Source: Promethearchaeota archaeon (GTDB lineage Archaea; Asgardarchaeota; Lokiarchaeia; Sigyniarchaeales; SOKP01). From it: DNA of 64,000 nucleotides. Positions 1-64,000 of this stretch are shown here, piece by piece. The stretch spans positions 288,001 through 352,000 of the forward strand of contig JBHLOY010000002.1 in the NCBI GenBank assembly GCA_048939995.1, read 5' to 3'. The translations under genes and the position numbers were made by a program. Within the stretch, counting starts at the first letter, position 1. Every line of letters begins with the position of its first letter. Under the pieces are notes generated by a model. The model made no database searches and was not told the origin of the DNA. It saw only the letters and a list, made by a program, of their open reading frames with translations.

Positions 1-1
1 A

Positions 2-1129
2 GCTTCCAAAATTGAGAATTTAATTCATCAATTAGAAAGGATTAATTCAGATTATGTAAAGGATATTGAATGGCTTACAAATCAGAGAGATAAGAAAGCA
101 TTCATTAGTTTAACTGAATATCGCGAAAAAATTTTAGGAGAAAAAGCATTAGAGATGGAATTTAACGAAGATATTGCTGTAACTTTAGAACTATCAGCAT
201 GTCAGTATTTTCCTTTCCTTATAGATATCACTAAAGATGCTATTGAGACTCAACAGTTAGTTCCAGGGAGGATTATACGTGTTAGAAATATGAAAGAACA
301 AGAAAAAGATGGAGATTTAATTGCAATGGCTGCAGCAATGCAAATTATAGGATCGAGTTGGGTTGAAACACTAGATACAAAAGGTACTGCCCCTGGTCCA
401 GATGGGCTCCCTGTCAATGTACATCTAGGGGGACCAGATACAATTACTGGTTATTTTGGCGGTGTTGGTCAACCAAATGACTATGCTTTAAAATGGATTG
501 ATGAATTCCTATACTATTATACTAATTATGGAATAAGGCAAGTTCTTAATGTAAATCCCGGAACGGTCCTCCTTGGTTATTTTATTTATAAATTAGGCAT
601 CAATAATGAATTTAAAATCAGTGTATATATGGGAAATGATAATCCTTATTCATGTCTTTGGACTCTTTTAACTGCTAAACTATTCGCACGAGAAGATGGA
701 ACTAGCCCTTTAATTGGTTTTAATCTTGCTAATTCGGTAAATAATGAAACTCTTGAATTAGCTGCTTATATCAGAAAAGAATTCAATTTTGAAGATGTAG
801 TTAGACTTGAACATCATATTACTGAAACTTGGAAAAGTATAGTAAGACAACCTTATGATAGGAGAGATGAGCTCTTAGAATTAGCACCTAAAGTAAAGAA
901 CGTAAGTGCTAAACATGAAGGAGGAGATGTTGAAGTAGAAGAAAAAAGAGAACACCCTACAGATATACTTGAATATTTCATGCCAAAAGAAGAATTGAAG
1001 AAAGCTGGATTATGGGATTTCTTACGTATAAATCATCTTGACAGATATCGGGCTGTGAATCACACAGCTCAAGTGCTAACAGAAAAAGGAATTCCATTTA
1101 TTGCTGCGAAGAATTTACATTATCGATAG
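2..1129 (+). CDS. Conserved hypothetical protein, 5'-truncated by the window edge
   Basis: The frame of ORF 155..1129 is open from base 2 (ASKIENLIHQ...), so the real start is upstream of the window. Enzyme-like Gly-rich segments (VHLGGPDTITGYFGGVGQPN), but family not recognised. Confidence 0.75.
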   Translation, partial: ASKIENLIHQLERINSDYVKDIEWLTNQRDKKAFISLTEYREKILGEKALEMEFNEDIAVTLELSACQYFPFLIDITKDAIETQQLVPGRIIRVRNMKEQEKDGDLIAMAAAMQIIGSSWVETLDTKGTAPGPDGLPVNVHLGGPDTITGYFGGVGQPNDYALKWIDEFLYYYTNYGIRQVLNVNPGTVLLGYFIYKLGINNEFKISVYMGNDNPYSCLWTLLTAKLFAREDGTSPLIGFNLANSVNNETLELAAYIRKEFNFEDVVRLEHHITETWKSIVRQPYDRRDELLELAPKVKNVSAKHEGGDVEVEEKREHPTDILEYFMPKEELKKAGLWDFLRINHLDRYRAVNHTAQVLTEKGIPFIAAKNLHYR

Positions 1130-1181
1130 AAGAAAGGTGACATGAAACACGAATATTTTACCTCAATATTTCAAGCAATTA

Positions 1182-1991
1182 TTGAAAGTATATCGCAGAA
1201 ACATTATTTATTTGCTGAAAAAAATAATTTTAAATTTTTTTTTTCAATTAACTAAAACAGAATATCTGATTGAAAATATTAACTCTGTTCTTGAAAAGTA
1301 TAATTCTTATATGACTTACTTTGTCACTGGATACATTCTTGAAGGTCATCCTGAAAGAGTGAATCTTTTTAAAAATTCACCGCATATAGCTCTTCCCCAT
1401 GGCTATAAACATTTTAATCTACAAGAATTAACGGTTCCTCAGGCAATTCAAGAAATAAAGAAATCTAAACAAACGTTTGATGACAATCATCTTGAATCAT
1501 GGTGTTTCCGTGCACCATATGCAGTGAATTCCATCAGTAGTCTAGGAACAGCTAAATTCTATGAAATACTTAAAGAGATGGGATTCCTATGTTCCAGTTC
1601 AGAATTTCAAGAGAATCCACCTTGGAAACCAGTAAATCAATTTATTCCTGAATATGTAATGGCAAGACCTAGCGATGATCAACTCATTGATAAAATGGGA
1701 ATTTGGGATGCAAAACTTATCGCTAAACATTTTATTAAATCAATTTGTAGTACTAAAGGCTCAATTATAATTTTTGATATGCATCCCATACGAATGGGGC
1801 AAAAAAAGTTCATAATTGCATTAGATGCTATTTGTAAGTTTGTGGAGAGAGATTCTAAATCAATTTTAATCGGATTCAAAGAAGCTGTAGAAAGTTATAG
1901 GAAAGAACAAGAGAAAAATTTTGTATGTATTACAGGTGATATTGACACATGGTCATATTTTGACTATATTAGGAGATTGAAAACTAGATAA
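1182..1991 (+). CDS. Polysaccharide deacetylase (NodB/CE4) family protein
   Basis: TYFVTG, HGYKH metal motif, FRAPY, DMHP. Start uncertain: the frame is open from 1146, and the RBS-preceded ATG at 1142 is out of frame. Confidence 0.75.
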   Translation: MKVYRRNIIYLLKKIILNFFFQLTKTEYLIENINSVLEKYNSYMTYFVTGYILEGHPERVNLFKNSPHIALPHGYKHFNLQELTVPQAIQEIKKSKQTFDDNHLESWCFRAPYAVNSISSLGTAKFYEILKEMGFLCSSSEFQENPPWKPVNQFIPEYVMARPSDDQLIDKMGIWDAKLIAKHFIKSICSTKGSIIIFDMHPIRMGQKKFIIALDAICKFVERDSKSILIGFKEAVESYRKEQEKNFVCITGDIDTWSYFDYIRRLKTR

Positions 1992-2063
1992 TATATAAAC
2001 CTTCAAGAACAGCTTATTAGTAATATGAATTTAATTTAAGAAAAAAGGAATATTAAAAAAAAT

Positions 2064-2615
2064 ATGAGTAAATTTTCTCGAGAAAAAGAATTAAAGCTCC
2101 GAGAGAAATTAGAGCAAATTAAGAAAAAAAGAAGGAAAACCATATTTGGGCGATTTATGGTTAGATTTATTAATGTTTTAGCAAGGCACATACCGGGTGG
2201 ATTTACACGAGCAAGATTGCATAAAATAAAAGGCGTGGTAATGGGTAAAAATGTATGGATAGGGGAAGATGTTTATATAGATAATGAGTATCCCTTTTTA
2301 ATTTTCATTGAAGATAATGTAGAAATTGCTGCTTATTCGATGATTATGGCCCACGGGAGAGATTTACATCTTCTCCGACCAGGGATGTATGTGTCAGATT
2401 TAGGGTATCCACCTTCACCAGTGAGAATTAAAAAAGGATGTTGGCTAGGATTACACAGTATTGTCTTAGGAGGAGTAACAATCGGTGAGGGTTCTGTTAT
2501 TGCTGCTGGATCCGTTGTTACAAAAGATATACCGGATTTTGCGCTTGCTGGTGGAACCCCGGCAAAAGTAATTAAATATTTACCTGGTTCAAAAAATTAT
2601 ATCTCAAAAGAATAG
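2064..2615 (+). CDS. Left-handed beta-helix (hexapeptide) acyltransferase
   Basis: Hexapeptide repeats (VRIKKGCWLGLHSIVLGGVTIGEGSVIAAGSVVTKD) and GGTPAKVI. Confidence 0.88.
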   Translation: MSKFSREKELKLREKLEQIKKKRRKTIFGRFMVRFINVLARHIPGGFTRARLHKIKGVVMGKNVWIGEDVYIDNEYPFLIFIEDNVEIAAYSMIMAHGRDLHLLRPGMYVSDLGYPPSPVRIKKGCWLGLHSIVLGGVTIGEGSVIAAGSVVTKDIPDFALAGGTPAKVIKYLPGSKNYISKE

Positions 2616-2632
2616 ATGAAATAATAATTATT

Positions 2633-4120
2633 ATGAGTAAATTTAGTTTTAGACCAATTGGTGTCATGCCGGCTCTAATAACTCCATTTAATAAAGATGA
2701 GTCCATAAATGAAGAACAATTAAGAAACTTAATAAATTATCTTATTGAACAAGGAGTTAATGGGCTTGTTCCAGTTGGTACAACTGGAGAATTTGTAAAT
2801 ATGACATTCCAAGAACGTTTGGAAGTCATTAAAATTGTTGTAGATGAAACAAATGGACGTATACCAGTTATAGCTGGAACTGGAGAAACTGGAACAAAAC
2901 TAGTCGTAGATGCTACTAAAGCTGCAACAGATATTGGAGTTGATGCTGTACTTATCGTTACACCTTATTATCTGAAACCAAAGGCAAAAGGGTTATATGA
3001 TCATTACTTTACGATTGCTGAAAAAACAGATATTCCTATAGTTTTGTACAATATACCTGCTTGTACAGGAGTAGAATTACCTTGGACTGTCGTGGAGGAT
3101 TTAGTAGATATTGAAAATATAGTTGGTATTAAAGACTCTAGTGGAGATTATAAATATTTCTCAGCTTTATTAGAGAAAGTTAGCGATAAAATTTCAGTTC
3201 TTATTGGATGGGATGAAAACGTATTAGGTGCCCTCGCAGGAGGCGCTGCTGGATGCATTCTAGGATCGGCAAATGTATTTCCTAAATTTTGGCTTGAGAT
3301 TTATAATTGTGTTAGAAATAATCAATTGCAAGAGGCTCAATTGCTTCAAAAGAAGGTTCAAAAATTAGCTCGATTATTAATTAATTCTGGGGCGCTTGGG
3401 GTTAAATCATGCCTAAATATGATGAACATTCCAGTCGGAAAGACACGACAACCGCTCGTTTTGGGAGATACACTCTCATATGAAATAAAGGATGAATTAC
3501 GAGTAGAATTAGAAAAGTTAGGATTAATTGAAAAATCAGAAATTCAATTTGAATTTGGAGATAAACCCCTAATAAGCCGCTTCTATGCTGTTGGAATTAC
3601 ACCACAGAAAATTTCTGATTTTGGATTAAAAGTGGGAGAATCGCTTGTAGGGGAACGTGTGGAACTAGCACATATTGACATACTGATTGGTAAAAAAGAT
3701 GGCCCAGTTGGTAATGCTTATGCTCAAGCATTAACCAACCCAGAAGAAGGTCGTGAAGGGCTTCAAGTTATATTAGAACCTAATATGCAAGTAAAGCCAC
3801 CAACAATTATGATTCCCACAGTGAGACCTACCTCGCTTCGCCACGCTAGCTTAACCTATGGACCTGCTCAAGCCGCTATTGCAAAAGCAGTTATGCAATG
3901 TGTTGAAGACGGCATTCTTCCTAAAGAATTAGGAGATGAAATTGTGTTAATTGTCAATGTTTTTGTCCATCCTAGTGCTAGCGCAAGAAAACGAGTATTT
4001 ATCAATAATTATAAAGCAACTAGAAATGCTATCAGAAAAGCAATGGAAGGAGTGCCGACTGTAGAAGATGGAATTGAAAATATGGAAAATGCTAGACATC
4101 CATTCAGAAATGATCCTTAA
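2633..4120 (+). CDS. DHDPS/DapA-family class I aldolase fused to a C-terminal formaldehyde-activating enzyme (Fae) domain
   Basis: N-terminal ~300 aa has GTTGE, TPYY, LYNIP and GIKDSSGD (Schiff-base Lys). C-terminal ~165 aa has VGESLVG...AHIDILIGKKDGPVG, KPPTIMIP, GPAQAAIAKAV, VFVHP and NYKATRNAI, typical of Fae. Confidence 0.88.
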   Translation: MSKFSFRPIGVMPALITPFNKDESINEEQLRNLINYLIEQGVNGLVPVGTTGEFVNMTFQERLEVIKIVVDETNGRIPVIAGTGETGTKLVVDATKAATDIGVDAVLIVTPYYLKPKAKGLYDHYFTIAEKTDIPIVLYNIPACTGVELPWTVVEDLVDIENIVGIKDSSGDYKYFSALLEKVSDKISVLIGWDENVLGALAGGAAGCILGSANVFPKFWLEIYNCVRNNQLQEAQLLQKKVQKLARLLINSGALGVKSCLNMMNIPVGKTRQPLVLGDTLSYEIKDELRVELEKLGLIEKSEIQFEFGDKPLISRFYAVGITPQKISDFGLKVGESLVGERVELAHIDILIGKKDGPVGNAYAQALTNPEEGREGLQVILEPNMQVKPPTIMIPTVRPTSLRHASLTYGPAQAAIAKAVMQCVEDGILPKELGDEIVLIVNVFVHPSASARKRVFINNYKATRNAIRKAMEGVPTVEDGIENMENARHPFRNDP

Positions 4121-4122
4121 AA

Positions 4123-4734
4123 CTAGTTCATTTCAATTTTTTTAATAGTTAAATGAATTCCAAATATTATCAATACAATTCCTAGCGCAAGCCAAGCAAT
4201 CGAAAAAATATACGGATGATCGGTAAAGTTTATAACTAGCATAATAAAAAATACGATATTAGTTATACCAATTGAGGTAGATATCACACCTAAACCTTGA
4301 TTAGCCCTTTTTCTAGCTTTTTTACTATGAATAATCCAATCTGATGAAATTAAAAAAATACCATATATAATTAGAAAAATGCCAATTAATATTAAAGGTA
4401 TAAATACTAAATTCTGGAGAAGATTAAATGGTAAAAGTCTAAGATCCAAACTTGTTATCAATGTCCCTAAAATTGGAACAATACCGGTAATAATTAAAAT
4501 TAATCCTTTAACTTTTGATACGAGTCTTACTCCAAAGATTAAATATATACCAAAAAACATAGTCGATACACCAAATACCATAAGAGGAACTGCCAAAATA
4601 ACATAAATTCCCTTCCACAGCTCCCAAGTTAAAAACATACTCCAAATTGTAGCTAGAGCAATTACTAAAAAAATAACTCCTAAAACACTCAAAAATAGTC
4701 CTAAACCTTTACTTTCCATGAAAATAACTCCCAA
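4123..4734 (-). CDS. Hypothetical integral membrane protein (~6 TM)
   Basis: Alternating hydrophobic segments across the 203-aa ORF. Confidence 0.75.
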   Translation of the reverse strand: MGVIFMESKGLGLFLSVLGVIFLVIALATIWSMFLTWELWKGIYVILAVPLMVFGVSTMFFGIYLIFGVRLVSKVKGLILIITGIVPILGTLITSLDLRLLPFNLLQNLVFIPLILIGIFLIIYGIFLISSDWIIHSKKARKRANQGLGVISTSIGITNIVFFIMLVINFTDHPYIFSIAWLALGIVLIIFGIHLTIKKIEMN

Positions 4735-4895
4735 AAAGATTACATTTTATATTTTATTAATATTAATTCTTCAAAATCTTAAATTTCTTACTTAATTTGG
4801 TTAAAATTTAATAGTTAATAATGTCAATTTTGATATTTTTCAAAATTTAATTATTATTAAGAAATAAAATTTTTTCAGTTTATAACTGAAATAAT

Positions 4896-5396
4896 GTGAT
4901 GATTTTGGTAGATAAAAAAGTTACTCTCAAAATAGGTGATAAGGCTCCCGAATTTTGTCTTCCTGATAAAGATAAAAAACAAGTATGTTTGAAGGATTTT
5001 AGTGGTAAATACAGTATAGTTTACTTTTATCCCGCTGATAACACCCCTGGTTGTACAACTGAAGCGATTGGATTTACAAATATCTTACCGGAGCTCCAAA
5101 AGCTTGATGCAGAAGTCATAGGTATTAGCCCAGATAGTCCTGAGTCTCATGCTAAATTTATTGAAAAGAAAAACTTGAAAGTTACTTTGTTAAGTGATAT
5201 TAATCATGAGACAATGAATAAATATGGTGCTTGGGGACTTAAAAAATTTAGAGGGAAAACGTATATGGGAGTTATAAGAAGTACATTTTTAGTTGAATCA
5301 AAGGGAAAGATTGCTCATATTTGGCCTAAAGTTAGCGTGAAGGGACATGCAGAGGAAGTCAAAGATGTACTTAAAAACTTAAAAAATATAGCTTAA
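4896..5396 (+). CDS. bcp: Peroxiredoxin BCP/PrxQ
   Basis: YFYPADNTPGCTTEA peroxidatic motif, GISPDS, RSTFLV, GHAEEV. Confidence 0.92.
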   Translation: MMILVDKKVTLKIGDKAPEFCLPDKDKKQVCLKDFSGKYSIVYFYPADNTPGCTTEAIGFTNILPELQKLDAEVIGISPDSPESHAKFIEKKNLKVTLLSDINHETMNKYGAWGLKKFRGKTYMGVIRSTFLVESKGKIAHIWPKVSVKGHAEEVKDVLKNLKNIA

Positions 5397-5665
5397 AATT
5401 TTTTTATTCTATTTTTTTCTCTTAAAATCAATATAAGTATAACTCCTATTAAAGAAATCTCCTGTATTTGATTAAAAATTGGCCGATAAAACTTCAATAT
5501 ACATGTTTTTCTATGAAATATTACAACTTTTGTTCAAATACCTTATGTTTATTAGTCATAATCCTATTTCTTTGATTAAAAATCAGCATGATATTGAAAT
5601 TTTGAATATTTCTTATAATTTTTAGAGAAAAACTTAAAAAATTAATTGAAAATATTCATTTCATC

Positions 5666-5749
5666 ATGGATGTTATAGAAGCAATCGAAAAAAGAAGAGC
5701 ATACAGATCTCTTGATGACATAATAATCTTCGATGAAACTATAAATTAA
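5666..5749 (+). pseudogene. N-terminal remnant of a nitroreductase-family gene
   Basis: ATG at 5666 gives MDVIEAIEKRRAYRSLDDIIIFDETIN*, the typical nitroreductase start (M-D-V-x-E-A-I-x-x-R-R-x-x-R), ending after 27 codons. Confidence 0.6.
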
Positions 5750-5769
5750 AAGAGTAGAGGTGTTTTAAA

Positions 5770-7839
5770 GTCACAAAATCTAATCATTTAAAATCTGAAA
5801 AAAGTCCTTATTTAATACAACACGCTAATAATCCCGTTGATTGGTATCCCTGGTCAGAAGAGGCTTTTACAAAAGCTAAAAACGATAATAAACCAATCTT
5901 TTTGTCAATAGGATATTCTACATGTCATTGGTGCCACGTAATGGCTCATGAAAGTTTTGAAAATGAAAGAGTAGCTGATTTAATGAATGATACCTTTATT
6001 TCAATTAAGGTTGACAGAGAAGAACGGCCTGATATAGATAATATTTACATGAAAGTCTGTCAGATGATGACTGGTTCTGGTGGTTGGCCATTGACCATTC
6101 TCCTTACACCTGACAAAAAACCTTTTTTTGCTGGAACTTATTTTCCTAAGGAAACTAGATTTGGAAGGATTGGTCTTGTAGATTTAATTAAGAGAGTTAA
6201 GAACCTTTGGCTGAATAATAACGCAGAGTTAAAAGATTCAGCTGAAAAAATTACACTATCACTCCAAAACTTAACTCAAGAAGCTCCTGGAGAAAAATTT
6301 ACTAAAAAAATATTAAATAAGACTTATAATCAATTAGTACTCTCTTTTGATTCGGAATACGGGGGATTTAGTGAAAGGCCTAAATTTCCTACTCCACATA
6401 ACCTACAATTTTTATTGCGATATTGGAAACGTACTGGAGAGGAAAAGGCAGTCCGCATGGTCGAAAAGACTTTAACGCAAATACGTGCAGGTGGGATATA
6501 TGATCATATTGGATTTGGAATTCATAGATATTCTACTGATCGGTATTGGCTTGTTCCTCATTTTGAAAAAATGTTATATGACCAGGCCTTAATAGCTCTC
6601 ACTTACATTGAAGCATATTCAGCAACAAAAAAAGAAATATATAAAAAAGTTGCTGAAGAAATTTTCAATTATGTTATTCGTGATATGAGATCCCCTGAAG
6701 GAGGTTTTTATTCAGCTGAAGATGCTGATAGTGAAGGTAAAGAAGGGAAATTTTATTTATGGAAAGAATCTGAATTAAGACAAATTCTCAATGCAGAAGA
6801 AGCGGATTATTTTATAAGACTTTATAGTATAAGTCAGTCTGGTAATTATTTAGAAGAATCAACTGGAAAGAAAATAGGTAAAAATATACCTCATTTAAAG
6901 GACGTAAGCGAACTCAAACAGGAAAAAAGTTACTTAAAAATTGATTCTATACGTCAGAAATTATATAATCAACGTGAGAAAAGGATTCATCCTTCTAAAG
7001 ATGATAAAATATTGACTGATTGGAATGGATTAATGATTGCAGCCCTATCAAGAGGAGCCAAAGTTTTAAAAAATAAATCATACTTAGACGTTGCACAGAA
7101 AGCAACTACATTTATTCTAAACAATCTTATAACAGAAAATGAGTCGCTCCTTCATCGTTATAAAGATGGAAGCGCTGAAATTGAAGGTTATTTAACTGAT
7201 TATGCTTTTTTTATTTGGGGCTTAATTGAACTTTTTGAGGCTACATTTGATATAAATTACTTAGAAATAGCTATAAAAATGAATAATTACCAAATTAAAC
7301 ATTTTTGGGATAATGAGGTTGGGGGGTTTTACTTCACATCTGATCTTAATGAAGAGTTATTAATCAGACAAAAAGAGATCTATGATGGTGCTATTCCCTC
7401 AGGAAATTCGGTTTCGATGTTAAACTTATTGCGGTTAAGTTATATTACAGGGGACCATGAATTAGAAACGAAAGCTGATATTTTAAGCAGAGTTTTTAGT
7501 GGTAAGTTAGAAGTGGCTCCAGTTGCTTATACCCAATTTATGGTTGCGGCTGATTTCGCTATTGGTCCTACGTATTCATTAGTTATTTCTGGTAATAGTA
7601 CTTCCCAAGATACAATAGAAATGCTAGAAACTATCAATAAGGAGTATCTCCCCAATAAAGTGCTTTTACTTAGAAAAATGGAACAAAAGACTCCTGATAT
7701 CGATAAGTTATCCAATTTTGTACAATTCTTTGATGATTTAAATGGTGAAGCTACTGCTTATGTATGTATAGACAAAACTTGTAAGCCTCCTACTCATGAT
7801 ATCGAAAAAATGCTTGAATATCTAAATTCTAACTGGTAA
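5770..7839 (+). CDS. Thioredoxin-domain / six-hairpin glycosidase-like protein (YyaL/SSP411/DUF255 family)
   Basis: [54 protein letters not shown]. The conserved N-terminus ([24 protein letters not shown]) lies in frame upstream of the ORF-track start at 5902. Confidence 0.92.
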
Positions 7840-7858
7840 TTCTTGCTTGCAAGCTAAA

Positions 7859-8050
7859 TTAACGCCTTTCAGTTATTACATCTATTATCTCTAGAGGGAT
7901 ATAAATCAAATTATTATATTTGTCCTTTAAAATTACTATATTCTCATCTGTAATAGAATCAAGAATTCCACCAAATTCTCTTTCAATATGTTTAATGTAA
8001 ATATAAACATCTATTTCTACTAATCTTTCTACCAAACTTTTTGGAATCAT
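7859..8050 (-). CDS. Small Sm/LSm/Hfq-like fold protein
   Basis: 63 aa with an Sm1-like pattern (VYIYIKHIEREFGGILDSITDENIVILKD) and an Sm2-like strand (LIYIPLEIIDVI). Confidence 0.55.
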   Translation of the reverse strand: MIPKSLVERLVEIDVYIYIKHIEREFGGILDSITDENIVILKDKYNNLIYIPLEIIDVITERR

Positions 8051-8216
8051 CTTTAAATTAAAATTTTTTATTTTAATATTTGAAATAATCTTTCAAAGTT
8101 TTTAATTTTAAATCCAAGTTTGGAAATTAAAGCAATTAATTATAAAAATCGATGAGTAGACATCAGATTATTTAATATTTCTTAGAATAAGCTCTAATTT
8201 ATAACAACTGTATCCT

Positions 8217-9746
8217 TCACTTATTTTTCAATTTTTTTCTTTTTTGGGCAATTAGTTGGATAATTACGAGGCCTAATAGAATTCCCGCGCCAGATGTTAA
8301 AATGATAGCTTCTATCGGAAAACTGCCACTATCTATGTTCTCTCCATAAACACATCCACTATTATTACTAAATTTATTATCATGACAATCTTGTTCTGCG
8401 ATACATATTCCATTATCTAGAATAATATTTTGCGAGATCGTGTTAAAATTGCTCTCCACCAAAAAGATTCCATATTGGCTGTGATTGTATATGAAGTTAT
8501 CGATTATATCATTAAAACTTGTCCTATTCAGAAATATACCAGAATATTCATTTTCATCAATGATGTTTTCAGAAACTTGATTACTGGTACAATATAAAAT
8601 TCTGATTCCATACAGGTTGTATGACATTGAGTTTTCTAAAATATTGTTATGATCGCTAAAAACCATAAAAATACCTTCTCTGTTTCTATTTATTTTATTT
8701 TGTTTAATATCATTATAAAAAGTAAGAATTAGCCCAATTCCTGATTCTCTATTATCGCTTACATTATTTTCTGAAATTAAGTTATAATCACTCTGATCTA
8801 AAGTTATTCCATATCTATCATTATTGTATGCATTATTTCTCGTAATCTTAGTATCATAATTATAATATAATGAGATTCCATCTGTATTGCTATATGCAAT
8901 ATTGCCAGAGGCATTGTTATAAGATCCATATCTAATATATATTCCACATCCACTTTTGTTAGCAACATTATTTGAAATCCTATTCCAATCACTATGATTT
9001 AAATAAATTCCATAAAGTTCGCTTTTGGTTACTTTATTTTCTGAAATAGAATTATCATAACTATTCAACAATCTAATTCCAAAATTATTATTCTGTACTA
9101 TATTTCCTACAATCATAGTGTTATTGCTATCTACTAAATTTATCCCAGCTCCCATTATAAGCCCGCTGCTATTTGCTACCTTATTACTTAAAATCTTATT
9201 GAAGCTACTCTGATTTAAATTTATACCCATTAAACCACTATTATTTACTACATTACCCACAATAGAATTATTATGACTTTTTATCAAATTAATCCCCACA
9301 GAATTAGTTAAACAATAATTTTCGATTATCTGAGAATTATTCACATTCTCGAATTCAATTCCTGCATTCAGCCATCCAGTTCCTGAATTATACACAGAAC
9401 AATTTTCAATTATGAAATAGACGTTAGAATTTTCGATTAATATGCCATTTTCAGAGAATTCTGCATCAATTACTAGATCTTTTATAACGTAAGGTTTCGA
9501 ATAAGTGCCGTTTCCTGTGCAAATATCTGCAGTTCTAACTGCTGTCCAATTATTATTAATATGAATTCTACCAGATATTTGTGCTCTCTTCAATTTTTTA
9601 AAGTCATATTTTGGGCTTTTCTGGTTGAAAGATGGTATTATGTTAGAATTTTCATTTACAATTGTTAATAATACGCAAAGGAAAGCTAAGGTTATTGAAA
9701 TCAAAATTTTAGTTTTTGCATTTAATTTCACTTTAAAAACGCCCAA
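8217..9746 (-). CDS. Surface-anchored right-handed beta-helix (NosD/CASH-repeat) protein
   Basis: N-terminal hydrophobic signal, many GIxLxxSxxNxIxxN repeats, C-terminal TM helix and basic tail. Confidence 0.88.
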   Translation of the reverse strand: MGVFKVKLNAKTKILISITLAFLCVLLTIVNENSNIIPSFNQKSPKYDFKKLKRAQISGRIHINNNWTAVRTADICTGNGTYSKPYVIKDLVIDAEFSENGILIENSNVYFIIENCSVYNSGTGWLNAGIEFENVNNSQIIENYCLTNSVGINLIKSHNNSIVGNVVNNSGLMGINLNQSSFNKILSNKVANSSGLIMGAGINLVDSNNTMIVGNIVQNNNFGIRLLNSYDNSISENKVTKSELYGIYLNHSDWNRISNNVANKSGCGIYIRYGSYNNASGNIAYSNTDGISLYYNYDTKITRNNAYNNDRYGITLDQSDYNLISENNVSDNRESGIGLILTFYNDIKQNKINRNREGIFMVFSDHNNILENSMSYNLYGIRILYCTSNQVSENIIDENEYSGIFLNRTSFNDIIDNFIYNHSQYGIFLVESNFNTISQNIILDNGICIAEQDCHDNKFSNNSGCVYGENIDSGSFPIEAIILTSGAGILLGLVIIQLIAQKRKKLKNK

Positions 9747-9802
9747 AGCTTTTTATTATAATGTAAAGTAATTATGTAAAGAAACTTTTAAATGCTATTA
9801 AA

Positions 9803-11260
9803 TTAAGGATAATCTCCATGCGTCCACGTGTTTATTGAAAAGTCAATAAAAGTTCTAACCGCCTTGCTATTAGAAAGAACATGCCGATTTGAATAAAGAA
9901 TTCTCAATCTATGTTTGCTTTTAAGGGTGCGAGAGATTTGTTCCAAAATATATTTTGGTCTAGTAAAAAATTTGAAATAAGCTCTTCGAATCAATTTTTT
10001 CACATCAGCAAGGGGAGGACTTAAAGTCTTAACACCATTTTCCCAGTATTTATCTGGATTAATTTTTCCTTCTTTGACTAGATCATCCCAAATTTTAGTT
10101 CCTGGGATTGCTCCAAAAATATGGAATTGAGGATAATCAATTTCTAATTTTCGAGAAAAAGCAAGGGTTTTTTTAATCTCTCCTAAAGTTTCTGTAGGCA
10201 GACCTAATACAAACGTTCCCATAATGAAATCAATACCACTTTTTTTAGTTTTTTTTGTAGCATTAATGGCTATTTGTGGAGTGATTCTTTTATTTAAATA
10301 ATTAAGTATTCTTTGATTTGCACTTTCGATACCAAATGAGATTGTTCGACATCCTGCTCTTTTCATTTCTCGAAGTAATATATCATTTACAAGATCAACC
10401 CTTTGATCACAAACCCAATTAAATTTGAGTTTATGCCTTTCCATTTCCCGAAATAATTTTATTGCTCTCTTAGGATTATTAGTAAAATTATCATCAACCC
10501 AGTATAAGTTAGTGTATCCCTTACTTTCAAGGTATACTAGTTCTTTTAGTATATGAGATATCGATCTAGGTCGCCATCGTCCTTTTGACAACTTGCTTTG
10601 ACAACAAAAAGTACAATCAAAAGTACATCCCCTGGAAGACTGAATAGTTGTAAATTTTCCGTAATCGGCGTTAACCCCTCCATAGTTTTGACAATAATTT
10701 ATATCACCGCATGCTTCTCTAGCTGGAAATGGTAAGTCATCAAGATTACTAACTAAAGGTCTTTCTGGATTAACTTTTATAGTATTTTTATATCGATATG
10801 TAATTCCTAATACATCTTTTAGATTTTTGTTGCTTTCAAAAGAGTTCACTAATTCATGAAAAGTAAGCTCTCCCTCGCCTCTTACGCATACATCAACAAA
10901 AGGATATTTATTCAATATTTTATCATGATTAAAAGTAGCATGACAGTTCCCAAAGACAATCTTAACATTTGGATTCCAATCTTTAACTAATTTTGCAATG
11001 TAAGTTGCTCTTAGACCCATATTAATATCAGTCAAAGTATTGAAACCTACTATCTCAGGATCATATTTTTTTATTTGCCTAAGAACTTCTTTTGTAGGTA
11101 TTTTTGTTGCATGTTGATCGATTAAAATACTCCCATACCCTTGCTTTTTAATATATGCAATGATATATAAAATTCCTAATGGGGGATAAGCACCAGTTGT
11201 CTCATGACTTCTTTCAATTATATAAGATCGAGGAGCTGGATTGATAAAGCAAACTTTCAT
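9803..11260 (-). CDS. B12-binding radical SAM protein (class B methyltransferase-like)
   Basis: N-terminal cobalamin-binding domain (PPLGILYI, VRGEGE), SSRGCTFDCTFC radical SAM motif, DDNF, GIESANQ. Confidence 0.92.
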   Translation of the reverse strand: MKVCFINPAPRSYIIERSHETTGAYPPLGILYIIAYIKKQGYGSILIDQHATKIPTKEVLRQIKKYDPEIVGFNTLTDINMGLRATYIAKLVKDWNPNVKIVFGNCHATFNHDKILNKYPFVDVCVRGEGELTFHELVNSFESNKNLKDVLGITYRYKNTIKVNPERPLVSNLDDLPFPAREACGDINYCQNYGGVNADYGKFTTIQSSRGCTFDCTFCCQSKLSKGRWRPRSISHILKELVYLESKGYTNLYWVDDNFTNNPKRAIKLFREMERHKLKFNWVCDQRVDLVNDILLREMKRAGCRTISFGIESANQRILNYLNKRITPQIAINATKKTKKSGIDFIMGTFVLGLPTETLGEIKKTLAFSRKLEIDYPQFHIFGAIPGTKIWDDLVKEGKINPDKYWENGVKTLSPPLADVKKLIRRAYFKFFTRPKYILEQISRTLKSKHRLRILYSNRHVLSNSKAVRTFIDFSINTWTHGDYP

Positions 11261-11566
11261 TTTGTAATCTAATCTTATCTTAAAAGAATATTAATTAAAA
11301 AAGTAAAAGTAAGTTAAATTTTTAGATTATTAATTGAATTCATTCTTATTTATTTGTACACCATGGATCTATAAAAAATTAATTAAATCAATAATTATTC
11401 TTTTTAAAGAAAAGCATAAATTAGAAAAATCGTGGAAATTATATCCTATACAGACTTTAAATTAAATAAATTAAAATAAAGAAACTAAAAACATCTAAGG
11501 TAAAGTTTAATATTTATTAGTGGGTGAATTAACATTTCAGGGGATATAGTAAATAAAATTAATTCA

Positions 11567-12733
11567 ATGGCAAACTTCTGCTATAATTGTAATCGATGTG
11601 TGAATGTTTGTCCACTCTCTCATATTGATGTTTTTTACCCTCAAAAATTAATAGTTGATTTAGTCTCATCACCTATAGAAGAGGTTATAAAAAATCATAA
11701 TATCTGGGATTGTCTTACGTGTGGTCTCTGCAGTAATTATTGTCCTATGACAGAGGGAAAATTTGGGGTAAAATTTCCTGAGTTAATCTTAGAGTTAAGA
11801 AAACTGGGTCTCAATAATAGTACTCAAGTAGATAAAATCATCCAATGCGAAACTCATGATGAAATCTTTCCTCTTATATCAAGAATAATGTCAGATGATA
11901 AATTAAGTCCAAATAAGTTAGAATTTCTAAAAAGCACAGCCTTAAAAACTACAAGCTCAGGCGAGATTGCATATTTTACGGGATGTTTACCTCTCATGGA
12001 GAATATTTTTTATAAATCAGATGTAAATTATTTAAACATTCCAAAAACTATAATTGGTTTACTTAATGAGGCTAATATATCCCCAGTCGTCTTAAATGAA
12101 AAATGTTGTGGACATGATATATTATGGGGCAAAGGAGATATTAACACTTTTAAAAAGCTAGCTGAATATAATGTAAAACTTTATAGAGATGCAGGAGTCA
12201 AAACCATCATTCTAGGATGCGCAGAAGGTTATAGAACTTGGAAATTCGACTATCCAAAAGTTATAAAAGATTATGATTTTGAAGTTCTTCATTTCTCTGA
12301 ATTCTTTCTTAAAGAAAATATCCTTGAAAATGTTAGATTCCCACGAGAAACCAAGATAAAAGTCACTTATCATGACGCTTGCAGATTGGGGCGTTTAGGA
12401 GGAAAATTATATGATGCTCCAAGGAATTTACTTAAAAAGATTCCCGGAGTAGAATTAATTGAGATGAAAAACATTAAAGATGATGCTAATTGTTGTGGAG
12501 TTTCAGCATTTATAGGATGCAACGAATCAACCCGCGTTTTTAGACAGAACCGAATTAATGAAGCTATAGAAACTGGAGCAGATTATTTAATTGTACCTTG
12601 CCCCAAATGCTGGACTCATTTTGATTGTTATCTTAATGAGCCCTCCTTAGATGATGAACATAAAGATTTAAAAAATAAAATTAAAGTAATAGATTTAGCA
12701 AGCTTTATTGGCGAATTACTTTTCCTAGTTTAA
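11567..12733 (+). CDS. hdrD: HdrD-like Fe-S oxidoreductase (HdrC-like ferredoxin plus two CCG domains)
   Basis: CYNCNRCVNVCP and CLTCGLCSNYCP, then YFTGC, EKCCG, YHDAC, CCG and CPKC. Confidence 0.85.
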   Translation: MANFCYNCNRCVNVCPLSHIDVFYPQKLIVDLVSSPIEEVIKNHNIWDCLTCGLCSNYCPMTEGKFGVKFPELILELRKLGLNNSTQVDKIIQCETHDEIFPLISRIMSDDKLSPNKLEFLKSTALKTTSSGEIAYFTGCLPLMENIFYKSDVNYLNIPKTIIGLLNEANISPVVLNEKCCGHDILWGKGDINTFKKLAEYNVKLYRDAGVKTIILGCAEGYRTWKFDYPKVIKDYDFEVLHFSEFFLKENILENVRFPRETKIKVTYHDACRLGRLGGKLYDAPRNLLKKIPGVELIEMKNIKDDANCCGVSAFIGCNESTRVFRQNRINEAIETGADYLIVPCPKCWTHFDCYLNEPSLDDEHKDLKNKIKVIDLASFIGELLFLV

Positions 12734-12789
12734 AAGACAATGGAATGTAAAATGTCAGAATGTGATAAATAAAAATTTTTAGATGTAAT

Positions 12790-15700
12790 ATGAGTGAAAA
12801 TAACAAAGTAGGAGCTGCATTAGTTATAGGAGCAGGGATTGGGGGATGTCAAGCAGCGTTAGATTTAGCAAATTCAGGTATAAAGGTTTATCTGGTTGAG
12901 AAAAATCCTTCCATTGGTGGCGTAATGGCTCAATTAGATAAGACTTTTCCGACGAATGATTGTTCCATGTGTATTCTAGCTCCAAAACTTGTAGCAGTAG
13001 ATAGAGATCCTAACATTGAATTGATAACTTATGCGGATGTCCTAAGTGTTAAAGGAAACGCAGGTAACTTTAATGTTACAATTAATAAAAGGACAAGGTA
13101 TATCATTGAAGATAAATGTACAGGCTGCGGAGAATGTATTCAACAATGTCCCGTTCAAATGCCTGATGAGTTTAATCAAGGACTGAGTGATCGGAAAGCA
13201 ATGTATCTTCAATTCCCTCAAGCTGTACCTTTTAAAACATTGATAGATAAAAGAGGAATATCTCCTTGCAGAGATGCATGTCCTGCTCACATAAACACGC
13301 AGGGATATGTTGGTTTGATTTCTAAAGGAAAATATCAAGAGGCTTTGGACCTTATAAGAGAAAGATGTCCCCTTCCATCTGTGATTGGTCGTATTTGTCC
13401 TCACTATTGCGAAGATGCTTGTAATAGGAAGGAAATTGATGAACCAGTAAATATTTGTGGACTGAAAAGATTTGTAGCTGACCACATAAGAGAGAATTTT
13501 GAAGAAAAAATCACTTTTTTGGAGGAAAAGAAAGAAGATAAAGTAGCTATCATTGGTTCAGGTCCTGCAGGATTAACTGTTGCATATCATTTAGCTAGAA
13601 GAGGCTACCCAGTAACTATTTTTGAAAAAGAATCAGTCCCTGGAGGAATGCTTAGAATAGGTATACCTGATTATCGATTACCACCTGAAATCTTGGAAGC
13701 AGATATTGATCATATCAAAAAATATGGCGTAGAAATAAAAACAAATGCTTGCTTTGGGCCAGATCTTACTTTCAGCGATTTAAAGAAGCAAGGATACAAA
13801 GCTATATTCATTTCTATAGGGCTTCATAAAAGTCGTGAAATGAAAATAGAAGGGGATGATCTTAAAAATGTATTATATGGAGTAGAATTTCTTAGAAATT
13901 TAAATTTGGCAATAGAAACTCCTAATATCAAGGATAAAATTGTTGGTGTAGTTGGCGGAGGAGATGTAGCTATGGATGCTGCTCGCTCTGCGCTTCGATT
14001 AGGTGCAAAAAAAGTTATCATTATTTATAGACGTTCTGAAAACGAAATGCCTGCTTCGAAAGAAGAAATTGAAATGTCAAAGGAAGAGGGCATAGAATTC
14101 CAATTCTTAACTAATCCAGTAAAAATTTATGGAGATAAATCTAAAAAAGTAACTGAAATAGAATGTGTTCGAATGGAACTAGGCGAACTTGATGCTTCAG
14201 GAAGAAGAAGACCTATGCCAATAAAAAATTCTGAGTATAAAATGAAAATTGACACAGTTATATTAGCCATCGGCCAAGAAGCAGATTTCTCTTTATTACA
14301 AGCTGCCTGTCAAGATGAATTAGAATTTGATCAATCAAATCTGATTCAAATTAATAAAAAAACTTTTGAAACTAATATCCCTGGAATCTTCGCAGGCGGT
14401 GAAATTGTAAAAGGTCCTGGTTCAGCAATAGAAGCTATAGCCATTGGAAATAAAGTAGCAATAACACTTGAAAAATTTCTAAAAGATGAAGTAATTACAG
14501 AAGAATTAGAAACGATCCCTGATTATCGTGAGGAAGAAATTATTGGAATGGACGATATTGAGAACATTGAGAGATTCTCATGTCAAGAACGAAAAGAATG
14601 TAGTGTATGCATGCCTGATGAACGGATAATGAATTTCGAAGAAGAAACTAGAACTATGACAGAACAAGAAGCGATTGAAGAAGCAAACCGTTGCCTGAAT
14701 TGTGCTTCTTGTTGTGAATGTTTTGAATGTGTGAGAGCTTGTATGGCTGATGCTGTTGATCATACCTTAAAGAATGAGTTACTTTCTATTAATGTTGGAG
14801 CTATAATATTAGCACTTGGTTCTGATGTATATATTCCCGGAGAAGGAAATGTTTATGGCTATGGTGAATATAAGAATGTTATCACAAGTATAGCATTTGA
14901 AAGAATATTAAATGCATCTGGACCATTTAAAGGAGAGGTTGTTCGTCCATCAGATCATACGACTCCTAAAAAAATCGCATTTTTACATTGTGTTGGTTCT
15001 AGGGATAAAAAAATAGGTCATGAATATTGCTCATCAATGTGTTGCATGTACACAACCAAAGAAGCAGTAATTGCAAAAGAACATTCTGAAAACGTTGAAC
15101 CAACAGTTTTTTCTATGGATCTAAGAGCACATGGAAAAGATTTTGAGAAATATATTGAGAGAGCTAAGAACGATTATGGGATAAGATACATTCGAAGTAG
15201 AATCTCTTCTATAACAGAAATTCCTGATTCTGAAGACTTAAAAATAAAATTTGAAACAGAAGAAGGAAAAGTGGTTGAAGAGATTTTCAATTTGGTTGTT
15301 TTATCGGTTGGTATACAACCCAATTCAACAGTATCAACATTAGCAAAAGAATTAAATATCGAACTAAATGAGTATGGTTTTTGTAAGACTGAGAGATTTA
15401 ATCCAAGTGAAACGTCACGACCAGGAGTTTATGTATGTGGCACTTTTAAAGAACCAAAAGATATACCAGAAACAGTTATAGAAGCTAGTGCTGCTGCTGG
15501 AGCAGTAAACGTACTTTTATCTGATGTTAGGGATACATTAGTAGCTCAAGAAAAACATTTTGAGGAACGTGACATAACTGGGGAAGAAACTCGTATTGGA
15601 GTATTTGTATGCCATTGTGGAATCAATATTGGAGGAGTTGTAGATGTTCCAGAAGTAGTTGACTATGCTAGTACTTTACCAGATGTTGTATATGCTGAAA

Positions 15701-17736
15701 GAAACCTTTATACATGTTCGGCGGATACGCAAACTATTATAAAGGAGAAAATAAAGGAACATAATCTAAATAGAGTAATTGTAGCATCATGCACTCCAAG
15801 AACCCATGAGCCGTTATTTCAAGCTACTATTAGAGAAGCAGGGTTAAACAAATATCTTTTTGACTTAGCGAATATTAGGGACCAATGTTCTTGGGTACAT
15901 ATGCATTCTCCAGAAGAAGCTACAGAAAAAGCTAAAGATTTGGTGAGAATGTCTGTTGCGAAAGCTAGGAATTTAGTCCCATTACAAGAACAAAAAGTAG
16001 ATGTAATTCATAAAGGCTTGATAATTGGAGGTGGTGTAGCTGGAATGACAGCAGCTTTGAATCTAGCCGATCAGGGCTATAATGTATATCTTGTTGAAAA
16101 AACCCATCGATTAGGAGGGTTTGCTCAAAAGGTATATCAAACTTTGGAAAATGAGGATGTCCAAAATTTGATTTCAAATTTGATTGATAAAGTGACAAAT
16201 CATAAGCTAATTAAGGTCTTTTTGAGAGCAAACATTAATTCTATAACTGGTTATATAGGAAATTTTGCTACAGAAATAAACTACGGAGACAGTAATGAAG
16301 TAGAGAAAGTGGAACATGGAATCATTATCGTAGCTACGGGTGCAAATGAGTATATACCTAAGGATAGTGAATATCTCTATAATCAAGATAATAAAGTTAT
16401 AACTCAATCAAAATTTGAAGAAATTCTTTTTGAAGACGATAAAAAGTTAAAGGAATTAAAGTCAATTGTAATGATCCAATGTATTGGTTCCAGAAACGAA
16501 GAAAATCCGTATTGTAGTCGAATGTGTTGTGCAGAGGCTATAAAAAATGCGATAAAAGCAAAACAGATTAATCCTGATCTAAATATAATTATTTTATTCC
16601 GAGATATAAGAACTTATGGCTTTAAGGAAAAATATTATAACTTAGCTAGAGAAAAAGGAATTTTATTTATTAGATTTGATGAAGATAATCCACCTGAACT
16701 TATTAAAGAAAATAATCAATTACAGATTTTGTTACATAAAACAGATATAGGAGAATTAAAAACTAGCGCTGATTTAGTGGTTTTAAGTGCTGGAATTGTA
16801 GCTCCTAATGAAAATTCAGAGCTTGCAAAATTATTAAAAGTACCTCTTAATGAGGATAAATTTTTTTTAGAAGCTCATGTTAAATTAAGGCCAAGTGATT
16901 TTGCAACAGAAGGAATATTTTTGTGCGGTACTGCCAGAGGCCCTGCTAATATAACTGAAAGCATAGCTCAAGCGAATTCTGCCGCAGCAAGAGCCATGAC
17001 AATCCTTTCTAAAGACATTTTATTAACTGAAGGAGTTACAGCTAATGTTAACGAAGAAAAATGTATTGGATGTGGAAGATGTGCTGAAATATGTCCTTAT
17101 AATGCTATTGAGTTATTAGAAAGCACCAAACAAATGGGATTATATGATAACGAATTAAAGAAAGCACAAGTAATTAAGGCTTTATGTAAGGGATGTGGTA
17201 CATGTTTTGCTGAATGTCCCGTTTCTGCAATTTCTATGAGTCATTTTGGGAATAAACAAATAAAGCCAATGATCAGCGAAGCAGCAATACATGAAGAAAA
17301 AGCTTGGGAACCAAAAATTGTGGCATTTTTATGCAATTGGTGTTCTTATGCAGGAGCAGATTTGGCTGGGGTAAGCCGGTATCAATATCCGCCTAATGTG
17401 AGAATCATAAGAGTTATGTGCTCAGGAGGTATGTCTAAAAGTTATATCCTTGAAGCATTTTTAAACGGTGCTGATGGTGTATTTGTAGCTGGATGTCATA
17501 TTGGCGATTGCCATTATATAAGCGGGAATGAAAATGCATATCTTCGATTGGATAATCTCAAGGAGTTGTTAAAAAAGATAGGTCTTGAAGAAGAAAGAAT
17601 TTATGTAACACAAGTTTCAGCTAGTGAAGGAAGGCAATTTGCAGAGGTTATATCAGAATTTACAGAAAAAATTAAAAAATTAGGAGAAACAAGAATACCT
17701 TCAGAAAAAAGAAAAGTAAAGGTTGAATCCGTTTAA
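12790..17736 (+). CDS. hdrA: Giant HdrA-like (HdrL-type) flavoprotein: HdrA with inserted GltD/NfnB-like NAD(P)H module, second HdrA unit and C-terminal MvhD domain
   Basis: GAGIGG and DKTFPTNDCSMCIL; GltD-like insert (PCRDACPAH, GSGPAG, GGGDVAMDAAR, YRRS); CVGSR..CSSMCC; second unit with VFVCHCGINIGG and GGGVAG; C-terminal CNWCSYAGAD...GCHIGDCHY. Confidence 0.92.
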   Translation: MSENNKVGAALVIGAGIGGCQAALDLANSGIKVYLVEKNPSIGGVMAQLDKTFPTNDCSMCILAPKLVAVDRDPNIELITYADVLSVKGNAGNFNVTINKRTRYIIEDKCTGCGECIQQCPVQMPDEFNQGLSDRKAMYLQFPQAVPFKTLIDKRGISPCRDACPAHINTQGYVGLISKGKYQEALDLIRERCPLPSVIGRICPHYCEDACNRKEIDEPVNICGLKRFVADHIRENFEEKITFLEEKKEDKVAIIGSGPAGLTVAYHLARRGYPVTIFEKESVPGGMLRIGIPDYRLPPEILEADIDHIKKYGVEIKTNACFGPDLTFSDLKKQGYKAIFISIGLHKSREMKIEGDDLKNVLYGVEFLRNLNLAIETPNIKDKIVGVVGGGDVAMDAARSALRLGAKKVIIIYRRSENEMPASKEEIEMSKEEGIEFQFLTNPVKIYGDKSKKVTEIECVRMELGELDASGRRRPMPIKNSEYKMKIDTVILAIGQEADFSLLQAACQDELEFDQSNLIQINKKTFETNIPGIFAGGEIVKGPGSAIEAIAIGNKVAITLEKFLKDEVITEELETIPDYREEEIIGMDDIENIERFSCQERKECSVCMPDERIMNFEEETRTMTEQEAIEEANRCLNCASCCECFECVRACMADAVDHTLKNELLSINVGAIILALGSDVYIPGEGNVYGYGEYKNVITSIAFERILNASGPFKGEVVRPSDHTTPKKIAFLHCVGSRDKKIGHEYCSSMCCMYTTKEAVIAKEHSENVEPTVFSMDLRAHGKDFEKYIERAKNDYGIRYIRSRISSITEIPDSEDLKIKFETEEGKVVEEIFNLVVLSVGIQPNSTVSTLAKELNIELNEYGFCKTERFNPSETSRPGVYVCGTFKEPKDIPETVIEASAAAGAVNVLLSDVRDTLVAQEKHFEERDITGEETRIGVFVCHCGINIGGVVDVPEVVDYASTLPDVVYAERNLYTCSADTQTIIKEKIKEHNLNRVIVASCTPRTHEPLFQATIREAGLNKYLFDLANIRDQCSWVHMHSPEEATEKAKDLVRMSVAKARNLVPLQEQKVDVIHKGLIIGGGVAGMTAALNLADQGYNVYLVEKTHRLGGFAQKVYQTLENEDVQNLISNLIDKVTNHKLIKVFLRANINSITGYIGNFATEINYGDSNEVEKVEHGIIIVATGANEYIPKDSEYLYNQDNKVITQSKFEEILFEDDKKLKELKSIVMIQCIGSRNEENPYCSRMCCAEAIKNAIKAKQINPDLNIIILFRDIRTYGFKEKYYNLAREKGILFIRFDEDNPPELIKENNQLQILLHKTDIGELKTSADLVVLSAGIVAPNENSELAKLLKVPLNEDKFFLEAHVKLRPSDFATEGIFLCGTARGPANITESIAQANSAAARAMTILSKDILLTEGVTANVNEEKCIGCGRCAEICPYNAIELLESTKQMGLYDNELKKAQVIKALCKGCGTCFAECPVSAISMSHFGNKQIKPMISEAAIHEEKAWEPKIVAFLCNWCSYAGADLAGVSRYQYPPNVRIIRVMCSGGMSKSYILEAFLNGADGVFVAGCHIGDCHYISGNENAYLRLDNLKELLKKIGLEEERIYVTQVSASEGRQFAEVISEFTEKIKKLGETRIPSEKRKVKVESV

Positions 17737-17742
17737 AGTTAT

Positions 17743-18582
17743 TTAATATTCATCGGGCATATTTTTAAGTTCTGCTAATGAGAATACTGGACCATCGATA
17801 CAAACATATTTATTACCAATATTGCATCTACCACATTTGCCAATACCACATTTCATTCTCATTTCTAAAGAGTTTAAAATTTGTTCGTCATTAAAACCTA
17901 GTTCTTCTAAGACAGCAATCGTAGTTCTAATCATTATTGGCGGACCACATACTATAGCCACAGCATTCTCAGAAGAGGGTGCTACTTCTTTTACTATTGG
18001 TGCTACGAAACCTACTTTCTCATTCCACCCCTCCTCTTCACGATCTATAGTTAGAGTGACATTTAAATCATCTCGTTTTTTCCAATCATAAAGATCTTTT
18101 CGATATAATACCTCTCCTGAATCCCGGTTACCATAAATCACTGTTATATTTTTATATTGATTTCTAAATCTGTTATCTAACATATAAATTACAAGAGAAC
18201 GCAATGTAGAAAATGCAAAACCTCCTCCTATTATTACAATATTCTTCCCTTTCATATCTTCCACAGGCCAGCCATTTCCAAAAGGACCTCTTACACCAAC
18301 GGTATCTCCTTCTTCCATATCATGAAATGCTGTAGTAACAGTTCCCATCTTCTTTATAGTGAATTTAATAGAACCCGTTTCAGTAGGAGATGAGGCAATT
18401 CCTATTGGGCATTCTCCTTTTCCTATAACGCATATCTCTGCAAATTGTCCAGGGATATATTTAAAACTTTCAAAATCCTCTTTCTTTTTAAAAACTAAAT
18501 CAAGAGTCTTAATATCATTTACTTTATTCTCTGAAGCGATATTTTTAATCGCAGTAAGTTTAGGAATATAAGGATTAGGCAT
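17743..18582 (-). CDS. flxA: FlxA-like FAD/NAD(P)-binding oxidoreductase with 2Fe-2S (AsrB/PyrK family)
   Basis: PGQF, RGPFGNGW, GGGFA, CGPPIM, EMRMKCGIGKCGRC...CIDGPVF. Confidence 0.85.
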   Translation of the reverse strand: MPNPYIPKLTAIKNIASENKVNDIKTLDLVFKKKEDFESFKYIPGQFAEICVIGKGECPIGIASSPTETGSIKFTIKKMGTVTTAFHDMEEGDTVGVRGPFGNGWPVEDMKGKNIVIIGGGFAFSTLRSLVIYMLDNRFRNQYKNITVIYGNRDSGEVLYRKDLYDWKKRDDLNVTLTIDREEEGWNEKVGFVAPIVKEVAPSSENAVAIVCGPPIMIRTTIAVLEELGFNDEQILNSLEMRMKCGIGKCGRCNIGNKYVCIDGPVFSLAELKNMPDEY

Positions 18583-19633
18583 TTATTTTTTCACTCTCTA
18601 TTTTTTCAATATTACTAATTTTTTCAATTATCTTCCTAAGATCATTATTAACTGGACATAATTGAATACATCTTCCGCATCCAACACATCCTAATAAATT
18701 GTAATTTTCAGGGTAATAACAAAACTTATGTAAAATTCTATTTCTGCATCTCTCTATTGTACTATCACGAGGGTTATGACCGCTAGTGTGAAGCGAATAC
18801 AGACAGAATTGACAAGTATCCCATATTCTAACTCGACGTCCTCGATTTTCATTTGGGATTTTTTCATCAATAACATCAAAACACGTACAAGTTGGACATA
18901 AAAATGAACACGTACCGCAACCTATACAACTTTCACTAATCTCTTTCCAGATGGGATGATTAAAGTTAGGATCTAACACTTTATCAATATCTTCTAAATT
19001 CAATTTGGTGGATATTGATTGTTCTGCTAGAATGGCTAATTCTTGCGCAGCTTTAATGTCAGCATCAGTAGCGCTAGTCAACCATGAAAACTTCTTAATT
19101 AACTTCTTCCCTTTATTACTGATTCCCTCAACAATGTATTTATTATCCAAATCAACCAGAAAGATGTCAAAATTTTCCTTTTTAAAAGGATGTCCTCCCA
19201 CAGATGTACAAAAACATGTAGTTTTTGGAGTGTTACAGGCAATTCCGATTAGACTAGTATTTTCTCTCCTTTTTAGAATAATCTCGTCTTTAACTTCTCC
19301 TTGGGAAAAGAAATTTTCTAATAAGAAAAAACTATAAGCATCACATGGTCTAATTCCAAAAATTATTCTTTTTTCATCCAAATTTTTTATATCTTCAATC
19401 TCTATTTCCTTACCATTAATTTTATATTCAAAAAGAATATCTGTTTTTGGAAATAGTAATTCTTTAGGCGGAACCTTGGAATTTAAATAATCTAAAACTA
19501 TATCCTCAACATTAACTATTTTCTTAAAAATAATATTACCTTTCTCTTTAGTAGGCGCATAAATCGTATAATTTTTAGCTAGTTCATTATAAAACTTTGG
19601 AATTTGTTCTTTAAGTAGAATTAATTCTTGCAT
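18575..19633 (-). CDS. flxB: FlxB-like 4Fe-4S protein (AsrA family)
   Basis: GIRPCD, CFCTSVG, CIGCGTCSFLCPTCTCF, WDTC, CVGCGRCIQLCP. Confidence 0.82.
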   Translation of the reverse strand: MQELILLKEQIPKFYNELAKNYTIYAPTKEKGNIIFKKIVNVEDIVLDYLNSKVPPKELLFPKTDILFEYKINGKEIEIEDIKNLDEKRIIFGIRPCDAYSFFLLENFFSQGEVKDEIILKRRENTSLIGIACNTPKTTCFCTSVGGHPFKKENFDIFLVDLDNKYIVEGISNKGKKLIKKFSWLTSATDADIKAAQELAILAEQSISTKLNLEDIDKVLDPNFNHPIWKEISESCIGCGTCSFLCPTCTCFDVIDEKIPNENRGRRVRIWDTCQFCLYSLHTSGHNPRDSTIERCRNRILHKFCYYPENYNLLGCVGCGRCIQLCPVNNDLRKIIEKISNIEKIESEKINA

Positions 19634-19649
19634 TCTCTAAATTACCTCT

Positions 19650-20663
19650 TTAATCTTCCTCTAACATATATTCTTGCTTATCATCTATACTAAAAGACAT
19701 CATAGGAGGTAATTGTTCGAAATCAATGCCAGAAGTAAAACCAAATTGTTCTTTTGCTATTTTTTCTAATTTTCTTGTAATCAAATTCAAATCAATTCCC
19801 ATTGGACATACACTAGTACAAGCCCCACATGCTACACATCTTCCCGTTAAATGTAATGCTCGTATTAAATGGAACACAATAATGTCTGGTAAATCAGTTG
19901 TCTTTCCAAACCAAACTGGTTTATTTTGATCAACAAAACATAGATTACAATAACACATAGGGCAAGCTTCCCGACAAGCATAACACCTCGTGCATGTACT
20001 TAATAAATCTTTTATATATTCCCATTTTTCTTCAGGAGTTTTTGATTCGTAGTTCTCTAAATCTGCAAAATCATCCTCAATAATAGGATTCTCCAAAAAT
20101 TCACCTACGTTAACTTCTGCTACTTTCGGAGGCGACTTAACTTGGCATGTTTTACATAACTCATTTTCATATTCTTCAAAAGAAAATGCTTTTTCAAGAT
20201 CTTTTGTTTTAACTATTATATTATCCCCGGATACAGAGACACTTATAATTTCTTGTTCCCCTATCTCTTTCTGAATTCTTGCCCTATTGATAATTCCATT
20301 GCAAGGAATCCCGATTATCTTTATATCATCAAGATCAATTTGATGCTCTACAGCTAAATGGATTAATGCTTTTCCGACGCATCCCTTGGATATAATTCCT
20401 ATTTTTAACTTTTGACCATCTGACTTAATAAAAGTTGGCATTAGGGGTACTAAATATTTAGCTAAGTTAATATAACATAAATTATTCCAAATTAGCTTAT
20501 CAACCTCTTCAACTTTATCTATAACTACAGGAGATGAGCTTAAAGGAACTGTTCCCGTTGTATAACCGATAATAACATCAACCACTTTTTCCTCAAGTAG
20601 CTTTTTAGCTAAATCTCTAATTAATTCTTCGATTTCTTTATTTGTCTCTTCTAGATTTTCCAT
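19650..20663 (-). CDS. flxC: FlxC-like (FdhB/FrhB-related) 4Fe-4S protein
   Basis: VDVIIGY, KGC, IIGIPC, CTRCYACREACPMCYC, GRCVACGACTSVCP. Confidence 0.82.
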   Translation of the reverse strand: MENLEETNKEIEELIRDLAKKLLEEKVVDVIIGYTTGTVPLSSSPVVIDKVEEVDKLIWNNLCYINLAKYLVPLMPTFIKSDGQKLKIGIISKGCVGKALIHLAVEHQIDLDDIKIIGIPCNGIINRARIQKEIGEQEIISVSVSGDNIIVKTKDLEKAFSFEEYENELCKTCQVKSPPKVAEVNVGEFLENPIIEDDFADLENYESKTPEEKWEYIKDLLSTCTRCYACREACPMCYCNLCFVDQNKPVWFGKTTDLPDIIVFHLIRALHLTGRCVACGACTSVCPMGIDLNLITRKLEKIAKEQFGFTSGIDFEQLPPMMSFSIDDKQEYMLEED

Positions 20664-20667
20664 AATA

Positions 20668-21132
20668 TCACCAAGTTTTTTGAAATTGTTTATTTGGTCC
20701 TAATTTTTTTACATTATTTGTCACTTTTTTGACTAGGGTTGCAAACCGTTCACCTTCAGATGCTGAAGCCCACATAAAACTTACTCTATTAGGTTGGATA
20801 CCAAAAAAATTAAGTAATTCATTTAAGATTGTAAAACGTCTTCTTGCTACTAAATTGCCACTAATATAATGACAATCTCCAGGATGGCATCCTGAAATAA
20901 TAACACCATCCCAACCACTTATTAAGCTTTTAATTATTAAATAGGGATTAATTCTTCCAGAACATGGAACTCTTACTATTCTAATATTAGAAGGATATTG
21001 AATTCGACTTACTCCAGCTAGATCTGCACCGGCATATGAACACCAATTACATAAAAAGGCAATTATTTTTGGTTGCCATTCCTCATTCTTTTCTATCTTA
21101 TCCGTTTGAGACTTTGTTTTACTCATCATCAT
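20668..21132 (-). CDS. mvhD: MvhD/FlxD 2Fe-2S subunit
   Basis: FLCNWCSYAGAD, RVPCSGR, GCHPGDCHY, WASASEG. Confidence 0.93.
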   Translation of the reverse strand: MMMSKTKSQTDKIEKNEEWQPKIIAFLCNWCSYAGADLAGVSRIQYPSNIRIVRVPCSGRINPYLIIKSLISGWDGVIISGCHPGDCHYISGNLVARRRFTILNELLNFFGIQPNRVSFMWASASEGERFATLVKKVTNNVKKLGPNKQFQKTW

Positions 21133-23147
21133 TCCCCTCCCATTATAATTGAAAATAATTGCTCACCAGTAAAACCTAGAATATCTATTGCTGCACATCT
21201 ACAATTACCTGAACAAGCACCACACCCTTTACATAAGGCTTGGTTGACCGAAGCTACTTTACCAAATCGCTTATCATCAATCAGCTCAATCGCGCCATAA
21301 GCACAATTTTCTACACACATACCGCATCCAATACAACGTTCTGGAAGCACAACCGCATAATAAGGTTCTAATTCCACTTCTCCTCTAGCCATTAGCGTTG
21401 CAGCACTCGAAGCTGCACCCTTTGCTTGAGCTACGGAATCGGGGATATCCTTCGGACCTTGGGCAACACCAGCAATAAATATTCCTTCAGTTAAAGTGTC
21501 AACAGGCCTTAATTTTGGATGAGCTTCCATGAAAAATCCATCAGAAGATCTCTGAACTCTTACCAAAGAAGCAACTTTATCAGCGTCTACTCTAGCTTCT
21601 AAACCACATGAAAGAACTAATAAATTAACCTTAATTTCAATAGGTTCTTGAAGCAGAGTATCTTCTGATCTAATAATTATATTATGATCTTGATCTTCAC
21701 TAACTTCAGCAATTCTTCCTCGAATGTAATTTATTCCGTAATTTCTTGCTGCTGATTCATAAAACTCTTCATAACCCCTCCCAAAAGCTCGGATATCCAT
21801 ATAAAAAATATAGACATCTGCATCTGGGTGTTTTTCCTTATACTGTCTGGCTTGTTTTGTGGCATACATACAGCATACCCTTGAGCAATATTGATTCCCT
21901 CCTTCTCTAAAGTTTCTACTGCCAACACATTGAAGAAACGCAATACTATGAGGTTCTTTAAGATCAGATGGACGAGCTGGCTTTCCAACTAATGGACCAG
22001 TAGAACTTAATAATCGTTCCATCTGAAGTCCATTAATCACATTTGGATATTTACCATATCCGTATTGTTTCAATTCAGTTGGGTCATATAAATCCCAACC
22101 TGTAGCTATAATTATTGTTCCAACTTTAACTTTAATATATTCTGGTTCTTCATCTAATCTAATCGCATCTGGTTCACAAACAGTTGGTCTCGCACAAATT
22201 CCGCATTTAATACATTTATCCATATCTATAGTGTATTTGCCAGGAACAGCTTGAGGAAATGGAATATATATTGCTTTTCTAGTAGCTAACCCAATATCAA
22301 ATTCATTTGAACATACAATGGGGCATTTCTCCTCACAAACTCCACACCCTGTACATGCTTCTTGATCTACATAATGAGGTTTTTTCAATATTGTAACTTC
22401 AAAATTCCCAACATAACCAGTTATTTCTAATACTTCCGAATAAGTTAATAGCTCGATATTTTCGTTTCTTGCAACATCAACCATTCTGGGAGTTAATATA
22501 CAAGCACTACAATCCATAGTCGGGAAAGTTTTATCTAATTGTGCCATATGGCCTCCTATGGTTGGAGTCTTTTCGATTAAATACACCTTATACCCTTCAG
22601 TGGCTAAATCTAAAGCTGAATTCATACCTGCTATACCTCCTCCAATAATCAAACAAGCAGGTTCAATTTCTACGGTTTTTACTTCTAAAGGTTTTAGTTC
22701 TCTTGCTTTAGCAACTGACATTTTAATAAGATCTTTTGCTGCTTCAAAGGCTCCCTCTGGATCTTTCATATGTACCCAAGTAGAATGCTCTCTGATGTTC
22801 GCTTGTTCAAATAAAAACTGATTTAAACCAGCTTCTTTACACACTAATCTAAAAGTAGGTTCATGCATTCTTGGAGAACATGCTGCTACAACGACTCTAT
22901 TTACTAAACCTGATTGTATATCTTCTTTTATTATATTTTGACCAGTATCTGAACAAAAAAACTTATATTCACGTGCAACAGCAACATCGGGTAATTCTTT
23001 AGCATACTCTACCAAATCAGGTACTGAAACGACTCCACCTATATTTACACCACAATGGCATACATATACTCCAACTTGGGGCTTTTCATTACCAGTGACC
23101 ACAATGCCTTTTTTAATTTTTTCTACCTTTTTTTTAGTTTCAGTCAT
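21129..23147 (-). CDS. hdrA: Heterodisulfide reductase subunit A
   Basis: VGVYVCHCG, GGGIAG, DKTFPTMDCSACIL, CVGSR, CSRVCC and C-terminal ferredoxin motifs. Confidence 0.95.
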   Translation of the reverse strand: MTETKKKVEKIKKGIVVTGNEKPQVGVYVCHCGVNIGGVVSVPDLVEYAKELPDVAVAREYKFFCSDTGQNIIKEDIQSGLVNRVVVAACSPRMHEPTFRLVCKEAGLNQFLFEQANIREHSTWVHMKDPEGAFEAAKDLIKMSVAKARELKPLEVKTVEIEPACLIIGGGIAGMNSALDLATEGYKVYLIEKTPTIGGHMAQLDKTFPTMDCSACILTPRMVDVARNENIELLTYSEVLEITGYVGNFEVTILKKPHYVDQEACTGCGVCEEKCPIVCSNEFDIGLATRKAIYIPFPQAVPGKYTIDMDKCIKCGICARPTVCEPDAIRLDEEPEYIKVKVGTIIIATGWDLYDPTELKQYGYGKYPNVINGLQMERLLSSTGPLVGKPARPSDLKEPHSIAFLQCVGSRNFREGGNQYCSRVCCMYATKQARQYKEKHPDADVYIFYMDIRAFGRGYEEFYESAARNYGINYIRGRIAEVSEDQDHNIIIRSEDTLLQEPIEIKVNLLVLSCGLEARVDADKVASLVRVQRSSDGFFMEAHPKLRPVDTLTEGIFIAGVAQGPKDIPDSVAQAKGAASSAATLMARGEVELEPYYAVVLPERCIGCGMCVENCAYGAIELIDDKRFGKVASVNQALCKGCGACSGNCRCAAIDILGFTGEQLFSIIMGGE

Positions 23148-23161
23148 TTATATCTAACCTT

Positions 23162-24118
23162 CTATATTAACTGATTTTTTATTATATTCAAGAAGGGATC
23201 TATTGAGATGAATGGGGGTACTCCTGTTAGTTCATGGTTTTTTAATAAACCTAATTTATTAGGGTCCATTCCAAATGATAAACCCAAAAGTTGGGTGATA
23301 TATACAACTGGAATTTCCAAAGGTTCCCCAATTATATCTTTATAGATTCCATTTGCTTCCATCTGCCCTAAATCAAGTTGTAAATGGCAGAATGGGCAGC
23401 AATCCACTACGATATCTGCGCCAGCATCGCGCATATTCATGAGCTTTTCTCTAGTAAAATCTGCTGAAACCTCTTTTACAGCAGTCCTTACAGCTCCACC
23501 TGCTCCGCAACACATGAATTTATCCTTATACGTAATACTTTTTGCCCCGGTTAATTCTACAATTTCATCTAAAAATATCGGGTCTTCACATTCCCCATTC
23601 CAAGGACGTTTATCGCTTGGTTTTATAATATGACATCCATAATGCACTGCAACCTTAAGATCTTGAAATTTGTATTTTATATGATCACGTAAGTAATCTA
23701 GACCCATATCTAAATATAGAGCTTGTACAACATGCTTTGGCTCTAAATTACCTTTATAAGTTCTTCCTATTTTTTCGAGTTCTTTTTGTACCATTTTTTT
23801 CATTTCAGGTTCATGTTCTAATTCGAACCACGCGTCTCTAAGGGTACCATAACACCCATTACATCCAGTTATAGGATTTACTCCAATTTGTTCGGCAATC
23901 GAAATATTACGAGCAGCTATTACTAACCACGTTGGAATATGGAAAGCTCTAAATACACCTGGAGCAGGACAACAAGAAGCTCCTGGTAAATCCAGAATTT
24001 CAGCTCCAAGAAAATCAAACACATTTCTAATAGAGGCTTCTATCATAGGATATCTATTAGGTATTACACAACCAAGAAATAATCCATATTTCCATTTATA
24101 TTCTGAGCTTTCATTCAT
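23162..24118 (-). CDS. hdrB: Heterodisulfide reductase subunit B
   Basis: FLGC, SCCPAPG, CNGCY, HYGCH, CCGAGG, CPFCHLQLD. Confidence 0.95.
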   Translation of the reverse strand: MNESSEYKWKYGLFLGCVIPNRYPMIEASIRNVFDFLGAEILDLPGASCCPAPGVFRAFHIPTWLVIAARNISIAEQIGVNPITGCNGCYGTLRDAWFELEHEPEMKKMVQKELEKIGRTYKGNLEPKHVVQALYLDMGLDYLRDHIKYKFQDLKVAVHYGCHIIKPSDKRPWNGECEDPIFLDEIVELTGAKSITYKDKFMCCGAGGAVRTAVKEVSADFTREKLMNMRDAGADIVVDCCPFCHLQLDLGQMEANGIYKDIIGEPLEIPVVYITQLLGLSFGMDPNKLGLLKNHELTGVPPFISIDPFLNIIKNQLI

Positions 24119-24720
24119 GACTTATTCTCCTCTTGGTTTTCTTTTTTATCTCGTTCTTCTTTAAGTTTTTTAGCATTTTCCATTAATTCAGTAAACCCAA
24201 CCGATTTCATTAAGTCTTGACACTCCTTTACCGCTTCTGGATATGTATGAACAGTTGGAGGTAAAGGTGGTAATCCATAAGATTCTCTTAAATCTCGCCA
24301 TTTTTTGTTTGCTTCTCCATTTGCTGGTACTCCATGACCTGTGACATAAAAAATCTTGGTTGCTAAACCAAAATGAGAATCTAAAATAAAACCCTCTTCC
24401 ACAGCAATATTTCTTAATTTTATTATCATATCTGTTACTGGAATATTACGCGGACATCGTTCATAACAAGTATAACATGTAGAACATAACCAGATATCAA
24501 TATCTTTCAAGACACTCTCATCTCCCGTTAAAGCCCGGCGAATTGCGGAACGTGTTCGGTATGCGGTTCGTCTTCCAGATGGACAACTGCCCGTACAAGT
24601 ACCACAATTAATACACGCTCTAATTCGCTCTAATCCAGCATCAACAAACTTTTGAGCAATTCTGGAATTTGTGTCTTTGTGTACTTTTCTTTTAATATAT
24701 TTTTCTACATTATCGCTCAT
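24115..24720 (-). CDS. hdrC: Heterodisulfide reductase subunit C
   Basis: CINCGTCTGSCPS, WLCSTCYTCYERCPR, TGHGVP. Confidence 0.93.
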   Translation of the reverse strand: MSDNVEKYIKRKVHKDTNSRIAQKFVDAGLERIRACINCGTCTGSCPSGRRTAYRTRSAIRRALTGDESVLKDIDIWLCSTCYTCYERCPRNIPVTDMIIKLRNIAVEEGFILDSHFGLATKIFYVTGHGVPANGEANKKWRDLRESYGLPPLPPTVHTYPEAVKECQDLMKSVGFTELMENAKKLKEERDKKENQEENKS

Positions 24721-25008
24721 ATTTTTCCCAGTTTCGTCAATAATTGTAAATTTAAATTGAAATTGTATAAAAAAGTGAGAAAATTACTCTCTTAATAGTT
24801 TGATCAAACTACTTTATTTAATAATCTTAAGAAGTGAAAAGTATTTTTAATTATAAAATTTGTTATTGTCCTTTTAAAATAGATATACGCCAAATAATTA
24901 ATTTTTATATTTACTACTTTTAAAAGACCAACAAAAAAGTCTAAATTTGAGATAATTTTAGCTTCAAGAGAATTTATATCATGTAGAAAATAATGATGAT
25001 GTAGATTA

Positions 25009-25500
25009 TTACTTATTTGATAATTCCTTAAGATACTCTTTCTGTTTATCTTCGGGTAAAAATACCAATTCTTTTTTAATTTCTTTTAGCTCTTCCTTAG
25101 TTAAATCCAAAGATAATAATTCCCGCCGAATCTCCTTTTTAAGAACGATGAAAATCCTTGCAAAGTATTTTTTTACTATTTCTAACTTTTCAAAACTAGT
25201 ATTATTATTTTTAATAAAAATCACCGAAACTTTTTTAGAGCATAAATTATCATCTTCTAATTATTAAATGATCTTTTGATTTCTTAAAAAATTAGGAGTC
25301 CAATCCTTAGAGTTAAGTAGCTCTCAAATTAATTCTAAACAGAGAGAGATAAGGAACTATAATATAAATAATTGGATTATTATTATAACGACAAAAAAGA
25401 TTTATAACCCAATTTGAGATGACTTCTTTGGGAGTTCCCTAAACTCTAATTTGAGCCAATATTTCTCAGACAAACGGATTAAGATGCTTATATTAAAAGT
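25009..25500 (-). pseudogene. Probable decayed gene; the 71-aa ORF is its C-terminal remnant
   Basis: The helical tail ELLSLDLTKEELKEIKKELVFLPEDKQKEYLKEL looks protein-like. The same frame continues upstream through a hydrophobic stretch interrupted by several stops. Confidence 0.4.
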
Positions 25501-25630
25501 CCTTTTTTTCCTATTACTAATTAGAAAAACTATTATACAGAATAGGTTTAAATAGAAAAAATTTGATTATAAGGTTAGTCCGTTAATAAACCTTCTCAGA
25601 ATTCTATTTCGAGGTAGCCAGAGGAGACCT

Positions 25631-25888
25631 ATGAGTCTAAATTTTGATGATTATAGGGCAATTAAGAAGGAGTTTAAGCAGAAACTGCGTTGGTTTGAAG
25701 AGGAATTTGAATTAATTTTCAAAAATAAGACGCATAACTATTCTAAAGATGACATTAAACTTGCAAACGAGATTTTGGATAGACTCTCTGAAACTATTAA
25801 TGAATATCGAGATGAGAAGTTATTATATCATCTAGTCTCAACCTTAAATAATATTGAAAGAAATCATCCCGAATTTTTCCAGAAATAA
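25631..25888 (+). CDS. Small helical hypothetical protein
   Basis: 85-aa ORF preceded by a strong RBS (GAGGAG); natural amphipathic composition. Confidence 0.75.
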   Translation: MSLNFDDYRAIKKEFKQKLRWFEEEFELIFKNKTHNYSKDDIKLANEILDRLSETINEYRDEKLLYHLVSTLNNIERNHPEFFQK

Positions 25889-25889
25889 A

Positions 25890-26282
25890 TTAGAAAAAAG
25901 GTCCAAACTTCTTATAAATTCTGATTAGATTCTCTTGATAAAACTGAATCCTTTCATCATCAGGATTTAATTCTTTTGCTTTCTGCATAGTTTTTTCTGC
26001 TAAAATATGGTCTCCCTTATCTAAATAAGTAATAGTTAATAAGCCCCACGCTTCAAGTGAAGAGTGATTAAATTCAATAGCTCTTTTGAAGCAAACAATA
26101 GCATCACTCAAATTACCAACACGCCGTTTAGCTATACCTAATAAAAGCCAAGCATCATTATTTGATGGGTTTTCATCTAAGAACTTATTAAGATATTTGA
26201 TCGCTTTAAAATTTTTGTTCTTAAGTAAAAATTCATTAATTTGGGTGAGTGGGCTTTCTAATTCGGAGATATTGAACTGCAT
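25890..26282 (-). CDS. Tetratricopeptide repeat protein
   Basis: DAWLLLGIAKRRVGNLSDAIVCFKRAIEFN and EAWGLL...AKELNP are TPR repeats. Confidence 0.88.
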   Translation of the reverse strand: MQFNISELESPLTQINEFLLKNKNFKAIKYLNKFLDENPSNNDAWLLLGIAKRRVGNLSDAIVCFKRAIEFNHSSLEAWGLLTITYLDKGDHILAEKTMQKAKELNPDDERIQFYQENLIRIYKKFGPFF

Positions 26283-26698
26283 AATTCTTTAGCTATTATA
26301 ATTCTACTATATTAATTATCTATGTTCCTTTATATAATTTTAACTTTTTTGAAAAATATTCTTTTAAAAAACAACTAAAGAATAAAATATCATAAATAAC
26401 TCTTGATCCTTCGAGATTATCAATAAATTTAACGTGTTTTTTTATTTTCCTATTTTTCAGATTAAAAATTAGAAAATTAAGCACACATCCATGTAATAAA
26501 GTAATTTTGAAATTAGCTCTGTAACATATCTTAAGTTTCACGAACATTCATGTTAAACAATAAATTTTAAATACTTATAAAAAGTAATCTTAACTAGTTC
26601 AAAATAACGCTTTTGATTAACTTAAAAAATAGTTTATTCGTAATTCTTATAATTACTCAAAGCAAATTATTGCTAATAATTAGGAAATAAAGATTAAT

Positions 26699-27955
26699 TT
26701 GGCATCAAATAGCTTAAGTCAAGAGAGTAAAGAAATCATCGATGTTGATGAATTTCTTGATAAGTATCAGTATATATCAAATCTAGATCTTAAACATATA
26801 CTAAATCTTGATTTTGAGCTTGATTATTATTATAAATCTAAAAAAGTATGTCCAATAATAGAATTAGCTAAACCTGAAGATGCAAAAGAAATTGTAAGTA
26901 TTTTCAACGAAATTTATAGAGGAAATTACCCTTATAAGCAAATGGAAGATATTGATTCTATAAGAAGGATGATTACTCATTCAAATTATTATTGGTTTGT
27001 ATTTAAGTTAAAATCGAAAGAAATTGTTGGTTGCTTTGGAGCAGATTTAGATTTGAATGAAAAGCGAGCATTCCTTCATGGTTTTAATATTAAAAAACAA
27101 TACCAAAAAACAACTGATATCTTTAAAGCATTTATTGGATGTATAATTTATTTATGGAGAGAATATCGAGACAAAATCTTTTTATGGTATGGAGAGATGC
27201 GAACTAATGAAGCCATCTCCCAATTTTTTACATCGTTAATTGGTATGAAACCCGTTGCATTTCTTCCTAATAAAGATATATTCTTTAATAAAATTGAATC
27301 TGATGTTTTGCACATTATATTTAATAAAGCAGTACTGAAACAATATCGATTCAAAGAAAAACCTAAAATAATTAGACAAGTTTTAAATTGTTATAGTTAT
27401 ACAAATAAAAGATATGATCTTGATTTACCTCATATTGAAAATCCAAAGATCAATTTAAACAGAAAAGAGATCGAATTAATTAAATCATCAGTTTCTACTG
27501 AAATTAAAGAAGATACTTTTGGAAATCAAGAAGTAAAATTTTTTCTGAAAAAGAATTCCTCATTTTTTGAATTTTTCTATAATATTTATAGTAAAAATAT
27601 TGAAAATACGAAATATACGGTTCATTCTTTAGAAGAATTATTTGTTTTTATTGAAAAGGTTAAAATCTTTATTGATTCAATGAATATAAATTATTTCGAA
27701 TGTTATGTCTCAGCATATTTCCCTGAACATCAAAAATTGTTTAATGATGCTGGATTTAAACCCAGAGGGTATGTGCCTTGTTGGAAATTTCATGAATCTG
27801 AAAATTATTTTGAAGATCAAATTATTTTTAATTCTTTTAATGGATCGATTGACGAGAACATAAAGCTAATTCCAGAAGCAATTGATTTAATTCAAACTTT
27901 AAACCTTTCTAAAGATAAACAAATTCAAGATTCTTTGAAGATAAATATTTTTTAA
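26699..27955 (+). CDS. GNAT-fold protein (probably tandem GNAT domains)
   Basis: IELAKPEDAKEIVSIFNEIY..YPY, EIVGC, FNIKKQYQ, FFTSLIGMKPVAFLP and a second AGFKPRGYVP motif. Confidence 0.7.
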   Translation: MASNSLSQESKEIIDVDEFLDKYQYISNLDLKHILNLDFELDYYYKSKKVCPIIELAKPEDAKEIVSIFNEIYRGNYPYKQMEDIDSIRRMITHSNYYWFVFKLKSKEIVGCFGADLDLNEKRAFLHGFNIKKQYQKTTDIFKAFIGCIIYLWREYRDKIFLWYGEMRTNEAISQFFTSLIGMKPVAFLPNKDIFFNKIESDVLHIIFNKAVLKQYRFKEKPKIIRQVLNCYSYTNKRYDLDLPHIENPKINLNRKEIELIKSSVSTEIKEDTFGNQEVKFFLKKNSSFFEFFYNIYSKNIENTKYTVHSLEELFVFIEKVKIFIDSMNINYFECYVSAYFPEHQKLFNDAGFKPRGYVPCWKFHESENYFEDQIIFNSFNGSIDENIKLIPEAIDLIQTLNLSKDKQIQDSLKINIF

Positions 27956-28033
27956 TTTCCATTAAATAAATTTATTTTTTACAATTTTCTAAGGATCTAA
28001 TTAAAAGATATAATTATTTAGACAGAATAACCT

Positions 28034-28876
28034 ATGGTCAAAGAAAAACTTAAGAATTGGAAGCAATCTTATTGGAATCAAATATCCAGAAATATTGGAT
28101 TAATCAATATAGAGGATCAAGAGATTCTACGTAAAACAAATATCGCAGTTTTTGGTTTAGGTGGACTAGGTGGTCCTTTAGTTGAACAATTAGTTCGAAG
28201 TGGATGTGAAAATCTCTTAATATGTGATAATGATAAATTTGAACCTTCTAATCTTAATCGTCAATTGTGTACTAAAAAAGATATTGGAAAGTATAAAGTG
28301 GATGTTATAGAGGTTTTTCTTAAATCTATAAATCCTGATCAAAAGTTAAAAAAAGTTAGAGAAGTCAATGGAACCAATTTAGAAACGATTTTAAATAATA
28401 TAGCAATTACAGTTTTAACTCTAGATGACCCAATTACTTCAATCTTAATTGCTAGACAATGTTGCAAGAATAAGATACCTCTATTGGAATCGTGGGCTAT
28501 TCCCTATCTTTTTGCATTGTGGTTTACGGAGAAGAGTGCAGAATATGAAAGTTTTTATGGATTTAAGACACAGAACATGTCTATTCAAGAATTAATTAAA
28601 TCTAAAGATGTTTTATTAGAGATTAAAATAAATTTTTTGAAAAAACTTACCCAATTTCCTGGAATAAAAGAAAGATATAATCGAGAGGAAGGTGCATACG
28701 AAGCTCTCTTAGCAGGAAAAATTCCATTAGTTTCTTTTGCCCCAATTGTGAGAATAACTGCATCATATCTCGCATTTGAGGTAATTTTCACAGGTATTTT
28801 GAAGATCAAAAAAATGAATTTAGCTCCAAATATTATTGGCTATGATTATTTCAATATGAGCCCCATAAATCTATGA
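28034..28876 (+). CDS. ThiF/MoeB/E1-like adenylyltransferase
   Basis: SRNIGL, IAVFGLGGLGG, CDNDKFEPSNLNRQ, DIGKYKV. The Zn-binding CxxC pairs of MoeB/UbaA are absent. Confidence 0.9.
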   Translation: MVKEKLKNWKQSYWNQISRNIGLINIEDQEILRKTNIAVFGLGGLGGPLVEQLVRSGCENLLICDNDKFEPSNLNRQLCTKKDIGKYKVDVIEVFLKSINPDQKLKKVREVNGTNLETILNNIAITVLTLDDPITSILIARQCCKNKIPLLESWAIPYLFALWFTEKSAEYESFYGFKTQNMSIQELIKSKDVLLEIKINFLKKLTQFPGIKERYNREEGAYEALLAGKIPLVSFAPIVRITASYLAFEVIFTGILKIKKMNLAPNIIGYDYFNMSPINL

Positions 28877-28893
28877 AACGAGTTCATTAAATA

Positions 28894-29949
28894 ATGCGAA
28901 TTGAAATTATATCTAAATCTGACGAAATTCTAAAATTTTTACATCTAGGCATTAATCTTCCAATTTTACCAAGTCTCCATAAATATATTTTAAAAGCTTT
29001 TGAGATTTTTAAACCAAATGCAATCTTTGTCAGAAAAGAAAAATCAGAATCTAATTCATCTATTTCGCTAATGAATGATGTATTGGGTATTTGCTTGGTT
29101 TTTAAGCACGAGGAATTCTTATTTTTTGGCTTTTTTGGTGCAAAAAATGATGATCCAATAATAATAGAATTATTAATTAAAAGCTTAATAAATTATGCTC
29201 AAAATGGGGATTATAAATATATAAGAGGTCCTATAAATATACCTGCAATAATTTATGGATATGGATTCTCAGTAGAAACAAATTTTGAAAAGCTAGATGT
29301 AAATATTAATGATTTATTTATTGCTTGTCCTGTAAGTGATCCATTCTACTATCAAAAATTTTTGAAAAATAGGTTCTATGAAAAGTATACGGAAGATTTT
29401 TATTACATGCCAGTGATTAAACTAGATCCATTTAAATTAAAATACGATTACAATGATTATGAAGTATTATTTCCAGGGAAAAAGAAAATATGGAATTATA
29501 TGAATGACGTTTTAATTTTACACCTTAAAAATATGCCAAAGGAATCATTAATTACTCCAAATTCACCTCAATATGCTAGTATTATCGCTGACTTTATATA
29601 TGATTTCGGTAAGCCTTGGATGATATGGTTGGTGAGGTATAAACCTACCAATAGCATTGTTGGAACAGCTCATATTGTACCAAATATATTTGGTGAGAGA
29701 GATAGTAAAGACAGATATAAAACAGCTTCTTTTCAACATGTTGTGATTGATAGGCAGCATCAAAGAAAAGGATTAGTATTTCTTCTTTATGGAATGGGAT
29801 CTTTAAAAGCACGAGATAAAAAGTCTGGAAACAATTTAAAATATGGTTTAGGAGTTGTTGCTTCAAACAATAGACCCTCAATCGCTTGGATAAAGAGATT
29901 GGGCGGGAAATTATTTAAACGTAGCATTATTTTAGAATATAAATTATAG
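28894..29949 (+). CDS. Long GNAT-family N-acyltransferase (YghO-like)
   Basis: FFGFFG...YIRGPINIP in the N-terminal half; acyl-CoA motif A (VVIDRQHQRKGL) and ASNNRPS..IKRLGG in the C-terminal half. Confidence 0.72.
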   Translation: MRIEIISKSDEILKFLHLGINLPILPSLHKYILKAFEIFKPNAIFVRKEKSESNSSISLMNDVLGICLVFKHEEFLFFGFFGAKNDDPIIIELLIKSLINYAQNGDYKYIRGPINIPAIIYGYGFSVETNFEKLDVNINDLFIACPVSDPFYYQKFLKNRFYEKYTEDFYYMPVIKLDPFKLKYDYNDYEVLFPGKKKIWNYMNDVLILHLKNMPKESLITPNSPQYASIIADFIYDFGKPWMIWLVRYKPTNSIVGTAHIVPNIFGERDSKDRYKTASFQHVVIDRQHQRKGLVFLLYGMGSLKARDKKSGNNLKYGLGVVASNNRPSIAWIKRLGGKLFKRSIILEYKL

Positions 29950-30130
29950 TTTACCTGTATCAAGAGATTAATACAGAATATTTTTTTTTAAAAAAATAAT
30001 CCCAAATTGTACAAAAGTTATTATTAAAAAAATAATATGTAAAAAAAGATATCTTTTAGTATCATAACATTTATTATATTTTAAATGGAAGAAAAATCAA
30101 TAATATCTTATTTATCGTTGGTTTTGTTGT

Positions 30131-30850
30131 ATGGTTTTATATCAAATTGAATGGGCTAGGTTTCTTCCAATTTTTATAGCTCAGCCTCTGGCAGCTATTT
30201 TATTCGTTACTTTAGCGATCAAGACTCTGATAAGAAAAAAAGATCAAGTTTCACTGAGTTTAGCTGCGTTTTATTTGATTTCAAGTTTCAGTTTAATTAT
30301 TAATCTAGTTTACTTAATACTAACTATATTTTTAGAAATTCAATTATTACTGTACTTTCTCTATTTCTTAACGGCTTATCTTTTGATTTTTTCTTCATTT
30401 TTTCTCATAAGTTTTTTAAGTTTACTCCTTAACATTGAGAGTAAATTCAATTCAAGAAAAAATTTAGCAATATTAATCGCTTATGCTATTGTTTGCCTTT
30501 TAATTTTGCTATATCCAGAAGGAATAACGCTAGATCCTTCTAATAATTGGAGACCAATATATAGTTTTGAATTTTTATTAATTATGTATGCTTTTTTTAC
30601 CTCAATTGTGTTTATTCCAACAATTGTTTTTTCTGTAAAGTTGTATAGAAGGTTTGAAGCAAAAAATTTGAAAAGAAAATTCAGGATCCTAATCATTGGG
30701 ATCATTGAAATGTTAACTCTGTTATATGGAACAGTACTTTTTAATACAACTATGAGTGTAATAATAAGAAATATGTGGGGAATATTATCTTTAATAATTT
30801 TAATAAGTTCAGCTTTACTAATTTATGTTGGAATTGGACTTAATCCCTAA
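30131..30850 (+). CDS. Stand-alone multi-TM (about 7) receptor-like membrane protein
   Basis: About seven hydrophobic segments with short loops and a basic loop (KNLKRKFR), resembling HisKA-7TM sensor domains. Confidence 0.7.
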   Translation: MVLYQIEWARFLPIFIAQPLAAILFVTLAIKTLIRKKDQVSLSLAAFYLISSFSLIINLVYLILTIFLEIQLLLYFLYFLTAYLLIFSSFFLISFLSLLLNIESKFNSRKNLAILIAYAIVCLLILLYPEGITLDPSNNWRPIYSFEFLLIMYAFFTSIVFIPTIVFSVKLYRRFEAKNLKRKFRILIIGIIEMLTLLYGTVLFNTTMSVIIRNMWGILSLIILISSALLIYVGIGLNP

Positions 30851-30867
30851 ATTATTAAACATATAAA

Positions 30868-33684
30868 TTAAAGTACTGGTAAAGAAAAGTAGAAGGTGCT
30901 TCCTCTATTCCTTCCTTCAGATTCTACCCAAATTTTCCCACCATGTAATTCCACAATCTCTTTTGAAATGTAAAGACCTAACCCTGTTCCTTCGATTCCT
31001 ACATCCCATCCTTGACCGTATCGTTCAATTTTTCCAAATTGTTTAAATAGCTGCTTTTTTTCGGTTTCGGTTATGCCTATTCCATCATCTTTTATAGAAA
31101 TAATATAAAAATTGCTTTTTTTCGCAGTTTTAATTTCAATATTTCCATTTAAAGGTGTATATTTGATTGCGTTTATTAATAAGTTCGATACAACTTCATA
31201 AATCCGTTCTTTATCAAAAAAGGTGCTTAAATTTTTATTAATTTTCATTTCAATTTTCTGTTTTCTTAATTCTGCTGTTCCTTGTAATTGTTCTACACAA
31301 TACTTAATAAGGGTTGATAAATCCTCCTTAGATTTATTTAACTTCAATAATCCTTGGTCTAATTGTGAACTTTCTACAATAGAATTTATATAATTTTCGA
31401 GGCGTTTACTCCCTTCCTTGATCTCCTCCAAAATTGAAATAACTTCTCCATCTAATTTACTTTTATGAAGATTTAACAGTAGTTCAGTAAAGCCTTTAAT
31501 AGAAATAAGAGGAGTTTTTAATTCATGAGATGTTCTAGATAATAAATCTGTTTTTAACTTGTTGATCTCGCTTAACATTTTGTTTTGTTCTTCTAAATGC
31601 TGTTGTACTTCCCATCTTCTCTTTTCAATTTCAATTGCATCGCTAATTAAAAATAGAACTAACTTATCTTGATTGGTGAGTATGGGATTTGTCTTGTAAA
31701 GCACACATAATGCATCATTAAATTCTTCTCCCGATTTAATTAACTTACTATAACTTGCTTTGATTTTGTTTTTCTTAATTATTTCATCAGTTTTTGCATA
31801 GTCAGTTTCATCGATACTATAAGAGGTTTGAGGAAAATCATGACGCTCTCTGAATAACTCAAAAATAAATGGGTCGTTTCTTAATCCCTTATTAGAGTAA
31901 TTAAATATTTCTCCTTTAGATGATAATACTTTGTATTGAACTTCTTCTTCACTTCTAGTTCTATTAATGTAAAGAGCTAATGTACCATTTATTAATTTAT
32001 TGCAAGTTTTAAGTAATGAGACAATGTTGTTTTGAATATCTGCAGAAAAACTAAGGAAATCAATATTTAGTTCATAAATAAGTTTTTCATACATTTTTTT
32101 TTCGCTTACGTCCTCTAACCACATTCTAAAGCTTATTAATTTGCCTTTGTCATCAAATTGATTTGTTCGTTTACCCTGCAGCCATTTAATTTTCTCGTCT
32201 TTAGAAAATATTCGAAATTCTAAGTCTTTTTCCTTAGTTGCTTTAAATATTTTCTCAATATCATCAGGATGTATTATTTTATCCAATAAATCTCGATTTA
32301 CGGCTTCTATATTTTTATACCCTATAATTTCTAATAATTTTGGATTAATATAAGTGAGACTTCTGTTTATCAAGTCAATTTCTAAAATTCCAACTGTTGA
32401 TGTTTCTAATAAATCACGATATTTAGCTTCAGTTTCTTTCTTATCCGTAATATCTTGTACTATTGCCTGAAAGTATGTTCTATCTGACAACTTAATTAGT
32501 GTCAACTCTGTATTTACCCAAGCAATCGTTCCATTTTTTCTATATACTTGGAATTCAGTTGATTCGATTATTTCTCCTTTATATAATTTAAGGAGCTTTT
32601 TATTTAAAATAGAATAAATTTCTATCGGAGCTAGAGGTAGTTCTTCATAAGATCTCCCGATAAAATCATCTTTGCTGTATCCAAATAGTTTTTCTGTAGT
32701 TGAATTATAGTCAACTATTATTCCTTGCCTATCAAAAAGAAGGATTGAATAAGGTGAACTTTCAATTAAATGACGATACTTTTCTTCTGATTCCTTTAAA
32801 TTTTGTTCTGCCAAGATCCTTTCCGTAACATCCTCAAATGATACTAATACTCCCACGACCTTTCCTTCAGAGTCATATAAAGGAATTCTATTTATATCAA
32901 ACCATACTTCATTTCCATTGTTTAAAATCCAAGAATCGATAATATGTAATTCGGGTTTTCCTGATTTTATCACTCCTTTTTCACTTTGCTGGAAGCTATC
33001 TATGTCTCTCTGAGTCCAAGGGAGATCCTCATCCTTTTTATTGATTATGTTTTCGGGATGATCTATTCCAATTAGTTTTGCGTAATTATCATTACACCCT
33101 TGATAATTTAATTCTATATCTTTCCAAAAAATATATTGCGGAATATTCTCCATGACCATCTCTAACATTTCATACGAACTCTGTAGTGCTTCTTCATATT
33201 TTTTTGGATTAAATAGCTTCCAAAATCGAATTTCAGGAATAGTTTCAGTTATTTTTTTAAATCGTTCTTCATTAAGTCTTAATTGTTCCTCTAAATTTTT
33301 CCGTCTTGAAATGTCTTTTATAATAACAAAATATTTCTTAGATCCGTTCTCTAGCTTAAACTTTTTTGACTTTAATTCAACCCAAATTAATTCTCCTTTA
33401 GAGTTTTTGAGCCTAAGTTCTTGAATTCTGTCAGGAAGTTCTGCTCCTTTCTTTAGAACTTTTATAGCCTTTTTTATGTCCTCTGGAGCAATTATACTTA
33501 AAAATGGTTCACCTATTAAGTCCACAGAGGAATATCCTAACTTATATAAAAAAGAACATTTATTAACATATTCTAATCTTAATTCATCTGATGTTTCAAT
33601 TATGAATATTAAATCATCTACAGTATCCATGAAAAGTTGGAGTTGTGTTTCAAGATTTTCATAATCTTTCTCGTCAGTAATCAT
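30868..33684 (-). CDS. Cytoplasmic multi-PAS/GAF sensor histidine kinase
   Basis: Four PAS/PAC repeats (DISRRK, DVTER, DITDKK, DVSEKK), SHELKTPL, NLLINAIKY, DDGIG, GTGLGL, HGGKIWVES. Confidence 0.93.
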   Translation of the reverse strand: MITDEKDYENLETQLQLFMDTVDDLIFIIETSDELRLEYVNKCSFLYKLGYSSVDLIGEPFLSIIAPEDIKKAIKVLKKGAELPDRIQELRLKNSKGELIWVELKSKKFKLENGSKKYFVIIKDISRRKNLEEQLRLNEERFKKITETIPEIRFWKLFNPKKYEEALQSSYEMLEMVMENIPQYIFWKDIELNYQGCNDNYAKLIGIDHPENIINKKDEDLPWTQRDIDSFQQSEKGVIKSGKPELHIIDSWILNNGNEVWFDINRIPLYDSEGKVVGVLVSFEDVTERILAEQNLKESEEKYRHLIESSPYSILLFDRQGIIVDYNSTTEKLFGYSKDDFIGRSYEELPLAPIEIYSILNKKLLKLYKGEIIESTEFQVYRKNGTIAWVNTELTLIKLSDRTYFQAIVQDITDKKETEAKYRDLLETSTVGILEIDLINRSLTYINPKLLEIIGYKNIEAVNRDLLDKIIHPDDIEKIFKATKEKDLEFRIFSKDEKIKWLQGKRTNQFDDKGKLISFRMWLEDVSEKKMYEKLIYELNIDFLSFSADIQNNIVSLLKTCNKLINGTLALYINRTRSEEEVQYKVLSSKGEIFNYSNKGLRNDPFIFELFRERHDFPQTSYSIDETDYAKTDEIIKKNKIKASYSKLIKSGEEFNDALCVLYKTNPILTNQDKLVLFLISDAIEIEKRRWEVQQHLEEQNKMLSEINKLKTDLLSRTSHELKTPLISIKGFTELLLNLHKSKLDGEVISILEEIKEGSKRLENYINSIVESSQLDQGLLKLNKSKEDLSTLIKYCVEQLQGTAELRKQKIEMKINKNLSTFFDKERIYEVVSNLLINAIKYTPLNGNIEIKTAKKSNFYIISIKDDGIGITETEKKQLFKQFGKIERYGQGWDVGIEGTGLGLYISKEIVELHGGKIWVESEGRNRGSTFYFSLPVL

Positions 33685-33915
33685 TGGGAATACCTTAGGG
33701 AATTCTTTTCTAATATTCTCCTGTAAAATGATATTTTAATCCTCTATAACTGAAGAAAAGTCACTTGTATTTATATATTAGTATATACTTTTGATTTTTT
33801 GTAATTGTTATACGTTCAAAGATATTGATTGAATCTTGAAACCCATATGATTATGGTGCAGAATTTAACATTTAATGTAAATACTAGCTACTAAAACTAA
33901 AAAATAGAATTAATT

Positions 33916-35787
33916 TCATTTATATTCTTGATCAATATTTATCCATTCAATATCAAGCTCATTGAGTTTAATTTTAGTAGGAATCCCATCAGTATTCCAA
34001 CCCATTATATTATAATAAATATCCCTAGCTTCATCAAACTTTGTTGCATCAATTGAAATTCTTTCCAATGCTCCTGAGGTGTGTGGTTCAAAGAAACGAG
34101 CAGGAAGCCAATCATCTTCCTTATTAAAACCTTCTCTAATATTGAACATTCTCTCCATATTATTTACCCTCTCACCAAACTTCATTAGTTCCCAAGTAGA
34201 TGCATCCCAACCTGTGACCGCTTTTAATAATTCAGTTTCTTGGTTTATGCTAAATGGCATGAAAAAACAAAATACTAAACTATTTTCCACAGCTCTCCAA
34301 TTAGTTAAGTAAATAAGAGATTTTATCTTTTTTACACTTAAATCCTTAAGAGGAAGTGCATCAAAAATACTTAAAGTTGCAAAACCTTGCATTCTATCTT
34401 GATTAGTTAACCCATCATCATGAAAATTTTTCATATGCTCCGCTCCCGTTGAAGACAAGGCATATCCTATTCCTAAACCATGTTTTAAACGAGGTTCATG
34501 CATTGGTATTTCTTGACCTTTAACATGAATTGCAAATTTATGAGCTTCCTTACCTATTTTTTCTGCAGCTCTCTTTACACCCTCCGCTAATAAATCGCCT
34601 ATTCCCTCACGATTTCCCATCATTTCTAACATCTTTAGCATACTCTGAGAGTCTCCAAAGTTTAATTTCAATCCATTTGTATCTTTTTCAGTTATTATTC
34701 CATTTTCATAACACTCCATCGCAAAACCTATCGTGACACCTGCTGAGATTGTATCCAATGAATATTTATTGCATAATTCATTTGCTTTACAAACCACTAT
34801 TGGATCACTTATACCACAATTTGAACCGAAAGCCGCAAGGGTTTCATATTCAGGTCCCCCGTATTTAGGGTCTAGGTAATTTGATTCATTAATAGACACC
34901 ACTTTTTTACATCTAATAGGACAAGCATAACAAGTTTCTCTTTTTAAATTAATATTTTCACTAAAAATAGCAGGATCTAACTTTTTTGCATTCTTAAATC
35001 CTCCATCTCTAAAATTTCGAGTAGGGAGGTTTCCTGATAAGGCAAATTCTTCCATTCGATTTCCTCCAGTACCAAAAGCAAAATAACGGCTATAGCCTTT
35101 AAAAATTTCATAAGTGTCTTTTAGAATTTGTTTAATTTTATCTTTATTTTCAACTTTTGGCTTAATATTACCTCTAATAGCTATTGCCTTCAAATTTTTG
35201 GACCCCATCACTGCTCCCATTCCACTACGGCCCGCAGCGCTTCTATAGTCGTTTATAACACATGCAAATCGAGTTAAATTTTCACCCGATTTACCAATAC
35301 AGGCTACACGAGCAAAATTGTCATTAACTTCTTTGAGGATTAATTTATGAGTATCTCCAGTAGTCTTACCCCATAAGTGCTTAGCATCTTTTATTTGAAC
35401 CTTATCATTGTGAATCCATAGATAGATTGGACTATTCGCTTTACCTTCAACAATTATTGCATCATAATCCGCGTGTTTTAATTCAGCGCCCCAATATCCT
35501 CCGACTTCAGATACTCCAAAGCCTCCTGTTAAAGGGGATTTAGCCCCAATACTATTTCGTCCTGTTCCTGGAATATTGGTTCCCGTTAATGGTCCTGTGG
35601 CAAAAATTAGCTTATTTTTATCACCTAATGGATTTAATCCCTTTGGGGTTTCTTTAAGAAGAAAATATGCCACAAACCCCTCTCCTCCGAGATATTTTCT
35701 ATAAAAGGATTCCTCTGGATGTTGAACTTTAATTTTGCTAGTTGAAAGGTTGATTCTTAATATATTACCACTATATCCAAATTCCAT
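33916..35787 (-). CDS. aor: Tungsten/molybdenum aldehyde:ferredoxin oxidoreductase
   Basis: KSPLTGG, AAGRSGMGAVMGSKNLKAI, CYACPIRC, GPEYET, DTISAG, ERMFNIREG. Confidence 0.93.
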   Translation of the reverse strand: MEFGYSGNILRINLSTSKIKVQHPEESFYRKYLGGEGFVAYFLLKETPKGLNPLGDKNKLIFATGPLTGTNIPGTGRNSIGAKSPLTGGFGVSEVGGYWGAELKHADYDAIIVEGKANSPIYLWIHNDKVQIKDAKHLWGKTTGDTHKLILKEVNDNFARVACIGKSGENLTRFACVINDYRSAAGRSGMGAVMGSKNLKAIAIRGNIKPKVENKDKIKQILKDTYEIFKGYSRYFAFGTGGNRMEEFALSGNLPTRNFRDGGFKNAKKLDPAIFSENINLKRETCYACPIRCKKVVSINESNYLDPKYGGPEYETLAAFGSNCGISDPIVVCKANELCNKYSLDTISAGVTIGFAMECYENGIITEKDTNGLKLNFGDSQSMLKMLEMMGNREGIGDLLAEGVKRAAEKIGKEAHKFAIHVKGQEIPMHEPRLKHGLGIGYALSSTGAEHMKNFHDDGLTNQDRMQGFATLSIFDALPLKDLSVKKIKSLIYLTNWRAVENSLVFCFFMPFSINQETELLKAVTGWDASTWELMKFGERVNNMERMFNIREGFNKEDDWLPARFFEPHTSGALERISIDATKFDEARDIYYNIMGWNTDGIPTKIKLNELDIEWINIDQEYK

Positions 35788-35898
35788 TTTATCCTCAGTT
35801 ATTCGTATCTTTTATATTAGTTTTTATTATATTTTAATTCAAAATAAAGTTTTTAAAAATGAAGTTCATATATACTTCGAAGAAAATTCGAAATTAAT

Positions 35899-37068
35899 CT
35901 AGATTCCATGGCTTTCAAGAACATTAATAACCCTATTTATATCCTCCTCGTTATTATAGTAATGAAATGCGAACCTAAGTAATGTTTGTTCATGAAAATC
36001 AGGGTATCGTTTCAAGGTAACATAAATCTTATTTTTCAGTAAAGTATTGTAAATTTTTTCTGCTTTCTGATGTTCAATAGTAATGATTCCTGATCTAAAT
36101 TCCGGTTCTAATGGTGTTATTATCTTAAAATTATATGATTTTATTTTATTAATGAAAATATTTGTCAGATATATAATTCTTTCTTGTATTCTTTTAATGC
36201 CATCACTTATTTTTCCTCTTCCTATTTGAGTTTTTATTAAATTTAGGGTCCCACTAAAAGATAAAAGAGCTGGAAAGTTAGCACACCCTCCAAAACCGTC
36301 CATATATTTTACTTTGTTAATTACTTCAACATTTTCATTATTTAAATAAAAAGGATTAGCAACACTTAACCAGCTTGAAAAAGGGATCTCTTTTTTATTT
36401 AATAGTTCTTGATTCATGTAGAGAATTCCCACACCATATCCACATGCACCCCACTTTAATGGATTTGCTACAAGAATATCTAGATTATGGTTTTTAGTAT
36501 CAATATCAAATGAACAAAATGATTGAGTTGCATTAATGATGCTAAGTAAATTATGTTCTCTACAGAATACACCCAATTTCTCAAGATTTTGTCTAAAACC
36601 CGTAAGTGATTGTACATGACTATGTATTATATATTTAGTTTCATCTGAAATATTCTGCTTGAAATTATCAATTAAATAAGAATGACTTGTATCTTCCACT
36701 CTCTTACTTGAAAACTTTAAACGTTTAAAAATATGTATGGAAGCAGGAAATTCAATTGAAGGATATAAAAATTCACCCTTTTCCAGAAATCTGGCAATAA
36801 TATTCATTCCTGAAGAAGTGTTGGTTAAAAAGGCGATCTCGTCTGGTTCAGAATTAATATATTCAGCCACATTTTTTCTAGTTTTTTCAATTTCTTCACA
36901 AAAATTCTCATAATGAATATCACCAAAATATAACATGTCTTCAAAATAAGAAATACCCTTTCTATAAGCATCCATGTTTAAAGGAGAAGCCGAACCGGCC
37001 ATAATATAAGTTAGGTTTTTTAAAATCGGAAATTGTTCATTTCGTAATTTTTCCCAATTCACACTCAT
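35899..37068 (-). CDS. Class V PLP-dependent enzyme (cysteine desulfurase-like / C-S lyase)
   Basis: FLTNTSSG, HSHVQSLTGFR, NATQS, NPLKW (PLP Lys), RFAFHYYN. No catalytic Cys loop is evident. Confidence 0.82.
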   Translation of the reverse strand: MSVNWEKLRNEQFPILKNLTYIMAGSASPLNMDAYRKGISYFEDMLYFGDIHYENFCEEIEKTRKNVAEYINSEPDEIAFLTNTSSGMNIIARFLEKGEFLYPSIEFPASIHIFKRLKFSSKRVEDTSHSYLIDNFKQNISDETKYIIHSHVQSLTGFRQNLEKLGVFCREHNLLSIINATQSFCSFDIDTKNHNLDILVANPLKWGACGYGVGILYMNQELLNKKEIPFSSWLSVANPFYLNNENVEVINKVKYMDGFGGCANFPALLSFSGTLNLIKTQIGRGKISDGIKRIQERIIYLTNIFINKIKSYNFKIITPLEPEFRSGIITIEHQKAEKIYNTLLKNKIYVTLKRYPDFHEQTLLRFAFHYYNNEEDINRVINVLESHGI

Positions 37069-37234
37069 ATTCTTCCTTAATTTATTTTCATTTAAAATTC
37101 ATATCAATTTTGAGGATTATTCATTCTAAAGAAGAAACAATTAAAATTTTATTATTTATAAACACAAGTTATTTGTTTCTATAAGAGTTATTTCTTCTAT
37201 TATATTCTTCTTAAACAGTATATTGTGAAGTACA

Positions 37235-38080
37235 ATGAAGATGGAAGAATTTATTAGATGTTTAAATTGTGGAAAAAAATTAGGATCTAAATCTGGGAAA
37301 ATTCATAATCAATGTACAGAATGCATGTTAAGATTAGATTTCAGATCAGAAGATATAAATCATAAAGATATAGATGAAAATCTGCAAAAAATTTTGGATT
37401 TCTTTATTTCCGATGTAAATGCCGCCTTTAATAAGGATCCTGCAGCTAATACATTACTAGAAGTATTAACAAGCTATCCTGGAATCAAGGCCATTTTATT
37501 GCATCGCATAGCGCATTTTTTCTGGAAAATTAAAATGCCTTTTGTACCAAGATATATTTCGGAAATTTCTCGAGATCTTAGTGGAATCGAAATTCACCCA
37601 GGAGCAGAAATCGGAAGTGATTTCTTTATAGACCATGGGGGGAGTGTAGTCATCGGAGAGACTTCTGTAATTGGCGATAATGTTACAATTTACGCAGGTG
37701 TAGTCTTAGGGGGTACTAACTTAGAGAAAACTAAACGACATCCGTCCATAGGCGATAATGTAGTTATAGGGTCAGGAGCAAAAATTTTAGGTCCTATTAA
37801 TATAGGAAATAATGTTAGAATAGGAGCAAATTCAGTTGTTGTAGAAGATGTTCCACCAAATTGCGTAGTAGTTGGAGTACCCGGTAAAATTGTCTCAAAA
37901 AAAGGCGAAAAAATTGAAAAAATAGATTTAAGACATGGAGATTTACCCGATCCCATTTCTATTGCACTCTCGAGTTTGGAAAAAAGAATTAAGCAATTAG
38001 AGGGTAAACTTTCTATAAGCCCCGACCATAAGAAGGAAGATATAGAAATTTTTTACGGAAATTATGGTGGAGGAATTTAG
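37235..38080 (+). CDS. cysE: Serine O-acetyltransferase with an N-terminal Zn-ribbon
   Basis: DPAA, YPGIKA..HRIAH, GIEIHPGAEIG..FFIDHG, KRHPSIGD, VGVPG. Confidence 0.93.
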   Translation: MKMEEFIRCLNCGKKLGSKSGKIHNQCTECMLRLDFRSEDINHKDIDENLQKILDFFISDVNAAFNKDPAANTLLEVLTSYPGIKAILLHRIAHFFWKIKMPFVPRYISEISRDLSGIEIHPGAEIGSDFFIDHGGSVVIGETSVIGDNVTIYAGVVLGGTNLEKTKRHPSIGDNVVIGSGAKILGPINIGNNVRIGANSVVVEDVPPNCVVVGVPGKIVSKKGEKIEKIDLRHGDLPDPISIALSSLEKRIKQLEGKLSISPDHKKEDIEIFYGNYGGGI

Positions 38081-38097
38081 TATTCACATATTAAAAG

Positions 38098-39042
38098 GTG
38101 ATTAAAATAGGTAGAATATATCAAAATATAATTGAAACTATAGGAAATACACCACTAGTTAAATTAAACAAAATAGTTGAAGAAATATCTCCCAAACCAA
38201 ATATTTATGCTAAATTAGAATATTTTAATCCGGGAGGTAGTGTTAAGGATAGGATCGGAATGGCCATGATTGAAACTGCTGAGGATAATGATTTAATTAA
38301 TAAAGATAATATAATTGTAGAGCCTACGTCTGGAAACACTGGTATTGGGTTAGCATTAATCTGTGCTGCTAAAGGATATAAATTAATTTTAACTATGCCA
38401 GAGAGTGTCTCAATCGAACGAAGGAAGATCTTAAAAGCCTACGGAGCACAAGTAATTTTGACTTCCAAAGAAAGCGGAATGAAAGGAGCTATATTAAAAG
38501 CCGAAGAACTTGCAAAAGAAAAAGACATGGTTTTTATACCTCAGCAATTTAAAAATTTAGCAAATCCAGAAATTCATAGAAGAACCACAGCAAAAGAAAT
38601 TTTTAATGATTTGGATGGAAGAGTTGATGCATTTGTAGCGGGGGTAGGTACTGGAGGAACTATTACCGGAGTAGGTGAAATTCTTAAAAAAACAGTAGGA
38701 GCTCGTCTAAAGGTATATGCTGTTGAACCCAAAGATTCTCCTGTTTTATCCGGAGGATCTCCAGGACCACATAAAATCCAAGGAATTGGAGCCGGGTTTG
38801 TTCCAGAAGTATTAAATACACAAATTTATGATAGAATAATACAAGTTGAATATGAAGATGCAATAATAACAGCTAGAAAATTAGCTAAATTGGAAGGAAT
38901 ATTCGCTGGAATAAGTTCAGGAGCAATCGCCTGGGCAGCAATCTACGATATATCTAAAGAGTTTAGTGTAGGAGAAAATGTTGTTTTTGTAGTTTGTGAT
39001 ACTGGAGAACGCTATTTATCTACTGAATTATATGATATCTAA
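38098..39042 (+). CDS. cysK: Cysteine synthase A (O-acetylserine sulfhydrylase)
   Basis: KLEYFNPGGSVKDRI, EPTSGNTGIGLA, GVGTGGT, HKIQGIGAGF, DTGERYLST. Confidence 0.96.
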   Translation: MIKIGRIYQNIIETIGNTPLVKLNKIVEEISPKPNIYAKLEYFNPGGSVKDRIGMAMIETAEDNDLINKDNIIVEPTSGNTGIGLALICAAKGYKLILTMPESVSIERRKILKAYGAQVILTSKESGMKGAILKAEELAKEKDMVFIPQQFKNLANPEIHRRTTAKEIFNDLDGRVDAFVAGVGTGGTITGVGEILKKTVGARLKVYAVEPKDSPVLSGGSPGPHKIQGIGAGFVPEVLNTQIYDRIIQVEYEDAIITARKLAKLEGIFAGISSGAIAWAAIYDISKEFSVGENVVFVVCDTGERYLSTELYDI

Positions 39043-39047
39043 TTGAA

Positions 39048-39947
39048 TCAGGTACTTAGAGGGAGTACACTTGTTGTTAGAATCTCAGTAACTTTTTTCC
39101 AAAGTTCCTTAAAGTCAGGTTTCTTTTTGCCATTTATCCTTCTTGAAATTTCATGGAATAATGCTTTTATCTTTAAAGAATGAAAATAACTAATATTTGG
39201 CGCAATTATGGCTAGCATATATTGTTTTTGACCAAATCTTTCATTTTCTGCTGGAAAAGAATCAAAGTAAGCATAACCAGACATTTTAATATTCTCAAGA
39301 TTTAAAAGTATTCCTTCAGCATTAGTTATTTTACCATGTCCATATATAAATAATGTTGCTTGAAAAAGCTGAGTTCCAACGTCTTCGATAGATACGGGGA
39401 GATTAATAGTTGAGGGATAATGATCATCTAGTTTTGGACCATATTTATCATCCCAGAACATTGAGAGTAAAAATATCTTCTCTTGGTCCTCCATTGAAAT
39501 TGAAGGTTGAACATTTATATCTAGAGAAGACAAGACTGCTTCCATCTTTTCTTTAATAACCTGTCTTTTTTTATTCCTAGTAATCTTACCAGAAATAACA
39601 GCTAATAAATCATCTTCATTAAAAGGTTTTGTTAAATAATCATCTATCCCCAATAATTTACCAAAACGAATATCTTCTGGAGATGATTTTGCTGTAAGGA
39701 ATATGAAAGGAATATGATTCAGAGCTGGATTTTTAGAAATTTCAGTAAAGAATTCATATCCATCTACTTCGGGCATCATAATATCACTAATAATAACCTC
39801 GGGGAGAATATCTGATTGCGAAATGAGATCAAGGGCTTCCTTTCCATTTTTTGCAGATAAAACTCGATATTTATTTGCCTCTAAATTCAATTTAATTGCA
39901 TAAAGGAGATCCACATTATCCTCTACAATCATAATTAGAGGTTTCAT
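39048..39947 (-). CDS. Response regulator: REC domain plus C-terminal longin/uDENN-like domain
   Basis: REC motifs IVED, SD55IMMP, FLTA and K107PF. C-terminus has FLLSMFWDDKYGPKLDDHYP (longin/uDENN F/W-D-x-x-x-G-P...YP start) and ENERFGQKQYMLAIIA. Confidence 0.85.
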   Translation of the reverse strand: MKPLIMIVEDNVDLLYAIKLNLEANKYRVLSAKNGKEALDLISQSDILPEVIISDIMMPEVDGYEFFTEISKNPALNHIPFIFLTAKSSPEDIRFGKLLGIDDYLTKPFNEDDLLAVISGKITRNKKRQVIKEKMEAVLSSLDINVQPSISMEDQEKIFLLSMFWDDKYGPKLDDHYPSTINLPVSIEDVGTQLFQATLFIYGHGKITNAEGILLNLENIKMSGYAYFDSFPAENERFGQKQYMLAIIAPNISYFHSLKIKALFHEISRRINGKKKPDFKELWKKVTEILTTSVLPLST

Positions 39948-40023
39948 TGTTATGCCCTTTAATAAAATAGATGTCTTTATTTTTATATTTATTGAATGAT
40001 TATTTAAAAGTTATCAATTTTTA

Positions 40024-42708
40024 TCATGGAATTCTTGGAAAGAAAATGGAAAATGTTGTTCCATTTCCATATTCGCTTTCTACATATACTTTTCCTTGAT
40101 GAAGTTGGATCAATTCTTTTGCTATTGTTAATCCAAGCCCTGTTCCTGGGATATCTTTGACTGATCTGGCTCGATAAAACCTATTAAAAATAAAAGGAAG
40201 GTCTTCTTCATGAATTCCCATTCCATAATCTATAATTTGAAATAAAATTCCATCAATCCCTTCAGGATTAAATTGTCCAGTGTAGTGATCAACAGCTTTA
40301 ATTATTATTTTGGATTCCTTTTCAGAGTATTTCCAGGCATTATCTATAAATATTCTGAAAATCTGCTTAATATGATTGAGATCCCCATTTATCCGTAGAT
40401 CTTTTTTTAAATCTAATTCAACTATAATATTTTTCGATTTAATGTTTAGATCCATTAAATCAAGAACTTCGGAGATAAGCTCAAAAGGAGAATAAACCTC
40501 TAAATTTAAGAGCATTTTTTTCTCATCTATCCTTGATAACATTAAAAGATCATTTACTAATTCATTAAGCAAATTAACATTTCTCATAATTCCCCGCATC
40601 AAATTATATTCTTGCTCATTTGTTATATTTTCACGATATTTATTTAAGTAATTTAATGACATCAATAAAACAGCTATAGGATTCCGCAATTCATGCGAGA
40701 CAGTAGATACAAATTGTTCTAACTTTTGCTCAGCTTGTTTATGCTCAATAAAACGGCTAATAATTTCAGCAATCGTACGGGTTAACTCCTCTTCTTCTTT
40801 TAAAAAGAGTGAGTTATTATCATGTAAATAAATTTCAATTGAACCTAAATTTTTATCATATACTTTAATATCTGCCTTGATATTCCATTGAGTGAGCATA
40901 AAATTTTTAGCTGTAAATTCGTTTCCATCAAATAAGATCCTTGCATATGTCTTTTCTGGAAACTGAAACGCTGAGGGGAGAATTTCTAGAATTTCATTGA
41001 ATAGATCAGATTCTTCTTTTTCAAATTCTGAAGCAAAACCTGAAGTTTGATATAAGCATGTAAACTCTTTTACTCTTTCTTTCAATTCACTTTCGCTTTT
41101 AGTTAAAGCTCTTTCGAATTTTTTTCGTAACGTAATATTTGAGATAATTCCATCATATCGAATAATATTGCCTTTTTCATCCTCAATTGGGACTCCTTGA
41201 TCTCTTAAATAAAATACTTCACCTGTATCATTGTGAACAACCCGATATTCTAAATCATATCCTATTTTTAAAGAAATATTTTCATGAATTTGATTCTTGA
41301 TTTTATCTCGATCCTCAGGATGGATAACTTTTAACCACAGATTCTCATCATCATAATGCTCTTTTGGTGTTATACCCGTCCAGACTTTCCATAAGTCTGA
41401 GATAAAGATTACAGTTCTTTTTTCATTTGATAAAGTTGAATAAATTACGTTAGGTATATTCTCAACTAAGTTACGATACTTTTTTTCGCTATTTATAAGG
41501 GCCAATTCTGCTTTTTTATGTTCTGTTATATCTGATATAAAAGCGATTGCACCATCGTATTCTAGTTTTTCATCAAGAAGAGGTGCTGTTTCTAATCTAG
41601 TATAGACTTTGTTACCATTTTTATGTAAAAATTCAAATTCATGCTGTTCTTTAATGCCTTCCTCCCTCCTTTTCAAATATTTCTTAGACTTTTCAACATT
41701 TTCCTTATCCATAAAAGCAAATAGATGTTTTCCTATCATTTCTTGTTCAGAGTAACCCAAAATTTCCGTCATTCTTTTATTAACGTAAGTAGTATATGCA
41801 TTTTTATCGATTGCCCAAATACCTTCATGGGCACTCTCTACAAATAATCTATACTTTTCTTCGCTTTCCTTAATCTTAAGGAAAGAATCTTCAAGGGCAA
41901 TTGTTTTAGAAAGAAGCCTTTTTTCACTTAATTTTAATTTCCGGTATAAAAGATCAATTGGATTTCGCAAACCTATACTAATAATAGCTTTATATAAGAG
42001 GAAAAATGCTGGAATTTTTAAAATGTGACCAATTAAGTTGGAAATATCAAAAGCGGAAATATAGAAAGTAAAAGCTAATTCTGATACAATTGTTAATATT
42101 ATTGAGAATATTAATAAAATAAAAATATTAAAATCGAAAATTAATCGATTCCTATACATTATAAGAAGTGTTATTACCAAAATAATATCAATAATATACT
42201 CACTAATTACTTTAAACGGGGTTAATCCACTCCCTTCAATGTAACAAACTGGAAATAACCTTAAAAAAATTAATATAATTAATATTGCGGTATAAAAGGT
42301 AAATCCAAGCAGATAATACTTCGCATTGACTTTTTTATTTAGTACTAAAGAAGCTATTAAAAGCGATATTGATTGCAAATACCGAGCTGCTATCCATAAT
42401 TGAGCAGGAAGATTAGTATCATATCCAATAAAAATATTCATCCCAGGATAGGCTAATGTGTGGATTAAATCAATAAATCCTATAAAAATAAAAGATAGTC
42501 CAACAACTAAAAAGAAATTGTTATCAATATGTTCCCTGGAATTATATAAAATTGCAAAGATAGTGACCTTTATTACGATGCTAAACAATTCAGCAAGATT
42601 ATGAAAAAGCAAATAACTGTAAAAATTTGTTAAATATATTAAAATAAGTATTAAGACAAAAATGTAATAATCAATGTGATAATTCTTCCTTGTTTGTTGA
42701 TCACTCAT
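40024..42708 (-). CDS. Membrane sensor histidine kinase (MASE3-PAS-PAS-HisKA-HATPase)
   Basis: MASE3 signature (YLLFHNLAELFSI, DLIHTLAYPGM, NLPAQLWIAAR), two PAS domains, SHELRNP, DNAWKY, DYGMG, GTGLGL. Confidence 0.92.
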   Translation of the reverse strand: MSDQQTRKNYHIDYYIFVLILILIYLTNFYSYLLFHNLAELFSIVIKVTIFAILYNSREHIDNNFFLVVGLSFIFIGFIDLIHTLAYPGMNIFIGYDTNLPAQLWIAARYLQSISLLIASLVLNKKVNAKYYLLGFTFYTAILIILIFLRLFPVCYIEGSGLTPFKVISEYIIDIILVITLLIMYRNRLIFDFNIFILLIFSIILTIVSELAFTFYISAFDISNLIGHILKIPAFFLLYKAIISIGLRNPIDLLYRKLKLSEKRLLSKTIALEDSFLKIKESEEKYRLFVESAHEGIWAIDKNAYTTYVNKRMTEILGYSEQEMIGKHLFAFMDKENVEKSKKYLKRREEGIKEQHEFEFLHKNGNKVYTRLETAPLLDEKLEYDGAIAFISDITEHKKAELALINSEKKYRNLVENIPNVIYSTLSNEKRTVIFISDLWKVWTGITPKEHYDDENLWLKVIHPEDRDKIKNQIHENISLKIGYDLEYRVVHNDTGEVFYLRDQGVPIEDEKGNIIRYDGIISNITLRKKFERALTKSESELKERVKEFTCLYQTSGFASEFEKEESDLFNEILEILPSAFQFPEKTYARILFDGNEFTAKNFMLTQWNIKADIKVYDKNLGSIEIYLHDNNSLFLKEEEELTRTIAEIISRFIEHKQAEQKLEQFVSTVSHELRNPIAVLLMSLNYLNKYRENITNEQEYNLMRGIMRNVNLLNELVNDLLMLSRIDEKKMLLNLEVYSPFELISEVLDLMDLNIKSKNIIVELDLKKDLRINGDLNHIKQIFRIFIDNAWKYSEKESKIIIKAVDHYTGQFNPEGIDGILFQIIDYGMGIHEEDLPFIFNRFYRARSVKDIPGTGLGLTIAKELIQLHQGKVYVESEYGNGTTFSIFFPRIP

Positions 42709-42767
42709 ATTAATCCTAAAGGAATTAGAACAATACTGATTTTTGCATTAAAATAATTTCTAAATTT

Positions 42768-43307
42768 TTAAATATTTGCTCTTTCGAAAACAGTGTAAAT
42801 TGTTGTTTTATAAATTTCATCCCAAAATTTAGTAGGAATAATTTCTTTTATCTTTGCAATTAATTCTCCTATTAATGTATCAGTAATTTCAGGTTTAACT
42901 TCTTTTAAATTAGGATCACTTTTATGTAAAAAAATTGAAAATTTAATTTGATCTTTCTCACCGCTAATTTTATTAAATATTCTCTTTAAATAATCTAGCG
43001 CTATATCATATCTCTCTGGGTCTTGTATATCTATAACATATATTAGTTTATCAGTCTCTTTAAAATTATCTTTAAAATCTTGCAGATGTTTCATTCTATA
43101 TTGTTCTTGGCCCCCAAAATCCCAAATATTAAAATATTCATCATTTAAAGTCAAATTTGAGGTTTCAATTCCTCGTGTTGGATTAGAAGTTTTTAATGAC
43201 ATTAAGTTCATTCCCTTTAAGCTTAACACTATGGAAGTTTTTCCACCATTATCTAAACCAACAAAAATGATTTTTTTTGCAGTCAAATTTACATTTTTTT
43301 TTGGCAT
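42768..43307 (-). CDS. Small GTPase of Arf/Rag-like type (G domain only)
   Basis: G1 GLDNGGKTS, G2 PTRG, G3 WDFGGQ, IYVID, G4 HKSD, G5-like TTIY. Confidence 0.92.
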   Translation of the reverse strand: MPKKNVNLTAKKIIFVGLDNGGKTSIVLSLKGMNLMSLKTSNPTRGIETSNLTLNDEYFNIWDFGGQEQYRMKHLQDFKDNFKETDKLIYVIDIQDPERYDIALDYLKRIFNKISGEKDQIKFSIFLHKSDPNLKEVKPEITDTLIGELIAKIKEIIPTKFWDEIYKTTIYTVFERANI

Positions 43308-43342
43308 TAAAATACCTTTTTACAATACTCCTGTTAAACAAG

Positions 43343-43690
43343 TTAGGATAATATATCATACATTTCTCTTTTTTTTCGCTCTAAAAATTCTTTATTATTA
43401 GAGTTTTCGATGAAAGTTTTCATTTGAGATAATAATTTAAAGATATCTTTGTTTTTAATCCCATAATAATTAATATTCTTTTTGTTAATTTCTCTAATAT
43501 CAGATTCTACTAAATTAAATTCAATTAAAGTGTTTAAATGATGAGAAATTGTTGATTGCTTTTTTCCTAATAATTCTTCAATTTGTTTGGAAGTTTTTTG
43601 GTTACCTTTTAATTGTTCTAATATGTTTAAGCGAGTTTCATCACATAGTAGTTTTAAAAATTTAATTAGTTGCAGATTCGTTTCAGACAT
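43343..43690 (-). CDS. ArsR/SmtB-family transcriptional regulator
   Basis: LKLLCDETRLNILEQL...QSTISHHLNTL..LV winged-helix pattern. Confidence 0.88.
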   Translation of the reverse strand: MSETNLQLIKFLKLLCDETRLNILEQLKGNQKTSKQIEELLGKKQSTISHHLNTLIEFNLVESDIREINKKNINYYGIKNKDIFKLLSQMKTFIENSNNKEFLERKKREMYDILS

Positions 43691-43788
43691 CCTAATTCCT
43701 CCTAACTCTATTAATAAAGTTAATCGTAATGGTGGTTTTTAATTATTCTTATTATAACTTATTTATCTTTATAAATAAATATCCGTCA

Positions 43789-43835
43789 ACCGAAATATTT
43801 AAATATCGGCATATCAACATATATCAATATACATA
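43789..43835. promoter_or_regulatory. Candidate operator/promoter between divergent ArsR and Lrp genes
   Basis: CCGA-AATATTTAAATA-TCGG inverted repeat followed by an imperfect ATATCAACATATATCAATAT palindrome reminiscent of ArsR-type operators. Confidence 0.35.
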
Positions 43836-43871
43836 AAATAATTATATAACAAAATATTAGAGGGTCAAAAA

Positions 43872-44399
43872 ATGGCAACAGAACTATTTGAAATTGATGA
43901 TATTGATAAAAATATTATCCAATTAATCCAACAAGAACCCACGCTTACACATACAGAGATTGCTAAAAAAGTTAATCGTTCTCAACCAACAATTGGAATG
44001 CGGATAAGGAAATTGGAAGAAAATGGAATATTAAAGTTTCAAGCAGGAATTAACGTGAGAACAACTGATTTATTTCTTGCTCGAGCAGAAATTCAAGCAT
44101 TAAATACTTCTGAGATTATAAATTTGGTAAAAAAATGCCCTTATATGTTGAATGCATTTAGATTAAGTGGGTCTTCGAATATTAGTGTATTAATGGCGAG
44201 CCCTAGATTAGATCGCTTAGATCATATCGTAAATCACCATTTTAGAAAAAATCCAAATGTTATTTCAGTGTATATTGATGTAATTACTGAGATTGTTGAA
44301 GATTTTGTATTAAATTTTGATTTTGATTTTGATAAATGTGGTATAACAAAAGAAGGGCTCTGCTGTGAAAAATGTTTAAATAAAGTTTGTAAAAAATAG
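43872..44399 (+). CDS. Lrp/AsnC transcriptional regulator with a Cys-rich C-terminal tail
   Basis: IDDIDKNII..HTEIAKKVNRSQPTIGMRIRKLEENGIL HTH; tail CGITKEGLCCEKCLNKVC. Confidence 0.9.
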   Translation: MATELFEIDDIDKNIIQLIQQEPTLTHTEIAKKVNRSQPTIGMRIRKLEENGILKFQAGINVRTTDLFLARAEIQALNTSEIINLVKKCPYMLNAFRLSGSSNISVLMASPRLDRLDHIVNHHFRKNPNVISVYIDVITEIVEDFVLNFDFDFDKCGITKEGLCCEKCLNKVCKK

Positions 44400-44634
44400 G
44401 TTTTTTCTTAATTAGTTTATTCTAAAATATCTATTTTCATGATTTTTCTCTATATTATAAAAAGAAAATTTTTAGATTAAATTGAAATATTAATTAATAT
44501 AGTTTAAGATCAAGAGTTAATAAAAAGAAAAATAATAAAATTAAATAATTGATTATAAAAAACCATCTAGGAGAATTCCTCTTCCAACTCTAGAATTGGG
44601 CTAAATTAAGGGGATAAAACTAAGATTATGTCAC

Positions 44635-44737
44635 GCCAGTGTATCCGAGGAGTTAAGGAGGCGGCCTGCAGAGCCGTTATTCATGGGTGCAAAAGATTCT
44701 AGGAGGTCCCTTTAATCTACAATTCCCATCACTGGCT
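44635..44737 (+). tRNA. tRNA-Cys(GCA) with a 30-nt intron in the T-loop (position 59/60, 44694-44723)
   Basis: Acceptor GCCAGTG/CACTGGC with U73; D-stem TCC/GGA; anticodon arm GCGGC-CTGCAGA-GCCGT; T-stem ATGGG/CCCAT enclosing 37 nt that form a bulge-helix-bulge. CCA is not encoded. Confidence 0.9.
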
Positions 44738-44760
44738 TCCTTTTTTTAAGGTGATTAATT

Positions 44761-46203
44761 ATGAAAATTTATAATAGTTTAACATTTGCAAAGGAAGAGT
44801 TCAAAACCATTGAACCGAATAAAGTAAAGATATACGTCTGTGGTCCCACAGTCTACGATAGTCCACATTTGGGTCATGCTAAATCAGCTGTAGCATTCGA
44901 TATAATACATCGATATTTTAAATATAAGAATTTTGAGGTCAATATTGTCAAGAATTATACAGATATAGATGATAAAATTATCAAACGAGCCAATGAACTA
45001 AACGCAGATTATCAAGATTTAGCTAAAAAGTATATTAAAGAGTACCAAGAAGTTACTAAAGCTTTGAACATTGAAAAGGAGACTAAAAATCCACGTGCGA
45101 CTGAAGTAATTCCTTTTATAATTGAGTTCATTAAAGAATTGATTAGAAAGGGACATGCCTATGAAAATAATGGATCTGTCTATTTCTCCGTTAAAAGCTT
45201 CCCTAGATACGATTCAATTTTACAAAATGTAAAAGACAATATAGTTCAAGAAGAAGATGAGGATTATATTGATGATCAAGATACTGCATTTGGTGAAGAT
45301 AAATTAGATACTAGAGATTTTGCATTATGGAAAAAAGCAAAGGAAGGTGAGCCTTTCTGGGAAAGTCCATGGGGTAGAGGTCGACCTGGATGGCATATCG
45401 AATGCTCTGCAATGATTTTAAACTTCTTAGGTGAGACTATTGATATACATGGAGGAGGACAAGATTTAAAGTTCCCACATCATCGAAATGAAATCGCTCA
45501 ATCAGAGTCATATACTGGGAAACCTTTCGTGAATTACTTTATACATAATGGATTTGTCAATATCGATGATGAGAAGATGTCCAAAAGTCAAGGTAATTAT
45601 TTCTTAGTATCAGAAATTTTAAAAGATTATGATCCTATGGTAATCCGATTGTTCCTTATCTCAAGTCATTATCGTAGTTCAATAAATTATACACTTGATA
45701 ATATAGAACAAGCAAGAAAGAACTATAATAGATTAATTAATACAATAAAAAAAGTAAGGGGAGCTGAAATAACACAAAAACTGACTGAGGATAATTTAGT
45801 CATTAAAATTAGTGATACTAAAGAAAGTATCATCAATGCAATGGATGACGATTTTGACACGCCTACTGCATTGGCTGAATTATTCACTCTCTTTAGAGAG
45901 GTGAATAAGGTAATACTTGAGGAAAAAGTTAAAACTTCACCTGAATTTCATAAAAAATTCTTCGAATTCATTAAATTTATAGATCAAATTCTTGGAATTT
46001 TTCCTAACTTAGAACAAAAGTTAGAGAATTTCCCAATTGAAGGTGTTGATGAAAGTGATAAACTTATTAAAAATCTTATTGACCTCCTCGATGAAATTAG
46101 GACAAGGCTGAGAGAAAGAAAGCAATTTGACATTAGCGATTACATAAGAGACAAATTAAACGAGTTTGGAATAAAAGTTGAAGATAAAGCATTAAATCAA
46201 TAA
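44761..46203 (+). CDS. cysS: Cysteinyl-tRNA synthetase
   Basis: YVCGPTVYD..HLGH, DFALWK, GRPGWHIECSAM, DIHGGGQDLKFPHH, KMSKS. Confidence 0.97.
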   Translation: MKIYNSLTFAKEEFKTIEPNKVKIYVCGPTVYDSPHLGHAKSAVAFDIIHRYFKYKNFEVNIVKNYTDIDDKIIKRANELNADYQDLAKKYIKEYQEVTKALNIEKETKNPRATEVIPFIIEFIKELIRKGHAYENNGSVYFSVKSFPRYDSILQNVKDNIVQEEDEDYIDDQDTAFGEDKLDTRDFALWKKAKEGEPFWESPWGRGRPGWHIECSAMILNFLGETIDIHGGGQDLKFPHHRNEIAQSESYTGKPFVNYFIHNGFVNIDDEKMSKSQGNYFLVSEILKDYDPMVIRLFLISSHYRSSINYTLDNIEQARKNYNRLINTIKKVRGAEITQKLTEDNLVIKISDTKESIINAMDDDFDTPTALAELFTLFREVNKVILEEKVKTSPEFHKKFFEFIKFIDQILGIFPNLEQKLENFPIEGVDESDKLIKNLIDLLDEIRTRLRERKQFDISDYIRDKLNEFGIKVEDKALNQ

Positions 46204-46223
46204 AAAGTAGTATAAAAGGAAAG

Positions 46224-46307
46224 TCGATTCAATCAAATTTAAATAATTAGGAAAGATTATTAGTGTTTTATACACTAGCGAAATCAAACGTTCGATTAAA
46301 TCAAATT
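46224..46307. repeat. 16-bp direct repeat flanking a small hairpin; candidate regulator sites
   Basis: TCGATTCAATCAAATT (46224-46239) and TCGATTAAATCAAATT (46292-46307), with TAGTGT-TTTAT-ACACTA between them. Confidence 0.45.
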
Positions 46308-46414
46308 CCTTTTGCTAAACTAATTTAAATTTGTATATATAGATAAATGCCATTATTGCATTCTATTTTATAAAAATTAAAAATTTCTAATATCATAGAT
46401 TTTAGTAAGAGAGA

Positions 46415-47440
46415 TTGAGGATGAATTATAAAAAAGAAAGTGACGTATTAGGAATAGGATTAATTTCCGGGGGTTTGGACAGTTTAATTGCTTCATTAAT
46501 ACTTAAACTTCAAGATGTAGAAATCATAGGTCTTAACTTTAAATCTCCCTTTTGTATATGCGACAAAGCTCTAAAGAATGCTGAATGTGGTTTAAACCTC
46601 TATTATGAAAAATTAGGGATCAGGCTTTTTCACATTCAAAAAGAAGATGATTATTTAGAGATTATCCGTAATCCTAAATTTGGATATGGAAGAAACTTAA
46701 ATCCTTGTATTGATTGTAGGATTTACATACTCAAAAAAGCAAAAGAATTTATGTATAACACCAATGCTGATTTTGTATTTACAGGAGAAGTGCTAAACCA
46801 AAGACCCAAATCTCAAAATCTAAAAGCTTTAAATATAATTGAAAAAGAAGCTGGACTTGAAGGACAATTGTTGAGACCCTTATCTGCTTTATTATTAAAA
46901 CCTTCAAAAATAGAAGAAAATGGCTTGATTGACAGATCCAAGTTATTAGGAATAAAAGGTAGGAGTAGAAAAATTCAACTCGAATTAGCTAGGAAAAATG
47001 ATCTTTTAAAAGAATATTATGCATGTGGAGGTTGTTTATTAACTGATCAACAATTTTCAAGAAGAATGAGGGATTATCTTGAATTTAATACTAATTTATC
47101 GATGAAAGACATAAGTTTTCTAAAATTTGGGCGGCATTTTCGATATAATAATTCTAAGATAATTATAGGTAGAAATAGATTTGAGAATGAAATGTTAGTT
47201 CAAATAAGAAATACGAATGATATAATAATGGAGGTAAAAGATGTACCTGGACCAATTACTCTTATTCAGGGAAAATTTAATAAAGAATCTATTCATATGG
47301 CTGCTCAACTCACTTTAAGATATTCAGATGCTAAAGGGAATAATGGATCCATAATTTATGGAAATCATCCCGATAAATTAGACAAATTAATGACAGTCAA
47401 AAAAGTAAATGATAACTCTCTCAAAACTTATTTAATATAA
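46415..47440 (+). CDS. PP-loop tRNA thiouridylase-like protein (ThiI/MnmA-related) with C-terminal DUF814/NFACT-R-like domain
   Basis: ISGGLDS PP-loop, NPCIDCR, TGEVLNQRPKSQ, LLRPLSA, CGGCLLTD, GRHFR...IIGRN..EN. Confidence 0.85.
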   Translation: MRMNYKKESDVLGIGLISGGLDSLIASLILKLQDVEIIGLNFKSPFCICDKALKNAECGLNLYYEKLGIRLFHIQKEDDYLEIIRNPKFGYGRNLNPCIDCRIYILKKAKEFMYNTNADFVFTGEVLNQRPKSQNLKALNIIEKEAGLEGQLLRPLSALLLKPSKIEENGLIDRSKLLGIKGRSRKIQLELARKNDLLKEYYACGGCLLTDQQFSRRMRDYLEFNTNLSMKDISFLKFGRHFRYNNSKIIIGRNRFENEMLVQIRNTNDIIMEVKDVPGPITLIQGKFNKESIHMAAQLTLRYSDAKGNNGSIIYGNHPDKLDKLMTVKKVNDNSLKTYLI

Positions 47441-47446
47441 CTTAAA

Positions 47447-47986
47447 TTAAGATTCCATTTTCTTATATTCACAATATTTACAATTAGTACTACACCCATC
47501 TTCTAAATTTGGGAACATAAGTTCAGAATCAGTATCAATGGGTAAAACAAAATTTTTTACTGTGTCAGTTATAAATTCCAGCAAAATTTCATGAACATTA
47601 CTATTATCCCTAAAATGTTGATCAACAACATTATTTAGCTTCTTAATATCAGTATTTGCTATTAAAATGGACAAATTATACTTTCCACTTAATCTAAAAG
47701 CATTAAGCATAAATGGGCAATGATTTACCATATCTACAATTTCCTCAGGATTTTTAGTATTTAAATTTACAAATGCTAATTGAATTCCTATCTTTTTAAA
47801 ATTTAATCCTGCTTGTAGCTGCAAAATTCCTTTTTCTTTAAGTTTTCTTAATCTAGTCCCTACAGTTGGTTGACTACGATTAACAATTTCTGCAATTTGA
47901 TAATGAGTTAAATTTGGATCTTCTTGCAATAATGATATTAGTTTTAAATCAATTTTATCTAACTTTAATTTTTTATCATTCAACAT
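47447..47986 (-). CDS. Lrp/AsnC transcriptional regulator with a Cys-rich tail (paralogue of 43872)
   Basis: LDKIDLKLI..NRSQPTVGTRLRKL HTH, CPFMLNAFRLSG shared with 43872, tail GCSTNCKYC. Confidence 0.9.
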   Translation of the reverse strand: MLNDKKLKLDKIDLKLISLLQEDPNLTHYQIAEIVNRSQPTVGTRLRKLKEKGILQLQAGLNFKKIGIQLAFVNLNTKNPEEIVDMVNHCPFMLNAFRLSGKYNLSILIANTDIKKLNNVVDQHFRDNSNVHEILLEFITDTVKNFVLPIDTDSELMFPNLEDGCSTNCKYCEYKKMES

Positions 47987-48106
47987 GTGTTATCCCTCTT
48001 AACTTCTTTTAATCTTAAAGAAGTTTTTTGAAACTTTTATATTATAAATCTAATTCTCTCATACTTTTTAATTAGAAAATTATTCCAAAATAAAAGATTA
48101 AGTGCA

Positions 48107-48242
48107 ATTTTGTCACATAATTTAATCCTTTCTATCTCTAACCAGCTGATGAAATAAATGTTGTGACAAAATATTAGTCGCTTTTTAATAAATTAGTTTC
48201 AAATTGAAACTATAATTTAATATTGATTGCAAATCGAAACTA
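48107..48242. promoter_or_regulatory. Inverted repeat/hairpin plus tandem palindromic operator candidates
   Basis: ATTTTGTCACA (48107-17) and TGTGACAAAAT (48162-72); TAGTTTC-AAATT-GAAACTA (48194-212) with a 15/19 copy at 48224-42. Confidence 0.5.
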
Positions 48243-48356
48243 GGATTAGAAGAATCGTTTAAGTAAGCCACTATTCAAAATACTTATTAAAGAGAAATGA
48301 GTATATTAAATTGAAGAGTTTAGTTCAAATAATTAATTTCTTGAAAGGAAAATTAA

Positions 48357-48614
48357 ATGATTGTGGAAGATAAATATTCAGTTTCTAGTTACGAAGAAAA
48401 GAATAACCTATATTCTTTATCACCATCAAGTAAATTTATATTATACATATTAAAACAACGGGGTCCTTTAAGCCAAATAGAAATATTAAAAAAGAGTCTT
48501 CTTCCTAAACGCACAGTTGCTTACGCATTAAAGAAGTTACAAGAATATGATTTTATAGAACGATTTAAAGCTCCCTTCGATAAAAGAATAAGCATCTTTA
48601 AAATAAAAATTTAA
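48357..48614 (+). CDS. Small winged-helix (MarR/TrmB-like) DNA-binding protein
   Basis: LSPSSKFILYILKQRGPLSQIEI...LPKRTVAYALKKL...DKR. Confidence 0.85.
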   Translation: MIVEDKYSVSSYEEKNNLYSLSPSSKFILYILKQRGPLSQIEILKKSLLPKRTVAYALKKLQEYDFIERFKAPFDKRISIFKIKI

Positions 48615-48724
48615 AATTTTAAGTTTTTCCTAAAAAAACCTTTTAGATATAAAAATTATTTTTATAAATCTTATTGGTTTAAAAATTATTTAATTAAAAT
48701 TTGAACCTTTCTTAAAGAGAAATA

Positions 48725-50239
48725 ATGAAGATAAAGAAGATTGCTCCCATTATTATTATTGTTTTAATTGGAATATTAATTATTGCTTTAGTTATCATCT
48801 TTTTACCATTAAACCCGACATCCGCCAGTGGTTCAAGAAAAGCACTCATTCTTAGTAGTGCTAATGATTATTACAGAAAGGATGGGGAACCTGACTTTAA
48901 TAATGGAAAGGACTCAAAATTTGATATTGAAGGGCCAACTACGTGGATACCAGATTTTAATAATGCATCTGGAGGAATTGACACCTCACTTCCTGGTCAT
49001 AATACTCCTGGATTTATATTTTTATATGCATTAACTACTCCTCCCCAACCCAAATATGTTAATACTGAATTTGTATACAATTGGACAAACTATTATAGTT
49101 TACTTAAATTTGCGGCATACAGAATTTCTGCTTGGGTTAACATCACAACTAATATTAATTTTCCACCTGTAACACCTGCAATTATAGCACCTCCTGGATC
49201 TGGGGTGAGAATAGGACTAAGGTGGTTAAATTCTAGCAATGGTATAGTGAGAGAAGATTGGTCAATAGGATTATATGGAGGTTATTGGGGATGGTCATTT
49301 TTGAATGTTACTGGTATTGCCGATAATTCAACTCTAAATGAGATAACTCAACTACATTTAGTTTTAGCCGTTGAAGGTTATATGAATGGTAATGATATGG
49401 TACTTTTTGATGATATTAAGGTAGAATATTGGTTTCCACCCCCAATCCCAAATCCACCCCTAAGCAATATAGACTCAGATGGATTTCCTGCCCAAGCACT
49501 TCAAGTTTATTGGACTTTGAAAAATCATGGATATACAGATGACAATATATATTTAATGTTATATCATACTGGAGATGACATAATCGATATTGATGCATTT
49601 GATGGATTTCCTAACGATTTAAATAGATCAGGAGTTCTTGCTGAAGTAGATGTTGAAAATGATGATGTAAACGCTAGCAGACTTAAACAAGAACTAGATG
49701 GGTCAATTTCTGGTTCTTTTGCTTCTGGTATTCAATCTAATGATCAATTAATAATATACATGGTAGATCATGGTTCAAATAAAATTCTAGGAGATGCTAA
49801 TGCTACCTTTCATTTTGAAGCAGATGATAGCTATATTACTGAGTTGGAATTTTTTAATCTTATTAGACAGATAAATTGTAAAAGAATTTTGATAAATATT
49901 GATATATGTTTCAGTGGAAACTTTTTGAACCAAGACTCAAATATAGGTTTAAGCTGGTACAATATTCCCAATTCTATACTAATAACATCTACAACAGATA
50001 TTCTTTCATGGTACTGGCGAGATAACAATAATCCTGATGGGTTTGCTGGTTCATGGTTTTTTCATCAGTTTTGGGATCATTTAAACCAAAATCAGTCAAT
50101 AGGAAGCGCATTTTACTTTGCAGTAAATTTTACGCCCACAGGATTCTTGAAGAATATCAGTCAAATTCAAACTCCTTTAATTCAAGACAATCTTGGAATT
50201 AAAGATTTGTGGAGTTTTAATAGTAGCACACAATTATAA
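48725..50239 (+). CDS. Membrane-anchored clan CD peptidase (C13 legumain/Gpi8-like) with an inserted beta-sandwich domain
   Basis: N-terminal TM; RKALIL strand; ~190-aa insert ending in FDDIKV; YWTLKNHGYTDDNI; catalytic dyad motifs YMVDHG and IDICFSG. Confidence 0.78.
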   Translation: MKIKKIAPIIIIVLIGILIIALVIIFLPLNPTSASGSRKALILSSANDYYRKDGEPDFNNGKDSKFDIEGPTTWIPDFNNASGGIDTSLPGHNTPGFIFLYALTTPPQPKYVNTEFVYNWTNYYSLLKFAAYRISAWVNITTNINFPPVTPAIIAPPGSGVRIGLRWLNSSNGIVREDWSIGLYGGYWGWSFLNVTGIADNSTLNEITQLHLVLAVEGYMNGNDMVLFDDIKVEYWFPPPIPNPPLSNIDSDGFPAQALQVYWTLKNHGYTDDNIYLMLYHTGDDIIDIDAFDGFPNDLNRSGVLAEVDVENDDVNASRLKQELDGSISGSFASGIQSNDQLIIYMVDHGSNKILGDANATFHFEADDSYITELEFFNLIRQINCKRILINIDICFSGNFLNQDSNIGLSWYNIPNSILITSTTDILSWYWRDNNNPDGFAGSWFFHQFWDHLNQNQSIGSAFYFAVNFTPTGFLKNISQIQTPLIQDNLGIKDLWSFNSSTQL

Positions 50240-50267
50240 CTTTTTAACTTTTTACTTTAATTTCTAT

Positions 50268-50837
50268 TTATTTTTTATATTTCCTTCCGATTTTCCACGC
50301 TTTTCCGACTTCTTGACCTAAACTCCAATAGGCTCTATTTGATGGTGAATAGATTATCAGATTTATTCTTTTAACATCTGGAACTTCATTAGTTAGGCAA
50401 TCTTCACTGATATAAGTGTTAATTATCTGGCCGATGTATAAATCCTTTCTATCTGCAAGTTCTACAATCTTTACTACTTTACAAGCATGATTGACTGGTG
50501 CTTCACTTATTAAAGGGGCTTTTGTTAGATCTCCAAAAAATGTTTCAAAAATATGCGATTTATCAATTTCTACTCCTGATTTCATACCAATGAAGTCTAC
50601 AATTTCCACCATTTCTAATGAGGGAATGTTAACACTAATCTCCATATTATTTAGGATACCTTTTGTTGTATAATGACCTGGCCCACATTCGATTGAAATC
50701 ATGGGAGGGGAAAGATTTACTACGCCGCAGAATGCAATGGTGCAATAATTTGGTTTTTCGTTAACTATTGATCCGGCAATAACTGTGGGCATTGGATATA
50801 ATAAAGTTCGTGGCTTTCGTAGTTTTTTTTTCAACAT
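50268..50837 (-). CDS. Flavin reductase-like (flavoredoxin) protein
   Basis: LYPMPTVIAG, SVNIPS, GMKSG..DK, APLISEAPVNHACKV. Confidence 0.88.
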   Translation of the reverse strand: MLKKKLRKPRTLLYPMPTVIAGSIVNEKPNYCTIAFCGVVNLSPPMISIECGPGHYTTKGILNNMEISVNIPSLEMVEIVDFIGMKSGVEIDKSHIFETFFGDLTKAPLISEAPVNHACKVVKIVELADRKDLYIGQIINTYISEDCLTNEVPDVKRINLIIYSPSNRAYWSLGQEVGKAWKIGRKYKK

Positions 50838-51114
50838 TTTATTAAAACTCCATTTTTAAACAATCTTATTCGTGAAAGTATTTAAATGCATTTATTATTA
50901 ATTACATTACTTATCATAGATGAAGTCCCATCTGTCAAATAAAACTTTAATAAACAGTTATTAAAAATCTTATATGTTTACTATATTTCCATAGTTTTAT
51001 GTAAATAATTAAAATCAGAATTCTGCTTTTTTCTTTATAAAACTTTATGTAAAGCTTTTTATAGCAAATTCTCTCATAATAAAATAATTAATTCGGAAAT
51101 TTGAGAATAAAAAA

Positions 51115-51627
51115 TTGAATTTAGAAAATATAAAGAATTATATCTGGTTGTTAAATATCATAGCAGCAACGCTAGGATTGATTTTAACATTCATACCTAT
51201 TGTTCACCATTCTGAACTTGGCTTAAGTAGTGATTATTTTCTTGTGGGATTTAAGATGGATCATTATCCCATTGGCGATCAACCTACCTATTATGAATCT
51301 AGCACTCTAATTTATAGAGTTGGCATGACCACATTAATAATTATTGTTATTGGAAGCATTTTATTGATAATGAGCTCATTACCCTTATTAAAAGAAAAGT
51401 TAAATGCATGGCCAAAAGCATGGATTTTCTCGATTTTCTGGTTATTTTGCGGTCTATTAATGATTTCAGGGATAATATATTATTATTTAGGAATGAACTC
51501 TGTGGATTCATCATTTTGGAATTATTGGTCACTTTCCGGAGGAATAGTAGTATTAATTGGTGGGGCTATAGCTATTTCTTCTGCTATTTTTAGGGAAATT
51601 GCTCCTAAATTAATCAAAAATCGATGA
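51115..51627 (+). CDS. Hypothetical 4-TM membrane protein
   Basis: Four hydrophobic segments with a larger first extracellular loop. Confidence 0.7.
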   Translation: MNLENIKNYIWLLNIIAATLGLILTFIPIVHHSELGLSSDYFLVGFKMDHYPIGDQPTYYESSTLIYRVGMTTLIIIVIGSILLIMSSLPLLKEKLNAWPKAWIFSIFWLFCGLLMISGIIYYYLGMNSVDSSFWNYWSLSGGIVVLIGGAIAISSAIFREIAPKLIKNR

Positions 51628-51678
51628 TGTTTAAGAAATACTCTGATAATTCCTAGCGAGAAACAATATGAAAAAATA

Positions 51679-52509
51679 TTAAAAATATTTCTCTAGAAAA
51701 TCAATTGTAGCCTTCACTTCTTTTTTTGTGCATAAAGTACCATGGCCGGGTATATAGATGTCTAAATCCTTCTCATAGTATGTATTCATTATTTCTCTAA
51801 AATTTTGAGGATCTAAAGCCCAAGGTGTACCATTGATACCTTTAGCCCATTCTGGATCCAGAGTGGCAAAAAGTAGATCACCCATAAAACTAATTTTCTC
51901 ATTTGGAAAATAAGCAATTATATCTTCACTTGAATGGGCATTTCCTACATTAATAATTTCAACTGATCTATTAGTTCCATAAATTGTCATTCTATCATGT
52001 AGAATAAGATCTGGTGGTCTTAATTTGAAGTTAGGATCTTGAACTTCTTTATATGTTATTAGATCATTTTGTAATTCAACAATTTTGTTTGGATCTTTTT
52101 CTTTTTGTAATAGTTCCTCCGTATTATTATACTGTGTAGGAGCATTATTCCGTAGATTATCAATTTGTTCCATTAATTCTTTCTGAAATCTATTTAAGGT
52201 CCCTTTACTACTTAATATAGGCATTGAGTTAGGAAATAATCTATTTCCAAATACATGATCCATGTGAGCATGACTATTTATTAATAAAAAGGGATCTTTA
52301 CCTGTAATCGACGTGGCAGCAGCTATCATATCTTTAGTGGAAAATGGATCCATCATTGTATCAAAAACTATAGTAATATTCCCTAAATCAAAAAACCCCG
52401 CATTAGAGCTAGGACCAAGTTTTTGATTCCAAATTGATGCATAAATACCTTCCGATAGTTTATATATTTCTAAATAGATTGAGTCAAAAGGAATTCTCTC
52501 AACATTCAT
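51679..52509 (-). CDS. Metallo-beta-lactamase fold hydrolase
   Basis: NSHAHMDHVFGN, AHSSED, MGDL, IPGHG. Confidence 0.92.
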   Translation of the reverse strand: MNVERIPFDSIYLEIYKLSEGIYASIWNQKLGPSSNAGFFDLGNITIVFDTMMDPFSTKDMIAAATSITGKDPFLLINSHAHMDHVFGNRLFPNSMPILSSKGTLNRFQKELMEQIDNLRNNAPTQYNNTEELLQKEKDPNKIVELQNDLITYKEVQDPNFKLRPPDLILHDRMTIYGTNRSVEIINVGNAHSSEDIIAYFPNEKISFMGDLLFATLDPEWAKGINGTPWALDPQNFREIMNTYYEKDLDIYIPGHGTLCTKKEVKATIDFLEKYF

Positions 52510-52603
52510 GATAAAAACTTAGACTTTTTCATCTACTAAGTAAAAGTAAACTATTATAGATTTACTTCAGAAGTTCAATTGAAGTATGAGAAATTCTAAA
52601 TTC

Positions 52604-53548
52604 TCATTTATGGATATTTCCAGAACCTCGCTGAAAATTAATTAACTCTTGTGTGGACTTTCTAAAACTCAATTCGATACACATAGTTCTTTTATTCATC
52701 ATCGTTTCTAAAAAGAAAAATTTGATTGAAAAAATATCTTGATTTCTGATAAATATTGGAAATAATGTCCATTTAGCATAATAATAATCTTTCTTACAGA
52801 GTTCTATTCCCTTTTTAAAAAGAAGCAATTCCTCAGAACCTAAAATTGTATTAAAATTTTTAATTTCTATTGTGTTCGAAAAATGAGATCTCTTTTCTAA
52901 AGCTAATGAGATTTCATTATCTATAATATTATGATCATAAATAGTATAATAAAAGGGTAAAATTCCGGGAAGATATTTCTGATTATTTTTAAGTTTTGAT
53001 GAAAACCAACTTTTCGATATAATGCGATAAAAGTAATATATTATAAAAAAGTACGTATAAGAATTAATCAGTAAACTAAAAAGGAATAAACTAGCAGAGC
53101 TATAAAATAGTATTCCTAATAGGATAAGGAAGATTACAGAATTCACCATTGTGAAAAAACTTCCGGCCTTTTCAACATAAAAACAATATTCTCTCTTAGA
53201 AAGTGGATATAAGTAGGGAATTTTGGTAGTAGTTAGAAGATCCATGGAGATATGTAGACTATAAAAGACCATGCCTATAATCCAAGCTATAAAAAAAGCT
53301 TGTCGTGTTAATAATGAATAAAAAATCCCTCCAATACTGGAAACTATTATTCCTATAATATAGGAGTGAGACCCTCCGCGATGTTCCAGATAATTTGATT
53401 TAATTATTTTTTTCAAAGGTATGATAAATATATCTAAATCGGGTAGGATTGAAAATATTATCGCTAGTAATAAGTAGTTGAACGTAACTTCCTTTAGAAA
53501 AAGGATATACATTAAGGCTCCAAAAACTAAATGAGTAATTAAGTCCAT
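52604..53548 (-). CDS. Membrane-bound metal-dependent hydrolase (YdjM family)
   Basis: MDLITH, LPDLD, HRGGSHS, HISMDLLT, LYPLS. Confidence 0.88.
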   Translation of the reverse strand: MDLITHLVFGALMYILFLKEVTFNYLLLAIIFSILPDLDIFIIPLKKIIKSNYLEHRGGSHSYIIGIIVSSIGGIFYSLLTRQAFFIAWIIGMVFYSLHISMDLLTTTKIPYLYPLSKREYCFYVEKAGSFFTMVNSVIFLILLGILFYSSASLFLFSLLINSYTYFFIIYYFYRIISKSWFSSKLKNNQKYLPGILPFYYTIYDHNIIDNEISLALEKRSHFSNTIEIKNFNTILGSEELLLFKKGIELCKKDYYYAKWTLFPIFIRNQDIFSIKFFFLETMMNKRTMCIELSFRKSTQELINFQRGSGNIHK

Positions 53549-53696
53549 TTTTAGGCTTTATTTTAATTTTCAATCTAATAACAAGGAATAAAACGGAGGT
53601 TAAAACTCAAAAATTAAGAAGGAAATTTTAATATTTTTATTTAAAAAAATTAAATATTGATAGGTTTTATTTATAATAAATTAAATGAATTAAGTA

Positions 53697-54146
53697 ATGG
53701 CTAACAAACAAAAAGTCCTCGAAAATTATGTAGAACCAGATATCACTGTAGAATATATCTTTATCGAAAAAGCAGAAGAACAAATTAAACCGATTAATGA
53801 TGATCAAGGATATCTAATGGGATTTATCAATTTATTCATTTCTGGTACTTTTAAAAATGATAATCTCCTTGCTTTTAAGACTCAAATATTGAATGAACTA
53901 AATTACAGTGTGAAAACCTATGAACATTTTAAATCAGAAGCAATAAATCTGAATGAATATAAGTTTGGGTTGATTGACAATGATAAAGAAGTTACAGAAT
54001 TTAGAGTAATGGATGATGCATTTTTTAAGGCACTAATGGAATCATTAAGAAATTTAATTATAGTTGGCACAAATTTTAATATTGAAAATTTTAAATCCCA
54101 TGACATTTTTAACACCTGGTTTGATAAATATACTAACAGAATCTAA
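53697..54146 (+). CDS. Hypothetical protein
   Basis: 149-aa ORF with normal composition; no motif recognised. Confidence 0.65.
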   Translation: MANKQKVLENYVEPDITVEYIFIEKAEEQIKPINDDQGYLMGFINLFISGTFKNDNLLAFKTQILNELNYSVKTYEHFKSEAINLNEYKFGLIDNDKEVTEFRVMDDAFFKALMESLRNLIIVGTNFNIENFKSHDIFNTWFDKYTNRI

Positions 54147-54215
54147 GTATGAAATAGAAAAACTAAAATCTTTATAAATAATTATACTATAGTCTTAACT
54201 AAAAAGAAATAATAT

Positions 54216-54884
54216 TTGAGAATGAAGGATATAGTAAAAAAACTGCTACTTTTCATATTTGTATATATTATTTATCAGAACATATTCTATCTAATTTTTG
54301 TACCAGAGATGTACTCAATTCCAATTTATGTTATATATTTACTAACAGCATATATGTTTACTCTTGCTGACACGTTAATACGTTCCATTCCAGAAGAACG
54401 AAGTTCTAAAATTTATGATATTTTAATTTTGTCTATGCTCTTATTATCTCCTTTCTTCCTGATTGGTGGGTATTTTGAGAATAGTTTGCTTATTTCCCAG
54501 TTATTCCCTTTCTGGGATAACATTATTATCAGTTATATAGGATTCACTCTTTATCTTGCTGGTTGTTTACTAATACTTGTTGCTCGAACTCAACTTGGAC
54601 GATTCGGGACTGCTGAATTAATTACTGACGAGGACCATCAGCTTTTTACTTGGGGGGTATATAAATATATTAGAAATCCTATGTATTCTGGTGCATTGAT
54701 TGCAACTGTTGGTTTCTGCCTTGTTTTCAGATGTTTAATTACCCTTATCGTTATGTTTATATATAGTTTCTTAATATATAGAATGCGAATTATTGAAGAA
54801 GAAAGAGTTTTATTAGAGAAATTTGGTAAAGAGTATGAAGATTATAAAAATAAGACAAAAAGATTAATTCCAATTCTTTATTGA
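54216..54884 (+). CDS. Isoprenylcysteine carboxyl methyltransferase (ICMT/Ste14)-family membrane protein
   Basis: LG...HQLFTWGVYKYIRNPMY and EEERVLLEKFGKEYEDYK..TKRLIP. Confidence 0.88.
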   Translation: MRMKDIVKKLLLFIFVYIIYQNIFYLIFVPEMYSIPIYVIYLLTAYMFTLADTLIRSIPEERSSKIYDILILSMLLLSPFFLIGGYFENSLLISQLFPFWDNIIISYIGFTLYLAGCLLILVARTQLGRFGTAELITDEDHQLFTWGVYKYIRNPMYSGALIATVGFCLVFRCLITLIVMFIYSFLIYRMRIIEEERVLLEKFGKEYEDYKNKTKRLIPILY

Positions 54885-54907
54885 AGGTGTCTCATATCAT
54901 TTTTATT

Positions 54908-55369
54908 TTATTTTTGAAGATTTAAGGCTATTTCTTTCCCAAAAGTTTTACATTTAGGAAGTTCACCCTCAGCTATTGGACCTTTTAGCCCAATTACCTT
55001 CACAGGAAGTCCCGGAAGTACTCTTTTAAAACTAGGTATCTTTTTGCTGATTTTTTTTTCCAATTTCTTAGAAGCTTTATTCAGAATGGGAAGATCATTG
55101 TTAGTATCAAATACAGCATAATATTTTTCACTTAATGAAAACTCTGCAAGTCCGTTTATAAATTTTTTGATGCTACCAGCATAAGTACCTCCCCAATTAG
55201 GAGAACCTATAATTATTGCATCAAAATCTTCAACCTTACTATAATCAGTATCACTTACATGCATTACTTCAGTTTTGATTTGTTCAGTTTCTCTTATGCC
55301 CTCAGCAATGACTTCTGCCACTTTCTTAGTATTACCAAAATTTGTTTCATAAACAACTAATACATTCAA
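54908..55369 (-). CDS. Flavodoxin
   Basis: VYETNFGNTKKVAEVI, IIGSPNWGG, AVFDT. Confidence 0.9.
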   Translation of the reverse strand: MNVLVVYETNFGNTKKVAEVIAEGIRETEQIKTEVMHVSDTDYSKVEDFDAIIIGSPNWGGTYAGSIKKFINGLAEFSLSEKYYAVFDTNNDLPILNKASKKLEKKISKKIPSFKRVLPGLPVKVIGLKGPIAEGELPKCKTFGKEIALNLQK

Positions 55370-55578
55370 TTAACTTCAATTCACTTCATTTTAATTTATT
55401 AGTAAGTATGATAAGCCTAAAGTATTTCAATATTTTTATTTAGAAACATTAAAAATTTACTATATTTGTTTATCAAAATTAGTTAATGATTTTTGGTGCA
55501 AATTTTAGTATTGAAAATTTTAAGTTAAATGATATTTTAAATAAAAAACAGATACTAACAGATTCTAAAAAATTCGCA

Positions 55579-56022
55579 TCAAGTTCTTAATTTTTCAATA
55601 ATTTTAGCCTTGTCTTCAAATTTAATTTCAAGAATAATTCTGCCCCATCCTCCACATTTTAATCCTATATCGAAACAACCAACTCTTTTAATTCTCATCT
55701 CATTAGGATCGATTCCCGCATAAAATAGTTCTTGAGCCGCAAAGATTAACCTTTCCATCTCACTTAAGGCATAAATACATATTCGTTTAGGATTTAATTT
55801 AGTAAGAAGATTTCCTGGGCCATCAAAATAAAATTTATCACCAACCTTATGTAGGCTACTGCATCCATGAGATTCTACAACCTCAATTATGATAGTTTTT
55901 TGCAATAATCCCGGTACTTTCAGAAGGGCTTCCTGATTTCTAGGGTTTTCTAACCAGAGCGCCATCTCCTCATCTGTATACCCTAAATGCTTTTTAATAA
56001 AATTTTGAGTCTCCTTAGACAT
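55579..56022 (-). CDS. Conserved Cys-containing hypothetical protein (TIGR04076-like)
   Basis: IEVVESHGC..HKVGDKF...C..AL...GCFD...CGGWG. Confidence 0.6.
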   Translation of the reverse strand: MSKETQNFIKKHLGYTDEEMALWLENPRNQEALLKVPGLLQKTIIIEVVESHGCSSLHKVGDKFYFDGPGNLLTKLNPKRICIYALSEMERLIFAAQELFYAGIDPNEMRIKRVGCFDIGLKCGGWGRIILEIKFEDKAKIIEKLRT

Positions 56023-56098
56023 GTCTCTAAACTAAGATTATTCTTTAATTTTTATTAATTTTAATACTTTAATAATATTTTAATTTGAATATTTCCAA

Positions 56099-56893
56099 CT
56101 AAAGTTCTTCTAAATTATAATCCTTTAATCCTACTCCATAATCCAAAGCATATTTAATATATTTTATTTGTAATGGATTTTCTATATCTTTCAATTTTGT
56201 TGAAATGGGCCGTAGCAACTCATAACCATAATAATCTAAAGCAATAGGATCAATTCCGGCAAAAAGGTACCCTAATTCTTTTTCTTCTCCGCCATGCCTG
56301 AATTCCTGGGCCTTAACCATAACTTTTAAGGCATCACAAATGATCAAATTAGATTTGAATATAGTGTTTAATTCAGCAATTCCTTTGTGAATATCTTTGA
56401 ATTTGGTGTGAATTTTTAATCGTTCAGCTTTAGATAGATATCCAAATTTATCTTTCAGAGCATTAGTAAGTTTTACAATAAAGTGATCTTTTAAAATTGG
56501 AAGAGAGATGATATAATCTTGCTGAAATGGAATTTCTGATACTTTTAAGCTAAACCCTCTCGAAGTTTTTAATTTTTTGAAAGGATGGTCATAAAAGTTT
56601 ACAAAACGTATCCCTAATTCTTGGCATTTTTCGATAATCGGATGATCTTCTATTTTTCTAGCTGATAAATCAATGCTCTGGCCATCTCCACAGATAATCT
56701 CTGATGCGCTAGTCTTAATTTGCTCATACACGGCTTCAATCATTTCAGGATGAGTAGTTGTAGGATAAGGGTTATATGAGACCAGATTTACTTTTATAAG
56801 AACATTCCCTTCAATTTGATTCCTAATTCTTGACATTAATGATGCTACAAATCTTTTTCTATCTTGATTTTTAGTAAAATAAATTGTTGACAT
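56099..56893 (-). CDS. DUF362 family protein
   Basis: VLIKVNLV, TTHPE, IISLPILKDH, TNALKD, DPIALD. Confidence 0.85.
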   Translation of the reverse strand: MSTIYFTKNQDRKRFVASLMSRIRNQIEGNVLIKVNLVSYNPYPTTTHPEMIEAVYEQIKTSASEIICGDGQSIDLSARKIEDHPIIEKCQELGIRFVNFYDHPFKKLKTSRGFSLKVSEIPFQQDYIISLPILKDHFIVKLTNALKDKFGYLSKAERLKIHTKFKDIHKGIAELNTIFKSNLIICDALKVMVKAQEFRHGGEEKELGYLFAGIDPIALDYYGYELLRPISTKLKDIENPLQIKYIKYALDYGVGLKDYNLEEL

Positions 56894-57203
56894 AGTTTCT
56901 TAAGTTTCAGTTAGCTTTAATTCAGAAAAGAAAAATTACAATTTAAAGTCTTAGTCTGGAGATTTAAACAATATATCTTTTCTTTAGAGTTTATAGCCAT
57001 TGACTAAGTAATTTTTATATTAATCACAATATTCCTATTTCTTGTCTTTGACATGAGTCTTCACATATCTTTTCATTTTAATACCAAAAAGCAAATTCTG
57101 AATTTAAAGTAGTTGTTTAGAGATTTGAATAGAAGAAATATAATAATGCTTTATATTTTTAAAAGATAATACAAGAAAAAAAAGTAAAAAATTAAATAAT
57201 TTT

Positions 57204-57947
57204 TCAGCTAATTTTTGAACCGCATTGAGCGCAAAATTGTCCTAAATCAGATAATTTTGCCCCACAATTTGAGCAGAAATTTATTTTATGCTCATAGCTG
57301 ATTACTGGTTGTGATTTGGGTACAGTAGTTTGCAATTCTACAGATTTTGGAGCATCATAAGTTGATAATTTTTTTAACGTTGCAAGCATAAAGTATCCTT
57401 TCACATGATAGATAAAACCGATGATTGCCGGAACAATTAAAAATCCTAATGAGCTTAATAGTGTACCTGTTTTTAGTTTATCGCACCCCTTAATTGCCTC
57501 TTCAGACATATATGCTGGAAACATCTTAAAATTATTCTCAAAAAATAATTTTAAATTTTTCCAGGCCTTCATTTCAGCTGCCACACCTACATATATAAGT
57601 ACTATACCAGATATCATAAGAATTATAGGTATAGAAAGTGAGACGTAGATTGGGATTGAGGTTGTGCTAAAGAAAAATAGAGCAAGGTTAACTCCTCCGA
57701 TAATCAAGATAACCATACCGCATATTCGTGATATAAAACCCTTGATGTATTGTGAACGAAATTCATGTAACGACAAGTTATTTAAGGTTAAATTTACTAT
57801 TTTAAGACTTCTCATCGCAATAAAGACAAAAATCATTGCTATGAAACCAGCTATTCCTGTGCTAATGCTTACAATCGTTAAAATTGCAGCAACTTGAATA
57901 TATTTCCCAAAATCATGGAAATTTTTTCTAACTTCTATATTTGTCAT
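57204..57947 (-). CDS. Membrane protein with C-terminal double zinc ribbon
   Basis: Several TM segments followed by FCSNCGAKLSDLGQFCAQCG. Confidence 0.82.
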   Translation of the reverse strand: MTNIEVRKNFHDFGKYIQVAAILTIVSISTGIAGFIAMIFVFIAMRSLKIVNLTLNNLSLHEFRSQYIKGFISRICGMVILIIGGVNLALFFFSTTSIPIYVSLSIPIILMISGIVLIYVGVAAEMKAWKNLKLFFENNFKMFPAYMSEEAIKGCDKLKTGTLLSSLGFLIVPAIIGFIYHVKGYFMLATLKKLSTYDAPKSVELQTTVPKSQPVISYEHKINFCSNCGAKLSDLGQFCAQCGSKIS

Positions 57948-58216
57948 TTTTATTTTTGATTTTTAATTTTTAGAAATTTAATATATTTAATTCAAAGATG
58001 ATTGATTAAAGAGTGGGAGTCCATTAATTGTGATTATGAGAATTTTTACTAATATGTAGAAAATGTTATATATCCATTTTTCTTATTATTTCAATCGAAT
58101 TCCAAAAGAACGCGAAACAATGTTAAATACTTTTATATGAAAATTAACGTCTTGTTTAAAGGAGCAATCCTTTCAAGGCGAAATAAAATTAAGATTAAAC
58201 AAAAAGAATATTTGAG

Positions 58217-58897
58217 GTGAAAATAGTAGTGAAAAGGAAATCAAAAATGACTAAAACGCTGATTGTAGCAACATTTCTACTAATCATCGTCGCATTTATT
58301 ACAACAGTGAACGCTTGTCCCCCTAATCGCATCTTAGTCATAGCAAAAGGGGATGACTTAGACCCAGGGTTTATTGGGGCAACGAATTTTATCATAGCAA
58401 AGGTTAAAGATGGTAAAGCACATGTAGAATTCAATCAAAGAATCTATGAATCTGGAGAAAAAGTTTATGACATGAAAGGGAAACTCAAAGATGGATTACT
58501 TCTAACTACTCATCATTATTTTTATTGCCCAATCTTTAATTGCTGGTGGATTAACATTTCGTTTATCATGGGTGAGGGAGTGGTTAAAACTACTGATACC
58601 GATTTTCCTGTATTTTTTCGAAACTCGTTTCCAATAATCATGCCTAATACTGAAGGTAAATATGTATCAGTACAGATTTTAATTTTCCTTAGCCTTACAG
58701 CTGAATATTATGAAGTTGATCCTAATGATCCCTTCAATCCTGCGACAATTCCCTGGGACGAAGAACCTTTAGTTTGGGAGGAAGGAGTATGGATTCTTGC
58801 TGCGGTTTTATGGGATGTTGGCATCCCAATGGATGTGGGGTTTGGATATGGAATAGTACCGGTCGGTCCGGCATCCTATTTAACAATGGTTACATAA
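58217..58897 (+). CDS. Secreted hypothetical protein
   Basis: Basic N-terminus plus hydrophobic signal (TLIVATFLLIIVAFITTVNA); beta-rich body. Confidence 0.65.
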   Translation: MKIVVKRKSKMTKTLIVATFLLIIVAFITTVNACPPNRILVIAKGDDLDPGFIGATNFIIAKVKDGKAHVEFNQRIYESGEKVYDMKGKLKDGLLLTTHHYFYCPIFNCWWINISFIMGEGVVKTTDTDFPVFFRNSFPIIMPNTEGKYVSVQILIFLSLTAEYYEVDPNDPFNPATIPWDEEPLVWEEGVWILAAVLWDVGIPMDVGFGYGIVPVGPASYLTMVT

Positions 58898-58932
58898 CTC
58901 AATCGTAAAGATAACAAATATATTCTAAAATC

Positions 58933-58979
58933 TTTTTTTTTTACAGTCCGTTAGTATCGTACTCGAAACGAGTCGTATT
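58933..58979. terminator. T-run plus GC-rich hairpin between convergent genes
   Basis: T10 at 58933-58942 followed by ACTCG-AAA-CGAGT (58961-58973) with extendable stem. Confidence 0.4.
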
Positions 58980-58981
58980 CT

Positions 58982-60229
58982 TTAAATTTTAATCTTTTTT
59001 TTTTCTTGGGGTTGGTTATTGTCAGAGATTTGATTGAGTGATTTCTTATATATTTGGATTTGTTGGTACAATTTTTCACAAAAATCTTCAAATTCCATTG
59101 GATCAAAGCTAGAACCAATTTCTCTATGAACTTCTAGCTTTCTCAAATCATCCCAACTTAGCCCAACTCCCAATATGGGAATAATTGTCAGCCCCGTATC
59201 TCGAGCAATATTTAATTCAGTAGCGCAATCAACTGATGTTAATGACTTTTCAGTAGAAATGAAAAGTAGTAATTGACAACGGGGCACCGTTTTTTGCATC
59301 CAAGCATCAATATTTCCAGTTAAATCAGCTTCGCAATAATAGACATAGCGTATTCCTTTTTGGTTCTCTAAGAAATGGGCAATTTCATTAATCCTATATC
59401 TATTATAATCCTCAACCGCGTGAGTAATAAAGATACGAATCCCTCGCTTGAAAGTTGTCCCTAATTCTATAAATCGACTTGCAATTACAACTCCAATTAA
59501 AGAAGTTAAAAGCGCTATGAAAGAATAAATATCTATCTGAGCTACGATGTAGAAAATGAAAGTGAATATCCATCTCACAAAAAAAGCTCCGAAAAACATA
59601 ATTCCGCTTAAAGTAAAATAAATCGTTCTTATTCTTTGTCCAAAAAATATCAAATAACTAGCTGAAATCGTAGCTAAAAGAAAAGTTGAATAAAGAAACA
59701 GGAGGTAAAATGTTGCGTTATATGACAATGTAATATGAATAACTAAATTAAATAACCTGTCTACCAAATACAAAATTGCGAACGCGATCATATAATTTCC
59801 ATAATATTTTCTGTTACTAAATCCAAACAGCACAAAGGTAAAAATTAAAAGAAAGACAGCGCCATCGGAAATGGTTAGCATTAGCCAATATAAGTTTGGA
59901 AAAGTATTTATTATGAAATTTAGGAAGAAAAAATCAAGGCTATATCCTAATAACATATTAATAAAAGTATATCCCACTTGAGTTATCATAAAATACACGT
60001 AAGGTATAACCGGAATAATCTTTATCAGCTTTAATTGTTTGAATTCTCTTTTATCCGTCTCTAAATCTTTACTTCCTATTACCAAAAGAGATAAATAAAT
60101 TAAATTTAGAGAGTAATCTAGATACAAATTAACAGCAAAAAAGTAAATCAGAACATGTAAAGGAAGGATAAAATTAATTAAAACAACCAAACCAATCTTA
60201 TATTTTGTTTGCATATATAACACTCTCAT
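58982..60229 (-). CDS. Multi-pass membrane protein with C-terminal TIR domain
   Basis: About 7-8 TM helices, then RIFITHAVED, CQLLLFISTEKSLTSVDCATEL (catalytic Glu position) and IIPIL. Confidence 0.85.
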   Translation of the reverse strand: MRVLYMQTKYKIGLVVLINFILPLHVLIYFFAVNLYLDYSLNLIYLSLLVIGSKDLETDKREFKQLKLIKIIPVIPYVYFMITQVGYTFINMLLGYSLDFFFLNFIINTFPNLYWLMLTISDGAVFLLIFTFVLFGFSNRKYYGNYMIAFAILYLVDRLFNLVIHITLSYNATFYLLFLYSTFLLATISASYLIFFGQRIRTIYFTLSGIMFFGAFFVRWIFTFIFYIVAQIDIYSFIALLTSLIGVVIASRFIELGTTFKRGIRIFITHAVEDYNRYRINEIAHFLENQKGIRYVYYCEADLTGNIDAWMQKTVPRCQLLLFISTEKSLTSVDCATELNIARDTGLTIIPILGVGLSWDDLRKLEVHREIGSSFDPMEFEDFCEKLYQQIQIYKKSLNQISDNNQPQEKKKIKI

Positions 60230-60435
60230 TAAAGCCCATTATTACCTAATGATATCTTATATCCCAATTGAAGAAAAAAATATTATAATCGTATTATGTT
60301 AAATTAATATATAAAGGCTTTCCTAGTTTTAACCAGAGCCATATATTCGGTGATATTTGAAGAAATCCACTCCTTCAAATGATAAAAGATTCAGCAAATA
60401 ATTTCTGAGTATTACGAATTTGTTACCCAAATAAA

Positions 60436-60650
60436 TTATCTCCAATCTTTAGCCTTTTCATCAATACTATTAATAAAATTATCCTTTCCCTTTATATAGC
60501 CATCAATATTCTTTGGGCATTCTCGCGCGAGTCTTTCTTTTAGTTGGCTATATTTTTGTGCTTCTTTAGGAGGAGCTATAATTTCTAAAATTTAGTAGAC
60601 GTTTTATTTCAGAATTCTCTATTTCAAAGATAATGCCCAAATGATATAAA
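60436..60650 (-). pseudogene. GrpB-family C-terminal remnant
   Basis: Minus strand reads ...IFEIENSEIKRLLNFRNY / (frameshift) PPKEAQKYSQLKERLARECPKNIDGYIKGKDNFINSIDEKAKDWR*, matching the GrpB pattern FRDYL..HP..A..Y..LK..LA......Y..GK..FI. Confidence 0.65.
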
Positions 60651-60693
60651 GTTCCTGGTACTGATTTATACTATTTTACCTTAAAATTATGTA

Positions 60694-63588
60694 TTAAGAA
60701 ATCTTTTCTAAATTTTCCTTTTTCTTATTTCTAAATTTCTCAACATTCGCTATTTCTTCTTCATTTTCAAATTCTGCTAAAAATTGGGATATTTCCTCAC
60801 ATTTTCCGTATATTTGGGCAGCAGTTTCAAAGAAATCATTATTTGATAATGAATCAGCTTCATGTTCTAAATTTGATCTATAATTTTCAATATCTTTTAT
60901 TTTGAATTGATTCATTTGGAAATATTGAATTAATTCTGATTTGTACATGTTTATAGCGTCAAAATCTCTTAATTTTCTAGAAATCTCGATAATGTCACAA
61001 AATGATTCAAAAATTTTTACGGAATCTTCATTAATTTTTTCCTTTTCCAAAAGTTCTAATCGTTTTTCACGCTCTTCAATTAGACCTTCGATCCCTTCAA
61101 TTAAATCTGAAATTAGTGCTACTTCTTCAATTTTACTTTGCTTTGAGAGAATTTCCTTCGCATTTTGAAACTGCTTGATTGCCTCTAAATAAGCCCCCTC
61201 ATTGAATAATTCTTCTCCTAAACTTTTAATCTCATCAATATTAACCTCTAAATCCACTTTATCAAATAATTCTTCACTATAAGGTTGAATTTGCTCTTTT
61301 TGATAAGGTGGAGATTTTTGTGGTAATAATTTATCAATGTGAGCTAAGATTAATTTAAGAGGCACTTTTTTCCGTGGTGGATTAATTTTCTTATGTGTTT
61401 TTTTCCTCACTATTGTAATAGCAGTGATAGAAACTGCCACACTTATTAGAATCACGGCAAAAATTAGAGTGATTAAAAGATCAGTACTATTAGGATTTGA
61501 ATTAAATGTAAAGGTACCTATTGTATAACTACTTTCATGTCCCGCTCCATCTACTTGAGATAAAAAATAATAATACTTACCTGAAAGAAGAGTCTCGTTA
61601 AGTTCGAAATAACTGCTCTCAGATCCTGTGTTGGTTATATTAAACTTATAAACATAACCAGGGGTTATTGATGGGTCAGTCTCATTATCAATGATTAATA
61701 TATAATAAGAAATACCCGAAGGATCAGAACCCTCCAGCCAATTGAATATTAAATTGCCACTAACCGCCCCACTGGGGGCATTAGTTAAGATAGGTGGAGA
61801 GGGTGTAATCGTGTCAACAACTGTAATGTTATTAAGAATCATCTTCCAATTTCCATTATTGTCTTTCATATGAATTTTATATTGATATAAAGTCCAATCT
61901 TCCGGTGTCCATGAATCATATTGCCAAATATTATCTCCAATATTGGTCATTGAATGATTTAAATCTTCAAATTCGATCTTAACCTCAAGAATCCCTGATG
62001 GATCGGACACATTTATCTGAATAACTTCTGTTTCACCCAGTTCTAACGGATCTGAATTTTCTATAAGATTTGAATAAGTTGGTGGAGTAGTATCTATTAC
62101 TTCAATAGTACCTGTAGTAGAATTCCAATTATTAAAATAATCTTCCATCCATATCGTATAATTATGATTACCTACACTAATAGGTTGCCAAGAGTCATAT
62201 TGCCAAGTATCACCACCAATATTGATCATGGTATGATTTCTGATTACATGATCAGAGTCTTCATATTCGATTAATGTTTGCTTAATTCCTTCTGGATCGG
62301 AAACATTTATTGTAATAAGCTCAATCTCGCCTAATTCTAATGGATCTAAACTTTCTATTAGATTGGAATAAGTAGGGGGGAAAATATCGAACTCTTCTTC
62401 TCCAATAGAATAAAAGGAATTTGGAGCATATTGATTATTATATTCTGTTTCAAACCAACCGGGTGAACGAACACTTGAAGTGATTCTAAATTCCTCAATT
62501 ATTGCGTTAATAACATCAGTGTAATCTAAGTCAGTACCGATTGTATAAGCTGTCCACGAAGAAGAATTCCCTAAAGCTTCGACATCATATTGATCTATAT
62601 TTAATGTTCCGTTAAGATAAGCTCTTTTACGCCCAACTGATCCACCTTCCCACGTCATAACTAAATGATAAAATTGATCCTTCCATGCATCGAAGGAACA
62701 CTTTATATCAGAAGTATCTCCAAGATGGTTTTTAATTCGAGTTATAATCCTGTTACTCCCATTTAAAATTATATCAGGCCTGGCACCAGTTGCGGTAAAA
62801 TATCTTTGATAAACATAATATAATTGGGGTCTAAACCACATTTCAAGAGAGAGGCTATTTGTCGGATTAGAAAAACCTGAAGTCATTTCAAGATATTCCG
62901 AACTGGGATACTCTCCCGAATCGAACTTTATAGCTTTACCGATAACTCCATCTACAAGATCTCCAGAATTGAATCCTGAACCTGGAGTTAAGTCATAACT
63001 ATTAGCTGTGCTATCCAGAACAGAGGATGAGCTTGGGTCTTGATTCATATGATAAACCGCATAATAATTGCTATCCCACACACCCTCAGGATTTTGTCTC
63101 GAATCCATTGTCGAATTACCATAATACATTCTAAGAATAGTATCATTAGTGATTGATAATTTTGGAATTCGAACCCAAGCCACCAATTTAGCATGCGTGC
63201 TATTATAAGTCTTTTCAAATAGTTCAATTTCATGGTTTAACCACACAGTATTGTTAGCAAATACTATATCGTTCCCGTTTGATTGAACATCATCATGTAA
63301 ATCGGTATCAAAAATCGAAATTAGCATGGGGAAATTCTTATGATCCCCCATTCCATTAACCTGGTTATGGTCAATTAGTATCTCCTTATAATATTTGAAG
63401 TAGTGCTTATTAGGAAGAGTGCTTGAAGACGTTTGAATTAAGGATTTTGGAATTCCTAGTGAATTTTCATAATCATTTTCCTTAATAGCGCCAATTGGAA
63501 GTAAAACAATAGTTAGAAGGTTAACAATGAAAATAAAAAACACTAAATAGCATTGCTTATTTCGCTTATAATATCGTTTTCTAATCAT
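60694..63588 (-). CDS. Single-pass surface protein: DUF2341 + LamG-like + Ig-like repeats + TM + cytoplasmic TPR-like helical domain
   Basis: Signal/TM; NFPMLISI..NGNDIVF..LNHEIE..AWVRIP..MYYGN (DUF2341); LSLEMW..YLNG..IG..IEEFRI (LamG); two Ig-like repeats; TM near residue 705-730; helical cytoplasmic tail. Confidence 0.85.
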   Translation of the reverse strand: MIRKRYYKRNKQCYLVFFIFIVNLLTIVLLPIGAIKENDYENSLGIPKSLIQTSSSTLPNKHYFKYYKEILIDHNQVNGMGDHKNFPMLISIFDTDLHDDVQSNGNDIVFANNTVWLNHEIELFEKTYNSTHAKLVAWVRIPKLSITNDTILRMYYGNSTMDSRQNPEGVWDSNYYAVYHMNQDPSSSSVLDSTANSYDLTPGSGFNSGDLVDGVIGKAIKFDSGEYPSSEYLEMTSGFSNPTNSLSLEMWFRPQLYYVYQRYFTATGARPDIILNGSNRIITRIKNHLGDTSDIKCSFDAWKDQFYHLVMTWEGGSVGRKRAYLNGTLNIDQYDVEALGNSSSWTAYTIGTDLDYTDVINAIIEEFRITSSVRSPGWFETEYNNQYAPNSFYSIGEEEFDIFPPTYSNLIESLDPLELGEIELITINVSDPEGIKQTLIEYEDSDHVIRNHTMINIGGDTWQYDSWQPISVGNHNYTIWMEDYFNNWNSTTGTIEVIDTTPPTYSNLIENSDPLELGETEVIQINVSDPSGILEVKIEFEDLNHSMTNIGDNIWQYDSWTPEDWTLYQYKIHMKDNNGNWKMILNNITVVDTITPSPPILTNAPSGAVSGNLIFNWLEGSDPSGISYYILIIDNETDPSITPGYVYKFNITNTGSESSYFELNETLLSGKYYYFLSQVDGAGHESSYTIGTFTFNSNPNSTDLLITLIFAVILISVAVSITAITIVRKKTHKKINPPRKKVPLKLILAHIDKLLPQKSPPYQKEQIQPYSEELFDKVDLEVNIDEIKSLGEELFNEGAYLEAIKQFQNAKEILSKQSKIEEVALISDLIEGIEGLIEEREKRLELLEKEKINEDSVKIFESFCDIIEISRKLRDFDAINMYKSELIQYFQMNQFKIKDIENYRSNLEHEADSLSNNDFFETAAQIYGKCEEISQFLAEFENEEEIANVEKFRNKKKENLEKIS
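61805..62380 (-). repeat. Internal tandem duplication of an Ig-like domain (~95 aa x2)
   Basis: PPTYSNLIESLDPLELGEIELITINVSDPEG...NIGGDTWQYDSW versus PPTYSNLIENSDPLELGETEVIQINVSDPSG...NIGDNIWQYDSW. Confidence 0.85.
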
Positions 63589-64000
63589 GCTTCATTAATC
63601 TCATTAAATTTAGTTGAATAAAAATTAAACTTATAAAGCAAGCTTCATCAAATTCTTCGACAAAATGGTATAATATACTCTTATTCAACTAATACATGAA
63701 TGTCCTTTTATATAAATTTATCTCAAGTATAGGGAGAACAGTTTAAATTACTTACGTACTTAAATCTAATTTAATTATTTGCAAGGGAAAAAAAAAGAGA
63801 AAAGTGCTCAATAGGTCATCAGGTTGTGCTGAAAAGGTAATTGATCTATACTCTTACATTCTTAGAAGAGATAAATAAAAAAAAAGTTTAAATTCCACTT
63901 TACTAAAAATAGAGCGTCTTTTTTTCATGATGAGCCTGACGTCTTTGAAGACATTAAATCAACCAAGGATTCAGATGATATTACAGAATCACATTTTGAA

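Follow-up and report, generated by a model that had tools for sequence, protein, structure and literature searches.

The window, by which is meant the whole 64,000-nucleotide stretch of Promethearchaeota archaeon DNA that was analysed, poses near its start the question of which reaction is served by a protein that joins an aldolase barrel to a formaldehyde-activating enzyme (Fae). The protein is encoded on the forward strand at 2633-4120 by a single unbroken open reading frame (495 residues, ATG to TAA), and Fae loads formaldehyde onto H4MPT, the archaeal one-carbon carrier. In the original prediction, the barrel was guessed to act on something like 4-hydroxy-2-oxobutyrate (HOB), made up of pyruvate plus formaldehyde; the exchange of gene partners described below lends this guess independent support, while the substrate itself is still an inference. 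The reading preferred here is that the fusion converts HOB and H4MPT to pyruvate and methylene-H4MPT via formaldehyde, and its chances are judged slightly better than even on the sequence evidence.

The two-domain composition is supported by several comparisons. Pfam matches place the DHDPS domain (PF00701, E 1e-78) at residues 10-293 and the Fae domain (PF08714, E 3e-54) at residues 334-491, the latter covering profile positions 1-158 of 159; furthermore, the Fae part scores 181.8 against a cut-off of 118 with TIGR03126 and aligns without gaps to Fae of M. extorquens (PDB 1y5y, E 1e-30). On the basis of Pfam/HMM matches, alignment and tree, residues 1-298 (2633..3526, forward strand) are assigned to a class I (Schiff-base) pyruvate aldolase barrel of the DHDPS/NAL superfamily, in a non-DapA clade. 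A linker of about 35 residues (3527..3631, same strand), delimited by the gap between the Pfam matches and by alignment, leads to a complete Fae domain (3632..4120, forward; Pfam/TIGRFAM and 1y5y alignment) with AHID (His347), EPN..KP, GPAQ (Gln413), VHP, NNY and a C-terminal HPF. The equivalents of Fae His22, Gln88 and the C-terminal arm (1y60 structure) are thereby present (H347, Q413 and HPF). The barrel has the catalytic Tyr, the Schiff-base Lys (K167) and the GxxGE carboxylate-binding motif of the superfamily, and retains T50/T51, Y112/Y113 and Y139, while Cys144 (YNIPACT) stands where E. coli DapA has its Arg138. Both the complete Fae domain with its AHID His and the replaced DapA Arg, as originally proposed, were thus confirmed. 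Motifs characteristic of the barrel family are G-W/H-D-E and I-L-G/A-S-A-N, with G-x-D-E and I-L-[GA]-S near-invariant among 168 fusion sequences; the position of NanA Gly207 is a near-invariant Leu, which suggests a small acceptor pocket. A single-sequence AlphaFold model of the fusion reached a pLDDT of only 34 and gave no reliable structure, and a promoter/terminator scan of the locus stayed at chance level with a bacterial model applied to an archaeal host.

The fusion is neither a chance nor a misassembly artefact, since the best 120 listed relatives (82-100% identity) all carry both domains and the same architecture, which the original prediction had proposed to search for, occurs in 97 of 201 sampled Asgard genomes. 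The closest genomes to the source are Promethearchaeota/Lokiarchaeia, and further examples are found in records named Anaerolineae and Thermoproteota/Korarchaeota. The gene is single in Lokiarchaeia and several other families, and forms a tandem pair elsewhere. Paired copies divide the Fae motifs between them: type A keeps AHID, VHP, NN and HPF and has lost EPN and GPAQ; type B keeps EPN and GPxQ, with the AHID His and the C-terminal HPF in 0 of 28. Both motif sets are united in the single protein of the window. Because H4MPT binds between neighbouring Fae subunits, these complementary motifs suggest that the two gene products of a pair probably build one Fae site. The Schiff-base Lys has been lost from some paired copies. 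One lineage, GCA_003560875.1 (loci L090/L091, 8544-11449), has it in neither tandem fusion, Ala and Leu standing in its place, with the complementary Fae motifs kept, and the type A copies L215, L218 and L219 of the Thorarchaeia-like family f7 carry Ser or Asn instead.

The database name of the gene is DapA (4-hydroxy-tetrahydrodipicolinate synthase), because the barrel passes the TIGR00674 cut-off (253.3 against 206.15); its best PDB matches are likewise DHDPS. It belongs to the same family and shares the Thr-Thr, Tyr and Schiff-base Lys of DapA, but differs from it in the missing Arg138, the pocket motifs GWDE and ILGSAN, the fused Fae domain and a location away from dapB. Arg is found at the DapA 138 position in 0 of the 168 fusion sequences, and a quick tree gathers the fusion barrels into a single branch (SH-aLRT 100), separate from those of DapA, NanA and YagE/YjhH. 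The same genome (98% complete) harbours a canonical, Arg-bearing dapA scoring 338.5 with TIGR00674, directly upstream of dapB and near a lysA-like fragment, as well as a separate Fae-Hps gene; the fusion is therefore a distinct paralogue, and the earlier argument against a role in lysine biosynthesis is well supported. Fae-Hps (bifunctional formaldehyde-activating enzyme / 3-hexulose-6-phosphate synthase) also joins Fae to a formaldehyde-releasing or -fixing aldolase and so links a carbon skeleton to methylene-H4MPT. In contrast, the partner here is an N-terminal DHDPS-family Schiff-base barrel, proposed to use pyruvate and not ribulose 5-phosphate, and PRK13307 (Fae-Hps) matches residues 332-491 only, with a score of 146 against a cut-off of 274 and no Hps (OMPDC-fold) domain. 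The aldolase-Fae protein is thus a real, conserved and misannotated enzyme whose logic resembles that of Fae-Hps, but whose partner fold, probable substrate and pathway differ. If the preferred reading holds, a widespread gene that bears the name dapA in roughly every second Asgard genome would be reassigned, the present label inflating predictions of lysine biosynthesis.

The conserved neighbour of the fusion is a gene for a U32-like TIM barrel, the 3' part of which occupies 1..1129 of the window on the forward strand (427 residues; its start lies about 155 nt before the window). This form, typically of 428 residues, adjoins the fusion in 74 of 80 Lokiarchaeia loci, mostly about 20 bp upstream. 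Lineage-specific insertions separate the two genes here, namely a polysaccharide deacetylase (1182-1991, forward) and a hexapeptide acetyltransferase (2064-2615, forward); both are outside the conserved unit, the acetyltransferase preceding the fusion in only 3 of the 80 loci. The first 12 nt of the acetyltransferase and fusion genes are identical, and an SD-like sequence follows the stop codon of the barrel gene, as if the insertion had taken over the start region of the fusion. Before the window (about -1689 to -337, reverse strand), a UDP-glucose dehydrogenase-like gene runs divergently from the barrel gene; such a gene is present in 56 of the 80 Lokiarchaeia loci, with no functional tie apparent. 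The conservation of the UDP-glucose dehydrogenase, Bcp, nitroreductase and DUF255 neighbours does not extend beyond Lokiarchaeia, and they were taken to reflect synteny.

Other Asgard families have a 315-residue U32-like gene adjoining the fusion instead, and the two forms were never found together in one sampled genome. Their profile similarity is weak (probability 38%, E 3e-4). The 428-residue form was modelled as a TIM barrel (pLDDT 89), for which fold searches returned generic TIM barrels with no specific match (U32 Mk0906 at Z 11.2, among many tied barrels) and a Pfam search gave none, while relatives of the 315-residue form show weak PF01136 matches. One form or the other is present in 92 of the 97 fusion-positive genomes. 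Family f7 differs in that its barrel gene is detached from the fusion pair: at loci L254-L256 of this family, the 428-residue form lies a long way from the pair, behind an ECF S-component gene, and a ThrC-like gene runs divergently. Bacterial relatives of the 315-residue form occur with arabinofuranosidase, sugar dehydrogenase, lactonase and aldonate dehydratase genes, a context which suggests action on a 2-keto-3-deoxy (4-hydroxy-2-oxo) acid; such oxidative arabinose/sugar-acid operons point to five-carbon 2-keto-3-deoxy acids in those hosts. Bacterial genes annotated "U32 family peptidase" (L269-L272, L236) lie within operons of this kind and probably encode a sugar-acid enzyme. The partner barrel of the fusion, too, probably acts on a 4-hydroxy-2-oxo acid, and PatB and amino-acid dehydrogenase neighbours hint at 4-thio-2-oxobutyrate from methionine or homocysteine. 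A 3-oxo-isoapionate decarboxylase was also entertained as a speculative identity for this barrel.

An association of the fusion with the H4MPT pathway is seen in gene co-occurrence. Mch and Mtd are both encoded in the source genome, and Mch is found in 91 of the 97 fusion-positive genomes; barrel-positive genomes have the fusion in 86 of 96 cases with Mch as against 6 of 36 without it (the genomes are MAGs and kin are not independent, so that these and the other co-occurrence counts describe a pattern and are no statistical test). In Mch-negative families (f5, f22, f24 and part of f2), the barrel heads an alternative operon. Among 15 barrel loci of Mch-negative genomes, a class I aminotransferase lies directly downstream in 14, followed by homoserine dehydrogenase (Hom) and aldehyde:ferredoxin oxidoreductase (AFOR) in 11; the Hom of this operon scores above its equivalog cut-off, and a PatB C-S lyase follows the operon in three loci. 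Of the 26 genomes of this class that have Hom, 23 yielded no Asd, and the Hom concerned is therefore placed outside the usual aspartate pathway. In one Mch-negative genome, a stand-alone and highly divergent DHDPS-like gene without Fae (L251:5085-6131) overlaps the start of the barrel gene, and L192 appears similar.

A third arrangement is seen in metagenomic loci (partly Anaerolineales): among about 60 of them, the barrel is flanked by a PanB-like gene in 20 and by an aldolase-Fae gene in seven; the two neighbours never share a locus, an exclusion that is weak in view of the many short loci. The barrel-linked PanB-like proteins cluster closely together, share about 40% identity with housekeeping PanB and bear V179L, I202L and I212L. 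PanB (ketopantoate hydroxymethyltransferase) is a single metal-dependent domain that uses THF. It is an unrelated protein, the fusion being a Schiff-base aldolase plus Fae that is predicted to use H4MPT, but the net reaction proposed for both is a hydroxymethyl transfer between a 2-oxo acid and a methylene-pterin. HOB, the 2-oxo counterpart of homoserine, would be the one compound common to a pyruvate aldolase with Fae, a PanB-like enzyme, and an aminotransferase with Hom. The component reactions have precedents: pyruvate-dependent aldolases interconvert HOB with pyruvate and formaldehyde in E. coli (PMC8879981, PMC13279387), and PanB has been reported to transfer the one-carbon unit of HOB to THF with release of pyruvate (Bouzon 2017, as reviewed in PMC6966089).

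The aldolase-Fae protein would, according to this scheme of parts, be a bifunctional methanopterin-dependent HOB hydroxymethyltransferase built of two modules. HOB would form a Schiff base with Lys167 of the barrel and be split by a retro-aldol reaction into pyruvate and formaldehyde. Fae would then condense the released formaldehyde, possibly by channelling, with H4MPT to give methylene-H4MPT, which would enter the H4MPT one-carbon pathway of the genome and could be oxidised by Mtd and Mch. The upstream U32-like barrel may supply HOB in amino-acid or sugar-acid catabolism, with the fusion disposing of it. Three observations weigh against the scheme: the five-carbon 2-keto-3-deoxy acids suggested by the bacterial operons, the paired copies that have lost the Schiff-base Lys, and the detached barrel gene of f7. 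A wider proposal, advanced tentatively and with less than even confidence, sees HOB as a naturally occurring hub metabolite of numerous anaerobic archaea and bacteria, where a U32-like lyase would make it (perhaps from methionine/homocysteine-derived 4-thio-2-oxobutyrate, or from a sugar acid) and three interchangeable modules would remove it, namely the H4MPT-dependent aldolase-Fae, the THF-dependent PanB-like enzyme and the aminotransferase-Hom-AFOR set. HOB is called non-native in papers on engineered pathways (PMC8879981, PMC6966089). The same reactions as those proposed here make up the synthetic homoserine cycle / HOB pathway (HOB aldolase plus HOB aminotransferase; PMC8879981, PMC6966089), which employs promiscuous E. 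coli enzymes, whereas dedicated conserved operons would here act naturally. The fusion, if so confirmed, would be the first dedicated natural HOB aldolase or hydroxymethyltransferase and a natural counterpart of these synthetic pathways, and would constitute an unrecognised one-carbon entry into the Asgard H4MPT pathway. It would give peptide- or sugar-fermenting archaea an extra route for exchanging one-carbon units with that pathway, and provide an evolved enzyme for synthetic methylotrophy, whose HOB steps rely on promiscuous ones. No paper on an aldolase-Fae fusion was found in the literature searched, outside of which lay most subscription journals.

Among the competing explanations, the best placed, albeit unlikely, is a role of the barrel as an aldolase of 2-keto-3-deoxy sugar acids or 4-hydroxy-2-oxoglutarate, releasing a two- or three-carbon aldehyde. 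Fae would in that case scavenge formaldehyde independently, bind another aldehyde, or act as scaffold or pterin sensor. Such substrates are used by most of the characterised non-DapA enzymes in the DHDPS/NAL superfamily, the G-W-D-E motif resembles those of NanA and YagE, and Fae motifs are kept in the aldolase-dead pairs. The pyruvate aldolases of this superfamily outside DapA include E. coli YagE/YjhH, NanA and the archaeal KDG aldolase, which have a G-x-D-[DE] motif, but the fusion is only 26-31% identical to them, falls on a different branch and has a Fae domain. Its family HMM scores are far below the cut-offs for NanA (195 against 281), HpaI (195 against 397), KdgD (120 against 374) and archaeal KDG aldolase (113 against 390). 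Moreover, the small acceptor pocket suggested by the near-invariant Leu speaks against this reading, and replacement of the fusion by PanB-like or Hom operons would be left unexplained.

With HOB retained as the preferred substrate, the direction of the reaction has to be considered. Scarcely less well placed than a sugar-acid aldolase, and equally improbable in general terms, is the biosynthetic sub-case of the same chemistry, wherein methylene-H4MPT and pyruvate would give HOB, which would be transaminated to homoserine or used by the partner barrel (for example, in thiol addition towards homocysteine/methionine), the fusion replacing homoserine dehydrogenase. Hom is rarer with the fusion (13 of 97 genomes) than without it (61 of 104), and ThrC-like genes are present in 177 of the 201 genomes; AFORs can run in reverse, and the PatB C-S lyase of the alternative operon would also suit synthesis. 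However, the anti-correlation is partly due to Hom sitting in the alternative barrel operon of genomes that mostly have no detected Asd. Further, in family f1, 19 of the 21 fusion-positive, Hom-negative genomes are also without a strong ThrC, while all seven fusion-positive, Hom-positive genomes have one, and the former have therefore no obvious use for homoserine. In the source genome, Hom, canonical ThrB and the PF01053 family were looked for and none was found, but Asd is present, so that a single Hom gene would be a simpler route to homoserine. The simplest reading of the AFOR-containing alternative operon is a route from HOB by way of homoserine and aspartate semialdehyde to aspartate. 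In view of this operon, the other causes of the Hom anti-correlation and the ThrC loss in f1, cleavage is judged about twice as likely as synthesis, and HOB cleavage as such is put forward tentatively, at rather less than even chances. A simple replacement of Hom for threonine synthesis, considered as a separate candidate, was weakened by the ThrC distribution and by the joint loss of Hom and strong ThrC in f1.

Slightly less probable again, and hence doubtful, is a substrate other than HOB itself that likewise bears formaldehyde on a 2-oxo acid. Examples would be 3-substituted HOBs (ketopantoate, or 3-hydroxymethyl-HOB derived from a branched sugar acid), from which two paralogues might remove two hydroxymethyl groups. 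PanB-like genes do occupy the position next to the barrel that the fusion has elsewhere, paralogues often come in tandem pairs and relatives of the barrel occur in sugar-acid operons; nevertheless, the pairs resemble complementary Fae halves and not two full enzymes, and the aminotransferase-Hom-AFOR alternative fits unbranched HOB. An ordinary, separate PanB gene coexists with the fusion in the source genome and in 37 of 43 genomes of f7, so that ketopantoate synthesis is not replaced; such a replacement was rejected as a candidate, PanB being present in the source genome and in most fusion-positive families. Finally, the protein might be an additional lysine-pathway DapA that merely happens to carry Fae. 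The TIGR00674 score, the best PDB matches and the database name would speak for this, but it is very improbable given the absence of Arg138 from all 168 fusion sequences, the canonical dapA (338 bits) beside dapB, and the occurrence of the fusion in families where Asd was not found (0 of 19 in f12, 0 of 3 in f13 and 0 of 3 in f27), which would have no aspartate semialdehyde.

A few further gene arrangements were observed in the source genome and the window. On contig C19 of the source genome (L005:1480-3522), a 680-residue protein in which a degenerate DHDPS-like barrel is joined to an APH-type phosphotransferase domain is encoded downstream of a fusion of 2-hydroxyacid dehydrogenase with class II aldolase. 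Within the window, heterodisulfide reductase-like and ferredoxin-type genes are clustered at 11567-24720, among them one for a 1648-residue multi-domain HdrA-like protein. At 33916-39042, genes for an AFOR and a kynureninase-like class V aminotransferase (reverse strand) run divergently from a cysE-cysK-like pair.

Follow-up and report, generated by a model that had tools for sequence, protein, structure and literature searches.

Does the output domain of an archaeal response regulator retain the catalytic arginine, and with it the GAP chemistry, of the eukaryotic longin proteins folliculin and SMCR8? The question is raised by ORF 39048-39947 in a 64,000-nucleotide stretch of Promethearchaeota DNA, the whole of which we call the window, where an earlier note had described the output domain as a longin and proposed R237 as an arginine finger. 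In the eukaryotic proteins R147 of SMCR8 and R164 of folliculin are proven arginine fingers, and the substitutions F10D in folliculin or W33G/D34K in C9orf72 abolish or nearly abolish GAP activity. The question whether Asgard longins already possess the GAP chemistry known from folliculin, GATOR1 and C9orf72-SMCR8 was raised in 2025. GAP activity has been proposed for Asgard longins with a GP motif and an arginine finger, with ArfR or Rag GTPases as suggested partners (PMC12290439, Traffic 2025), and fusions of Asgard NPRL2-like longins with two-component domains have been described by authors who propose growth control centered on two-component systems (bioRxiv 10.1101/2020.10.19.343400, Fig. 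5c). Neither the protein type nor the proposal of an arginine finger is new to the literature, and a specialist would find the sequence observation unsurprising.

The earlier note covered residues 153-299, which form the output domain, and quoted residues 224-248 from it. The features and neighbors of the protein are collected in Table 1. PF00072 spans residues 5-118, and the acidic pocket, phospho-Asp, Thr/Ser and Lys of a two-component response regulator are all present; among 68 full-length homologues the phospho-Asp D55 is kept in 66 and K107 in 65. A Pfam search matched the residues beyond the receiver to no family. AlphaFold2 placed strands in the longin domain at 159-166, 170-177, 211-217, 222-232 and 240-249 and helices at 187-202, 254-272 and 279-291, with a pLDDT of 82.9 for the domain alone. 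For the whole protein the pLDDT was 87.9 and the pTM 0.53, so that the arrangement of the domains is uncertain. The last longin helix ends 8 residues before the C-terminus, and DENN-type domains are absent. The arginine lies where the earlier note had put it: residue 237 is translated as Arg and falls between strands 222-232 and 240-249, in the beta4-beta5 loop before the last strand.

Table 1 Positions within the window of the receiver-longin regulator, its domains and motifs, and the other genes of the cassette
Feature	Coordinates	Strand	Basis or remark
Response regulator, 299 aa: receiver domain, long helix/linker, longin output domain	39048..39947	-	ORF, Pfam, AlphaFold2
Receiver (REC) domain; E9, D10, D55, T85 and K107 intact	39582..39947	-	PF00072, E 5e-25
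REC helix 5 extension (helix 111-141) and linker; putative signal-transmitting role	39483..39581	-	AlphaFold2
Longin domain of folliculin/SMCR8/NPRL2 type, residues about 156-293; no DENN domain after it	39069..39482	-	Fold searches, AlphaFold2
W165-D166-x3-G170-P171 motif	39435..39455	-	W, G and P each 94% conserved (109 representatives); touches GTPase Q67 in the model
Beta4-beta5 hairpin with arginine loop, residues 222-249	39201..39284	-	Profile alignment, AlphaFold2
Arg237, candidate arginine finger on the folliculin R164 column; codon AGA at 39239-39237	39237..39239	-	Translation, alignment, model
MASE3-PAS-PAS histidine kinase, 894 aa; H, N, G1 and G2 boxes; likely cognate kinase	40024..42708	-	Pfam, synteny
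Rag/Arf-like small GTPase, 179 aa, bare G domain; candidate substrate	42768..43307	-	P-loop, T44, Q67, HKxD, TTI
ArsR-type HTH regulator, first gene of the conserved cassette	43343..43690	-	Pfam, synteny

Structure searches with the output domain returned longins throughout, showing at the level of predicted structure that it has the longin fold. VIA Z scores reached 11.6 both to the Loki longin 8yqg (rmsd 3.5, 137 residues aligned) and to Lst4 (rmsd 2.8, 123 aligned), 11.0-11.2 to folliculin (rmsd 2.9-3.1, 133-137 aligned), about 10 to chains of C9orf72-SMCR8 and GATOR1, and 9.5-10.6 to the longins of DENND1 and TRAPP; the best Foldseek rows were GATOR1/SEA chains (E 5e-4). These scores do not tell catalytic from non-catalytic longins, nor one longin class from another, because the Z values tie and the non-catalytic Lst4 equals folliculin.

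At the sequence level, neither the domain nor the family profile found a longin among PDB chains and Pfam. The protein scored no match to Pfam Folliculin (PF11704, gathering cut-off 23.3 bits), and 3 of 108 family members match that entry weakly, below the cut-off (best E 0.0014). Since there was no direct sequence match, we used a two-step profile bridge. The bridge set consisted of Asgard longins above the Folliculin cut-off, which occur in 51 of 301 genomes and in none of 14 controls; 23 of them were aligned, and D, G-P and R-G are invariant across these. Among PDB chains the resulting profile matched human folliculin best (E 3.6e-5), with the invariant Arg falling on R164 (counted from F143). 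The 108-sequence family profile in turn matched the Asgard Folliculin-type profile with a probability of 96.8 and an E of 2.4e-10, in an alignment that runs gapless from strand 4 through strand 5 and places R237 on the invariant-Arg column, where column confidence is highest. Through this profile chain and its position in the loop R237 aligns with folliculin R164, the equivalence drawn in the earlier note (SMCR8 R147 was not aligned directly), and we regard the two residues as almost certainly equivalent in position. The folliculin motif given in the note was also correct, the chain having D160, A163, R164, G165, F166, R168 and Y170.

The profile alignments that connect R237 to R164 also place G170-P171 on folliculin G15-P16, and W165 is aligned with F10 in a sub-threshold segment, a suggestive correspondence. 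The spacing of W165-D166 and G170-P171 equals that of W33-D34 and G38-P39 in C9orf72 and of F10 and G15-P16 in folliculin, and both the GP motif before beta2 and the aromatic residue five positions earlier are present. We considered whether the WD motif marks only a C9orf72-like partner half of a GAP complex; this idea is weakened, as the catalytic chain of folliculin has the equivalent F10, and for the same reason a single chain that bears both WD and Arg is not in itself proof of a homodimer. The loop of ORF 39048-39947, A-x3-R-F-G against D-x2-A-R-G-F in folliculin, fits the folliculin motif less well than does its own family and is off at two positions: Ala233 takes the place of the Asp that 68% of the family shares with folliculin (D160), and Phe238 that of the Gly that is most frequent in the family (folliculin G165).

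Conservation of the arginine among receiver-longin proteins, on which the earlier proposal leaned, was borne out: R237 is present in all 25 close homologues and in 77 of 109 representatives at 22-51% identity. At the flanking loop positions 234-236 the top residue reaches only 15-23% among the same 109 representatives. All six Arg codons are used at the R237 position across 60 loci, and selection therefore acts on the residue, whose conservation exceeds chance as judged from these sequences. Lys replaces Arg in 5 of the 109, and D229 is conserved at 85% versus 71% for R237. The arginine is absent from 29% of the representatives, which requires at least 5 changes on a 73-sequence tree, mostly on long branches; the Arg column was kept in that tree and long branches meet, so that the 5 changes are approximate, with at least 3 forced by strong branches. 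Members without the arginine keep the phospho-Asp and score a median of 141 bits to the family profile versus 167 for the others. D166 is found in 65 of 77 Arg-bearing versus 16 of 32 Arg-less members, and Asp at position 233 in 60 of 77 versus 14 of 32. The receiver-longin loci L066-L075 form a well-supported clade of paralogues that lack the Arg, mostly have a longer beta4-beta5 loop and have no GTPase nearby; from their sequences they are candidate natural pseudo-GAP controls.

When 301 genomes were searched, the domain profile matched 59 of 68 genomes of the window's family, all 21 of another family and few others, some of the matches in the 21 coming through a weaker 650-aa protein. Those relatives of the receiver-longin that carry a name come from Promethearchaeota and from other Asgard MAGs. 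In family f24 a conserved protein of about 650 aa (G130:C9:190440-190847 and similar) matches the longin profile with an E of about 1e-15.

The receiver-longin gene is the last of a co-oriented run in which an ArsR regulator is followed by a small GTPase, a MASE3-PAS histidine kinase and the receiver-longin, with the kinase gene adjacent to it and the GTPase gene two genes upstream. This order is kept in 11 of 12 related loci with upstream DNA, over GTPase identities down to 41% and with varying downstream genes; in the twelfth, another GTPase gene lies immediately downstream. In a larger set of loci picked by hand, 43 of the 47 Arg-bearing loci with adequate context have a small GTPase at a distance of 5 kb or less, as does 1 of the 10 Arg-less loci; the background is 19% for ORFs of at least 150 aa in the window's genome. 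The neighboring GTPases fall into 8 clusters and several gene orders, and a single subfamily, which makes up one cluster, is retained at 34 loci over identities as low as about 40%. The apparent tracking of Arg loss with loss of the GTPase neighbor was not significant (2-3 independent pairs, p = 1), because 34 of the neighbors belong to one cluster and the Arg-less loci mostly to one clade. No second longin gene was found in the cassette at the loci compared.

Several further features of these loci were recorded. The kinase is 94.6% identical to the product of L003:4835-7525, compared with 78% for the flanking regulator and 73% for the GTPase, a pattern in which a recent swap of the sensor kinase between lineages is possible; kinase length ranges from about 610 to 970 aa across cassettes. 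In another Asgard family (L046, L048-L051) receiver-longin genes, twice as tandem pairs, cluster with at least one kinase and, except at the truncated L049, with up to four different small GTPases. Downstream of the regulator, convergent cysE-cysK-like genes (37235-39042, plus strand) end 5 bases from its stop codon, a flank kept only in close relatives. A promoter and terminator scan with a bacterial model gave hits at chance level.

The cassette GTPase, ORF 42768-43307, matches PF00025 (E 5e-22) and PF04670 (E 1e-19) and has G1-G5 motifs of the Rag/Arf type. Its best PDB matches are the Asgard-type GTP-binding proteins 8yl2 and 8zla/9m28, and it resembles Asgard Rag-like proteins and Arf. 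The protein ends 8 residues after G5, so that helix 5 and a C-terminal roadblock domain are missing, whereas seven other Rag-like proteins of the genome run 117-149 residues past G5. Nearly all orthologues of the cassette GTPase stop at the same place.

We modeled two longin domains, a two-copy stoichiometry that was imposed, together with the GTPase, GTP and Mg. The complex scored 0.74 compared with 0.02 for the best of 3 controls, among which there was no other small GTPase. The score mark used is only roughly applicable here, as alignments and ligands differ from those of the calibration, in which 58 of 80 solved complexes and 2 of 110 mismatched pairs attained it. Across runs at least 79% of contacts agreed, and partner pLDDT was at least 79. 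In the model the first longin copy meets the GTPase through residues 165-172, helix 1 and R237-F238, with G170 contacting Q67 and R237 contacting P43 and N20, at the P-loop and switch I; the second copy contributes residues 167-171, 188-189, 192 and 237. The model may echo the C9orf72-ARF1, folliculin-RagC or GATOR1 complexes, and because these are solved its passing score may show likeness more than binding. We consider it likely that the longin binds a Rag/Arf-type GTPase.

We infer, with good support, that the Asgard longin retains GAP chemistry, and the reading that we favor on balance is a GAP that is under phosphorylation control and probably homodimeric. In it the longin fold, an aromatic-D-x3-GP loop and the Arg that aligns with folliculin R164 would together make up a GAP module of the folliculin/SMCR8/NPRL2 type, whose recurrent gene neighbors are a histidine kinase and a Rag/Arf-like GTPase. 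As modeled, two longin domains would cup one GTPase: one copy would lay its GP loop on the switch-II Gln67, ordering it, and insert R237 between the P-loop and switch I, while the second would hold the other face of the GTPase, as FNIP or C9orf72 does in eukaryotes. R237 would then stabilize the transition state and speed GTP hydrolysis by ORF 42768, and we judge it probable, as a prediction, that R237 is a catalytic finger acting on this neighboring GTPase. Points that weigh against it are the lack of a DENN domain, the two loop positions that differ from folliculin, the repeated loss of the arginine within the family, the indirect route by which the family connects to folliculin, a fold shared with non-catalytic longins, and the missing helix 5 and roadblock tail of the GTPase. 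Upstream of this step, the kinase would phosphorylate D55 and so change the pairing of the receivers, and the long helix 111-141 would relay the change to assemble or free the longin dimer; a membrane sensor could thereby set the nucleotide state of the GTPase, with either sign of regulation. Such control by phosphorylation-driven dimerization is plausible, although we would stop short of expecting it. More tentative is the full version of the scheme, a self-sufficient homodimeric longin GAP in which one chain bears the residues that eukaryotes split over two subunits, histidine-kinase phosphorylation of the fused receiver acts as the switch, and a co-encoded bare Rag/Arf-like GTPase is turned off.

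The longin could instead dock on the GTPase without catalysis, as an effector, inhibitor or scaffold, with R237 reading the nucleotide state or steadying the interface and the signal perhaps running from the GTPase to the regulator. The model shows contact only, folliculin too is found in an inactive complex with Rags, the loop of this protein's clade has moved away from the folliculin motif, and Arg-less paralogues that keep D55 and much of the fold point to non-catalytic uses within the family. We nevertheless consider docking alone unlikely: conservation extends to R237, the GP loop and W165 alike, which come together at the P-loop, switch I and Q67 in a catalytic geometry, and the rare exchange of Arg for Lys is expected of a finger more than of a charge contact.

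R237 might also be a true finger in a GAP that works as a heterodimer with another longin of the genome, or on a substrate other than ORF 42768. The cassette, with no second longin gene, speaks against a heterodimer, as do the combination of WD motif and Arg in a single chain and the crystallization of the Loki longin as a dimer of one protein (8yqg title), and the linkage to one GTPase subfamily speaks against another substrate. All three eukaryotic longin GAP complexes are nonetheless heterodimers, besides several more longins of GP type the genome has about 83 GTPase-like ORFs, no GTPase lies near four of the Arg-bearing loci with full context, and near relatives of a true partner can pass the complex test. 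Weighing these points, we think a heterodimer or a different substrate quite improbable. That the Arg is structural or vestigial, for instance in a salt bridge with the conserved D229 or D233, and the domain a GEF-like or unrelated protein-binding output, is very improbable: GEF activity is the more usual longin role, DENND1 and TRAPP longins are among the fold matches and D229 is more conserved than R237, but the GP motif, reported absent from non-GAP longins, is strongly conserved here, and the Arg lies exactly on the catalytic column and at the nucleotide site in the model.

The preferred reading, a phosphorylation-controlled longin GAP, places the protein beside folliculin-FNIP2 (a RagC/D GAP), C9orf72-SMCR8 (an ARF GAP) and GATOR1 NPRL2-NPRL3 (a RagA/B GAP), with which it shares the longin fold (Z 9.7-11.2, at about 10-15% structural identity). 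It also has the Arg that corresponds to R164, the GP motif and, five residues before it, an aromatic W165 that may correspond to F10 and W33. The modeled two-longin cup on a Rag/Arf-family GTPase resembles that described for C9orf72-SMCR8 with ARF1 and for folliculin-FNIP2 with RagC. Unlike these heterodimers, the receiver-longin is encoded by a single gene, so that it is probably a homodimer; it has no DENN domain, is fused to a phosphorylatable receiver, and its candidate substrate is a bare G domain. It is also like the monomeric DENN GAPs Avl9 and DENND6A, in which the beta4-beta5 Arg is a proposed hallmark of Avl9-class GAPs (bioRxiv 10.64898/2026.01.05.697756), in having a conserved longin beta4-beta5 Arg, a predicted action on an Arf-family GTPase and probably no need of a second gene product. 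Avl9 and DENND6A, however, hold the switch regions with a cDENN subdomain, which the receiver-longin does not have, and a second longin copy would therefore have to fill that role. On the reading preferred here the protein would function as the catalytic longin of folliculin, SMCR8 or NPRL2 does, yet it falls outside that group, because it has no DENN domain and falls below the Pfam cut-off.

Among published Asgard proteins, the longins of PMC12290439 have the same fold, GP motif and Arg arrangement; the portion of that paper available to us treats a heimdallarchaeial reference and 14 related longins and names no receiver fusion or linked substrate, and the receiver-longin family, compared with those longins, lies below the Pfam Folliculin cut-off. 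The fusion of an NPRL2/folliculin-like longin with a two-component domain in bioRxiv 10.1101/2020.10.19.343400 is an Asgard architecture of the same kind as far as its text description goes, and the available part of that preprint is silent on catalytic residues, GAP activity and any linked GTPase. Our literature search, which did not reach most subscription papers, turned up no GAP assay of an Asgard longin.

Where the eukaryotic complexes are large heterodimers, here one conserved cassette names a 146-residue domain, a likely substrate of 179 aa and a kinase. This offers a small GAP candidate together with its likely substrate and kinase, with R237A as a specific point mutant and the Arg-less paralogues as natural negatives. 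If the reading is true, longin GAP catalysis predates eukaryotes and a Rag/Arf-type switch is under two-component control, in a three-protein prokaryotic forerunner of folliculin/GATOR1/C9orf72 control that wires a phosphorelay directly to a small GTPase.

Two other proteins of genome G000 carry related longins. The first, at locus L001 (C17:450477-451889, minus strand), is a 470-aa longin-GTPase fusion with a GP motif, a D-x2-A-R-G loop and a weak Pfam Folliculin match (E 0.007), and is by its sequence a candidate for a GAP and its GTPase on one chain. The second (C31:62110-65478, minus strand) is a protein of 1122 aa with an internal longin of the receiver-longin family type (E 2e-13 to the family profile), in which W329 lies in a WD-x3-G motif and R398 in R-G-G, with GV instead of GP.
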